A program made the position numbers and the translations under genes. The notes under the pieces were generated by a model that was not told the origin of the DNA, ran no database searches, and saw only the letters and a program-made list of their open reading frames with translations. Source: Eledone cirrhosa (Eukaryota). From it: 64,000 nt of DNA. Numbering within the stretch: position 1 is the stretch's first letter; the number at the start of each line of letters is the position of its first letter. This document shows, in pieces, positions 1-64,000 of the stretch. The stretch lies in the NCBI GenBank assembly GCA_964016885.1, contig OZ024741.1, positions 272,738,001 to 272,802,000 of the forward strand, in the 5' to 3' direction.

Positions 1-3000
1 ACCATTATAACAAATACCATTATAACAAATACCATTATAACAAATACCATTATAATGAATACCATTATAACAAATACCATTATAACAAATACCATTATAA
101 CAAATACCATTATAACAAATACCATTATAATGAATACCATTATAATGAATACCATTATAACAAATACCATTATAACAAATACCATTATAACAAATACCAT
201 TATAATGAATACCATTATAATGAATACCATTATAACAAATACCATTATAACAAATACCATTATAACAAATACCATTATGATGAATACCATTACAATGAAT
301 ACCATTATAATGAATACCATTATAACAAATACCATTATAACAAATACCATTATAACAAATACCATTATAATGAATACCATTATAATGAATACCATTATAA
401 CAAATACCATTATAACAAATACCATTATAACAAATACCATTATAATGAATACCATTATAACAAATACCATTATAACAAATACCATTATAACAAATACCAT
501 TATAATGAATACCATTATAATGAATACCATTATAACAAATACCATTATAACAAATACCATTATAATGAATACCATTATAATGAATACCATTATAACAAAT
601 ACCATTATAACAAATACCATTATAACAAATACCATTATAACAAATACCATTATAATGAATACCATTATAATGAATACCATTATAATGAATACCATTATAA
701 TGAATACCATTATAACAAATACCATTATAACAAATACCATTATAACAAATACCATTATAACAAATACCATTATAACAAATATCATTATGACAAATACCAT
801 TATAATGAATACCATTATAACAAATACCATTATAATGAATACCATTATAACAAATACCATTATAACAAATACCATTATAACAAATACCATTATAACAAAT
901 ACCATTATAACAAATACCATTATAACGAATACCATTATAACAAATACCATTCTAACAAATACCATTATAACAAATACCATTATAACAAATACCATTATAA
1001 CAAATACCATTATAATGAATACCATTATAACAAATACCATTATAACAAATACCATTATAACAAATACTATTATAACAAATACCATTATAACAAATACCAT
1101 TATAACAAATACCATTATAATGAATACCATTATAACAAATACCATTATAATGAATACCATTATAACAAATACCATTATAACAAATACCATTATAACAAAT
1201 ACCATTATAATGAATACCATTATAACAAATACCATTATAACAAATACCATTATAACAAATACCATTATAATGAATACCATTATAACAAATACCATTATAA
1301 CAAATACCATTATAACTAATACCATTATAATGAATTCCATTATAACAAATACCATTATAATGAATACGATTATAACAAATACCATTATAACAAATACCAT
1401 TATAACAAATACCATTATAACAAATACCATTATAATGAATACCATTATAACAAATACCATTATAATGAATACCATTATAACAAATACCATTATAACAAAT
1501 ACCATTATAACAAATACCATTATAACAAATACCATTATAATGAATACCATTATAACAAATACCATTATAACAAATACCATTATAACAAATACCATTATAA
1601 TGAATACCATTATAACAAATACTATTATAATGAATACCATTATAACAAATACCATTATAACAAATACCATTATAACAAATACCATTATAACAAATACCAT
1701 TATAACAAATACCATTATAATGTATACCATTATAACAAATACCATTATAACAAATACCGTTATAACAAATACCATTATAATGAATACCATTATAACAAAT
1801 ACCATTATAACAAATACCATTATAACAAATACCATTATAACAAATACCATTATAATGAATACCATTATAATGAATACCATTATAACAAATACCATTATAA
1901 CAAATACCATTATAACAAATACCATTATAATGAATACCATTATAATGAATACCATTATAACAAATACCATTATAACAAATACCATTATAACAAATACCAT
2001 TATGATGAATACCATTACAATGAATACCATTATAATGAATACCATTATAACAAATACCATTATAACAAATACCATTATAACAAATACCATTATAATGAAT
2101 ACCATTATAATGAATACCATTATAACAAATACCATTATAACAAATACCATTATAACAAATACCATTATAATGAATACCATTATAACAAATACCATTATAA
2201 CAAATACCATTATAACAAATACCATTATAATGAATACCATTATAATGAATACCATTATAACAAATACCATTATAACAAATACCATTATAATGAATACCAT
2301 TATAATGAATACCATTATAACAAATACCATTATAACAAATACCATTATAACAAATACCATTATAACAAATACCATTATAATGAATACCATTATAATGAAT
2401 ACCATTATAATGAATACCATTATAATGAATACCATTATAACAAATACCATTATAACAAATACCATTATAACAAATACCATTATAATGAATACCATTATAA
2501 CAAATACCATTATAACAAATACCATTATAACAAATACCATTATAACAAATACCATTATAATGAATACCATTATAACAAATACTATTATAATGAATACCAT
2601 TATAACAAATACCATTATAACAAATACCATTATAACAAATACCATTATAACAAATACCATTATATTGAATACCATTATAACAAATACCATTATAACAAAT
2701 ACCATTATAACAAATACCATTATAATGTATACCATTATAACAAATACCATTATAACAAATACCATTATAACAAATACCATTATAATGAATACCATTATAA
2801 CAAATACCATTATAACAAATACCATTATAACAAATACCATTATAACAAATACCATTATAATGAATACCATTATAACAAATACCATTATAATGAATACATT
2901 ATAATGAATACCATTATAACAAATACCATTATAACAAATTCCATTATAATGAATACCATTATAACAAATACCATTATAATGAATACCATTATAATGAATA

Positions 3001-5372
3001 CCATTATAACAAATACCATTATAACAAATACCATTATAATGAATACCATTATAACAAATACCATTATAACAAATACCATTATAATGAATACCATTATAAC
3101 AAATACCATTATAACAAATACCATTATAATGAATACCATTATAACAAATACCATTATAACAAATACCATCATAACAAATACCATTATAATGAATACCATT
3201 ATAACAAATACCATTATAACAAATACCATTATAACAAATACCATTATAACAAATACCATTATAACAAATACCATTATAACAAATACCATTATAACAAATA
3301 CCATTATAATGAATACCATTATAACAAATACCATTATAACAAATACCATTATAACAAATACCATTATAATGAATACCATTATAACAAATACCATTATAAC
3401 AAATACCATTATAACAAATACCATTATAATGAATACCATTATAATGAATACCATTATAACAAATACCATTACAACAAATACCATTATAACAAATACCATT
3501 ATAATGAATACCATTATAACAAATACCATTATAACAAATACCATTATAACAAATACCATTATAATGAATACCATTATAACAAATACCATTATAATGAATA
3601 CCATTATAACAAATACCATTATAACAAATACCATTATAACAAATACCATTATAACAAATACCATTATAATGAATACCATTTTAACAAATACCATTATAAC
3701 AAATATCATTATAATGAATACCATTATAACAAATACCATTATAACAAATACCATTATAACAAATACCATTATAATGAATACCATTATAACAAATACCATT
3801 ATAACAAATACCATTATAACAAATACCATTATAATGAATACCATTATAACAAATACCATTATAACAAATACCATTATAACAAATACCATTATAATGAATA
3901 CCATTATAACAAATACCATTATAACAAATACCATTATAACAAATACCTTTATAATGAATACCATTATAACAAATACCATTATAACAAATACCATTATAAC
4001 AAATACCATTATAACAAATACCATTATAACAAATACCATTATAATGAATACCATTATAACAAATACCATTATAACAAATACCATTATAATGAATACCATT
4101 ATAACAAATACCATTATAACAAATACCATTATAATGAATACCATTATAACAAATACCATTATAACAAATACCATCATAACAAATACCATTATAATGAATA
4201 CCATTATAACAAATACCATTATAATGAATACCATTATAACATATACCATTATAACAAATACCATTATAACAAATACCATTATAACAAATACCATTATAAC
4301 AAATACCATTATAATGAATACCATTATAACAAATACCATTATAACAAATACCATTATAACAAATACCATTATAATGAATACCATTATAACAAATACCATT
4401 ATAACAAATACCATTATAACAAATACCATTATAATGAATACCATTATAATGAATACCATTATAACAAATACCATTACAACAAATACCATTATAATGAATA
4501 CCATTATAACAAATACCATTATAATGAATACCATTATAACAAATACCATTATAACAAATACCATTATAACAAATACCATTATAACAAATACCATTATAAT
4601 GAATACCATTTTAACAAATACCATTATAACAAATACCATTATAATGAATACCATTATAACAAATACCATTATAACAAATACCATTATAACAACTACCATT
4701 ATAACAAATACCATTATAATGAATACCATTATAACAAATACCATTATAACAAATACCATTATAACAAATACCATTATAATGAATACCATTATAACAAATA
4801 CCATTATAACAAATACCATTATAACAAATACCATTATAACAAATACCATTATAACAAATACCATTATAATGAATACCATTTTAACAAATACCATTATAAC
4901 AAATACCATTATAATGAATACCATTATAACAAATACCATTATAACAAATACCATTATAATGAATACCATTATAACAAATACCATTATAACAAATACCATT
5001 ATAACAAATACCATTATAACAAATACCATTATAACAAATACCATTATAACAAATACCATTATAACAAATACCATTATAATGAATACCATTATAACAAATA
5101 CCATTATAACAAATACCATTATAACAAATACTATTATAACAAATACCATTATAACAAATACCATTATAACAAATACCATTATAACAAATACCATTATAAT
5201 GAATACCATTATAACAAATACCATTATAACAAATACCATTATAACAAATACCATTATAATGAATACCATTATAACAAATACCATTATAACAAATACCATT
5301 ATAACAAATACCATTATAACAAATACCATTATAATGAATACCATTATAATGAATACATTATAATGAATACCA
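1..5372. repeat. 15-bp tandem satellite, two alternating variants (AAATACCATTATAAC / GAATACCATTATAAT); continues off the left edge
   Basis: Perfect 15-nt periodicity across more than 5 kb; rare variants and a 1-bp deletion near 2896; a few more units at 5552-5610. Confidence 0.98.
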
Positions 5373-5374
5373 TT

Positions 5375-5560
5375 GGATTGGCAGTATCGGTAGAGGGTCG
5401 GACGCCATCCTTTGAAGCATAGAGTTACCGCCCTGTATTCTCTGAGTTCAAATCCCGCCGAGGTTAACTCTGCCATTCATCCTTACGGGGTCGATAAAAT
5501 AAAGTACCAGTAATGTTCTGGGTTATTGCTGGCCTTGTGCCAAAAGTAGAAACAATTATA
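5375..5560 (+). mobile_element. SINE (B-box GAGTTCAAATCC plus Nin-domain-like core)
   Basis: GAGTTCAAATCCCGCCGAGGTTAACT...CATCCTTACGGGGTCGATAAAATAAAGTACCAGT; the same sequence recurs at ~57000-57150, ~58950-59065 and ~59550-59760. A reverse partial copy lies at 5635-5716. Confidence 0.75.
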
Positions 5561-6015
5561 ACAAATACCATTATAACGAATACCATTATACTGAATACAT
5601 TATAATGAAATGTTTTTCAATCCCTGAGGTAATAACTGTTTCTACTTTTGGCACAAGGCCACCAAATTACCCAGTACATTACTGGTACTTTTATTTTATC
5701 GACCTCGTAAGGATGAAAACAAACACTTGATTTGTTTACGTCGATCTCATTATAAAGAATTTTTCGTTACAATTGTTTTTATACCCTGTGAATTTCGAAA
5801 ACAGAATTCCACTGTATAGGATTGTTTATGTTTAATATGTTAATTTCAATTGAAATTAAGTTGGTGTTTGGAACATAACTTAACAAAAGTCCTGACATAA
5901 AATTATGATGGAAGGTTTTTTTAAAATAAATAAATATAAACACTTTAAAATAAACATCTTTGTACTGCAGAACCAATGTTGATTTTGGGTGGTTTTGTAT
6001 TACCAAAAGTCTTAA

Positions 6016-9000
6016 CCCTTTAGCATTTGAACTGGCTGTATCATGCAAGAATTGTCTCACCTCTTTCTGTTCAAACCAACTGTATCTGGCTTAGAATTCT
6101 CTCACCTTTTTCTGTTCAAACCGACTGTATCTGGTTTAGAATTCTCTCATCTTTTTCTGTTCAACCCAACTGTATTCGGCCAGAATTCTCTTCAAACCAG
6201 CTATAACTAGCAGCTCATACATTTTTGAAGATAAATAACATCAAAATCTTGTAGATTCAATATTATGTGAGATAATTATGTGAGGTAAAGACTTTACCAT
6301 GAAAATATAATAGTATCATCATCATCATCATCGTTTAACGTCCATGTTCCACACTTGCATGGGTTTGGATGGGAGTTTTCCCACTTGAGGCAAGAGTGGT
6401 TGTCATTGTTCGCATAGGACTGTCTGGCGGGTTTTCTACAGCTGGATGCCCTTCCTAACACCAACCACATTTACAGTGTGGGGCTGGGAGGTTTTTACCG
6501 CGTTGCCTACACGGCCACATTACAGCGTGGACTGTGTGTTTTTTTTGTCGTGGCACCTACACGATCTCATTTGTTTCGGCCTGGATGTTGTGGCACCAAC
6601 ATAACTTTACATTGAAAAGGGGCGGTGTGGATGGGGTGGGGGTGGTGGGACGGGGGTGTATTTTGTTAGAGATGCCTACTGACTGTAGTAGGTTTTACTT
6701 TGTATTTAGGTAAGGCGGGTCTTCTCTATTACTGAGTACTGCCAAAGGTCTCGGTCCAGTGACATTGTCTTGGAGAGGTGTAAGTGTGTGAGGTCGGAAT
6801 TTATCAGCTCGTCCCAGGTTTTTCTGGGTCTGCCTACTCCGTGGCTACCGTCTATCTTTATTGCCCTGCACTTTGTTATACAGCTGTCGTCTTTCATGCG
6901 CATCACGTGACCATACCAATGTAGCCTTCTCTCGAGTAAACAACATCTGATCCCTCTTATTTCTAATTTTTTCCTTAGTTCGTTTATGCTTTGCCGTTCA
7001 CGTATATTACTATTACACATCCAACGGAGCATGCAAGCTTCGTTCCTCTCTAGTCTGCGTATATCCTCTGCACACAATGCCCAGGTCTCACTGCCATGCA
7101 ACATTGCTGTTCGTATGCAGGCACCATACAACCTGCCTTTCATTTTTAGGGAGAACCCTCTAGCGGCTAATAGTGGTATAAGCTCTCTGAACTTTTTCCA
7201 TCCAGTTCTGACTCTAGCTACTGTACTTTCAGAGCACCCTCCCCCACTGCTGATTTTGTCACCCAGGTAACGGAAGCTGTCCACTATTTCTATAGAACCC
7301 TCTGCGCAATTGAAAGAGCTAGTATTTTGTGGGCACTTGCTGCTACTTATTGCAACAGAGCACCGGCCACATGTAAAATCTATGTTCTTAGTTAGCTTAC
7401 CTGTGATCCCACTACATCTTTTATGCACCCATACTTTGCATTTGGGACATAAAATGGAGTTTCTACCTACGCCTTTCCTACACACTGAGCATGGCCACTT
7501 CCCGGAAGGGACCTCCGCCTTATTTTCTTTCTTACAAACTAGAACTTTAGTCTTAGCCAGGTTAATTTTAAGGCCTTTTGATTCTAGGCCGTGCTTCCAT
7601 GTTTGGAATTTCTTCCCTAGCTCGGCCATTGATTCAGCTATGAGCGTTAGATCATCTGCGTATAGGAGTTCCCATGGGCAGCCGGTCTTGAACTCCTCTG
7701 TTATAGCTTGAAGGGCAATAATAAATAGTAGGGGCCTAAGAACAGAGCCCTGATGGACACCAACTTTTACGCTAAACTCTTCACTATATTCGTTGTTAAT
7801 TCTAACCTTGCTGACTGTTTCTTTATACATGGCTTGTATAGCTCTCACAAGCCATTCGTCAACACCTAGTTTTCTAAGAGCCCACCAGATAATGGAACAG
7901 GGGACTCTGTCGAAGGCTTTCTCCAAGTCGACAAAAGCTAAGTATAGGGGTTTACTTTTAGCTAGGTACTTTTAGCTAGGTAGTATGTCGTATAATGAAA
8001 AGAGCGCCTGTGGTACTTTTGCCTGACACAAACCTGAACTGCATTTCATCTAGATCAATTCTCTCTCTGATTAGATGCGCTATTACTTTTTCCGTGACCT
8101 TCATGACCTGGTCGATTAATTTAATGCCTCTATAGTTACTCCTATCTAGGGCATCTCCTTTACCCTTATAACAGTTAATGATGATGCTGCTATGCCAGTC
8201 CTTCGGAACAACCCCATTCTGTACGACTTGGTTTACTATCCGGGTGACCATGGTGTGTCCCACCGTTCCAGACGCCTTCAGCATCTCAGCAACTATTTCC
8301 GAAGGCCCAGCCACCTTACCCGTCTTCATATCTTTGATTGCCTTACTTATTATACTACCCTCGACTAACACTGCTGGTCCCTCTATTGGGTCGTAGTGGG
8401 GGAGACTGTCTTTCTCCCATTTATTCTCCTCATTTAGTAGCCTTTCGTAGTGACACTTCCAAGCTACCTTCTTATCAGCGTCGGTGATGGCAAGTACGCC
8501 ATCATCATTAAGTACACACTTCTCCCCGACAATATCACGGTTTTCCTTGACACATTGCCTAGCAATCCTGAACACCTCATGTTTTTGGTCCTCGCGTTGT
8601 AGAACATGCTTGAACTTTCTTACCTCTGCTTCCCTTCTTGCGAAGTACACTTGTCTCCTAGCTTCCCTCCTGGCCACTTGATAGTCTTCTCTACTTCCCC
8701 CATCCCGCCATACTTTCCAAGCCTGCTTTTTGGCCTTAATTGACCCCTCCACCTTACTGTTCCACCACCATGTTACTCTCCTCCTGCCTACAGGCCTGCT
8801 CCAGCCACAGACTTCGTCTGCCGCCATCAGCAGGTTTGCTTTCAGGAATTCCCACTGTTCCTCTATATTGTACGACTCTAATTGCTCTTCCTTACTGTCG
8901 AAAGCATCAGGTAGTATGCTTTTAAATTTATTCCTGGCTGTGGGGTCCTTTAGCTTCCATATTTTTCTCCTGAGGATAGTCCTCTTCTGCTGTCGAGTAC

Positions 9001-9739
9001 GTCTCGTCCTGACTAGTAGGTCGCTAATTATCAGTCTATGTTGGGAGGTGCATTCTTCATGGGGGAGGGATTTAGTGTTTACAACAGACACTCTGTCACG
9101 TCTTCTGGTAAGGATATAATCTACCTGGCTTGTGTGTTCCCCCGATCTATAGGTGATCAGGTGATTGTCTTGTTTTTTGAAGTTAGTGTTACAGATAGTT
9201 AGGTTATTTGCGTCACAGAATTCCAGGATTCTGGAGCCTTCCTCATTTCTAGTATATATAGAGTAATGTAAATGTTATGTGAGATATTATGTGAGATAAT
9301 TATGTGTGATAAAAACTTTACCATGAAAATATAATAGTATAGAGTAATGTAAATGTTATGTGAGATGTTATGTGAGATAATTATGTAAAATAAAGACTTT
9401 ACCATGAAAATATAATAGTATATATATATAGAGAGTAATGTAAATGTTATGTGAGGCATTATGTGATATAAAGACTTTACCATGAAAATATAATAGTATA
9501 TATAGAGTAATGTAAATGTTATGTGAGATATGTGAGATAAAGACTTTACCATGAAAATATAATAGTATATATAGAGTAATATAAATTTTATGTGAGATAT
9601 TATGTGAGGTAAAGACTTTACCATGAAAATATGATAGTATATATAGAGTAATGTAAATGTTATGTGAGATATTATGTGAGGTAAAGACTTTGCCATGAAA
9701 ATATGATAGTATATATAGAGTAATGTAAATGTTAAAGGG
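6016..9739. mobile_element. piggyBac-type non-autonomous element (MITE) with internal minisatellites, interrupted by a LINE
   Basis: TTAA|CCCTTTAGCATTT at 6012-6028 and AAATGTTAAAGGG|TTAA at 9727-9743 (TIR plus TTAA TSD). The internal ~78-bp repeat stops at 6316 and resumes at ~9250. Confidence 0.8.
6317..9198 (-). mobile_element. 5'-truncated RTE-like LINE (end of APE, RT with a PHD-like Cys-rich insert, 3' UTR ending in (GAT)n)
   Basis: ORFs 7976-9091 and 6706-7926 carry NYRGIKL, EKAFD, GVHQGS, LLYADD, FRYLG and GRPRKTW; a break near 7970 separates them. Tail reads (CAT)n on + at 6317. Confidence 0.92.
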
Positions 9740-9785
9740 TTAATGAATTTTTTTAAAACAAATTAAATTGTATCTCTCTGTTTAG

Positions 9786-9954
9786 GTAACTTTGCTTGGG
9801 TATCCATACCATCCAATTGAGGAAGACTGTGTACCCGATGAAAAAAAGGGGACTGTTGACGATGCTAATCCATACAGCCAAGTGATTTGTGAAGAGAAGT
9901 GTAGAGTGGATTTTATTATTCGTCTTTGTAACTGTTCACCAAGTTTCTCAAGTG
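9786..9954 (+). CDS. DEG/ENaC/ASIC-like channel, internal exon A (cysteine-rich thumb region)
   Basis: Acceptor ctctgtttag, donor gtgagt. Translates VTLLGYPYHPIEEDC...PYSQVICEEKCRVDFIIRLCNCSP, matching the DEG/ENaC YS-x3-C-x3-C-x7-C-x-C pattern. Phase 0 to 1. Confidence 0.85.
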
Positions 9955-9974
9955 GTGAGTATAGAATATATACA

Positions 9975-11590
9975 CACTTGCATACATACATATACATACA
10001 TACATGCACACACACACACACACACACATAAACATACATACACATACATACACATACATGCACACACACATACAGGCACATGTACATACACATACATACA
10101 TGCACACACACATGCACATACACATACATACAGGCACACGTACATACACATACATGCTTACATGCACACACACACACATGCACATACACATACAGGCACA
10201 CGTACATACACATATATACTTACATGCACACACATACACATATATAGGCATACACACATACACATGTACATATGCATGCAAACATGCACACACATATATA
10301 GGCATACACACATACATGCAGACACATGCATCCACATACAGGCAAACACATACATATAATACATACATGCACACACACCTACACATACAGGCAAACGTAC
10401 ATACATGCACACATACACATACATACGTGCACACGTGCATACAGCCATATATATATACACATACACATACACGTACAGGCACACACATATAGACATACAT
10501 GCACACACATACATGTGCAAACATACACATACATGCACACATACACACACACATACATATACATGCACACACACATATATATACACATGTGAAAACACAC
10601 ACATACATGCACATGTGCACACAAATACATACATGCACACATATACACACACATATACATACACATGTGAAAACACACACATACACATGTGCACACACAC
10701 ATACACATACATGCACACATATACATACACATGTGAAAACACACACATACATGCACATATGCACACACACATACACAACAATGCACACATGCACACACAC
10801 ACATGCACACACACACATATACATACACATTTGAAAACACATCCACACATGCACGTGTGCACACACATGCAGACACATACATGCACACACGCACACATAT
10901 ACATACACATGTGAAAACACACACATACATGCACATGTACATCCACACATACACATCCATGGACACATATACACACACACATATACATACACATGTGAAA
11001 ACACACAAACATACGTGCACATGTGTACACACACATACATATACATGCACACATATATACATACATATACATACACATGTGAAAACACACAAACATACGT
11101 GTACATGTGCACACACACATACACATACATGCACACATATACAGACACATGTGAAAACACACACTTACATGCACACACACACACATATACATACACATGT
11201 GAAAACACACAAACATATGTGCACATGTGCACACACACACATACACATACATGCACACATATACAGACACATGTGAAAACACACACTTACATGCACACAC
11301 ACACACATATACATACACATGTGAAAACACACAAACATATGTGCACATGTGCACACACACACATACACATACATGCACACATATACAGACACATGTGAAA
11401 ACACACACTTACATGCACACACACACACATATACATACACATGTGAAAACACACAAACATATGTGCACATGTGCACACACACACATACACATACATGCAC
11501 ACATATACAGACACATGTGAAAACACACACTTACATGCACACACACATATACATACACATGTGAAAACACACACACACACACACATATGA
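9975..11590. repeat. (CA/TACA)-rich degenerate microsatellite with a 122-bp higher-order unit in its 3' part
   Basis: ATGTGAAAACACAC recurs; near-identical 122-nt blocks at ~11100-11560. Confidence 0.9.
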
Positions 11591-12039
11591 CAAACAATGT
11601 ACATATAGCATTTCTTTCTTATTTTTAATTAAAGATATTTCTTATGACTTTCAATTAATTTCCATGTTGGGTGTGATTTAGTAACACAAGTAACTCTTGT
11701 TTTCTTTTTCTTTATCAAAGTGTTCTGCAGTAACAACGGTAATTATTCACATTCTGTCTTCGTCAACATCTAAAACATAAACATACACATACCGACCCTA
11801 ATTTATTATGGAATGATATGCGATGGGACCCCCCCCCCTCCCCACACACACAGCCCCGGCGGTCAGAATGGAGAAGGCGTTTCTCTGGAGGACGGCAAGG
11901 GAGACGCGCTGGAAAAGTCACTCCAACTCACGGGGCTCACACCTGCGGCTGGCCAGCTCAGCACCTATGGTGGCAAGTAGGGAGGTAGCCCTAGGGCCGA
12001 GGACACCAGAAGTCTCCACTGCAAGGGGTACAACCGCAA

Positions 12040-12625
12040 ACCTGTCGGCTCATTGTCAAGCTTGACATGAGGAATGCCTTCAACTGCTTATGCCGGGACC
12101 ATCTGCTCAAAGCCTGCCTCAGCCAAGTCCCCTCTGCCTACCTGCTGGCCTACCTGTTGCATGGAGCCCCGAGCATGTTCCTTGCTGCTGATATGGTCAT
12201 ACCTTCGGCCACTGGGGTCCAACAGGGCGACCCTTTGGGACCCCTCCTGTTTGCCCTTGGTATAGACCACATCACCCGGAGTATCATGGCCCTCTCAACG
12301 TTTGGTATCGGGATGATGCTACGTTGGGTGGGCCCGTACAGACTGTCTGCCATGACCTACAATCGGTGGTTCCTGCTCTGGCAGGAATCAGCCTCCAGGT
12401 CAACTCGGCCAAGTCGGAGGTGGTGAATGTCATCCACGATGCTGAGAGCTTTGCAGTCTCCGTCTCGGACGTGCGGTCCATTCTCCACCAGGTACAGGTG
12501 ACCCCTAAAGAGGATGTCCTCATCCTCGGGTCACCGATCCACCGGCCAGCCATCCGCTCCACCATCAGGTCCAGGCTTCAACAACTCCAAATTCTCATGA
12601 GCCGACTGGGCTTGATGCAGTTCCT
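12040..12625 (+). mobile_element. Degenerate non-LTR RT fragment, CRE-clade-like
   Basis: KLDMRNAFN, SATGVQQGDPLGPLLFALG, then after a frameshift WYRDDATLGG and ILGSPI, resembling the CRE WYLDD signature. Confidence 0.7.
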
Positions 12626-12741
12626 CAACAGAAAGAGGGCTGGGTGGCTGTCGATCAAGCCCCAGTCAGCTCGTGAGAGTCTGGAGTTGTTGAAACCTGG
12701 ACCTGATGGTGGAGTGGATGGCCGGTGGGTGGATTGGTGCA

Positions 12742-12960
12742 CTTTAGCATTTAAACCAGCCATAATTCTCTCACCTCTCACCTCTTTCTGTACAAACCAG
12801 CTGTAACTGGCCACTCTTACTGATGTTAAGGTATTGTTCTCAAAATAAATAATATCAAAATCTCATAGATTTGATATTATGTGAGGTAATTATGTGAGAT
12901 AAAACCTTTACTATGAAAATATAATAGTATATACAGAGTAATATAAATGCTAAAGAGTTA
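12742..12960. mobile_element. Partial second copy of the piggyBac-type MITE at 6016
   Basis: CTTTAGCATTTAAACCAGC...AAATGCTAAAGAG|TTAA with the same internal motifs as 6016-6316 and 9250-9739. Confidence 0.65.
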
Positions 12961-13036
12961 AGTTGATGTTTATGATAGAGGATTGGTAAAGTTGTTAGAA
13001 TGTTGCACAAATGCTTATTTTGCAGTATTTGTTTTG

Positions 13037-13264
13037 CATGGCTTGGTGGTTAGAACATTAGGCTTGCAATCAGGAGGTCGTGAGTTCAATTCTTGGACCA
13101 GGTGGTGCATTGTGTCCTTGAGCAAGACACTTTATTTCATGTTGCTCCAGTTCACTCAGCTGTCGAAATGAGTTGTGATGTCATTGGTACCAAGCTGTAT
13201 CAGCCATTGCCTTTCCCTCGGACAACATCATATATAGTGTATATATAGTATGTATGTGTGTGTG

Positions 13265-13311
<47 letters not shown>

Positions 13312-13440
13312 GACACTTTATTTCACGTTGCTCCAGTTCACTCAGCTGTAGAAAGAGTCGTGACGTCACTGGTATCAAGGTGCATCAGCCATTGCCTCCC
13401 CCTTGGACAACATCGCTGGCATGGATGTTTATGCAGGTGT
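13037..13440 (+). mobile_element. tRNA-derived SINE with partial duplication around a (TA)n tract
   Basis: A box TGGCTTGGTGG, B box GAGTTCAATTC, and body CAAGACACTTTATTTCA...CTCCAGTTCACTCAGCTGT present twice; a related copy lies at ~13957-14290. Confidence 0.75.
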
Positions 13441-13868
13441 AGTGAGCAACATATATTATTCTAGTCATTAGAAAAAGCAAAATGAATGCTTCACCTTCGA
13501 AAGAGTGAAGACTCAAGAAGAAGAAGAAGAGTTTTGTAACCAATGCTGTGTGTAACAAGGAGGAGAGGGTGGGTGTAGATAGCTAAATACCAGGATTTTA
13601 CCAATTCCTTCTTTCTGTACTGGTCAATATTAAGACTTTTGATGTTCTTGAACTGCTGTTTTCTCTCCGCAAAATTTGGAAGAGTGCATCCCACTGTGAG
13701 GTGGGGGGGGGGGGTTGATGCACAACTGAAACTTTAAATGGTATTTAAGTTTTGTAAATTTATGTGACATAATGATTCATTATATATATATTTAAAAAAA
13801 ATTTTTTTTTAAAGAATATTTAATATTTAAAAAAATTTAACTTTTTATTAAAAATGTTATTTTTTAAG

Positions 13869-13925
13869 GAAATAATCTTAAGTGTACATTCCGGGAATAT
13901 ATATCCTGCGAAACTGATGCTACAA
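13869..13925 (+). CDS. DEG/ENaC/ASIC-like channel, 57-bp exon B
   Basis: Acceptor tttttaag, donor gtaagt. Phase 1 to 1 joins exons A and C in frame: GNNLKCTFREYISCETDAT, supplying the expected thumb cysteine pair. Confidence 0.75.
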
Positions 13926-14811
13926 GTAAGTAGTTATGTTCTATATTATTAATGTGAAGGTGTATGGTTTAGTGATTAGAGTGTTGGGTTTGCAATCGTG
14001 AGATTGTGAGTTTGATTCCCTGACTGAGTGATGTGTTGTGTTCTTGAGCAAGACACTTTATTTCATGTTGTTCCAGTTCACTTAGCTGTAAAAATCAGTT
14101 GCAATATCACTGGTGCCAAGCTGTATTGGCCATTGCTTTTCCCTTGGTCAACATCAGTGGCATAGAGAGAGAAAAGTAGTATGCATGGGCGACTGCTGGT
14201 TTTCCACAAACAACCTTGCCCAGACTTGTGCATCAGAGGGAACTTTCTCAGTACAAATCCCATGACTGAAGAGGGTCTTTACCTTACATTATTGATGACA
14301 ATGGCAGCGATGACAACAATTATAGATCATTATCATCATCATCATCATTGTTTAACGTCCATCTTCCACGCTAGCATGGGTTAGACGGTTTTGTTCCATT
14401 TGATGCGGGAATGGTCGGGAGACCGTGTCTCTCTTGTACGGAAGTGTAAATATATAGATATATATATAATTATTACAACAGTGACAAATACAGGTATTTA
14501 AGTTTCGTTGGGTTATAAAATTTAAGCACCTGTATATGTCTCGGTTGTAACTAATTATAATTACGTTGTCCTATTGACTGAGTGCTTTTACCATTGGATA
14601 TTTCTACCAAACTTATACTACTATATATTTCTACCAAACTTATAATACTATATATTTCTACCAAACTTATACTACTATATATTTCTACCAAACTTATACT
14701 ACTATATATAGAGAGAGATGGCAACATGAATGGACCTGTTGTTTTTCTCTAGAAACATTTTTTCCAATTCCACCCCGCCCGTCACTTCAATCTATCTAAT
14801 TTCTCATTCTT

Positions 14812-14847
14812 TCTTCTGATGAAGGACTAGTGTCCGAAACGTTAAGA
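14812..14847 (+). ncRNA. Minimal type I hammerhead ribozyme
   Basis: Stem I TCTT/AAGA; core CTGATGA plus an extra A; stem II GGAC-TAGT-GTCC; GAAA; palindromic stem III (AACGTT); GUU cleavage triplet. Confidence 0.75.
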
Positions 14848-14942
14848 CCCTCTTCCTGCTATTTCAAGCGTTAACCTAATAAATCCCTTCGATATACTGT
14901 ACCGATTGTGTTGTTATTTCTGTTTATATATATATATATATA

Positions 14943-15535
14943 TATTAAAATGCAAATATTAATAAAATAGATGTTCTTTTGATCAATTACATTTTATTAT
15001 ACATATTTTGGTTGTACAACAGTACGTCCTCATCAGACAAAATATAATGATACATGACATACCCTGAGATGTTAAATGGTTAAAATTTAATCCCTTGATT
15101 AAATGTTGTACATCCGAAATATGTATAATAAAATGTAATTGATCAAAAGAACATCATCATCATCATCATTTCATCATTTCATTTTACGTCCGCTTTTTCC
15201 CTGCTTGCAAGGGTGGGACGGGAACTGATTCTGGCTTGATTTCTACAGCTGGATACCCTTCCTAACACCAACCTCATTTACAGTGAGTGCTGGGTGCTTT
15301 TTTGCCATGGCACCTCCACGACCACTTTGCAGTGGAATGATAGGGACCCCAGTCCCTATCATCTCATTTCTACAGCTGAGTAAACTGGAGCAATGTGAAA
15401 TAAAGTGTCTTGCTCAAGGAAACAACACATCACCCGGTCTGAGAATTGAACTCACAACCTTTCGATTGCAAGGCCAATGCTCTAACCACTAAGCCATGTG
15501 CCTTCATCTATTTTATTAATATTTGTATTTTAATA
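14943..15535. mobile_element. Fold-back Penelope pLTR-like remnant with a degenerate hammerhead, one arm interrupted by a SINE
   Basis: 14943-15021 is the reverse complement of 15104-15155 plus 15506-15535. The minus strand reads ATTTTGT-CTGATGA-GG...GTAC-TGTT-GTAC...CC-(A/G)AAA-TATGTATA-ATAAAAT. Confidence 0.6.
15152..15506 (-). mobile_element. tRNA-head SINE with RTE-derived (GAT)n tail
   Basis: Reverse complement begins GGCACATGGCTTAGTGGTTAGAGCA (A box) and GAGTTCAATTC (B box). The tail GGTGTTAGGAAGGGCATCCAGC is shared with the RTE 3' UTR. Confidence 0.88.
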
Positions 15536-15627
15536 TAAATAACTCTGGAAAATTATTTTTCCATAGAGTGCTTCCAATCTACTGTAAAACTCATTCTTTG
15601 ATATACTCATTGAATCTTGTTTAACTC

Positions 15628-15713
<86 letters not shown>

Positions 15714-15757
15714 GCAAGTGAATGAATGAAGGAGTTACTAGCTGTTATAACAAGTTC

Positions 15758-15804
<47 letters not shown>

Positions 15805-15934
15805 GGAAAGTTATATTTAAAATTGTTGGGTTACAACTAGTAAATATTTATAACTGATATAAAAGCACTCGACAAATATTTGGAGTATATTTACAATATT
15901 AAATAAATGGAAACTATATTTATAAAACCATATT

Positions 15935-16000
15935 TATTTCATTATATATATTTCGGGGATATCATATTAACAATATGCTATGCCTTCCTCAGACAAAATA
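15935..16000 (-). ncRNA. Hammerhead ribozyme in the Penelope pLTR (inverted twin at 19361-19426, + strand)
   Basis: Stem I TATTTTGT/ATGAAATA (2 G-U pairs); core CTGAGGA plus A; stem II GG...CATATT-GTT-AATATG...CC; GAAA; palindromic stem III ATATATAT; AUA triplet. Confidence 0.65.
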
Positions 16001-17411
16001 CAATATAAACAGTTTTATAGATAAATAGATTCGACATACCGTTATAACACCGACTTCCATTTGAAGAGGTTTAAGCTGGCTGTGAAAAAATTTTACACAG
16101 AGAGAAAGAAAGAGAGAAAAAAGAAAGAAAGACAGAAAACGAAGAAAAGGAAGAAAAAGAAGAAATGCATGGAACAAAAAAGAGAGATGGAAAGATAGAT
16201 AAAGCGAAGAACTTCATGTAAAGAAACAGAAAGATATATATATATAGAGAGAGAGAGGAAGTAGAGATAGATACATATATATATAGAAAATTAGGTAGTG
16301 GGAGGTCATTTTGAGTAAATGTATCAATGATACATTTATTTATTTATTTATTTATTTAGCTCAAGTATTAATGTAAGGGAGATATATAGAGAGAGAAAAA
16401 ATATAGAGAGAGGAAAAAATAGCGAGAGAAAAAAAAAAAAAAATTTAAAAATAGCCAGATATATTCGAGGCGTAAAAACCCTATGTTTTAATGTATTGGT
16501 ATTTATAAAACTTACACTATATTGTAAATATCAGTATTCCTGAATGAGACATGTATCCATAGTGTGTGAAAATTAATTATCTTATGTTTAGTTTTTAAAA
16601 AAATTCATATGTTTATGTGACAGCTACAAACATCTATGCGAATCCACATGATTCACTCTGCAAACTCTAAGTTCACGGAAAACATTCTCAATGTGGTATA
16701 AAAATTTGAGCATACAAATATGTGTATTATTATTCCTGTCTTTACTCTACAAGATTATCTATCAAGCAGAAATAGAGAGAAGATTTCAATATACTAATAA
16801 AAATATATATCAGAAACAAAACTAAAAAAATAAAAAGATAACAATAATAATAATAAGTAAAAATAAGTAATAATAAAATAGAAAACTAAAAAAATATTAC
16901 GAAAGAATATTAGATAATAAAAATATTACATATTAAAAATATTACGTATTAAAAATTTACATATTAAAGATATTAAAAATAAAAATAAAAAAATAAAAAA
17001 TAAAAAATAATTATAAAATACTACAATAATAAAAAAATAAAAATAAAAATAAACCACAAAGATCAACCCTTCAAAGTTAATTGACAATATATTGCCAAGT
17101 TCATTACAAGACAAAGCCAAAAATTATCTATCAAATCACATCTAGCAAAGATCATTTCAAAAAGTTTATGATGTCCAAATTGGTCTACATATGTTCTTAT
17201 ATTTAATATAGAAGTTTATCTAGTGTAAGGTTTATTAAAAAAATTTGGAGCATCAGCTTTTAGGGTAGCTTAATTTTTCATGAGGAATGTTTAAATAAAA
17301 ATAAAATAAAAATAAACAATAAAAAAAAGAATAAAAAGAAGGAATCAAAAATTTAGGAATCAAAAATTTATCGGCTAGTTTCCCATATAAATATAAATCA
17401 AACTAAATATA

Positions 17412-19062
17412 CTACATTTTAAATTTAAATTTATATTTAAACGTTGAGTTTAATCTATGTTTGCAACAACTGAATAAATTTGTCCGTAGGTTAAGGGAAT
17501 TTTTAGATTTTAGTATAAAGAATATCTCCTCTGCGCAGAGGTCACATGTCTCAGAGGATGAATTAAAAGGAATCCCTCTTGAGACTATATTCCAAGCCGT
17601 CGAATATCTAACGTTATCTAGCTTAAGTTGCCAGAGTACGCCTGATAGTGCCGTTGAAGATTTTTTACTTGGATCTGTGAAAGAATTCTTGTGGTTATTA
17701 TAGCGAAGTTTAAATTCCGTCGATGTGGAACCGACGTAGTTAAAAGAATTAGAGTCAGTATTAACATTACAATTGTATACTATATTTTTAACTAAGCAGT
17801 TGTTATTTAACGGACATTTAGATCTATCTCTACAGTTACAATTGTTAACTTGTATATTATTTATGCTATTATCACTAGGTTTTAAGTTCCTATTATTTAT
17901 TCTATTAATATTTTGTGCTAAATTTTTGGTGGATGAGTAGGTTAATTTAATTGTATGCCTATTGAAAATTGAGTGATACCTATGTGTTCTAGGGAAGCGA
18001 TTATCAAGAGCTTTGAAAAATAATTTAGCGATGTGGGTTTTAATGTTTAGTGAGAAAGGGGGGGCAAACCAAATTATGTTCCTAGTTCTATTTCTTTTTT
18101 GGCCTTTGGAATTATTGTAATGCTTTCTATTATAGTTGTTAATGTTGTTGCCGTAATTAAAAAAGTTGTTACTTTGTTTAGTTTGTCTATCATTATCTAT
18201 GTACACAATCTTATCAGCATATCCTGCCCTAGCTAATGCTTCATTATAGTATTGGGCCTTTTCGTCGAAAATCTTTCTATTCGACGAGATCCTAGAGATA
18301 CGTTTTTGAACTGAGTTTACTATAGTGTTTTTGACAGATCTGGGGTGGTTAGAGTTAAAGTTGACATAGTTTAAGTTTTCATTCAACTTGTGAAAAGGAT
18401 AGTGGAGACATGTGTTGAGATTTAATGTTATATCTAGGAAATTGACTATTCTATGGTTGTTCTCAATTTCTATTTTAAGGTTAAAGTAATTAAAAAATTT
18501 TGTAATTTGTTTACATTTTCTATTTAGTTCAGGGTTATTATTATTAATAAGTAAAAGCATGTCATCCCTATATAAACCTCCGGTAGTACCAGGTATTTTC
18601 CTATGTAGCGAATTGATTAAAAATAAGCCCACAAGGTCAGTTACCTGAGCTGAGTCGGAAGATCCCATAGTTATGTCAAAATTGCTATCTCTATCTGCTC
18701 TGGTCCATAATTTGTCATTAAATTCTATCAAAGTTTTCCTAGCCGATAATATAATATGCATTTCTTTGCTAGTTAGGTCAGTATGTTTGAATGCGTAATT
18801 TAGTGCCTTATTTAGTAGACTAGGGGTAATAGAAGAATAATAGTTAGCTATATCAAGTTGAATAAACCTATTATTATTGTTATATTTAATTTGCCTAAAC
18901 CACTCAACAACCTCTCCAGTTCCCTTCCACAAGCTCAGGTTAGATACACAATCCAAGTTCTTAATTTGCTGTATCACCCTGTCAAGAATGTTTTTGCTTA
19001 ATTTGCCCAGGTCCGATTTTGAAGGTGCGATAAATCTAATTGGCAGGTCATTTTCAAAATTC
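17412..19062 (-). CDS. Penelope-like reverse transcriptase plus C-terminal GIY-YIG endonuclease (N-terminally truncated, otherwise uninterrupted)
   Basis: The frame extends upstream of the track ORF (NFENDLPIRFIAPSKSDLGKLSKNILD). Motifs LDIANYY, ITMGS, LYRDD, FLDITL, SNHP, CNC-x5-CPL-x3-C, IVY...YVG, RYNNH, CDLCAEE, CCKH. Confidence 0.9.
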
Positions 19063-19463
19063 CTACCTAATTTTCTATATATATATGTATCTATCTCTAC
19101 TTCCTCTCTCTATATATATATATATCTCTTTCTGTTTCTTTACATGAAGTTCTTCGCTTTATCTATCTTTCCATCTCTCTTTTTTGTTCCATGCATTTCT
19201 TCTTTTTCTTCCTTTTCTTCGTTTTCTGTCTTTCTTTCTTTTTTCTCTCTTTCTTTCTCTCTGTGTAAAATTTTTTCACAGCCAGCTTAAACCTCTTCAA
19301 ATGGAAGTCGGTGTTATAACGGTATGTCGAATCTATTTATCTATAAAACTGTTTATATTGTATTTTGTCTGAGGAAGGCATAGCATATTGTTAATATGAT
19401 ATCCCCGAAATATATATAATGAAATAAATATGGTTTTATAAATATAGTTTCCATTTATTTAAT

Positions 19464-19508
<45 letters not shown>

Positions 19509-19554
19509 GCAAGTGAATGAATGAAGGAGTTACTAGCCGTTATAACAAGTTCTA

Positions 19555-19591
<37 letters not shown>

Positions 19592-19594
<3 letters not shown>

Positions 19595-19873
19595 GAAGTG
19601 GTTACACAACAGTTAGTTCACCATACCGAGAACAATTGTTTCACCTTAGCGGATCCTTAGCTCGGGATGTGTATGGTTATAGGAACAGGAAGGACAACCG
19701 TACGAACACAGGCAATACTAGACTGCGTGTGAGAGGTGTACGAGCTGAGGATCCGCTAAGGTGAAACAATTGTTCTTGGTATGGTGAACTAACTGTTGTG
19801 TAACCACTTCTACCTAACTCGTCCCTTGGACTGAGTGCTCTACCACTACGGATATTATCTTCCAGTGTTCCAC

Positions 19874-19880
<7 letters not shown>
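19592..19880. mobile_element. Fold-back insert in (TA)n with a hammerhead in each inverted arm
   Basis: 19592-19664 is the reverse complement of 19741-19813. The right arm reads CGAG-CTGAGGA-TCC-GCTAA-GGT-GAAA-CAATTG-TT-CTTG. Confidence 0.65.
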
Positions 19881-19913
<33 letters not shown>

Positions 19914-20651
19914 TAAACATGTCTATAGAATCACCAGATAAAATATATACCATTTCCTCTCCCAATTAGCATAATTATATATATATGTATGTCAGGTCAC
20001 CAGTTGGTGCTACTGGTAACATGTATCCCAGTACAACCTGTATCATGGTCGGGTCGTTGGCGACTAAACTGGCAACCCCACCAAGGTTTCTTGGTGAGGA
20101 GGGTGACTTTGGACATCCTGCAGGACTAAAACCAAAATCTGTCAAAGGGAAAAGGAGCTCTTAAGAGTCAATGGCCATCCAAAATCACCAGGAGAGATGA
20201 CCCCTTAGCCTTTGTCAAGGCAGAATTCTAGGAGAAGGAAAACTCTGATAGAACACCTGCAACCCTGATGGTATCCAATGATGTTGACTTGTTGTTCTTT
20301 TTGGTAAATATCATCTTGGTTAAGAGAGTGGGACTGGCTTTGTGCAGTGCCTTTGCTCACGATAAAAGCTTCACGGCACAGGCATTGCTTTATATCTGGA
20401 GATCTCTCTGCACTTGTCATCACATGGTACCTTGGGCCCAGCACTATGTGTCAATAATTGTCACAAGTGTAGTGTTTGTACCAGAGTTTTCAAGTCGCTG
20501 GCTGGACTAAAAAGTCACACTTATTCAGCGCATTGGTAGGGGTTCTCCTACATGGATATAAAGTAGTGGCCGTACTCGAAAACGAGTTGGCAGCCACCAT
20601 GTATATATATATATGTATGTATATATATATATATGTATATATATATATGTA

Positions 20652-23355
20652 CAGTGATACCTTGAGATACGAGTTTAATTTGTTCCGTGACCGAGCTCGT
20701 AACTCAATTTACCCGTATCTCAAATCAATTTTCCCCATTGAACTGAAATGCTATTAATCCATTCTGACCCCCTAAAACCACACCAATTTATTTATGTTAC
20801 GTGTTTTTAATAAGCAAAATATACTTTATAAATACAAATAATGTATAATGAAATAAGAACATAATAAAAGAGAATGTAAAGAAATAAACTGGATTTATTA
20901 AGTTTATTTACCTTCAAGATGAGACGAAAAAGCTGGCGGTGGTGGAGGAGATTGGCAGAGGTGGAGGAGAATGACGGGGGAGGCTGTAAATGTTTTTCGT
21001 TTTGCGCTCTATCTCTTAACTTGACTTACTCACTACGCAGTTAATACTATTTTTATTGCTAAATTTAACTTACACACTATACTACACTTAATCACTAAAC
21101 TTAATTGCTACTTTTTTTTTCTTTTCGTACCGTACGGTACTTCAGTTAATGTCATCATCATCTTCACTGACTTTTGGCTTTTTGGCCACACTTTCCTCGC
21201 CTTCGCTTTGAGGGCGTTTCAAAAAAAACCTGTCCAAGGAGGTTTGTTTCTTCCTCCCTTTTAAAATGTTTCTGAAATGAGTGAGGCAAGTGTTGTTAAA
21301 CAGTGCCGACGCACGACTTGTTCCAACTTTTTCTGGATGATTTTTGTCAATAAAATCATTAAGTTTCTCCCAACATTTCCTTAATTTCACTTGAAGGGAT
21401 TACTACCTCATCTGACTCTGGCCTCATTAATTTCCTGCCAAATCTCTGCATGCTGCTGGTCCTGTAACTCCTTTAATTCCTCCGTTGTCAATTCCTCATT
21501 GTGCTCTTTGGCGAGGTCGTTGACGTCTCCTTCGTCCACTTCCAGGCCCATGGATTTTCCCTTTCAGACACAACCTCGGGTCACAGCTTCTTCCATGCAG
21601 AGTTTAAGGTCCTCCTTGTAACACCATGCCAGACCATGTCTATAATGTTGAGGCAGGCTACGATAGTGTAATGTTCTTTCCAGAACTCTCGAAGGGTGAG
21701 GTTTGTGTTTTTCGTAACCTCAAAGCAGCTCCGGAAGAGATGCTTGGTGAATAGCTTTTTAAAATTCGAAATCACCTGCTGGTCCATGGGCTGAAGGATA
21801 GGGGTGGTGTTGGTTGGAAGGTACAAGACCTTAATAAACTTGAATTCTTCTAAGATGTCACCCTCGAGATTTGGTGGGTGTGCGGGAGCATTGTCAATGA
21901 TGACTAGGGCTTTCAGGGGCAGGTTATTATCTAAAAGATACTTCTTGACTGCAGGACCAAAAACCAGGTTTACCCACTGCACAAAAAACTCCCTGGTGAC
22001 CCATGCCTTTGGGTTTGCCCACCACATAACCTGCAGTTTTTCTTTAAGAATCTTATGACTTTTAAAGGCCCTGGGGTTTTCCGAGTGATTTACAAGCAGT
22101 GGTTTAATCTTTAAATCGCCACTCGCATTTGCACACAGTGCAAGGGTCAACCTATCCTTCATAGGTTTGTCACCTGGCAAGCTCTTCTCCTCTGCTGTTA
22201 TGTACGTTCTCCTTGGCATCTTTTTCCAAAATAGCCCTGTCTCGTCACAGTTAAAGACTTGCTGGGGATGTATCCTTCGGCTTGTACCAGTTCACCAAAA
22301 AATGAAGTAAATTCTTCAGCTGCCTTAAAATCTGAGCTTGCAGCCTCACCATGCCTGACGACGGAGTGAATGCCAGTCCTCTTTTTAAAATTATCAAACC
22401 ATCCCCGACTGGCTTTGAATGACTCTTCCATGCCTCGTCCGAGGATGATCCCGCCGTCTGCCACACCAAATCTCTATAAATAACTTGTACCTTCTCACAG
22501 ATGATGGTCTCGGTTACGGTATCTCCAGCGAGCTGCTTCTCGGTCAACCACCCCAACAGCAACTTTTCCATCTCTTCATAGACAGAGATCCGGCGCTTAG
22601 AAATTATCTTAACACCCTTGGCTGGTGTCATAGCCTTTATTGAATCCTTTTGTTTCAAAATAGTACATATTGTAGAAGTACTACGATCGTATTTCTTTGC
22701 CAAGTCAATAACACGCACACCACGCTCATGTTTTTCTATGATTTCGTGCTTAATATCCATAGACATCATCCTTTTCTTTTTCTCGTCAGTGTTCTTGGCA
22801 CTCACTTTCTTAGGACTCATGGTTGAAACTAAGATTTTTATCGAAATAAACCAAAAGCAACTAAAATCACTACAGTGACACAACAGAGATGCTCGCGCGC
22901 CGAGGTTACCACATGGACTGACTGCTCTCAGGGGTTACTGAATTAATTTCGCCCGGTGAACCCCAACGAAAGTTACTCCCGTCGTTTATATCCATAAAGT
23001 GACTAAAACAAATGTAATATATTTACAGTTAGGGTTAGGGTTATTTTTTAGGGTTATGGTTAGGGTTAGGATTAAGGTCAGGGTAAATTCAACCCTAACC
23101 CTAACCGTAAATATATTACATTTGTTTTAATCTTTAGTCACTTTACGGATATAAACGATGGGAGTAACTTTGGTTGGGGTTCACTGGACGAAATTAATTC
23201 AGTGGCGAAATTCTGCACCCCTTCTCATGCACCCGCTAGCTCATAATTCATATCTCAAAACTCAGCTTGTACCACAAAGCAAAAAATTAGCCGAGTGATG
23301 GCTCGTATCTCAAAACATTCGTATGTCGGTTCACTCGTATCTCAAGGTATCACTG
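20652..23355 (-). mobile_element. Tigger/pogo DNA transposon with frameshifted transposase
   Basis: 23-bp TIRs CAGTGATACCTTGAGATACGAGT with TA flanks. ORF pieces 22251-22883, 22198-22464, 21581-22219 and 21142-21390 carry a CENP-B-type HTH, FKASRGW, KDRLT, DNAPAHP, QPMDQ and KQTSL. Confidence 0.93.
22937..23203. mobile_element. Long-TIR fold-back MITE containing TTAGGG/CCCTAA repeats, nested in the Tigger 5' region
   Basis: ~105-bp inverted arms (ACTGAATTAATTTCG.../...CGAAATTAATTCAGT) with central degenerate TTAGGG then CCCTAA units. Confidence 0.75.
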
Positions 23356-23370
23356 TATATATATATATAT

Positions 23371-23760
23371 CGTCATTTTTTTTTTCATTCTACGTCCGCT
23401 TTTCCCTGCTTGCAAGGGTGGGACGGGAACTGATTCTGGCTTGATTTCTACAGCTGGATGCCCTTCCTAACACCAACCTCATTTACAGTGAGTGCTGGGT
23501 GCTTTTTTTATGTGGTGCCGACACGTCCACTTTACAGTGTGGGCTGGGTGCTTATTTGCCGTGGCACCTCCACAACCACTTTGCAGTGAAATGAGAGGGA
23601 CCCCAGTCCCTATCATCTCATTTCTACAGCTGAGTAAACTGGAGCAATGTGAAATAAAGTGTCTTGTTCAAGGAAACAACACCTCACCTGGTCTGAGAAT
23701 TGAACTCACAACCATTTGATTGCAAGCCCAATGCTCTAACCACTAAGCCATGTGCCTCCA
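23371..23760 (-). mobile_element. tRNA-head SINE (same family as 15152)
   Basis: Near-identical body and head, with one extra internal ~43-bp repeat. Confidence 0.88.
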
Positions 23761-23796
23761 TAAGATATATATATATGTATATATATAATATATATC

Positions 23797-23827
<31 letters not shown>

Positions 23828-23844
23828 GTATATGTATACATAAG

Positions 23845-23876
<32 letters not shown>

Positions 23877-24834
23877 TTTCGCCTTAACTCTCCTGCTCTG
23901 AGCCGGTGCTACAGTAAAGCCAGAGTCTTGGTGTTTCTCCGGTGCCAGACGCATACAATAGTCCACTGCGATGATAAAAAGGTAGGGAGCCAATGTATCT
24001 CCCTGGAGCACCCCAGCCAGTATCTCAAAGAACTCTGTCATCCCATCAGGTGTAATGACTTGGGCTTTGGTGTTGGTGTAGAGCAGTGATATCAGGTCCA
24101 CTATCTTCTTGGGGATTCCATAAGCCTGTAAGATATCAGGTATCAGAAGCTGAATTTGGCGATGACATCGTTTTGGTGACAAATACAGTGAAGGAGGCAG
24201 AGGATTTGATGCGGGAGGTTGAGACTGTGTCGATGAGTGTGGGGCTGAGAATGAATGAGACTAAAACAAAATATCTGGTAGAGAATGTTGAGAAGCCAGA
24301 GGGGATCACTAATGTAGGCGGGAAGCCGCCAGAATTGGTTGAGGGCTTCCTGTATTTGGGAGCAAAGATTGGGAATACGGAAGATGATGTGGTTGAGAGG
24401 AAGAGCAAAGCCTGGGTGGCGTGCCACAGCTTGAGATCGGTGTGGAAGTCGGACCTTCGTAAAGACCTGAAAATCCACCTCTTCATTGCTGTAGTGGAGT
24501 CTGTGTTACTGTACGGGTCTGAGACTTGGACACTGACCAAGAAACTCACTCACAGCTGTATGGAAGCCTCCCAAAAGACAGCTCAAAAGTGACACAGAGG
24601 AGACTGATGTTAGCTGGACATGCTCACCGACATCCAGAGTTGACATTGCACTCAGTGCTCCTGTGGGAGCCCCTACATGGACACACTAGAAAAGGAAGAC
24701 CAAGGTTAACGTATGTTGACGCCCTAAGGACAGACACTAGCCTGTTGGAGACGCAGGACATGGCAGCGATAATGAGGGACAGAGACCGCTGGAGAGAACT
24801 CGTCCATGGATCTCGGGAATTTTACCCGCCCTAG
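23877..24834. mobile_element. LINE RT 3' fragment with 5' inversion, in (TA)n
   Basis: The minus piece (~23877-24137) encodes ...GVLQGDTLAPYLF...SRRVKAK. The plus piece (~24137-24834) continues EFGDDI...FLYLG...LLYGSETW...GRPR. Confidence 0.82.
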
Positions 24835-24837
24835 ATA

Positions 24838-24902
<65 letters not shown>

Positions 24903-24909
24903 ACATATA

Positions 24910-25229
24910 TCATCATCATCGTTTAACGTTCATCTTCCACGGTAGCAAGAGTTAGGCGGGAATTGTCCCATTTGAAGCAAGATTGGTTGCGTGACTGTGT
25001 CTCGCTTGTATAGGACTATCTGTCAGGTTTTCTACGGCTGGATGCCCTTCCTAACATCAACCACATTTACAGTGTGGACTGGGAGCTTTTTACCGTGTTA
25101 CCTACACGACCACATTAAAGCGTGGACTGTATTTTTTTTTTTATCCTCTTTTTTTTTGTCATGACACCTACACGACCTCATTAGTTTGGACTGGATGTTG
25201 TGGTACCAACATAACTTTATAGAGATAGG
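24910..25229 (-). mobile_element. RTE-like 3' UTR/tail fragment
   Basis: (CAT)n-CGTTTAACG...GGATGCCCTTCCTAAC...; aligns with 6317-6620. Confidence 0.75.
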
Positions 25230-26081
25230 ATGGTGTTGATGATAATGATCATGGGAATGATGATGATGATAATGATCGATGACAAAAATGAGGACGATGT
25301 TGACGATGATGATGATGATGACGACAATGACAACGGCAATGATAACGACGATGATGATGATGCTGCTGATGAGGATAATGATGATGTGGTGGGGATGATA
25401 ATGATGATGATGACGATGATGATGTGGTAGTGATGACAATGATGATCATGATGATGACAGCAATGACAACAATGACAACGACGATGATGATGATGTCTGT
25501 AGATGATGATGATCGTGGTGATGATGATTATGTTGATGAGGATAGCAAATATGACAAAGACGATGACAGACGATGACAAAGACAATGACAGACGATGACA
25601 AAGACAATGACAGACGATGACAAAGACGATGACAGACGATGACACAGACAATGACAGATGATGACAAAGATAATGACAAAGACAATGACAAAGACAATGA
25701 CAGACGATGACAAAGACGATGACAGACGATGACACAGACAATGACAGATGATGACAAAGACGATGACACAGTCAATGACAGACGATGACAAAGATAATGA
25801 CAAAGACAATGACAAAGACGATGACAGACAATGACAAAGATGATGACAAAGACGATGAAAGGATGATGACAGATGATGACAGACGATGACAAAGACGATG
25901 ACAAAGACGATGACAAAGATGATGACAAAGATGATGACAAAGTTGATGACAAAGACGATGTCAAAGATGATGACAAGAACGATGACAGATAGTGACAAAG
26001 ACAAAGACGATGACAAAGACGATGACAAAGACGATGTCAAAGACGATGACAGGCGATGACAAAGACGACGACGACGATGAC

Positions 26082-26118
<37 letters not shown>

Positions 26119-26195
26119 TTTGTGGATGATGTTGATGATGATAGCAAATATGACAAAGACGATGACTAAGACAATGATGATGATGATGTTGTTGT
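25230..26195. repeat. (GAT)n and GATGACAAAGAC low-complexity repeat
   Basis: Direct inspection; a similar (GAT/GAG/GGT)n tract lies at 27400-28030. Confidence 0.9.
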
Positions 26196-26235
26196 TGTTA
26201 CTGACTGTTTTTTTTTGTATCTTTTTTTTCTTCAG

Positions 26236-26353
26236 GAGAATTCATTTCCAATAAAACGCATTTGAACACGTGCAACTGCATCCGCAGCTGCACATATACA
26301 ACGTATACTATTAGTACATCAGTTGCATATTTTCCAAAGCCTGCCGATGAAAC
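26236..26353 (+). CDS. DEG/ENaC/ASIC-like channel, exon C
   Basis: Polypyrimidine acceptor ttttcttcag, donor gtatgt. REFISNKTHLNTCNCIRSCTYTTYTISTSVAYFPKPADET fits the C-x-C-x3-C-x4-Y...S...P motif. Phase 1 to 2. Confidence 0.85.
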
Positions 26354-26399
26354 GTATGTATAAGTACTAAATACTTACCTTTATGTGTGGACATTTGAT

Positions 26400-26903
26400 A
26401 AATTCCGACCTCACACACTTACACCTCTCCAAGACAATGTCACTGGACCGAGATCTTTGGCACCACGCAGTAATACAGAAGACCCACCTTGCCTTTGTAC
26501 AAAGCGAAACCTAGTCAGTAGGCACATCTTAACCAAATATACACCCCATTCCACTACACCTACTCCACCCTCCCACTCCCAGCAACACCACCCTTTCTCT
26601 GTAAAGTTATGTTGGTACCACAACATCCAGTCCGAAACAAATGAGGTCGTGTAAGGGTCACGACAAAAGAAAAAACATACAGTCCACGCTGTAATGTGGC
26701 CGTGTAGGTAACAGTAAAAAGCTCCCAGTCACACTGTAAACGTGGTTGGTGTTAGGAAGGGCATCCAGCCGTAGAAAACCTTCCAGATACAGTCCTATAC
26801 GAGCGAGACACGGTAACCCGACCAACCTTGCCTCAAGTGGGACAACTCCCGTCTAACCCATTCTAGCGTGGAAGATAGATGTTAAACGATGATGATGAGG
26901 ATG
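26400..26903 (+). mobile_element. RTE-like LINE 3' end
   Basis: Reverse-complement match to 6317-6810; ends GTTAAAC(GAT)n. Confidence 0.8.
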
Positions 26904-28180
26904 ATAATCCTTATCGAGCCCTCTTCGGATTTAGTCTTCACATTTATTGTTTAACCCATGCTAGCGTGGAAGATAGACATTAAACAATGATGATGATGAT
27001 GATGATGATTTCTTGAAAAACAGTTTTGAAATCTGTCTATATATTGGTAGGAAGCTGTTAAAACAGCCAAATGCTGTTGAAACGGGTTTGGGTAGAAGAT
27101 TACCTTGAAGGACAGAAACAGCGGCTTGAAGTGAGTTGACTCGAAGTATTGATAGGAACGAAGAAATAAAGAAATAGAATGGAAGAGATCAACCTTTCTT
27201 TGGTGGCGCAATCATAAAATACACCAAGTGGACTCTGTAAAGTGATGGTCATTAGGAATGACATCCAGCCTTAGATATCATGTCAAAAATGGAACGTAGA
27301 GTAAAACATCTCCACCAACCGATCTTGAGGAAGATTAAGTAGTGACTTGGTCTGCAACAACTTGCCCAGTCCATGATAGTATAGGAAAGCAGATGTAATG
27401 GTGATGACAATGATGATGATGGTGATGATGATGATGAGGAGGAGGAGGGTGGTGATGGTGAAGGTGATGGTTAGATGATGATGATGGTGATGATGATGTG
27501 GAGGAGGAGGAGGATGAGGAGGAGGGTGGTGATGGTGATGGTGATGGTTAGATGATGATGATGTGGAGGAGGAGGATGATGAGGAGGAGGGTGGTGATGG
27601 TGATGGTGATGGTTAGATGATGATGATGGTGATGATGATGTGGAGGAGGAGGATGATGAGAAGGAGGGTGGTGATGGTGATGGTTAGATGATGATGACGG
27701 TGATGATGATGAGGAGGAGGGTGGTGATGGTTAGATGATGATGATGGTGATGATGATGAGGAGGAGGAGGATGAGGAGGAGGGTGGTGATGGTGATGGTG
27801 ATGGTTAGATGATGATGATGGTGATGATGATGAAGAGGATGATGATGAGGAGGATGGAGAGGATGGTGAGGACCGAGTGGTGATGGTGATGATGATGATG
27901 AGGATGAAGAGAATGATGATGACGATGATGAGGGGGAGGAGGAGGAGCCTGAAGAGCATGAAGGGGATGGTGAGGCGGGTGGTGGTGGTGATGACGATGA
28001 TGAGGAGGAGGAGTAGGAGGATGAAGAGGATATTTTAAAGCTTTGCTGAGAAATATTTAACAAGAACTTCTCAGACTGGCATGGGTCGGACGTGTGGTCC
28101 CAGTCCAGATGACACAGAGTAACCTGTCTTGATTATATCTTCCATATTTGGTAGGGTATCCTATGACAGGATACCCTTCC

Positions 28181-28625
28181 TACCACTTTACAGAGTGTAC
28201 TAGGTGGATTTTAGTTTGTAGCACCAATACTACCACTTTACAGAGTGTACTAGGTGGATTTTAGTTTGTAGCACCAATACTACCACTTTACAGAGTGTAC
28301 TAGGTGCATTTTAGTTTGTAGCACCAATACTACCACTTTACAGAGTGTACTAGGTGCATTTTAGTTTGTAGCACCAATACTACCACTTTACAGAGTGTAC
28401 TAGGTGCATTTTAGTTTGTAGCACCAATACTACCACTTTACAGAGTGTACTAGGTGCATTTTAGTTTGTAGCACCAATACTACCACTTTACAGGGTGTAC
28501 TAGGTGTCTTTTGTTATTGTGGCACCAATACTACCACTTTACAGAGTGTACTGGGTGTCTTTTCTCATTGTGGAACCAATACTACCACTTTACAGAGTGT
28601 ACTGGGTGTCTTTTCTAATTGTGGT
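28181..28625. repeat. 50-bp minisatellite, about 9 copies, grown from a SINE/RTE tail segment
   Basis: Unit TACCACTTTACAGAGTGTACTAGGTGCATTTTAGTTTGTAGCACCAATAC, directly preceded by GGATACCCTTCC. Confidence 0.88.
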
Positions 28626-28713
28626 AGCAACAGTAACATTTATTATTTAAGAAATGTCACAATATTTAAACAATAATAATTAACTTTGGGATATCTTTTT
28701 TTTATTTTTACAG

Positions 28714-28805
28714 ATCATATTTATTCAAAATACATATTTATTATGAAAGTTTGATTTTAAAAGAAATATTTGAACAGGAAATGTATACATCAGAAGCTTT
28801 TTTAG
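28714..28805 (+). CDS. DEG/ENaC/ASIC-like channel, exon D (pre-TM2)
   Basis: Acceptor tttttacag, donor gtaaaa. SYLFKIHIYYESLILKEIFEQEMYTSEAFL resembles the ASIC pre-TM2 strand region. Phase 2 to 1. Confidence 0.85.
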
Positions 28806-29117
28806 GTAAAAATAAATATAATTTTTTAATAATAATAATAATAATAATGAAATTATTGTGTAAAGTGCTCAGGTGCACTACAACTCGTCAAAGGTGCATG
28901 TATTGTACATAGAATAATATACAAATGTAAGGGAAGTGAATCTTGCCTGCATTAATTTCAACTTTTATTGATAACTGCATTGTTACTTTTCATGGACTAT
29001 GTTGAAAAATAAACCTCATTTGGTCATTCCATGAGAGTATATTGGTCAGCCTATGAACTTTTCAGGCGAGGCTCGTATTTCTTAGGACTGACAAAGATAA
29101 ACATAATTTTTTAATAT

Positions 29118-29614
29118 GTACGAGCGTCAGTTGAAAAGTTCATAGCTTGACTATGACAGATTGATGCTCGAGTTGTGAAATCTTACATGCATCAATTTCA
29201 ACTCTTCTCATCAATAACATGGCCTAGTGGTAAAGGTGTTGGACTTATGATCATAATGTCATGGGTTCAATTCCTGGACTGGGTTGTGTGCTGTATTCTT
29301 GAGCAAAACACTTCATTTCACGTTGCTCCAGTATACTCAGCTGAAATTGAGTACCAGCAATAGCTGGGAGTTTAACCCTGCGATGGACTGGTGTCCTGTC
29401 CAGGAGGAAGTCTTGTACCCTCAGTTGCTTCATGCCATGAAACCGGGATATGCACCGGCCAAATGAGTCTTCTGGCTTGAGACAGGCTTAGACTTAAACT
29501 TATTAATAACTGCATTGTTTCCTTCCAGGGATGATGTTAAAAAATAAACCTCATTTGGTCATTCCATGAGAGTATTTTGGTCAGCCTATGAGGTTTTCAG
29601 CCAACCTTCATATT
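29118..29614. mobile_element. Mariner-like MITE with nested tRNA SINE (~29217-29495)
   Basis: Ends TACGAGCGTCAGTTGAAAAGTTCATAG and CTATGAGGTTTTCAGCCAACCTTCATA. The right part is duplicated at ~28965-29110; a related copy with ~109-bp tandem repeats lies at ~33620-34033. Confidence 0.55.
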
Positions 29615-30030
29615 TCATATGACTGACTCAGATAAACATAATATCTTAATATGTATTACTTATGACTGACATAGAAACACATACACACACACAAACATAC
29701 ATATACATATATGTGTATATGTATGTCACATGTATGTCACACATATATATATATATATATATACATATCACCTTGACCAACCAGTCTGTCGGGCGCCATT
29801 TGGTGCCGCTGGTCACAGCACATGCTGTTTTAGCCATACGATGACGCCATCCCACTGGCTGGGCGGACAGGTTGTAAGTCTAAAGTCTGTCTTAAGCCAG
29901 AAGGCTTATTTGGCCGGTCCTTATCCCGGTTTCATGGCATGAAGTGACTGAGGGTACAAGACTTCCCCCTGGACAGGACGCATATGTATATATATCATAT
30001 ATATGTATATATATATCATATATATATATA

Positions 30031-31886
30031 TCATCACCATTTTACGTCCGTTCTTCCACGCTAGCATGGGTTAGATGGGTTGTCCTGTTGTGGGCAGTGT
30101 CCAGTCAGCTGACCTTGTCTTGCTCATACAGGAGCTGATTCTGGCTTGATTTCTACAGCTGGATGCCCTTCCTAACACCAACCTCCTTTACAGTGAGTGC
30201 TGTGTGTTTTTTGTCCATGGTGCCTACACGTCCACTTTACAGTGTGGGCTGGGTGCTTTTTTTGCCGTGGTACTTCCACAACCACTTTACAGTGGGAGGG
30301 AGTGGGGGCATATTGTCTATATGCTTCAGCCTGGCAATCGTCGAACTGGAAAAAGCCTTTGACAGAGTACCCCGTACCATAATCTGGTGGGCTCTTAGAA
30401 AATTAGGAGTAGATGAATGGCTTGTGAAAGCTGTACAAGCCATGTATAGAGGAGCAGTCAGCAAAGTTAGAGTTAGCAATGACTATAGCGAGGAATTTAG
30501 CATACAGGTCGGTGTCCACCAAGGCTCTGTTCTTAGCCCTCTCCTGTTCATTATAGTTTTGCAGGCAATAACGGAGGAGTTTAAGACTGGATGCCCATGG
30601 GAACTCCTGTATGCTGATGATCTTGCATGTATAGCTGAATCCATGGTAGAACTAGAGAAGAAATTCCAAACATGGAAGCAGGGACTAGAAAGAAAGGGTC
30701 TCAAAGTCAACCTGACAAAGACTAAGGTTCTTGTAAGTAGATGAGAAAACAGAACCCAGATTCCCTCAGGGAAATGACCTTGCTCAGTATGTAGGAAAGG
30801 TGTAGGTAGGAACTCCATCCTCTGCCCCAAATGTAAACAATGGGTACACAAGAGATGTAGTGGGAGCACAGGAAGTTTAACTAAGAATGTAGGCTTCATA
30901 TGTAGCAGCTGTGCTGGGACAGCAAGCAGCAAATGACCACAGGTAATAAGCACCACCAAACTCTGGGAGGGCTCTGTAGAAACAGTAGACAGCTTCTGCT
31001 ACCTAGGTGACTGAATTAGCAGCAGAGTTGGGTGTTTGGAAAGTACAATAACTAGGGTAAGAACGGGATGGAAGAAGTTCAGGGAGCTACTGCCACTGTT
31101 AGCTGCAAAAGGCTTTTCCCACAAAATGAAAGGCAGACTGTATGATGCGTGTATACGAACAGCAATGTTACATGGAAGTGAAATCTGGGCCGCTGTCTGT
31201 AGAAGACTTGCTCAGATTAGAAAGAAATGAAGCTTGCATGCTCCGATGGATGTGTAATAGTAATATACACGAACGGCAAAGTATAAACAAATTGCGAGAG
31301 AGACTGAACATAAGAGGAATCAAATGCTGTGTGCAGGAGAGGAGGTTGCGTTGGTATGGACATGTGATGCATATGAAGGATGACAGCTGCATAAAAAGGT
31401 GCAGAGCACTAGAATTCGATGGAAGCCGCGGAATGGGGAGACCCAAGAAGACCTGGGATGAGGTGATAAAGGCCGACCTTACCCAATTGCACCTCTCAAG
31501 GGCAATGACACACGACCGTGACCTCTGGAGTCATGCAGTAATACAGAAGACCCAACACCCCACAGGAACAAGCCGAAGCTGAAGCATATAAACAATATGC
31601 CCCCACACCCTCCCACTGCAAAGTGGTCGTGGAGGCGCCACAGCCAAACAAAGCACCCAGCCCACACTGTAAAGTGGATGTGTAGGCGCCAGGGAAAAAA
31701 AGCACCCAGCACTCACTTTAAATGAGGTTGGTGTTAGGAAGGGCATCCAGCTGTAGAAATCAAGCCAGAATCAGTTCCTGTATGAGCAAGACAAGGTCAG
31801 CTGATTGGACACTGCCCACAACAGGACAACCCATCTAACCCATGCTAGCGTGGAAGAACGGACATAAAATGGTGATGATGATGATG
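30031..31886 (+). mobile_element. Truncated RTE-like LINE bracketed by an inverted copy of its own 3' end
   Basis: RT 30335-31582 (EKAFD, GVHQGS, LYADD; stops and frameshifts). 30031-30331 is the approximate reverse complement of 31576-31880. Confidence 0.88.
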
Positions 31887-32099
31887 CACATTAGCAGACT
31901 GCCTGATCAGTAAGATCTGCATATTAGCTGACCCACTGATCAGCCAGATTTATGGAAAATGGATGTTAAACGGCGATCTTGATGATGATGATGATGATAT
32001 AGTAATGATAAATACAAAGACCAGAATCCAATGAGGGCTCAATAAGGATTGTATATATATGTATATAAGTATACGTATAAAATATATAAACCTGTAGAG

Positions 32100-32426
32100 C
32101 AGTGGTTCCCAAGCTTTTGTGTACCATGCCCCACCTTAACATCTCACAATTGTTACCCCACCCCCATGACTTTTATAAAAACAGCAATGATCAACTGAAA
32201 AGTATAAATAAATTGGTGTATAGGAGGTTCCAGATGCACAATAACATGTGTGGAGGAAGTGAGACAGGAGTTTCTGACAGTAATGAGTACCAAAGTTACC
32301 TTGGTATAAAATTAATAAGGTAAAACCTGAAGTTTGACTTCATTAACATCATTTTCAAATTGCCACCCTTAAATTTTTAAATTACCCTATTTGTTGGGTG
32401 TGTGCCTCACGTTGGGAATCACTGCT
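32100..32426. mobile_element. hAT-like MITE
   Basis: TIR CAGTGGTTCCCAA / TTGGGAATCACTG with an 8-bp TSD CTGTAGAG on both sides. Confidence 0.75.
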
Positions 32427-32526
32427 GTAGAGCAAATATTTATTATTAGTACAGATTAAATTTTAAGTACTTTCACCCTAAATGGGATCTTCTGAAATAT
32501 ATATACTGTTGTATTGTATTTTGCAG

Positions 32527-32660
32527 CTCAATTTGGTGGCCAGATGGGACTCTTCCTTGGAGCAAGCCTCATAACAGCTATGGAATTGCTGGAGCTGATA
32601 ATTATGGTTTTATGGACACAGTTTCGTTGTTTGATAAACTATATTCTTGGTGTATTATAA
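32527..32660 (+). CDS. DEG/ENaC/ASIC-like channel, terminal exon E (TM2 and GAS selectivity filter)
   Basis: Acceptor ttttgcag. AQFGGQMGLFLGASLITAMELLELIIMVLW...GVL-stop is the canonical DEG/ENaC TM2, in phase with exon D. Confidence 0.92.
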
Positions 32661-32993
32661 CTTGTTATATAATTTTTTTTATTTTCAAACTATGTTTTAT
32701 GATACATTTTCAATATGGTAACTGAGGGCAGCCTTCTTTATTTGCTCATACCCAAATGACGAAGCTAAGTGAAATCAGAATTGAAAACAGATTGTAGACT
32801 CAGCTAATCACAAGTTTTTCTTTCTCCTATAAAACAAAAGGAGCTAATCAGCAGATCAAACTAAGGAATCAATGTCTCCATTGATTTTTCCACATATTTT
32901 CTGCAAGGGGTGATAACTCATGGAAGAAGGATGTGGGATTTGAACTCAGAACACTGAAAGCCAAATACAGAAAGGCACGCTGTTTCAATGTTA

Positions 32994-33188
32994 CAGACCT
33001 GCCAACCTCTAAAAACCCAAACAGGGAGTACCATGAAAAAAAGTGCCCCAAAACAGGGAGAAATGAGGCAAAATGGGGAGATTTTACATAATGAAAGCTA
33101 TACCCATTTTCACAAGAGAAGACATCTCTCACCCACCCCAAAGTGGGTGGGAGATCTCCCCGTCGGATGGGGATAGTTGACAGGTCTG
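32994..33188. mobile_element. 195-bp MITE with 13-bp TIR and 6-bp TSD
   Basis: ATGTTA|CAGACCTGCCAAC ... GTTGACAGGTCTG|ATGTTA. Confidence 0.75.
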
Positions 33189-34346
33189 ATGTTAACAATT
33201 CTACCAATGCACTACCACATGACTAGTGGTGGTGAGAGTCAGTAGAGCATCGGATGTTAAACATCTGTTTTAGCTCTCTGCACACTGAGTTCTAATCCTG
33301 CTGTTGTCATCTTTGTCTTTCATCCTTTAATGATCAATAAATAAAGTACAAGTTCAGCCTTGTCCTGTGGGTTGGCTATATCTAACTAACAATGGATATT
33401 GCTTTGCTATATATGGCTGGTTTTGTTATACTTAACTAACATTGGATATGATTCTATAATGTTTAATGAATATTGAAAATATTTCTGTTATATTTAATAA
33501 ATATTGGCAGTGGATATCCTATATGTAAACCAATATTAGATATAGATCTGCTATATTTAACAAATACTGGATATGGCTTTGATATACTCGAACAGCCGTG
33601 GCTAAACTTCTGCTATAACAAGGATCAGCTGAAAAGTTTATAGGCTGACCCAGACACTTTCATGGACTGACCAAATAAGGTTTATTTTTCAACATAATCC
33701 CTGGAAAGAAACAATTCAGTTATTAATAAGAACAGTTGAAATTAATGCATGCAAGATTTCACAGCCTTAGCATCACTCCTTCATAGTCAGCCTATGAACT
33801 TTCAGCACACCTCCGTACATAATGTAGTTATTAATAAGAACAGTTGAAATTAAAGCATGCAAGATTTCACAGCCTTAGCATCATTCCTTCATAGTCAGCC
33901 TATTAACTTTCAGCCCACCTCTGTACATAATGTAGTTATTCATAAGAACAGTTGAAATTAATGCATACAAGATTTCACAGCCTTAACATCACTCCTTCAT
34001 AGTCAGCCTATGAGCTTTCAGCACACCCTCGTATTTACACAGTACTCCACCCATCCTGGATATGTTATTCCTATATTCCTATATTTAACCAACATTGACA
34101 ATGGTAATAACAAACACTGTTTATTTGTGAAACTATCTAACATTAGCCACCAATCAATCAATAAAATTCACTTTATTAACATTTCAAATGTGTTCAACTT
34201 GTTTTATATTTACTTATTCCAATGTTGCAACCAGTAGATTGTATCAGCAATGGAAAGACCAATGGAAACATTGTTTCCTTGGTCCGATTTGATAAACTCC
34301 ACTCCACTAAACTTGGTAAGAAAATGAAGTTTAGGATCTTGTCAAT

Positions 34347-34754
<408 letters not shown>

Positions 34755-34755
<1 letters not shown>

Positions 34756-35106
34756 GGAGGCACATGGCTTAGTGGTTAGAGCATTGGCCTTGCAATCGAA
34801 AGGTTGTGAGTTCAATTCTCAGACCGGGTGATGTGTTGTTTCCTTGAGCAAGACACTTTATTTCACATTGCTCCAGTTTACTCAGCTGTAGAAATGAGAT
34901 GATAGGGACTGGGTTCCCTATCATTCCACTGCAAAGTGGACGTGTAGGCGCCACGGCAAAAAAGCACCCAGCACTCACTGTAAATGAGGTTGGTGTTAGG
35001 AAGGGCATCCAGCTGTAGAAATCAAGCCAGAATCAGTTCCCGTCCCACCCTTGCAAGCAGGGAAAAGCGGACGTAAAATGAAATGATGATGATGATGATG
35101 ATGATA
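34755..35106 (+). mobile_element. Full-length tRNA-head SINE
   Basis: GGAGGCACATGGCTTAGTGGTTAGAGC (A box), GAGTTCAATTC (B box), tail ending (GAT)n. Confidence 0.9.
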
Positions 35107-35131
35107 TATATATATATATATTATATATATA

Positions 35132-35194
<63 letters not shown>

Positions 35195-35197
<3 letters not shown>

Positions 35198-35572
35198 TTT
35201 GTATATCTAAAGATATATAGTATGTTTATAAATAAATATTTTGAAAGACACAGCTATGAATAGAAAACGAGCGGTGTCCAGCAGAAGCAGGGGGGATAAC
35301 TGTTGATGTGTTTCGAACTTAATGGTTCTCATCAGGACAATGCTTCCTTCTCTTTACTGCTGGACTTTGAAACAGGCAAAAATATATAGTTTTTTCGTCT
35401 GTGTAAATGAGCTAATTAGCCTCATTTGCATACAAAGCTGTATAAGTTGGCTCAACTCAAAATAGAATTAGAATTTAGTTTCGTCATAGCTGTATACAAA
35501 TATGTATGTGAATTGATATACGGAATGTTTATAAATAAATATTTTGAAAGTCACAGCTATGAATAGAAGACG
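35195..35572 (-). mobile_element. Partial-tandem insert (303-bp period) with a decayed hammerhead at 35301-35339
   Basis: 35222-35269 is repeated at 35525-35572. The minus strand reads TGTC-CTGATGA-GAAC-CATTAA-GTTC-GAAA-CACA-TC-AACA. Confidence 0.6.
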
Positions 35573-35581
35573 TATATATAT

Positions 35582-35654
<73 letters not shown>

Positions 35655-36083
35655 AGTGTGTTGCTCTTTCTGCCAGGAGTTGTGACCAGTAGATAGTATC
35701 ATCAATGGAAAGACCACCCCTCTCACTAAGCAAATGAGGTTTGGGATCTTGTTGATCGATTAAAAAAACGTCAAATTTCAAGAGTGTTTATCGCCAAATA
35801 GTAAACATGAAAGAATGGTTAAGAATTTCACTTTACAAACATTAGGTCCCAGGTTCAATCCCCCAGCATGGCATCTTGGGCATGTGTCATTTCTGTGGCC
35901 TTAGGTCAACCCATGCCTTGTGTGAGGACCCTTCAGTTGTGCCAAAAACAAGACGGCCTCTCTTGCACACTCAGTAGAATCCATGACCATATGTAAGCAA
36001 AATGCAGACCCCTTGGCCTGTCTAGGAGGTCAGTAGTCCTGCTTCAATACTGACTTGGTCTATATAGACCCATCCAACCTTTG

Positions 36084-37445
36084 CTAGCAGGGATTCACTG
36101 TACTCCCAAGGTATATGAAAAATTCCACAACCTTAAGGAGATTACCTTTCACATATATTTTAGGTTGCTGCACACCTCGACTAGGTGCAGGTTGACATAA
36201 AACTACCGTTTTCTTTAAATTTATAGTCAAGCCAAAGATTTCACATGCTGAATCAAATGTAAAAATCCACAATTGTAATTGATGATCAAGTATGGTTGAC
36301 TAGATCACAGTTATCTTATAAGTGGGGTGAACACTTTACTCTTAAATTTCATCCTTGCTAAATTTAAGACATATGATATCTTATATCTGTTCCTTCATTG
36401 TTGCTTTGGAAAACATAATAGGGCATAGCAGCAAAATATATTGCATAGAGAGTAGGTACATCAAGATCTTCCTCTTTCGCATCACTTTCCATTGCAAAAA
36501 AGGCTCAGACAATATGCTCCCAAAGTTAATTCAGGATTTTATATCTTTATGAAGAGCTTTCAATATATTTACACACTTTTGAGAGCATTCAGATTTAGAC
36601 AAAACCAACCACTAGCAGTAAACTGTTAACAGTATTGAATACCTTACTGAGATCAACAAAACAATGGTAAAGAGTGAAGTTCTGTTCAATACGTTTTTCC
36701 TGCAGTTGTCTGATTGTGAAGATCATATCATTGGTGCCTCTTTTCACATGAAAACCACATTGTAACTCTGATATGACTCTTGGCTCTATGAAAGTGTTAA
36801 GCCATTCCAAAAGGACAAATGCTAGAAGCCTACCAACAATAGGGAAATGTCCCTAAAATTATCATATTTGGTCTTTGGTACCAGATTTGAAAAAGGAAAC
36901 CAAGATAGAATCAACCCAGTCTTGTGGTACTTCCTCCCTTCTCCAACAATGAGACATTACTATATGTAAAAGTTCTACCATTTCCTCACCTCCATGTTTA
37001 AGAAGCTCAGCATTAATACCATCCAGTCCAGGAGATTTATTGCTATTTAATTTCTGTACATCAGACGCAATGTCATATCTAGTTGGTTCTGATGCCATTT
37101 CATTTACAATTGAGTAGCTTTTCATTGATTCAATAATGTTTATGTTGACATCGAAGGATCTGTTAAGGATTTCAGAGAAGTGTTCTACCCAACAGTTCTG
37201 AATGGAGACAATATCAGTCAAGAATGACTGACCATTTGTAGCTCTTAATGGTGCTGTATAAGAGGATTGAGGACTACACACTTCTTTAATGTAGGAAAAA
37301 AACACCTTAATGTCCTCTACTGCCTCTTTTCCTTGCTTGGCTTTGTCTTGCCACCATTGCAGCTTAATATTTCTCAAAGCATTTTGCACTTTTATTTTTA
37401 GTTGCTTATAAGATTAATTACAAACAGGATTGATTGAATCAATAT
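36084..37445 (-). mobile_element. Old degenerate RTE-like LINE fragment
   Basis: KSPGLDGINAELLKHGG, QCGF...DMIFTIRQLQEK, FVDLSKVFN and FGLTINLKKT...YLGS in broken frames. Confidence 0.8.
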
Positions 37446-37491
37446 ATATACGTATATCTCCCTCTCTCACCAACTCTCTCTCTCTCTCTCT

Positions 37492-37534
<43 letters not shown>

Positions 37535-37655
37535 TGTAATAAACAACATAAGATAATTATTCCATTTACCAGTGGTTTTTTGAAGATAGCCTACATAGAG
37601 CACTCTCTTTTCCTTTACCCTTCCTACGGAAATACTTCATTTATATATATATATA

Positions 37656-38152
<497 letters not shown>

Positions 38153-38308
38153 CATATATATATATACACACATATATATATATATAAATGAAGTATTTCC
38201 GTAGGAAGGGTAAAGGAAAAGAGAGTGCTCTATGTAGGCTATCTTCAAGAAATCACTGGTAAATGAAATAATTATCTTATGTTGTTTATTACATAACTAT
38301 ATATATAT

Positions 38309-39543
38309 ATAAAGATTTACATATACATAAACATAAAGTCATAGAGATATATGTGTTTTGCAACCGGTCACGTTGTGGCTCAATGAAGAATTAATAAATT
38401 AAATAATCAGAGCAATATATCATAAATCATGTCTTTAGAATTATTAGATAAAATATATACCATTTCCTCTACCAATTAGCATAATTAACCATATAAAAAA
38501 TCAATTAGACCAAGCTATTAGAATAAAGGCTCTTATGAAGAAATTTCCGATAAAGATATAATTCTTTCCGACAAAGATATAATTCCGGGAGAGATATAAT
38601 TACGGTATGTACGCATTTCTTCTAAGTTAGAATTTACACCTAATTGTGTATGGTTGACGGTATATTTAGTCAATTTCTACATGCTGTTGAAATGTTGGAT
38701 AAATACTCTATCGGGGCCACCGCGAAGAGGCTGCTTTCGGTTATTTGTCGGAAATTTCTTCATAGGAGCCTTTATTCTTATAGCTTGGTCTAATTGATTT
38801 TTTATATGGTTAATTATGCTAATTGGTAGAGGAAATGGTATATATTTTATCTAATAATTCTAAAGACATGATTTATGATATATTGCTCTGATTATTTAAT
38901 TTATTAATTCTTCATTGAGCCACAACGTGACCGGTTGCAAAACACATATATATATCTATGACTTTATGTTTATGTATATGTAAATCTTTATATTTAATAA
39001 TCTCCCGTTAGGTTGAGATACAATTGGGCGATATTGGGCTGCGCTTTCTAGCAACAAGCCTACCCGCCGTAAGCAACTAATCACATTCTTTCTAACTTGA
39101 CCACTGCCACGTCACGATTCTTAGCCATTTTTGAATCTATTTTTGGCGCGATCACTTTGGAAAATTAAATGTCTAATTTCGAGTTCACTCCTGATGAGTC
39201 CGATACTCTGGACGTATCCTGTTATTGGATGTCTAAAAGTGCGGAAGAAACCATGGTAGAGATATAATTACGGTATGTACGCATTTCATCTAAGTTTGAA
39301 TTTACACCTAATTGTGTATGGTTGACGGTATATTTCTACATACTGTTGAAATGTTGGATAAATACTCTATCGGGGCCACCGCGAAGAGGCCGCTTTCGGT
39401 TATTTGTCAGAAATTTCTTAATAGGAGCCTTTATTCTTATAGCTTGGTCTAATTGACTTTTTTATATGGTTAATTATGCTAATTGGTAGAGGAAATGGTA
39501 TATATTTTATCGAATAATTCTAAAGACATGATTTATGATATAT
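38309..39543 (+). mobile_element. Non-coding pLTR/retrozyme-like insert: inverted arm plus ~1.4 tandem 668-bp units with a hammerhead at 39188-39261
   Basis: 38309-38553 is the reverse complement of 38745-38992; 38590-38883 is repeated at 39258-39543. Fold: CTC-CTGATGA-gTCCG...CGGAa-GAAA-CCATGG-TA-GAG. Confidence 0.7.
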
Positions 39544-39569
39544 ATATATATATATATACATAAATATAT

Positions 39570-39831
39570 ATATCAACTATAAATAGATTGACATATATAT
39601 ATATAAAATAAATGGAACAATCACAGGGAATAATTTGTAAAGAATGTAAGCACACATAGCTAGGTAGGTAACTAATTAAAGTTTAACTAGAACTTCGAAT
39701 ATAGATACCTTTTAAAATGATTAATCATTTTAAAAGCTATCTAGTTAAACTTTAATTAGTTACCTACCTAGCTATGTGTGCTTCCATGTATTTATTTTAT
39801 ATATATAGGTTAATCTATTTCTAGTTGATAT
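39570..39831. repeat. Imperfect spacer-less palindrome centred on ATGATTAATCAT (~39722)
   Basis: AAGCACACATAGCTAGGTAGGTAACTAATTAAAGTTTAACTAGA is mirrored by TCTAGTTAAACTTTAATTAGTTACCTACCTAGCTATGTGTGCTT; outer arms ATATCAACTA/TAGTTGATAT. Confidence 0.85.
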
Positions 39832-39924
39832 GTAATGCTCGGATCTATTCATTGGAATCTTTGACCTTATTCTACAGTGGATATGGCGCATGTTTCTCAG
39901 ACATGACAACCCTTAATTTAATTT

Positions 39925-40013
<89 letters not shown>

Positions 40014-40058
40014 TGAGTAAGAGAGGGAGATATGCATATATATATATATACATATATA

Positions 40059-40910
40059 CAGGTTGCGAACGATATCTGTTCGCAAGATTACTGTCTAGGA
40101 AAAAATAACAGTAGTTTTATTTTTTAAGATATATTTATCAAACTTGGGTCAGTTTGTCTTCATGACTTGTTCTTTCGATCTCACTCGATAAACTCGCCAT
40201 TGGCTTTGATGACGGCCTCAAGGCGGCCTTGGAACCGGCTACAGGCCTTCGTCACTGTCCCCCGACACTTGTGATCCTGGCCTTCAGATCGTCTTTCGTA
40301 TTGCAGCTAGATCTGTTGGTGTCTCGTTCCACTGCGCCCCACACAAAGAAGTCGAGGGGGTTGCAGTCAGGCGAGCTGGGAGGCCAGATGTCAGGTGAAG
40401 TGTGGTCGACAAAGTTCTCTGACAGCCAGGCTTGGGTCTTTCGGCTGGTATGGCAGGGTGCTGAGTCTTGCTGCCACACGTACAGCCTACCTGCAGCTAC
40501 CTGGTTGATCCAGGGCTTTACTACCTCGCTAAGAATGCGGATGTAGCCATCGGTGTTTAGCTTGAGGCCCTCAGGGAAGAAGTGAGGTGGCATGACATCA
40601 CCTTGACTGCTGACGACACCTAAGTCCGATGTTGTCGCTGGAAACTTTGCCTGCATGACTCTGGGCACGTCTTTGGATGAGACACCATTCTCCTGCTGAT
40701 GCTGAGAAAGTGTGAAATTTCCTTATTTGTCCTCCCGGCGCGGATTCCAAGAAGAACTCCGTGTCTCTTCCACAAATTTGGAAGTTCAAAATTATTCATA
40801 ATCAATTATTCTGAAAATAAATAATGGAAATATAGTCACTGTTTTTATGAAGACAAGAGTGACAACGGAAGTAATAAAAATTTGCATCAACAGATGTCGT
40901 CCGCACCCTG
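40059..40910 (-). mobile_element. Internally deleted Tc1/mariner element, DD37D (maT) type
   Basis: TIRs CAGGTTGCGAACGATATCTGTT / AACAGATGTCGTCCGCACCCTG with TA flanks. ORF 40252-40668 has WQQDSAPCH...WPPSSPDCNPLD with 37 residues between the last two catalytic Asp. Confidence 0.9.
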
Positions 40911-41462
40911 TATATATATTGATTCAATCAATCCTAATTATAATAACTCTTATAAGCAACTAAAAATAAAAGTGCAAAATGCTTTGAGAAATATTAAGGT
41001 GCAATGGTGGCAAGACAAAGCCAAGCAAGGAAAAGAGGCAGTAGAGGACATTAAGGTGTTTTTCTCCTCCATTAAAGAAGTGTGTAGTCCACAGTCCTCT
41101 TATACAGCACCATTAAGAACTATATCCTCTTACACAGCACCATTAAGATATATATATATATTTATATATATAGATGCACACACACACACATATATATATT
41201 TTGACTCCATATAAGAAATCTAGAGTACTTAGTAAAATGCTAGTTGAGGTTGATATAATAATTCCAATAAAGGATTATTGATTACCATAAAAGGCCATGT
41301 TATGAGCAATGGCTAATGATTTGTATGGGAGGCTACATTTAGTTATATAGATTTTATATGTCATGTATTAAGGTGAATATGAAAGAACAAATGACTCCCA
41401 TATATTAATCCACTGGCCAATGAGGCCACACACAGTTACTCACTGATGTATGTATGTATGTA

Positions 41463-43474
41463 TATCTCTTTCTCTTAATTTCGAGTATTTTTTTTGACTG
41501 GCCACCTTCCTGGTGGCAAGGTTGTAAAAGAAAAGAAATTGTCATCCCTTGAATCGCAAGAATGTTTTGCAAATTTTGAAGGTGCCAGCTATCGCAGCCA
41601 TTTGTAGACTATGAATTAGGGAGCTGCGCTTTTTGTCCGCAAATCCAAGTTCAGTCATACTTTGGTCCAAGCGGGTTGGTATATAACCCGTAGCTCCAAT
41701 AATGATGGGTATGAAGCTAAAGGTGTATCTTGGATACTGGATTTGTAAACTCCTCATCAATGGTCCGTAGATGTCCTCCTTCTCCTGTATTTTTCTGACA
41801 ACGTTTACATCAAGTGGGCAGCTGATCTCCACAACAGAACACGTTCTCAATGTGTGGTCCCAAACAACAATATCAGGCCGGCTGTGCTTTAATTTGGTGG
41901 CCGTTTTTATTTTCAGGTTCCACCAGTATTCCTTAGTGCCAGCTGTCTCTATATATTCCTCCTCGTTTGTTGTTAATTTTGTTTTCCGAAGTGCGTTCCA
42001 GATGGTTCTAGCTATCCCTTCGTGTCTCATGGGGAGGTAGTAGCGAGATGACATTCTTTCGCAGCTGGCAACAATGTGGCTTACATCCTCGATCTGTGTT
42101 TTACATAGCCTACATTTATTGTCAGCTGCTGGCCCTCCTCTTTTGTGCAGCAGATATTTGGTAGGGAGTTCTTGTTCCTGTATTGCATAACACAGTAAAA
42201 ACCTCCCAGCCCCACACTGTAAATGTGGTTGGTGTTAGGAAGGGCATCCAGCTGTAGAAAACCCACCATACAGTCCTATGCAAGCAAGACAATCACTCTT
42301 GCCTCAAGTGGGAAAACCCCTGTCCAAACCCATGCAAGCGTGGAACACGGACGTTAAACGTTGATGATGATGATCATGATATCCCTCAAGGTGCGATGTC
42401 ATAAACTTGTCGGAACTCCATGCCAGGCTTTTTGAGTGGTTTATCCCCTCTATGGTCTGTGTTTTACGTCTCAAGTATTCATGCACATGTAAATTGGTCA
42501 ATTTTTTCATCTTGTTTGAACATTGAATAGGATCTTCCGATTTCTCTGGGTGAGAGATTTATATCAGGCTTTATTCCATATCTCTCCTCCAGATCAGTGG
42601 CTATTCTAATGATTTTTTTTTTCATGCTCATAAACCTGGGAAAGATGGTCGCCAACCTTTTTCCTCTGTTGAAGATGTTGCTTCAGTGTTACTATCCAGG
42701 TCTCATATGATGTTAATATTGATTTTAGACCCCGGCCACCTTCCTTGCGTGAGAAGTATAGCCTATCCACATCACCATTGATGTTAAAGTTCCCAGTAAC
42801 ACTGAGAAGTTTGCGAGTTCTAACATCCATCTCACTTAGTTCTTGCAATGACCAGTTCAGCAGGCCAAATGTTGGCGTTAAAATTGGCACAGCATAAGTA
42901 TTGTGGGCAATGTATTTGTTGTACGCTGACAGTTCTGATGACCATATTTTCTTTACTCTTCTGAGGTATTCAGTTCTGGTTCTCTCCTTATTTATGGGTC
43001 CATCATATCTGACATTCTCATCCTGTCCAAGATATCTGTAGTTGTCACCTGACTGTAGAGGTTGTATTGTCAGGCCGTTCATCTCTAGATTTCTAGAGGA
43101 GGGCACAGCTCTTCCACGTTTTACTGCCAAATATGCACACTTGGACTCACCAAATTTCATTTTGATGTCGGTTGAAAATTGTGTAATGAGGTCCAATTGT
43201 TTTTTGATGTCATTGATATTTGGCCCATACAACTTCAGGTCATCAACAAAGAAAAGATGGGAGATACTTCTGGGCCCACTTCTTTGTCCACCTTGTTTCC
43301 TGAGTAGGTAAGATAGTGGATTCAGTGAGAGAACGAAGAGTAGCACTGACAAGCTATCACCCTGAAAGATGCCCTTCTGGTAATGTATCTTATCAGTCTT
43401 AACCTGCTCCTTCTCACCTCTAAGGATCAAATTGGTGTACCAGTTCTTGGTCAGGCATTCAACAGCAGCTACCA
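41463..43474 (-). mobile_element. R4/Dong-like RLE-bearing non-LTR element, 5'-truncated copy 1 (SINE-tail insert at ~42189-42380)
   Basis: GIFQGDSLS, FFVDDLKLYG, YRYLG, RKEGGRGL; C-terminal RHEGIA...RPDIVV...EISCP...KEDIY; 3' end abuts (TATG)n. Confidence 0.85.
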
Positions 43475-43614
43475 ATGTATGTATGTATGTATGTATGTAT
43501 GAATGTATGAATGTATGTATGTATGAATGTATGTATGTATGAATGTATGTATGAATGTATGAATGTATGTATGTAAGTATGTATGAATATATGTATGTAT
43601 GTATGAATGTATGT

Positions 43615-46600
43615 TATCTCTTTCTCTTAATTTCGAGTATATTTTTTTGACCGGCCACGTTCCTGGTGGCAAGGTTGTAAAAGAAAAGAAATTGTCATCC
43701 CTTGAATCGCAAGAATGTTTTGCAAATTTTGAAGGTGCCAGCTATCGCAGCCATTTGTAGACTATGAAATAGGGAGCTGCGCTCTTTGTCCGCAAATCCA
43801 AGTTCAGTCATACTTTGGTCCAAGCGGGTTGGTATATAACCCGTAGCTCCAATAACGATGGGTATGAAGCTAAAGGTGTATCTTGGATACTGGATTTGTA
43901 AACTCGTCATCAATCGTCCGTAGATGTCCTCCTTCTCCTGTATTTTTCTGACAACGTTTACATCAAGTGGGCAGCTGATCTCCACAACAGAACACGTTTT
44001 CAATGTGTGGTCCCAAACAACAATATCAGGCCGGTTGTGCTTTAATTTGGTGGCAGTTTTTATTTTCAGGTTCCACCAGTATTCCTTAGTGCCATCTGTC
44101 TCAATATATTCCTCCTCGTTTGTTGTTAATTTTGTTTTCCGAAGTGCGTTCCAGATGGTTCTAGCTATCCCATCGTGTCTCATGGGGAGGTAGTAGCGAG
44201 ATGACATTCTTTCGCAGCTGGCAACAATGTGGCTTACATCCTCGATCTGTGTTTTACATAGCCTACATTTATTGTCAGCTGATGGCCCTCCCCTTTTGTG
44301 CAGCAGATATTTGGTAGGGAGTTCTTGTTCCTGTATTGCATAACACAGTAAAAACCTCCCAGCCCCACACTGTAAATGTGGTTGGTGTTAGGAAGGGCAT
44401 CCAGCTGTAGAAAACCCACCATACAGTCCTATGCAAGCAAGACAATCACTCTTGCCTCAAGTGGGAAAACCCCTGTCCAAACCCATGCAAGCGTGGAACA
44501 CGGACGTTAAACGTTGATGATGATGATCATGATATCCCTCAAGGTGCGATGTCATAAACTTGTCGGAACTCCATGCCAGGCTTTTTGAGTGGTTTATCCC
44601 CTCTATGGTCTGTGTTTTACGTCTCAAGTATTCATGCACATGTAAATTGGTCAATTTTTTCATCTTGTTTGAACATTGAATAGGATCTTCCGATTTCTCT
44701 GGGTGAGAGATTTATATCAGGCTTTATTCCATATCTCTCCTCCAGATCAGTGGCTATTCTAATGATTTTTTTTTTCATGCTCATAAACCTGGGAAAGATG
44801 GTCGCCAACCTTTTTCCTCTGTTGAAGATGTTGCTTCAGTGTTACTATCCAGGTCTCATATGATGTTAATATTGATTTTAGACCCCAGCCACCTTCCTTG
44901 CGTGAGAAGTATAGCCTATCCACATCACCATTGATGTTAAAGTTCCCAGTAACACTGAGAAGTTTGCGAGTTCTAACATCCATCTCACTTAGTTCTTGCA
45001 ATGACCAGTTCAGCAGGCCAAATGTTGGTGTTAAAATTGGCACAGCATAAGTATTGTGGGCAATGTATTTGTTGTACGCTGACAGTTCTGATGACCATAT
45101 TTTCTTTACTCTTCTGAGGTATTCAGTTCTGGTTCTCTCCTTATTTATGGGTCCATCATATCTGACATTCTCATCCTGTCCAAGATATCTGTAGTTGTCA
45201 CCTGACTGTAGAAGTTGTATTGTCAGGTCGTTCATATCTAGATTTCTAGAGGAGGGCACAGCTCTTCCACATTTTACTGCCAAATATGCACACTTGGACT
45301 CACCAAATTTCATTTTGATGTCTGTTGAAAATTGTGTAATGAGGTCCAATTGTTTCTTCATGTCATTGATATTTGGCCCATACAACTTCAGGTCATCAAC
45401 AAAGAAAAGATGGGAGATACTTCTGGACCCACTTCTTTGTTCACCTTGTTTCCTGAGTAAGTAAGATAGTGGATTTAGTGAGAGAACGAAGAGTAGCACT
45501 GAAAGATGCCCTTCTGGTAATGTACCTTATCAGTCTTAACCTGTTCCTTCTCACCTCTAAGGATCAAATTGGTGTACCAGTTCTTGGTCAGGCGTTCAAC
45601 AGCAGCTACCAGTGGTTGTGGGACTTTGGCTAACTGTAAAGCCTTAATAATCCACCCATGAGGTACACTATCAAATGCTTTTTTGATAGTCCAGCCACAC
45701 CACAGTCATGTTTCTGCGATTCTTTGTTGTTTTTTCTTGAATCATTTCATTTGTTAGTAGGTGATCTATGCAACCCCACACCTCCCTCTTTCGACCAGCT
45801 TGCTCAGGTGTTATAATGTTGTTGGTAGCACAATGATCCTGTAAGAACAGGTTAAGGCACCCAGTATATAATTTATACATGATGTTTTGGCAGGCTATTG
45901 GGCGGTAATTTTTAGCAAGGGTGGTTTGGCTATTTTTGGGAATGAGGAGAGTAGTGGCAGTTGATAACCATTTGGGCAGTTCTTGTGTGACTTTAATGGT
46001 TTCTCTAAACAGCCGTATGAGATCTTGCCGATAGAAAGTGAAATTCTTCAACCAGTATCCTGTTATGAGGTCTGGTCCTGGTGATTTCCTATTCAACATA
46101 TTCTGTAGAGCTGTTTCCAGTATTGACCCATCTATGTAGTATTGTTTTGTCTGGACATGTTGGCAGTAGTCCTGTTCCAGTTCTTTTAGCCATTTAGTTT
46201 GTCTGTTGAATCTGTCATCCGTTTCCCATACAGATCTCCAGTAACTCTCAACCTGCTCTTTTGAAGGGGTGTCATTTACAGAGATTGAGCTTTTGCCACC
46301 GAAGCTGCGATAAACTGATTTAGGATCTCTGGCAAACAATCTATTTAGCACTTGTCGTTTATGTGCTGTTGACTTATATTTTAGTCTTTATGATGTAGCT
46401 GTGAGTTGTTGTTTCAACTGGTGTAATTTAGAGTTTAAAGTTTTAAATTTTGTATCTCTAAATCGTCTCTCTAATTTTTTTTTTTACGTCTTCCTGGTGT
46501 CGTGTGAATTTGCTCTCTATGGTGCATTTCATAAAGACTGCGATGTGTGAGATACTTCGTCTCAGGGACAAAATTTTGCTTTTTAAATTTCGTATCCACA

Positions 46601-46690
46601 CTGGTTCAGGCTTTTTGTTTGAATCTTGATTGCGTGGTTTTAGATGTTTTTTATATGATAGCAATGTGACAGCTGAAACATATAACAAAA
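43615..46690 (-). mobile_element. R4/Dong-like element, longer copy 2 (same insert at ~44342-44533)
   Basis: Near-identical to copy 1 at a 2153-bp offset, then continues with KSPGPD, NYRPIAC and WLDYQK. Confidence 0.87.
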
Positions 46691-46691
46691 T

Positions 46692-47237
46692 GTGTCGAAT
46701 GGGCAGGCTACATCCACAATCAGGCACAATCTTTTTTCCTTGTCCAACACCACCAGGTCAGGTCTATTGTGTTCCAGTTTCTTGTCCATCTGTATCCTAA
46801 AATCCCACAGCACCTTCACTTGATCGTTTTCTATCACTAACTCTGGCTTATGCTCATACCACTTCTCAGAATGTGGTAAATTGTTTACTTTGCATAGGTG
46901 CCAGTGGATCACCCTGCCCATCACATCATGTCTCCAGCCTTTATAGTGAGTCTGGGCTAGGTGTTTACACTCGGATACAATGTGAGCCACAGTCTCCTCT
47001 CTCTCTCCACAGATCCTACACAGTGGGCTAGCCTCCTCCTTGTAAATATGGTGTTTCAGCCACTTCGTTTTGAGGGCCTGCTCTTGCGCAGCCATTAGCA
47101 TTTCTTCTGTAGCCTTTTTAAGGTTTCCTCTTTTCAACCAGTTCCATGTTTGTGGATCTCAGTTTTCTCAAAGAAGGTACAATGAAGGGATTTTTCATGA
47201 AGGTTTCTCTTTCTCCTTGTTGTTATTTCCTCCTTGG
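46692..47237 (-). mobile_element. R4-like 3' fragment, second family (CCHC plus RLE)
   Basis: AAQEQAL...CRICGE..ETVAHIVSEC...RHD...NRPDLVV...DVACP; same family as 57170-58040. Confidence 0.8.
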
Positions 47238-49067
47238 ACAATCACTGGTATTGTAATGGCCTTGAGGTGCCACATTTTCTCAATTTCAATAAGCAGGTCT
47301 TTATATTTTCGTAGCTTGTCAAATTCTTTTGCCGCGATATAGTGATCACATGGGATGCTCATATCTATCAATAAACAGACCTTGTTATGTAGGCACATGG
47401 CTTAGTGGTTAGAGCATTGGCCTTGCAATCGAAAGATTGCGAGTTCAATTCTCAGGCTGGGTGATATGTTGTTTCCTTGAGCAAGACACTTTATTTTCCA
47501 TTGCTCCAGTTTACTCAGCTGTAGAAATGAGATGATAGAGACTGGGGTCCATATCCTTCCACTGCAAAGTGGTCGTGGAGGTGCCACGACAAAAAAGCAC
47601 CCAGCACTCACTGTAAATGAGGTTGGTGTTAGGAAGGGCATCCAGCTGTAGAAATCACGCCAGAATCAGTTCCCGTCCCACCCTTGCAAGCAGGGAAAAG
47701 TGGACGTAAAATGATGATGATGATGATGATGTCAAATTCTTTTGCCGCGATATTGTGATCACATAGGATGCTCATATCTATCAACAAACAGACCTTTTTA
47801 TATTGATCTTTTATAATGATGTCAGGTCTATTTGCTTTTATGGTCCTGTCAGGAAAGTCCTAGAGAATTGTTACTTTTTCTCCTTCAGTTACAGCCTCAG
47901 TGTGATGATTGTACCACTTGTCTTCAGCTTTGATTTTGTAATGCCGACATATTACCCAGTGTAGATATTGGCCAACTCTGTCATGTCTATATTTGTATTC
48001 TACTGGTGCTAAAACTTTACATCCAGAGACTAAGTGATCCTCTGTTTCAACCTCAGCATTGCAGAATTGGCACTTTGGGTTTATTCCGTTTCTCATCACA
48101 TTGGCCTGGTAATTACGAGTCAATAAGCTTTGATCTTGGGCAGCTAAGATGACGCCCTCACTCTCCGCCTTTAGCCCTGAACTACGTAGCCACTGATGGG
48201 TGTGCTTTTGGTCAAGATCAGCTTGTTTGCTATGGGCCACATATTTGCCATGCAGAGGTTTCTGCTCCCAATTTGATGCTAATTGTCCTTGCCCTTTTGC
48301 TTTTGCCAGTGAATTTATGTGCCTAGCAGCATCAGTTGCAACAGTTTCTTTAGTCTGTCCAGCCTGGGTATCAAGCACGAGATCAATAGCATATTTTATG
48401 CTCTCCTTCAAGATAGAATGACGCTTCTTACTTCTCTCATGCTTTTCAACAAGTTTCAGCATACAGTCGTTAGTTGTTTCAAGGTATTTGGACAGTCCAA
48501 TGGTCGTGGTCTTGTAAGCAAGTTCAAATTGGATCAGGCCACGGTCTCCTTGAGTTCTAGGAAGGTAAAGACGATCCACATCTGCTTTTGGGTGGTGCAT
48601 CCTATTACAGGTCAGTAGCTTACGGACTTTGGTGTCGATTCTTTTGATTTCACTCATATTCCAGTTCAACACACCGAAGCTATAAGTGACAACTGGGACT
48701 GCCAAGGAATTTATGGCTAGCACCTTGTTACGAACGTTTAGTTCTGTTCTCAGAACTGCACGTACTCTCCTGTAACATTCTTTCCTTATCCTCTCTTTCA
48801 TACTTGCATGCTGTATGCCAGAGCCCTCATTAATCCCTAAGTATTTATAGGTTTGTTCCTGCTCAAGTTCCTTTATGATTGTTTCAGCCTCCAATTCAAC
48901 TGAGTCTGAGTTGACAAGCTACCCCTTCTTGAAAGTGGCTTTTGCACACTTGTCAAGTCCAAACTCCATCCTGATGTCATCGCTAAAAGTTTTTACTGTC
49001 CGCAAAAGGCCTTCCAGTTCGTCATTATCTTTGCAATATAGCTTCAAATCATCCATATAAAATAGGT
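47238..49067 (-). mobile_element. R4-like fragment, third family, interrupted by a tRNA SINE (47391-47730, + strand)
   Basis: YMDDLK, YKYLG, MHHPKADVDRLY, AAQDQSL, CQFC..H...C, RHD, IDMSIP. Confidence 0.82.
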
Positions 49068-49091
49068 ATTATTATTATTATTATTATTATT

Positions 49092-51312
49092 ACAGTTGCA
49101 TTTATCTTGCTTTATGTTCATACGAGTTATCACAAAGTCACAACCAGTGACCTCAAGAGACAACAAGGTCCGCCATGTTCAAGAAAGAACATACATACAC
49201 ACACATGCATCTTTAGGTGTTTAGACTTGTGATGTACTTATATTGACAGAATCTTCCTTAGTATATGGGCAGTTCCCATTCGTACTATCTTTTGTATTTC
49301 TCCTATATGTGGGTTTCCTGGGATTTGCGATAAGTAATCATTAGACCCCTTAGGTATCATTCCTATAGCGCCTACAACCACTAGTATTGTTTTAGTTCTC
49401 AATTTCCACATTTTTCCAATTTCTATCTCCAGGTCCTTATACTTGCTCAATTTTTCAAATGTTTTTATAGATACATTCTTGTCTCTTGGAACGGACATAT
49501 CAATTAGCAGGCATACCCTATTTTTAAAGTCCTTCAGTATTATATCTGGTCTATTTGCATCTATTTTTCGGTCTGTTTGGATGCTAAAGTTCCACAAGAT
49601 TAAGATGTGGCCTTTTTCAAGTACGGGAGGTGGTTGATGCTCCCATCAATTCTTTTGATGAGGCAGGTCAAAATGCTTACACATTACCCAATGTATGTAT
49701 TGTGCAGCTCTGTCATGCCTGTTTAGGTATTCGGTTGGAGCTATAGGACTGCACATTGAAATTATATGATGAATGGTCTCTGGTTGTTTTTTACATACAC
49801 AGCATAAGGGGTTGCATCCATTTTTTATGATGTTGGCTTGATCATTTTTTTGTTGGCAGACACTGATCTTGTGCTGATATAATCAGTCCTTCAGTCTCCG
49901 ATTTCAGTCCAGAGGATGCCAACCACTGATGGGTTAAAGTTTTGTCAACATCAGGATTGTTAGCTCTTTCTGGGTATTTTCCATACAGAGGCTCTTCTTG
50001 CCATTTCTTAGTCAGTTTCTGTAGCAGTTCTTTCTTTGCAGTTACTTTTACCTGCTTTGCTTTTTCTGTGTTTATCATTTCAGCAGTAAAGGGAACATCT
50101 GAAATTTGTAGTTTATTACTGTATCTTTGTGCATATTTTGTAATGGAGTATGATCTTTTGATGCTTTCATGTTTCAAAACGAGTTTGATCATCCAATCAT
50201 GTGCCTCCCTTAGATATGTAGATAATCCAATTGTTGCAGTTTTCAAAGCAATATCTAACTGGATTAATCCATGTCCTTCTTCTTTCCTAGAGAGAAATAT
50301 TCTATCTCTATCTGCCTTAGGGTGATGCATTCTGTGCATGATTAAGAATTTTCTAATTTTTGTATCAAGCCTACGGATTTCTGTGCTTGACCAGTTGATG
50401 ATATTGTAACTGTAAGTTACTACTGGTATGGCAAGCGGGTTTATGGCATCGATCCTATTCCTTGCATTCAACTCCGTTCTTAAGATTGCTCTAACTCTGC
50501 GGGAACATTCTTTCCTTATCCTTTCCCTCAATGTCGAGTGCTTGATTCTGTTTTCTTCACAAACACCTAGATATTTGTAAATTTCCTCTGATCAAGTTCT
50601 CTTATAACATTCCCCCGATCAAGATTAATGTCTGAACTTCTCAGCAGCTTTCCTCTGGTGAACGTGGCTTTGGTGCATTTATCTAGTCCAAACTCCATAT
50701 TAATATGATCACTGAACTGCTTCACAGTGGATAATAGCCCTTGCAACTGCTCATCATTTTTTGCAAATAGTTTCAGGTCATCCATGTAGAACAAGTGATT
50801 AATGGTTTTGTCATAGACTTTATATCCATGTTTTGTTTCATTGAGCATTTTACTTAATGGTATAAGTGCGATGCAGAATAAAAGCGATGATAAAAAGTCA
50901 GCCTGAAAAATTCCACAATTAATATTAACTTCTCCAGCTTCCAGTGATTTTTTTTCACTGTTCAAAAGGAGTGTCGTTTTCCATGTTTTCAGACTGAATG
51001 ACAGGAACCTCCTGACAACGGGAGATATTTTGAAAATCTCTAAATACTTTTCAATCCAACTGTGTGGCAAACTATCAAATGCTTTTTTGTAATCTATCCA
51101 AGCAATTGATAGATTTTTGTGTCTATTATGACAATCTTCCAGTATCATTTTGTTAATTAAAAGCTGATCTTTACAGCCATATGAGCCTCGTTTATATCCT
51201 TTCTGCTCATTGGGAAATAGATCATTTGTTATCAGGTGATCATATGTATATTCAGTTAGGATTGATGTTAAGATTTTATACGTTGTGGTCAAGAAAGTTA
51301 TCGGTCTGTAAT
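49092..51312 (-). mobile_element. R4/Dong-like fragment, fourth family, 3' end in (TAA)n
   Basis: ORFs 50567-51292, 49842-50531 and 49238-49597: WIDYKKAFD, FYMDDLK, NRPDII, IDMSVP, KLSKYKDL. Confidence 0.85.
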
Positions 51313-51333
51313 TTTATTATTATTATTATTATT

Positions 51334-54300
51334 GGTCTGTTCGGACGTCTTTTTGCTTGCTCCCAGTAAGTCGCTTTATTTACCTGTTATAATTATTTGT
51401 TGTTAAATTGTTCTTGTTGCGTAAGGGATAAAAGCCCTTGGACTTTGCCCTGTGAAGGGGAAAGTATAATATTTGGGCCTTTTGGCCCAAACATCTGAAC
51501 ATTTTACTTAAAAAAAAAAAAAAAAGACATGGCTGAGCGACGACCCCCAGCAATATGTCTGCTGTCATGTAACAACAGCGTAAAAGTTGAGAGGAGGGTT
51601 ACAGAAATTGATACAACAAACACCACCACAAACAACGTGAACAAAGACAACAACACTGAGAACACTAATTTAAAACAAATTACCACACCAACTACAACAA
51701 TAACAGCGACAACCAAAATACAGAAAACAGAAAAAAATGACAACAAATGCAACAACCACTAACAAGAAAATAGAGGATAACACCAACAACAACAATACAA
51801 ATTGCACCGAAAACAACAACAACGGTGGCACCAAAAACACAACCAACTACAACATTGATAACAGCAACAACACTGTTTGTATCAGTAGCAACAGCAACAC
51901 CACCAACAACAAGACAAGAAGCAGCAGTAGCGGCAGCAATAATGGTGCCGCTGAAAAAGGGGCCACTTCTTTCGCAGGTGTGGCCCGAAATATAGAGACA
52001 GTGATAGTCACGGAGGAGGAGATGGCTGCTGCAAGAGCCATAGTGACAAGAAATGACGATAGAGTTTTCCGGAAACCTCCACCCGATTTCTTCAAAGACC
52101 AACAGCTGCGCACGGTGACTTACCACACCATAAACACCATAAGCAAAATGTCACATTGGGTGGAGAGAGCCACAGAGGCTCAAATCCAAAAGGCTTTGGG
52201 GTGCGTCTGGGCACGCAAAACCCACATCACCCGAGGCAAAAAGTACGCCACAGTAGACGTACTTTTCGCCCCCCCCCCCAAGAAGCTAAGTCTCACTCTT
52301 TGGAAACCCTAAAGAGTGAGGAGATAGTCTTGGTGCCCTCCTACCGCGGGCAGAAAATTGTGAGAGTCAAAGTGACCCAGGTTTTGCCCGACGTGCCCAT
52401 ATCTTGGCTGGCCGCATCTGTACTGGCTGGAATCGAGAAGACCACCATACTGCAAATACAGAGAATGGGAAGAGAGAACTGGTCAGGAATAGGCATGCTA
52501 ATACAAACTGACCAGGACAGCATCGAGGCTATCCCAGACATCATAGACCTCAAAGAAGGGCTCCAACTCCCTATAAGCATGGAAGGAAGGCGCCCAAAGT
52601 GCTATCTCTGTAGGCAGAAGGGTCACCTCAGGGCTTTCTGCCCGCAGAAGACAGCCAAGAAGAGGGCCCCCCATCCTTCTGACGCCTGATCCGTTGCTAC
52701 CAAGAGCAGGGCAGGCAACAGAGGCAGAAGACCTTTCCATGGTGAGTAGGAGGGCAACGTCTGTGGAACTCATACCAAGGCCACGGACTACTAAAACAGT
52801 GGCAGCAGTGGTGGCAACACCAACAGTCGCAGTAGTTACACCGGCGGCAAAATCGCCTGAGCGGGCTCCACTACCACCACCAACAGCAGTGGAGCTCATA
52901 CCCCTCCCAGATGCCATGGAATCCGACATGGAAGTGGCAAACGGTCTGCCACAAAAAACAAAAAAACAAAAAAAAACAAAAAAACCCTTAGCTTCACCCT
53001 CCAAAAGCGAAGGCAAACAAAGAGGGGTAAAGGCTGCAAGGAGACTTGCAGCAACGCCACCACCATCACCATCACCACCACAAGCATCACCGCCAACAAC
53101 AACCACACCACCACCACAAGCATCACCACCAACAACAACCACACCACCACCACCACCATCACCAAAAACACCAACATTGCAAACACAACAAAACACATAC
53201 ACCCAGCAGCAACAACAAGAAAACAGCAACAAAACCACCCCTCCCCCCAAAAAGTACACAGCCATAAACATGGCAAATAAAGAACTCTTATAACATAGAA
53301 AGCAGCACATAGACATCACAGAAAAAAATTACTACACCTCACCAACACCAAGAACTCTCCCGAAAAATATAAACATCATTGAAATTAAAATAGAACGTTA
53401 CAAACTTTTAAAAGAAAAATTCTCCAACGCAGTTGGAGACTTCAGAGAGTCGGTTACCAAAAGGATATACACCAACATCATCTTGGAAATACCCATGACC
53501 AGCCAAAGGGGCGGTTCTACTGTCCCTTCCCCACACGATCAAGGTAAGTGATCCTTTCTCACTTACCCCATTTCTCATCCAACATGGCCGTACTTAGAAT
53601 AGGCAGTATAAATGTACGTGGCCTGGGGTCATCTTGGAAGCAGGGTCACCTGCTCAACGACCTCAGGTCAGTAAACATAGATGTGGTGGCAATCAGCGAG
53701 ACCAGAATCTCCGAAGCACGAGCCTTCGCACCAATCTTCGGCTACGATGTATATGCATCTCCCAGCCGTCCAGGATCGGGGGGGGGGGGAGGAGTAGCTG
53801 TGCTTTTTCTGAGAGGCTTGGATCTCGCCATACAGACCATCTTCCTGAACCCAGAAGGTAAGTCGGTGGTTCTGTACGTGACCGGCAGTGAAGGCAATTC
53901 TTTCAGGCTAGTAGCCGTCTACGCCCCAACCGGGACAGGATGGCCAGATTTCTTCAGACCTCTAGAGACCTTTCTTGGGATGTCCCGCTCTTTAGTATTA
54001 GTGGGGGACTGGAACGGTATCTTAAATGCATGCTTGGATTATGTGGGACTAGTAGACAGAGCAGGAGGGTGTAACAGCCTCAACAACCTGCTCAGACGTT
54101 TTGAACTGTCTGACAGGTATCGACTGGATTATCCGAATGTGCCAATGTGGACATGGGCAAACCGCATCGGGTTATCCAGATCGTATTTAGATAGAGTATT
54201 CTGTAGGGAAATAGATAAGGCTAGTGTAGGTTGTCCACAATTTAAAGTAGTCGACTACACGGACCACAAATTCGTGATCTGTGAAGTTGACTTAGATAGA

Positions 54301-56935
54301 CGCCATAAGCAAGGGCCTGGTTACTGGAAGCTGAACGCTTCATTCCCGGCGCGCAAAGCTTACAGAGTCCGGATTAGCGAATTAGTTAAGTGTGCATTGA
54401 CGGGTGCGATCGTCATCAACAGGTGGTGGTTTACCCTGAAAAGGGCTATTTGAGTAGAATTGGTAAGGTTTAGCAAAGGAGTAATGATAGAGGAAAATAG
54501 AGTAGAGGGAGAGTTAGTTAGAAAGCTAGAAGAGGCGTTTAGGACAGGCATCGCAACCGACGTACTTGCGATGAGATTGGGCCGGATCGGACTATGGACT
54601 TCGGTGCATACCTCGATGGACCATCGCAGCTCTCAACCACCGCAGCACAGTGCTGCGAAAAGCCGATAACAGCAGGTGAAATAGGGGAAGCGATGTCTGA
54701 CTGCACAAGGGGTAAATTGCCAGGTTTGGATGGTCTGCCCTAGGAGCTTTATGCATATATGCCAGACTTGTCCGGCGACCTCTTGGCAGATGTCTACTGC
54801 AACTGGCAGCAGAACGGGAGCATTCCCAGTTTTGTGAGCCAGGGAGCGGTGGCGTTGCTGAGAAAAGATCCGAACAAGGGGGACGTTACAGACAACTTCA
54901 GGCCCATAACTCTGCTAAACGCAGAGTTTAAGATTTTGGCCAAGGTGTTAGCAAAGAGATTGGCGCTTGTCGCCGGTGATCTGGTGGGAGAGGCGCAGAC
55001 ATGCGCCATTCCGGACAGATCCATCCACGACAACCTCCATCCCATGCGATACATCATAGAGAGGGTGGTTAAGGAACCTGGAACGAGTGGGGCCCTGATC
55101 AACTTGGATCAATCTAAAGCATTTGATAGGGTCGACCATTGGTACCTGGCTGTCGTCCTTGAGGCAGCCAACTTCAGGCCCTTTTTAGGGGTTGGATCGC
55201 TGCGATGCAGAGCGACATCTGTTCGATTGTGAGGGTGAATGGTCACCTGTTGCATCCTTTCAGCATCATGCGCTCGGTCCGCCAGGATTGCCCCCTCTCG
55301 TCCCTCTTGTACGTACTGGCCCTCAAGCCGTTACTGCACAAATTGGAGATGATGAGGGGGGTCCCCTGCGAACTGGGGTGTGGGAGCTTACGCTGACGAC
55401 GTCACCATGGTGGTGTCAAGCACCAAACACAGCCAGATGCTCAGCCCGCTCTCATGGAATATGAAGCAGTGACAGGAGCAAAAATAAACCAGGAAAAGTT
55501 GGTGGGTTGCAATTCGGCACCTGGAGAGGCAAGTTCATGCCGTCCGAAGGACTGGTTGAATTGCTCAGGGTCTGGTTCGGTCGGGACCTCCAGATGAAGA
55601 AAAACTGGAGTGAGGTGATGAGCAGGGTGGCCTCTCTCACCCAGAAATGGGCCGAGAGGAGGCTGTCTCTGAAAGGTCGGGCAGAGGCGTTGAATGCGTA
55701 CATCGCGTCCATCATCTACTACCGCTTGACCGTCGTACTTTGTCCCACCCAACTCTGACCAAATTGGAGCACCTTCTCTTCCGCTTTTTGTGGAAGGGAC
55801 ATGCTCCCATGGTCAGACGATCCCTTTGCTGTCAACACCCATTGCGTGGAGGACTAGGCATGCTGTGGCTGATGATGCGCAAACATGCGCTGAGGCTGCA
55901 ACATCTCTGGTGCTTCCTTGACGGTGAACAGATGTGGTCGCCGTTTGCCAGACGCGCTTTGCCCCAGCTCATCTCCTTGATGGAGCTGCAGTTCTGGATC
56001 AGGAAAAGACCGAGGGATAGCGCTTGGAAGCTGGAATGTCTCCAAGCGCTCACCGCCCTCTACCAGCTGGGCACTTGTATCGGTGGAACATCCACCTCGG
56101 CGTTCCATAGAGGGCTAGTGGAGGGAAATAGCGACAACGTTCTCGGGGAGACCCTGGGCGTCGAAGAAGATCAGCCGTTCACTCTCTTCAAGAGAACTTT
56201 CAGACCGGGGCCTATGGACAACTTCCAGAAATCCTTGGCCTGGCAGTGCTACCGGGGAGCATTGCCGGTTCGGGATAAGCTCTACAGGTACGCTCTTGTT
56301 CAGGATTGCTGACTTGTGGAGCTATGTCGAACAGCTGGTGTCGCGTGTAGGACGGATCCGGTTATCGACTGAATCCATTGTGCAGATAGCCCCGCCATCC
56401 TCCCTTAAAGAGGAGGATGGCGGGGCAGTTTTCATCTGCCTGGTGGCCATGGCGAAAGAGATTGTGTGGTGGACAAGGTTGAAAGGGTTAAAGACAGACA
56501 CTTTCCTCTTCGGCGAATCCCTAATTAACTCTTTCAAGTTTCACTTGAAGAGGAAAATCAGGCTGGAGAGGCAAGTGCTGTCTTCTAGTAAGTTTGTTGA
56601 AAGGTGGGTAAAAGTGGCGAGTCTGGTTCGAGTGAACGGGCCCGCTCTAAGTATGCGCCTGTAGACTGAGGAGTGGGAAAACTGAGAGAGGGCGCTTGCC
56701 CTGGTGGTCAGGATGGCCGTGGTATTTTGTGTGATTTTTGCCACGAGTGACCCTCGGAGGTTTCCCCCTTTTTGGCGAATTTTTGTTGTTTGAATTTTTT
56801 TTTATTTCTATCCTGATTTCTATCTTGTTACAACCTGTTTACACGACCAAAACCCACTTTGTATCTTCCTGTACTGTTCTGTGTTGTCTCTAATGTTTTT
56901 CTTCATGTTAGCCCTTGTGGCCAATAAAGAAAGCA
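51334..56935 (+). mobile_element. Near full-length degenerate L1/Tx1-like LINE between (ATT)n tracts
   Basis: ORF1 pieces with CYLCRQKGHLRAFC; ORF2 53584-56664 with APE (INVRGL, SET, GDWN, DRVF, TDH) and RT (NFRPITLLN, DQSKAFDRV, YADD). AATAAA near 56923; (ATT)n at 51311-51333 and 56935-56982. Confidence 0.88.
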
Positions 56936-56950
56936 TTATTATTATTATCA

Positions 56951-56982
<32 letters not shown>

Positions 56983-57169
56983 GGGAGAGGGTCGGACGCC
57001 ATGCTTTGACGTATATAGTTACGGCCCTTGCCATTCTGAGTTCAAATTCCGCCGAGGTTAACTTTGCCTTTCATCCTTACGGGGTCGATAAAATAAAGTA
57101 CCAGTAATGCACTGGGTAATTGCTGGCCTTGTGCCTAACGTAGAAACAATTATTATTATTATTATTGTT

Positions 57170-58040
57170 CGAGTCTCAGTCATTGATGTTATTTAACTGG
57201 AAAGTTTGTTCAAATGAACATCAAACCGCTACCTGCAGCCTCAGATATACAGGACATATCGGAGGGTTGTTGCTGTTCCCAGCAAGCATGCCTTTTGAAG
57301 TGTTCCAAAAAAGCGGGGCTGGACTAATCTTCTTTAACCATCCTTGAAAACTCTTTGAGATAGTACCTAGTGCGCCTATGACAATCGGGACGAACTTGAT
57401 CTCATGATAGTCCCAAATTCTTTTAAATCCCACTTTAAATCCTGGTATCGGTTAATTTTCTCCTTTCCTTTTCTTGCACTCTTGTGTCAAATGGGCAGGC
57501 TACATCTACAATCAGGCACAATCTTTTTTCCTTGTCCAAAACCACCAGGTCAGGCCTATTGTGTTCTAATTTCTTTTCCGTCTGTATCCTAAAATCCCAT
57601 AGCACCTTCACCTGATCGTTTTCTATCACCGACTCTGGCTTGTGCTCATACCACTTCTCAGAATGTGGTCAATTGTTTACTTTGCATAGGTGCCAGTAGA
57701 TCACCCTGCCCATCACATCATGTCTCCAGCCTTTATAGTGAGTCTGGGCTAGGTGTTTGCACTTGGATACAATGTGAGCCAGAGTCTCCCCTCTCTCTCT
57801 CCACAGATCCTACACAGTGAGCTAGCCTCCTCCTTGTCAATATGGTGTTTCACCCACTTCATTCTGAGAGCTTGCTCTTGTGCAGCCATTATCATTCCTT
57901 CTGTAGCTTTTTTAAGTTCTCCTCTTTTTAACCAGTTCCATGTCTGTGGATATCTGAATTCCGTTTTCTTAAAGAAGGTACTATGAAGGGATTTTTTATG
58001 AAGGTTGCTCTTCTTCCTTGTTGTTATTTCCTCCTTGGCA
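57170..58040 (-). mobile_element. R4-like 3' fragment ending at (TAA)n
   Basis: AAQEQAL, CRICGE, NRPDLVV, VPIVIGALG; high similarity to 46692-47237. Confidence 0.8.
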
Positions 58041-58044
58041 GCAA

Positions 58045-58730
58045 AGCTACAGGAGAAGAATATGTTGCATAAGGAACTCAAGGATGTGAAATCACGTGTG
58101 AGGCAGAGGCTTTCTCAGATGAATGATAAGTGGTGGAGTGAGAAGGCTGATGAGATACAAGCTGCATCAGATCACAAAGCTGTTGTACAGTCTCTTGCAT
58201 GAAGTTTATGGACTATCTTCTTCTCTGGTGACACTGCTTCGCAGCAAGGATGGCAGGGAACTTCTTCGTGACTCACAAGGAATTCTGCGAAGGTGGCGAG
58301 AGCACTTTGACAAACTTTTGAATCAGCCATCTGTCGTCAATGAAGATTTCCTCAATCTCATTCCTGAAAATCCTGTGAAAGTAGCTCTCGCAGAACCACC
58401 GACGCTTGTGGAGGTTGCAGTGGCTATCTCGAAGCTGAACAGTAGAAGGTCTCCAGGTATGGATGGCATACATGCAGAGCTCTTACAATATGGTGGTGAG
58501 AGACTTCTGCAACATCTCCACGCTTTGTTTGGTAGGATATGGGCTAGTGAATCCAAACCGGATGACTGGAAAGGGTAACAAGAATGATTGTGGAAACTAC
58601 AGGGGTATATCATCGCTTTCTGTCGTAGGAAAATTTTTATTTGGGGTTCTTCTGGATCGTCTGCTGACACACATTGCAGATTGTGCTCTTCTTGAAAGTC
58701 AATATGGTTTTCATAAAATCGCTCGGTATG
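58045..58730 (+). mobile_element. RTE-like LINE internal fragment
   Basis: RWREHFDKLLN, RSPGMDGIHAELLQYGG, CGNYRGIS, ESQYGF. Confidence 0.8.
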
Positions 58731-59065
58731 CAAGTTAGGCTAATCAGCCAATGTATACTTTAAAGAATACTATTTATTCTCAAGAGTTCCATTGGGTGCC
58801 AGAAGAGAGATACACAATCTTGACAAGGGGCAATAACCCAGAAACAATATTATTGTCACTACTAGAACAAAAGGATGGCAAAGGTCATCTGAAGAATGTA
58901 GCGTAATGAGACTGTTTGCTTACAAACAAATTGAATATTATTTAGAGGGTTGGACTCCATGCTTTGCAGCAAAGAGTTACGGCTCTTTATGGTCTGAGTT
59001 CAAATCCCGCCGAGGATAACTTTGCCTTTCATCCTTACGGGGTCAATAAAATAAAGTACCAGTAA

Positions 59066-59459
59066 TCATCATCATCATCATCATTTTACGTCCACTTTTC
59101 CCTGCTTGCAAGGGTGGGACGGGAACTGATTCTGGCTTGATTTCTACAGCTGGATGCCCTTCCTAACACCAACCTCATTTACAGTGAGTGCTGGGTGCTT
59201 TTTTTTGCTGTGGCGCCTCCACGACTACTTTACAGTGAGTGCTGGGTGCTTTTTTGACGTGGCACCTCCACGACCACTTTGCAGTGGAATGATAGGGACC
59301 CCAGTCCCTATCATCTCATTTCTACAACTGAGTAAACTGGAGCAATGTGAAATAAAGTGTCTTGCTCAAGTAAACAACACATCACTCGGTCTGAGAATTG
59401 AACTCATAACCTTTCGATTGCAAGGCCAATGCTCTAACCACTAAGCCATGTGCCTCCAT
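59066..59459 (-). mobile_element. tRNA-head SINE nested in a Nin-like SINE (~58945-59530)
   Basis: Same family as 34755. The host SINE breaks at ...GTACCAGTAAT and resumes at TAATGTACTGGG. Confidence 0.85.
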
Positions 59460-60426
59460 AATGTACTGGGTAATGTACTGGGTAATGTACTGGGTAATTG
59501 CTGGCCTTGTGCCAAAAGTAGAAACAATTATTATTATCATCATCCGGTGGATTGTCAGTATCGGTAGAACGTCAGCCGCCATGCTTTTCAGCATAGAGTT
59601 ATGGCCCTTTACGTTCTGAGTTCAAATCCCGCCGAGGTTAGCTTTGGCTTTCATCCTTACGGAGTCGATAAAATAAAGTACCAGTAATGCACTGGGGTCG
59701 ATTTAATCGACTTTCCCCCCTCCCCAAATTACTGGCCTTGTGCCTATAGTAGAAACCAATATCATCATCATCATCACCATCATCATTATTATCACCGTCA
59801 TCTTTTAATGTCCATTTTGCTCGTTTGGCCATTCATATTTATGTGTGTGTATGTGTACCTATGTGTGTGTGCCCGTGCATGCGTATGTGTGTATATTAGT
59901 GTGTGTATGTGTGTCTGAGCATGTGTGTGTAAGTGTGTGTTTATGTATGTTTGTGTGCTGTTTGTATATGTATGTGTGGCCGTGTATGATTGTGTTTGTG
60001 TACGTGTGTATGTATATATGTATCTGTGTGTGCATGCAATCATATATGTGTGTGTACAAGTGCGCATGTGTATGTGTGTTTGTATGTGTGTGCTTCAGTG
60101 TGTGTAGGTGTGTGTGTGTATGCATAAGTTAGTGTGTGTGCACATGTATGTGTATGTATGTGTGTATGTGTGTATGTGTGCACATGTATGCCTATGTATG
60201 TGTGCAAGTGTGCACATGTATGTGTGTATGTGTGTCAGTGTGTGTGTATATAATTCAGTGATATTCACTGTTGTAAAAAAACAACTAATGCACCAGATTA
60301 TACAATTGGTGCTGATTGTATTTTATACAAAGGAACCACTTAAAACCCTGAATGTGTGATAATGTGTGTATTGGGTATTGAGATTTTAATTATATTGCAT
60401 GTGTACACACACACACACACATATAC

Positions 60427-60465
<39 letters not shown>

Positions 60466-60507
60466 TGTATATATATATATATATATATACATGTATATAT
60501 ATATATA

Positions 60508-61160
60508 TCATCATCATCATCATTGTTTAACGTCCATCTTCCACGCTAACATGGGTTTGGACGGGAATTGTCCCAAGATTGGTTGTCTTGCTCAGGACTG
60601 TCTGGCGGGTTTTCTACGGCTGGATGCCCTTCCTAACACCAACCACGTTTACAGTGTGGACTGGGAGGTTTTTACCGTGTTAGCTACACGGCCACATTAC
60701 AGCGTGAACTGTGTGTTTTTTGTCGTGACACCTACACGACCTCATTTATTTAGGACTGGATGTTGTGGAACCAACATAGCTTTACATCGAAAGGGGTGGT
60801 GTAGATGGCGGTGGGGGTAGAGTTAGTGGGTTGGGGGTGTATTTTGGTTAAGAGGTGCCTACTGACTGTAGGTTTCGCTTTGTACTTAGGCAAGGCGGAT
60901 CTTCTGTATTACTACGTAGCGCCAAAGATCTCGGTCCAGTGACATTGTCTTGGAGAGGTATAAGTGTGTGAGGTCAGATTTTATCAAGTCGTCCCAGGTT
61001 TTTCTGGGTCTGCCTACTCCGTAGCTACCGTCTATTTTGATCACCCTGCACTTTTTTATACAGCTGTCATCTTTCATGCGCATCATGTGACCATACCAAC
61101 GTAGTCTTCTCTCGAGTAAACAGCATCTGATCCCTCTTATTCCTAATTTTTCACTTAGTT
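60508..61160 (-). mobile_element. RTE-like LINE 3' fragment (family of 6317-9198)
   Basis: Aligns with 6317-6980; ORF 60886-61086 includes GRPRKTWDDLIKSD. Confidence 0.85.
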
Positions 61161-61183
61161 TATATATATATATATATATATAT

Positions 61184-64000
61184 ATTATGAAGAGAGAAGA
61201 AACATTTAGATATAATTAGTAATAAAATGTATCATACCTAAACTGTTCCTAAATTCCTCGACTACGTAGTTTCGTGGCATAAACAAAAACAATATATCAA
61301 AGATATAGAGTCCTTGCGAGGTCTGCCGACTTATCAAGAGGATACCTCATTTTACTAGTCTCAAGAACGCGTCTACACGACGTGAGAAAGAATCCCAAAA
61401 GGCGGAGGGGGAGATAGTCACGCGATATAACGGTCGAGAAACAGAGCTAAGCCTCTTATAACCACGAAGAAAATACCACGGAGGCGGAGGGGGTATTCAT
61501 ATCGAGGCCGTAGAAGAGGTAGTGAAGAAGGCGAGAAGTATGAGTAATGGAAGCTTTCCAGTTGTCCCCACACTTCAAAGATTGCTCGACCAGAGGGAGT
61601 TATTAATATATTTAAAAACACACAGATACATGCGGACACACACATATATACATGAATGCATCCGCACCCAACTGTGAGTTAAGGGTGCCAACTTCACCGA
61701 TGTTGCTCAATGAATGACTGGGACAGACCAATTCAGTTTGAACCAGACTGAACCAGTATCAGAGTTAAAAATACATTATGAAGAGAGAAGAAACATTTAG
61801 ATATAATTAGTAATAAAATGTATCATACCTAAACTGTTCCTAAATTCCTCGACTACGTAGTTTCGTGGCATAAACAAAAACAATATATCAAAGATATAGA
61901 GTCCTTGCGAGGTCTGCCGACTTATCAAGAGGATACCTCATTTTACTAGTCTCAAGAACGCGTCTACACGACGTGAGAAAGAATCCCAAAAGGCGGAGGG
62001 GGAGATAGTCACGCGATATAACGGTCGAGAAACAGAGCTAAGCCTCTTATAACCACGAAGAAAATACCACGGAGGCGGAGGGGGTATTCATATCGAGGCC
62101 GTAGAAGAGGTAGTGAAGAAGGCGAGAAGTATGAGTAATGGAAGCTTTCCAGTTGTCCCCACACTTCAAAGATTGCTCGACCAGAGGGAGTTATTAATAT
62201 ATTTAAAAACACACAGATACATGCGGACACACACATATATACATGAATGCATCCGCACCCAACTGTGAGTTAAGGGTGCCAACTTCACCGATGTTGCTCA
62301 ATGAATGACTGGGACAGACCAATTCAGTTTGAACCAGACTGAACCAGTATCAGAGTTAAAAATACATTATGAAGAGATATGAATACCCCCTCCGCCTCCG
62401 TGGTATTTTCTTCGTGGTTATAAGAGGCTTAGCTCTGTTTCTCGACCGTTATATCGCGTGACTATCTCCCCCTCCGCCTTTTGGGATTCTTTCTCACGTC
62501 GTGTAGACGCGTTCTTGAGACTAGTAAAATGAGGTATCCTCTTGATAAGTCGGCAGACCTCGCAAGGACTCTATATCTTTGATATATTGTTTTTGTTTAT
62601 GCCACGAAACTACGTAGTCGAGGAATTTAGGAACAGTTTAGGTATGATACATTTTATTACTAATTATATCTAAATGTTTCTTCTCTCTTCATAATGTATT
62701 TTTAACTCTGATACTGGTTCAGTCTGGTTCAAACTGAATTGGTCTGTCCCAGTCATTCATTGAGCAACATCGGTGAAGTTGGCACCCTTAACTCACAGTT
62801 GGGTGCGGATGCATTCATGTATATATGTGTGTGTCCGCATGTATCTGTGTGTTTTTAAATATATTAATAACTCCCTCTGGTCGAGCAATCTTTGAAGTGT
62901 GGGGACAACTGGAAAGCTTCCATTACTCATACTTCTCGCCTTCTTCACTACCTCTTCTACGGCCTCGATATGAATACCCCCTCCGCCTCCGTGGTATTTT
63001 CTTCGTGGTTATAAGAGGCTTAGCTCTGTTTCTCGACCGTTATATCGCGTGACTATCTCCCCCTCCGCCTTTTGGGATTCTTTCTCACGTCGTGTAGACG
63101 CGTTCTTGAGACTAGTAAAATGAGGTATCCTCTTGATAAGTCGGCAGACCTCGCAAGGACTCTATATCTTTGATATATTGTTTTTGTTTATGCCACGAAA
63201 CTACGTAGTCGAGGAATTTAGGAACAGTTTAGGTATGATACATTTTATTACTAATTATATCTAAATGTTTCTTCTCTCTTCATAATGTATTTTTAACTCT
63301 GATACTGGTTCAGTCTGGTTCAAACTGAATTGGTCTGTCCCAGTCATTCATTGAGCAACATCGGTGAAGTTGGCACCCTTAACTCACAGTTGGGTGCGGA
63401 TGCATTCATGTATATATGTGTGTGTCCGCATGTATCTGTGTGTTTTTAAATATATTAATAACTCCCTCTGGTCGAGCAATCTTTGAAGTGTGGGGACAAC
63501 TGGAAAGCTTCCATTACTCATACTTCTCGCCTTCTTCACTACCTCTTCTACGGCCTCGATATGAATACCCCCTCCGCCTCCGTGGTATTTTCTTCGTGGT
63601 TATAAGAGGCTTAGCTCTGTTTCTCGACCGTTATATCGCGTGACTATCTCCCCCTCCGCCTTTTGGGATTCTTTCTCACGTCGTGTAGACGCGTTCTTGA
63701 GACTAGTAAAATGAGGTATCCTCTTGATAAGTCGGCAGACCTCGCAAGGACTCTATATCTTTGATATATTGTTTTTGTTTATGCCACGAAACTACGTAGT
63801 CGAGGAATTTAGGAACAGTTTAGGTATGATACATTTTATTACTAATTATATCTAAATGTTTCTTCTCTCTTCATAATGTATTTTTAACTCTGATACTGGT
63901 TCAGTCTGGTTCAAACTGAATTGGTCTGTCCCAGTCATTCATTGAGCAACATCGGTGAAGTTGGCACCCTTAACTCACAGTTGGGTGCGGATGCATTCAT
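61184..64000. mobile_element. 591-bp tandem array with internal inversion (2 units on -, at least 2.75 units on +); retrozyme- or pLTR-like
   Basis: Unit starts at 61184, 61775 and 62366 (left arm) and 62376, 62967 and 63558 (right arm, reverse complement). Copies look identical; the left end abuts (TA)n. Confidence 0.9.
62537..62624 (+). ncRNA. Type I hammerhead ribozyme, U3-A8 core variant (copies 63128-63215 and 63719-63806 on +; 61255-61342 and 61846-61933 on -)
   Basis: Stem I TCCTC/GAGGA; core TTGATAA; stem II GT(C)GGCA/TGCCAC; GAAA; stem III palindrome ACTACGTAGT; GUC cleavage site after 62619. Confidence 0.8.

Follow-up and report, generated by a model that had tools for sequence, protein, structure and literature searches.

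Insertion ends at a predicted hammerhead cut site in a Penelope-style tandem repeat of Eledone cirrhosa

Introduction

Why should a genomic repeat begin at the very nucleotide where its own ribozyme is predicted to cut? This question is raised by a locus in a 64,000-nucleotide stretch of Eledone cirrhosa DNA (C2:272738001-272802000 within a genome of 3.0 Gb; "the window" below is this whole stretch), where the direct arm of an insertion starts at the predicted cleavage site of a hammerhead. The available portions of two papers show why the answer would matter: the role of hammerheads in Penelope-type elements is called unclear in PMC8557442, and evidence from in vivo is said to be lacking in PMC4209133. 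Throughout, +1 is the first base after the predicted cut, which is G 39259 or G 38591 in the window.

The insertion and its surroundings

The locus is a single insertion of a non-coding tandem repeat of ~660 nt that carries a minimal type I hammerhead, that is, a non-LTR retrozyme. Two arms lie head to head, Penelope-style, in (TA)n, in the order (TA)n, inverted arm from +406 back to +154, 35-nt filler, direct segment, (TA)n; the tract on the left side of the target site occupies 38298..38311 and that on the right side 39537..39559. The inverted arm (38304..38554, minus strand) spans the unit from +154 to the "long" fixed 3' end at about +406, and matches 38744-38996 at 97%. The direct segment runs from +1 through a whole unit, ribozyme included, to +293 of the following unit. 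It is made up of a 668-nt unit from predicted cut to predicted cut (38591..39258, plus strand), which forms long tandem arrays elsewhere, and a second, partial unit (39259..39543, plus strand), which has a 9-nt deletion and extends from +1 to the "short" fixed 3' end at +293. No stop-to-stop frame of at least 150 aa is present between 37413 and 40252.

The earlier note on this DNA had described a direct copy upstream of the hammerhead, starting at 38590/38591, and this copy is confirmed: it matches 39255-39543 at 94% over 298 columns, 668 nt upstream. Uninterrupted identity sets in at A 38590 (equivalent to 39258), one base before the predicted cut, and beyond a single mismatch G 38587-38588 provide two extra matches. 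An inverted arm ahead of the direct copy, as also described, is indeed there, but the filler between them (38555..38589, plus strand) is templated, not "scrambled". Two 21-nt repeats, 38544-38564 and 38565-38585, each join the end of the inverted arm to bases about +2 to +11 past the cut site, as if templated synthesis had been repeated at the join; filler of the same kind is seen at L072 and L198. The direct segment passes one site (39258) and stops at the next, so no more than one of the two sites can have been cut in its template. A small fragment of the same family, previously placed at ~19908-19977, proved to be a separate short insertion at 19906..19985 (minus strand), covering unit +213 to +293, with an 89% match over 81 nt and its 3' end on (TA)n.

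The window holds a second, unrelated minimal hammerhead at 14813-14850 on the plus strand, with a 4-bp stem II, a palindromic stem III and a (TA)n tract about 75 nt after it; this is probably the 3' remnant of another Penelope-type family. Further inverted pairs (37481-37656 with 38172-38347; 39567-39834; 19593-19812; 37239-37451 with 40910-41122) are found around or beside the locus, most of them bounded by (TA)n, and are likely to be stacked two-armed insertions of other families. Other features are a long 15-nt satellite with strong strand skew from 1 to about 5500, a tRNA-like Rfam match at 23693-23750 (minus strand) that is probably a SINE head, and, among 6706-9274, 21581-22291, 30139-30744, 41542-51313 and 53548-54453, broken LINE-type reverse transcriptase/endonuclease frames, one of them with a PHD finger match, plus a DDE_1 transposase fragment.

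A predicted hammerhead shared by the family

All parts of the hammerhead reported at 39188..39261 (plus strand), with its cut predicted after 39258, were located: CTC at 39188-39190, CTGATGA at 39191-39197, stem II at 39198-39246, GAAA at 39247-39250, GTA at 39256-39258 and GAG at 39259-39261. Stem I has 3 bp and stem II 49 nt, and stem III, ACCATGGT, is palindromic with a loop of 2 nt, a form that the accessible text of PMC4209133 describes as working in dimers. At the gathering score, an Rfam search of the window matched only the tRNA-like sequence and not the hammerhead, whose long stem II and 2-nt loop III place it outside the usual form.

Across 30 copies drawn from both of the family's subtypes, the ribozyme core (CUGAUGA, GAAA, NUH) is invariant (30/30). 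The named fold pairs 88.7% of cells in these copies, versus 29–40% when it is slid; the paired fraction is 97.8% in stem III and 88.7% in stem II, and inner stem I pairs in 29–30 of the 30. The pair that closes stem II is G-C in 13/30 and A-U in 11/30, and covariation is confined to two pairs and inherited by subtype, so that it represents few independent events. The motif folds no better than shuffled sequences (z -0.4 to -1.0), and an unconstrained consensus fold did not give the hammerhead.

Stem II had been described as carrying an insertion of ~40 nt. That claim has to be withdrawn, the long stem being found in 32/32 and 30/30 aligned copies: the 49-nt extended hairpin is a family-wide trait. 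The window copy does have A in place of C at the closing position of stem II, a change shared by 3 of 32 aligned rows, and two more stem II changes that are absent from every other row of the 32-row alignment; its G-A mismatch at the closing pair may postdate insertion. One subtype mostly has a 6-bp stem I, and the window copy belongs to the other. Among the listed units of the C1 array, the pair closing stem II is mostly an A-A mismatch.

The repeat family and Penelope-type proteins

Three exact family motifs occur 603, 276 and 378 times in the genome. A DNA search returned 2568 candidates; such a search selects copies that span the ribozyme, and it was left out of the break counts. Long head-to-tail arrays are found on C1, C3 and C4, with a spacing of 648–670 nt and a hammerhead in successive units. 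Arrays of dozens of units are seen at L329 (C4:175569800-175573800), L032-L047 and L336-L348. The C4 array opens with an ordinary inverted arm, and hence arrays may begin as normal insertions.

At 90 loci the 3' ends on (TA)n are fixed, 73 of 135 outer ends lying at +293 and 42 of 135 at +404 to +409, and 45 of the 90 loci have an inverted partner. Among 155 loci, 71 distinct ones are two-armed: 42 pair a short with a long 3' end head to head, one is short-short, one long-long, one tail to tail, and in the other 26 at least one end lies elsewhere. Fixed 3' ends, a tail at one end, variable 5' truncation and an inverted partner constitute the anatomy of a Penelope-mobilised insertion. Median divergence is 3.05% between the two arms of a locus (96 pairs), 3.2% between tandem units (72 pairs) and about 8% in the family. 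The element fits the animal non-LTR retrozymes and is in that respect of a known kind; its unit is without a frame for reverse transcriptase plus GIY-YIG endonuclease and repeats head to tail, and is not an autonomous Penelope-like element.

The genome contains 10,596 GIY-YIG candidates, with open frames of up to 1096 aa that have a cysteine motif before the endonuclease, and long reverse transcriptase-endonuclease frames, one such family having a minimal hammerhead of its own. Penelope-like elements with open frames of 551–1096 aa are found at L320, L321, L322 and L325, the last of these being a mirror-image pair whose arms each contain a minimal hammerhead. In 39–40 of the 10,596 candidate loci (30 loci plus 10 longer ones), DNA similarity revealed no autonomous partner of the repeat; the sole similarity, at L219, is a copy of the repeat preceded by a TA tract. 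When 39 GIY-YIG loci were searched with a profile, the best E was 0.15. CCAAT-like words that appeared by eye to be common to the repeat and autonomous elements are not significant.

Copy ends peak at the first nucleotide after the predicted cut

The possibility, raised with the original observation, that breakpoints of other copies are random relative to the cut site was tested genome-wide, and they are not: 5' ends form a one-nucleotide peak at +1. The whole-genome patterns combined an anchor motif with a demand for non-family bases slightly upstream. With the motif +1..+22, 12 of 603 copies pass the upstream-break filter, all of them true breaks (10 at +1, 2 at -1), compared with about 1.2 expected (p 5e-9). 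A second pattern, with a window of 12 positions, gave 28 matches, two of which were dropped as out of range; 13 of the 26 in-range breaks fall at +1, 3 at -1 and 10 over -2..-11 (p 3e-8). The third, with a different window, gave 41 matches (30 checked on loci, 11 judged from the matched text), and after 20 read-through copies with small deletions had been dropped, 7 of 21 breaks lie at +1, 2 at -1, none at +2 or +3 and 12 over +4..+11 (p 1e-3). As the three sets share events, they amount to 16 distinct loci at +1 and, counting the window, 4 at -1. L317, L319 and L018 each have one arm that also begins within two bases of the cut.

How often copying stops at the site was estimated from samples anchored on two motifs at +24, among the matches listed (the first 100 of 276 and the first 100 of 378). 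Sample 1 comprises 80 regions and 10 further loci, with one listed locus omitted, and sample 2 comprises 48 regions and further loci, with array rows omitted. The 5' ends in these samples are scattered over the unit at about 0.2% per base between +24 and -200. When each arm is counted once among the matches listed, 2 of 152 arms that reach +1 stop there, 0/88 in the subtype of the window and 2/64 in the other, and all 13 arms that reach a second site pass through it. Given its measured pass rate of 0.44, the +1..+22 filter implies about 4% of copies, and the anchored samples give 1.3%. Stops at +1 therefore account for about 1–4% of copies reaching the site, a peak 6- to 20-fold over background; read-through copies make up more than 95%. 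Farther upstream, family-wide 5' drop-off rises from about 0.2% to 0.6–0.7% per base at -364 to -520 in both 3'-end classes, the increase beginning where copying moves beyond +293, the start point in the upstream unit; a roadblock of bound protein or strand displacement may be responsible.

Two control sites away from the ribozyme, searched with the same design, have 1 of 9 breaks at the anchor edge in total, a small set counted from pattern matches. Control site 1 gave 5 matches, one of them read-through, with 0/4 breaks at the edge; control site 2 gave 19 matches, 13 of them from one array and one other read-through, with 1/5 at the edge. Microhomology is 0–1 nt in 14/14 arm junctions; at five loci, where the seed search ended short of the arm end, junctions were read by eye. 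With the four fold-back junctions dropped, 9 of 22 breaks still lie at +1 (p 4e-5). The partners joined at peak loci are plain flank in 6–7 cases and otherwise arms starting at +5 to +279, and since they differ, the peak does not stem from one master copy; L062 and L070 have a common junction and different outer ends. The subtype with a mostly 6-bp stem I supplies about 13 of 19 peak loci; the window copy is of the other subtype.

Position +4 holds 4 of 81 ends in one anchored sample, at least as many as +1 holds there, and the filter of the third pattern is blind to such ends. All four are joined to (TA)n through the element's ATATA, and may reflect ordinary microhomology or +1 ends that were trimmed. 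A cluster at -102 was rejected as an artefact of aligning one subtype to the other.

From breakpoints to a mechanism

The origin that the earlier note proposed for the template, an RNA whose 5' end was made by self-cleavage, is supported by the +1 peak of copy ends as a minority route. For the window locus we favour, with moderate confidence and on the basis of sequence comparisons, a copy of the non-coding hammerhead repeat inserted by a Penelope-type protein, the direct arm of which would end at run-off from a ribozyme-cut RNA end. In such an insertion, the retrotransposon protein would cut (TA)n DNA, and both cut DNA ends would prime copying inside the RNA, at +293 and at about +406. Copying would head toward the 5' side of the RNA, usually across uncut or re-ligated ribozyme sites, and would fall off at random points; where the site had already been cut, in a few percent of passes, the copy would end at +1. 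End-joining would then link the two cDNA ends, leaving templated filler.

The template may instead have been a ligated RNA circle, on which reverse transcriptase occasionally stalls at the unusual ligation bond, so that the peak would still record cleavage in the cell without a free 5' end; we consider this possible, if rather doubtful. According to the accessible sections of PMC7229834, the RNAs of other animal retrozymes are mainly circular. More than 95% of arms pass the site, and the window and L071, two of 20 peak loci, pass one site and stop at the next. Tandem units are as alike (3.2%) as the two arms (3.05%), which would be expected from copying one circle twice, although a young homogeneous dimer would give the same equality. 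Moreover, the roughly threefold rise in drop-off beyond -364 is alike in both 3'-end classes and not clearly tied to each copy's own start, as it should be on a circle, and the animal ligase RtcB leaves an ordinary bond, which also speaks against a stall. Drop-off following one complete turn fits circle and multimer alike. Cleavage in vivo follows from either explanation, run-off from a cut end, which we favour, or a stall at a ligation scar, and that one of the two applies is in our view quite probable.

It is also conceivable that the family peak is real and the window copy broke at the cut by chance, an explanation we regard as unlikely, ranging from a slim chance to a slightly larger one. 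Identity in this copy begins at -1, not +1, and two more bases match past the mismatch; however, A is the commonest flank base at -1 (38%), and the templated filler accounts for both additional G (+14, +15), having itself copied the stretch from +2 onward twice. The background of 0.2% per base and the 0/88 sampled arms of its subtype that stop at +1, among the matches listed, favour chance, yet the same-subtype loci L067, L068, L208 and L071 do stop there. That the peak formed without any cleavage, whether because copying paused on the folded ribozyme, because transcription began at +1 or because short repeats made a hot spot of repair, is very improbable: 7–9 peak loci are indeed near-palindromic, and in them the second arm begins at +5 to +32, next to short palindromes, but a stem I pause would fall at +4 to +7, microhomology is just 0–1 nt, the peak persists without fold-backs, partners are diverse (plain flank, arms from +5 to +279) and a cap-like G at -1 is found in only 4/16 loci.

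Significance

Dead copies of the repeat, thousands in number, would serve as a fossil assay of the hammerhead in the germ line. Judged from the genome sequence, it is likely that the minimal hammerhead cleaves in vivo, that cut RNA can act as a template, that no more than a few percent of sites have been cut by the time they are copied, and that the normal 5' end is not set by cleavage. In the literature covered, which included few subscription journals and no supplements, no paper maps genomic 5' ends to the hammerhead cut in Penelope-type elements, and the nucleotide-exact +1 peak appears to be new evidence on an open question, with a modest effect size. A one-base peak of insertion ends supplies both in vivo evidence and a number (1–4% per pass) from a genome alone, and any other genome lends itself to the same 5'-end test. 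Since most copies read through, the models are limited to templates that are mostly uncut multimers or circles. If the proposed reading is true, the stop rate of each subtype could be read as ribozyme activity in the animal.

Comparison with known systems

As far as they are described in the available text of PMC7229834 and bioRxiv 10.64898/2026.07.22.740005, animal non-LTR retrozymes resemble the present element in having a non-coding tandem unit with one type I hammerhead each, in occurring as monomers, dimers and long arrays, and in a reported unit range of 51–972 bp that includes ours. They typically measure ~300 bp, whereas the unit here is longer and its minimal ribozyme has a 49-nt stem II. 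Their mobilisation by Penelope-like elements has been proposed, and where genomic copies begin relative to the cut is not mapped in the same portions of these two sources.

Penelope-like elements with minimal hammerheads in their pLTRs, as presented in the consulted parts of PMC4209133, PMC8557442 and PMC11167929, share with our repeat an inverted 5'-truncated partner, partial tandems, a tail at one end, (TA)n targets and two internal start points of reverse transcription, and their hammerheads share a short stem I, a long stem II and a palindromic stem III. Insertion anatomy as seen here is described in PMC8557442 and the two start points in PMC11167929. In contrast to these elements, the repeat has no reading frame, a tail of about 113 nt rather than 30–40, and no DNA similarity to the autonomous elements examined (39–40 loci). 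For Poseidon of Anolis, the relevant section of PMC11167929 reports that cleavage was dispensable in vitro and that no RNA reads began or ended at the site. We count this result against the run-off explanation; in Poseidon the cut shows no RNA ends, whereas here DNA ends peak at it.

The nearest precedent for a link between cleavage and junctions is R2 with its HDV-like ribozyme, where cleavage defines the 5' junction of inserted copies and junctions are variable when the cut lies at the end of the element (PMC3774820, in the part available). The present repeat would likewise tie ribozyme cleavage to 5' junctions, with a different ribozyme and in another class of element; the cut that provides the standard 5' end in R2 would define the end of a few percent of copies here.

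Follow-up and report, generated by a model that had tools for sequence, protein, structure and literature searches.

A U3-A8 hammerhead with palindromic stem III and a candidate pseudoknot in a retrozyme-like tandem element of Eledone cirrhosa

The 591-bp element and its ribozyme motif

The window, meaning the whole stretch of 64,000 nucleotides of Eledone cirrhosa DNA that was analysed, ends on its right side in an element built from 591-bp tandem units, arranged in an inverted and a direct arm. Every unit contains a hammerhead motif, one copy of which had been described in a first-pass annotation. The element and the parts of the ribozyme are as follows.

61180..62383, minus strand: inverted arm (unit 299-591, 1-591, 1-320), with its outer end at unit 320 beside (TA)n
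62376..64000, plus strand: direct arm of 2.8 units; it ends at unit 485, 46 bases past the window, followed by (TA)n
62380..62970, plus strand: one 591-bp tandem unit, whose longest ATG frame is 75 aa
62700..62864, plus strand: 165-nt "tail" between the fixed ends at unit 320 and unit 485, the putative reverse-transcription start sites
62537..62624, plus strand: type I hammerhead motif, from stem I to stem I; the copy of the first-pass annotation
62542..62548, plus strand: core U3 U4 G5 A6 U7 A8 A9 (UUGAUAA)
62549..62605, plus strand: extended stem II: 5 proximal bp interrupted by a bulged C/U at 62551, followed by the internal loop and the distal hairpin
62563..62595, plus strand: distal hairpin of stem II, which covaries between subfamilies
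62606..62619, plus strand: GAA, palindromic stem III (62609-62618) and C17, with the predicted cut after 62619
63128..63215, plus strand: identical ribozyme copy, direct arm
63719..63806, plus strand: identical ribozyme copy, direct arm
61846..61933, minus strand: identical ribozyme copy, inverted arm
61255..61342, minus strand: identical ribozyme copy, inverted arm

The window thus holds five identical ribozyme copies, three on the plus and two on the minus strand. Stem I pairs UCCUC (62537-62541) with GAGGA (62620-62624). The palindrome ACUACGUAGU occupies 62609-62618 and includes A15.1 and U16.1; C17 is position 62619. Stem II starts with G-C, U-A and a bulged C, continues with three further pairs and spans 57 nt in all, with ACCUCG in its internal loop; the distal hairpin is predicted with a pair probability of 0.99. 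The letters and coordinates given in the first-pass annotation are all exact (GAGGU at 62531-62535, ACCUC at 62557-62561, the core, the palindrome and AAAU/AUUU). Its "large loop II" was correctly placed, but the region folds as a short internal loop (ACCUCG) plus the distal hairpin and not as an open loop.

The motif agrees with the hammerhead core consensus YUGANRA...GAAA...UH with a 3-8 base pair (UUGAUAA, GAAA and UC), and three stems surround the core, open at stem I; in each of these stems, 95.7-98.3% of cells are paired. G10.1 directly follows A9, leaving no unpaired base between 9 and 10.1, unlike minimal hammerheads of Penelope-like elements (PLEs). Compared with shuffles, the 88-nt motif alone reaches a z of only -2.1, and the fold of the 591-bp unit a z of -5.4 against 100 shuffles. 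Rfam hammerhead families give no match at E<=1 in 54000-64000. The first-pass statement that a plain CUGANGA search would miss this ribozyme is borne out by the absence of CUGANGA from 62400-62700. CUGANGA searches and Rfam thus overlook thousands of ribozyme copies in one genome.

The family is abundant. A motif pattern run over the 3.0-Gb genome gives 7,121 matches and its reversed control 0, and a DNA search with the unit recovers at least 180 scored pieces at 98-100% identity, with older subfamilies reaching down to ~70%. The difference between 7,121 and 0 matches, together with the compensatory changes between subfamilies described below, means that the motif is not a product of chance. 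The unit is also present in 6 sequencing runs from 3 studies, which are of unrecorded kind and cannot show expression; contigs from 4 of these runs contain no listed variant in 62526-62583, and run X3 has TA-tailed loose ends at 62699 and 62864. Judged from sequence, a likely functional type I hammerhead ribozyme is present in every 591-bp unit, and the motif very probably represents a genuine hammerhead lineage.

Conservation of the fold and the candidate pseudoknot

Covariation across genomic copies, proposed as a check in the first-pass annotation, was examined in an alignment of 103 distinct copies (7 of 110 distinct sequences, mostly truncated or deleted, were left out). Pairing is kept in 94.2% of cells, against 32-50% in slid controls. 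Two-sided changes occur in stem I (C-G 75, U-A 23), in the palindrome (A-U 76, G-C 25; C-G 93, U-A 5) and in the distal hairpin (C-G 58, U-G 28, U-A 16), although these counts reflect few subfamily events and not 103 independent ones. The copies form four subfamilies, ~70% identical, between which stem I, the palindrome and the distal hairpin covary, while the catalytic positions and the UC cleavage triplet are all kept in spite of ~30% difference elsewhere.

U3-A8 is present in all 103 distinct sampled copies, whose extraction tolerated at most 2 changes within the core region, with some of the loci taken from core-bearing patterns. Genome-wide, C3 occurs in only 6 copies, all of them C3-A8, and no C3-G8 copy exists among the matches to the genome-wide pattern. 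The U3-A8 pair is therefore old and fixed, and not a sign of decay. This upholds the first-pass reading of selection rather than decay; the two-step change from C3-G8 to U3-A8 that it assumed is recorded in no copy. The same pair is found in at least four other hammerhead families of this genome. Taken together, the sequence comparisons support a hammerhead under structural selection and not one in decay.

Stem III shows a similar constancy. Three subfamilies have ACGU as its loop and the oldest mostly has GCGC or GUAC, all of them self-complementary. The monomer hairpin is calculated at +1.5 kcal/mol, that is, unstable, and the self-duplex at -12.9. A dimer needs a self-complementary loop and a monomer does not, so its retention fits the pairing of two ribozymes, as the earlier suggestion that the palindrome favours dimers had it.

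Several of these features are known from Penelope hammerheads, and their novelty had been overstated in the first-pass annotation. The text available from Cervera & de la Pena 2014 (PMC4209133) describes the U3-A8 variant in hammerheads of Schistosoma Cercyon elements, which are Penelope-associated, and a small palindromic helix III in Penelope hammerheads of D. virilis, shrimp and mosquito. With the hammerheads presented there, the Eledone ribozyme has in common type I topology, a 5-bp helix I, G10.1-C11.1, a helix II bulge, the palindromic helix III, U3-A8 and opposite-strand copies 100-700 bp apart. It differs from them, as far as that text goes, in having no extra base between 9 and 10.1, no attached reverse transcriptase (RT) ORF, an extended stem II of 57 nt that includes an internal loop and a distal hairpin, and a candidate pseudoknot. 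By analogy with tested Penelope hammerheads, its activity is probably slow or protein-assisted.

The strands involved in the candidate pseudoknot and in the folds that compete with it are listed here.

62530..62535, plus strand: leader UGAGGU, predicted 5' strand of the pseudoknot, which can also fold back on stem I
62531..62541, plus strand: alternative leader hairpin GAGG-UAU-CCUC
62557..62562, plus strand: ACCUCG, 5' strand of the internal loop and predicted 3' strand of the pseudoknot
62436..62449, plus strand: upstream strand (unit 57-70), for which RNAalifold predicts, from the subfamily alignment, a pairing with unit 233-248 that covers the cut site; its changes are one-sided only

The complement between leader and internal loop comprises 6 bp, UGAGGU with ACCUCG, including one U-G, and 95.6% of its cells are paired in the 103 distinct copies. 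Perreault et al. 2011 (PMC3088659), in the text available, describe pseudoknot hammerheads as having a helix of at least 4 pairs that joins stems I and II, in ~40% of hammerheads and in all three types, and list U3-A8 as a natural hammerhead variant generally. With 6 bp predicted between leader and stem II loop, the Eledone ribozyme exceeds this minimum; unlike in the cases described there, the predicted partner is an internal loop within an extended stem II, and stem III of the ribozyme is palindromic. The pistol-like pseudoknot hammerhead of Zhan et al. 2024 (PMC11300833) likewise combines a hammerhead core with a pseudoknot, which in the part of that paper at hand replaces helix II; that form is ruled out here, helix II being present and conserved.

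Within the family the outer pair is the sole pseudoknot pair that varies (U-A 83, U-G 17, C-G 2), and the other five of the six undergo no compensatory change. UGAGGU/ACCUCR is kept in four subfamilies at 11 of 12 columns against a background of 310 of 441, which is not significant alone (~0.09). The flanks of the pseudoknot vary, and the internal-loop strand that faces ACCUCR does so freely, only 1 of its 5 columns being kept. The oldest subfamily has UUCUC/GAGAA as its stem I, which weakens the leader hairpin, with UGAGGU and ACCUCA unchanged. A leader starting CGAGG is found in 181 genome copies, with the matching G in 97 of the first 100, but this evidence is weak, given the predominance of G-type copies and the possibility that one subfamily represents a single event; none of the 100 A-type copies listed starts with CGAGG. 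The leader also has two other, equally good complements inside its own unit.

Neither the carrier retroelement nor the rival folds that hide stem I had been considered in the first-pass annotation. In the whole-unit fold (ViennaRNA, with no pseudoknots modelled), stem I has probability 0 and the cross-unit stem III 0.001. In the same kind of model, the rival leader hairpin reaches 0.62-0.87 in the whole unit and 0.62-0.90 over longer contexts. The upstream strand at 62436..62449 may represent an off-state. The proposed AAAU/AUUU closure (AAAU 62527-62530 with AUUU 62625-62628) has to be dropped: it can form in 15 of 103 copies, young ones only, and costs ~2.3 kcal/mol.

Eight long-stem-II hammerhead families were compared, found in ~1.5 Mb examined, part of it enriched by searches; C, F and H are single copies each and G is known from two. 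Most of the eight fold as a proximal stem, an internal loop and a distal hairpin. The own leader pairs with the own loop better than across families, the observed score being reached in 15 of 40,320 permutations over the 8 families (this replaces an earlier 8 of 40,320, a copy of family E having proved atypical), in 15 of 5,040 when the Eledone 591-bp family is removed and in 8 of 120 when the three families already seen at the time of setting the rule are removed. A leader complement occupies the corresponding position, with different letters, in families B, C, E, F and H. The best cross-family case is family B, a PLE pLTR hammerhead, with a 9-bp leader helix in 17 of 20 copies; in family E an 8-bp helix is present in only 1 of 34 copies, the typical helix being 4 bp. 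Families P and G have no leader helix above controls. A held-out scan (92 loci, 429 kb) yielded no new clean long-stem-II family; it returned three poorly folding long matches and one family G variant, none above shuffles, and one new short family with an 8-bp helix between leader and terminal loop.

The pseudoknot proposed in the first-pass annotation therefore stands in part: it is conserved and its geometry recurs in unrelated families, but most of its pairs are invariant and the held-out scan brought no clean case. On this comparative evidence, formation of the leader/internal-loop pseudoknot is moderately favoured. It would be a modest new element, the core and the palindrome being known features already. 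U3-A8, the palindromic stem III and hammerhead pseudoknots have each been published, and no single feature is new. Dimer-cleaving PLE hammerheads are reportedly the subject of Lunse et al. 2017, to go by its title. No description of a pseudoknot in palindromic PLE hammerheads was found in the literature, though that paper, represented by its title only, may contain one. Nor was any paper found that combines a U3-A8 palindromic PLE hammerhead with a pseudoknot, in a search that took in the available text of a 2026 preprint (see below) and the title of Lunse et al. 2017.

Insertion pattern, proposed mechanism and rival readings

Complete elements number 121, of which 66 are inverted. Among inverted elements with both ends classed, 54 of 58 have one end of each kind. 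The combination of one end at unit 320 and the other at unit 485 occurs in 53 of 57 inverted copies (duplicate dropped; binomial p 6e-12), eight inverted elements with an unclassed end being left out of this count. Of the 85 ends of each kind, 81 at unit 320 and 54 at unit 485 are flanked by TA repeats.

Marks of PLE insertion given in the text available from Craig et al. 2021 (PMC8557442) are partial tandems, an inverted truncated copy, a tail at one end and (TA)n targets. In the purified PLE system of Frangieh et al. 2024 (PMC11167929), as described in the part consulted, the RT starts at two internal sites, the sequence between which forms the tail, and both DNA strands are extended. The Eledone element has partial tandems with an inverted 5'-truncated copy, a tail at one end only, consistent with two internal RT starts, and (TA)n or AT-rich targets. 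It departs from the PLE insertions of these two sources in a tail of 165 nt rather than the reported 30-40 bp, in being non-coding and in the mixed ends of nearly all inverted copies. From the inverted truncated copy, the partial tandems, the one-end tail and the (TA)n targets together, we infer a non-autonomous element moved by Penelope machinery; Penelope-driven mobility can be held with good, if not quite the highest, confidence.

An RT and GIY-YIG ORF adjoining the element was found at none of the loci examined (the best 40 candidates per search). As an autonomous partner, the Penelope ORF of the window was rejected, having no similarity to the unit, and families B and P were rejected as direct partners, having no shared sequence beyond 26 nt. 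Family P, the nearest ORF-bearing family, matches 22 of 26 nt around stem I and core (pairwise E 0.002), is without the pseudoknot and has two fixed ends ~95 nt apart. A search for short-loop relatives of the ribozyme gave 8 matches, all of them deletion copies or chance reads of the Eledone 591-bp family.

Rare variants carry information on the template. In 38 multi-unit insertions, 24 are shared by all units (17 of these across both arms), 63 are confined to one unit, and none occurs in an intermediate number of units. This all-or-one distribution, seen in the genomic copies, suggests that the template was one unit long, for instance a circle, but re-use of a template or a source array of uniform units could have the same result. 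The cut site shows no accumulation of 5' ends, with 1 of 68 at unit 240-242, as expected for a circle or an uncut RNA and not for a cut linear template.

Like the non-LTR retrozymes treated in the available text of Cervera & de la Pena 2020 (PMC7229834) and of Li, Clavereau & Pollet 2026 (bioRxiv 10.64898/2026.07.22.740005), the element consists of non-coding tandem units, each with a type I hammerhead, and its 591-bp unit falls within the size range reported there. Both sources propose that PLEs move such retrozymes. The Eledone element differs from them, in those texts, in its palindrome-type ribozyme without the usual loop 1-loop 2 motif and in carrying direct marks of PLE insertion, namely an inversion, two fixed ends and a TA target. 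It is predicted to be blocked as a monomer, unlike most animal retrozymes as described there. For Xenopus retrozymes, the source consulted records that 8 of 9 dimers did not cleave. All in all, the Eledone ribozyme is most likely a dimer-dependent Penelope-type hammerhead with a Perreault-type pseudoknot in a retrozyme-like element.

The best explanation of the whole is a hammerhead in a protein-free tandem retroelement that is copied by a Penelope-like RT and endonuclease, and it is reasonably probable. Read-through transcripts would carry several units, and two ribozymes would pair through the palindromic stem III. The leader UGAGGU would dock on the internal-loop strand ACCUCR, setting stems I and II side by side and releasing stem I from the competing hairpin GAGG-UAU-CCUC. 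Once cut after C17, the RNA would be of unit length and probably circularised, although for the circular intermediate itself the chances look evenly balanced. A helper protein would introduce nicks into both DNA strands at a (TA)n tract and prime synthesis at unit 320 on one of them and at unit 485 on the other, each reading round the template. Such two-site priming would produce head-to-head multimeric arms with one end of each kind.

One rival keeps the same ribozyme and carrier and does away with the pseudoknot: UGAGGU would be kept as an inhibitory stem I hairpin or as a protein-binding sequence, and the match to ACCUC would be a by-product of the reuse of CCUC and GAGG in stem I. The strong predicted leader hairpin, the near absence of two-sided change in the pseudoknot, families P and G and the outcome of the held-out scan all agree with it. 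However, the hairpin is weakened in the oldest subfamily while both pseudoknot strands stay, the opposite internal-loop strand is free to vary, and five other families place a leader complement of different letters at the same position; this rival is unlikely. Docking of the leader in the internal loop remains the preferred reading. An alternative further removed holds that the fold is kept as a binding or folding element for the Penelope protein, with negligible cleavage that has no part in copying and arrays arising from uncut multimeric transcripts or template jumping. It agrees with the low activity of tested PLE hammerheads in the sources consulted, with the one purified PLE system in which, in the available text, ribozyme mutants did not alter insertion in vitro (PMC11167929), with the burial of stem I in whole-unit predicted folds and with a cut site almost devoid of 5' ends. 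It does not account for catalytic positions and a UC triplet kept over four otherwise diverged subfamilies, nor for rare variants common to all units, which speak for a unit-length template, and it is quite improbable. The missing Rfam match and the low z of the isolated motif would suit a hammerhead look-alike, decayed or arisen by chance, in an ordinary satellite. Three helices with compensatory changes, the fixed ends of the dispersed insertions and the fixed U3-A8 pair largely refute this reading and make it barely credible.

A bolder reading is offered tentatively and is doubtful: Penelope-type dimeric hammerheads would include a so far unrecognised pseudoknotted class, the leader would act as a switch (blocking stem I, or docking in the internal loop with the ribozyme on), and a 591-nt circle would be primed by a Penelope RT dimer at two fixed sites. 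If true, this would amount to genomic proof that Penelope machinery moves animal retrozymes, and it would explain the slow cutting of leader-less constructs. For the function of Penelope hammerheads, the cause of their slow in vitro cutting and the machinery that moves animal retrozymes, the Eledone 591-bp family makes a clean test case, being both young and abundant. Every helix has natural variants, and the family also offers a defined candidate tertiary contact and two mapped ends.

Other hammerheads and mobile elements in the window and genome

The genome is very rich in hammerheads, with ~20 distinct families in the 1.5 Mb examined, a partly search-enriched sample. Family P (L296-L325) is an ORF-bearing Penelope whose U3-A8 hammerhead has a stable stem III with a palindromic loop. 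Family B (L160-L179) has a canonical core and a GNRA-capped distal hairpin; it belongs to an ORF-bearing PLE and also occurs in tandem, at ~487 bp. A further U3-A8 family shows long covarying stem III palindromes (L211:-1148, L214:+3116, L222:-4866, L288:+81 and L313:+1318). In the window, a small hammerhead at ~14815 (plus strand) has a CUGAUGA core, a short stem II and the palindrome ACGU, and belongs to a repeated family.

The window also contains a 5'-truncated Penelope-like element at 15760-19470 (ORF 17412-19109, minus strand), which encodes an RT (YRDD), a Cys-rich linker and a GIY-YIG-like end and has an inverted 5' part and (TA)n flanks. Pfam gives no match on its protein, and its clade is read from motifs only. 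It is very abundant and young, with at least 77 scored copies at 97-100%, many with open frames of 738-747 aa, and carries its own canonical-core hammerhead at 15940-15992 (minus) and 19369-19421 (plus). A second, diverged Penelope-like ORF fragment (L031:6261-7999, minus strand), 36-43% identical to that of the window, lies ~2.2 kb to the right of the element with the 591-bp units.

Among the remaining repeats are a 15-bp satellite of ~358 copies (1-5374) and a ~320-bp element with internal inverted repeats between TA repeats (19555-19880); a piece related to the latter follows a GIY-YIG fragment in L211. Fragments that we take to be LINE RT/endonuclease-like and DDE transposase-like lie at 6706-9274, 21581-22934, 40252-40722, 41542-51313 and 53548-56664. 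A weak tRNA-like Rfam match at 59391-59448 (minus strand), with 28.7 bits against a threshold of 29, is possibly the head of a SINE.
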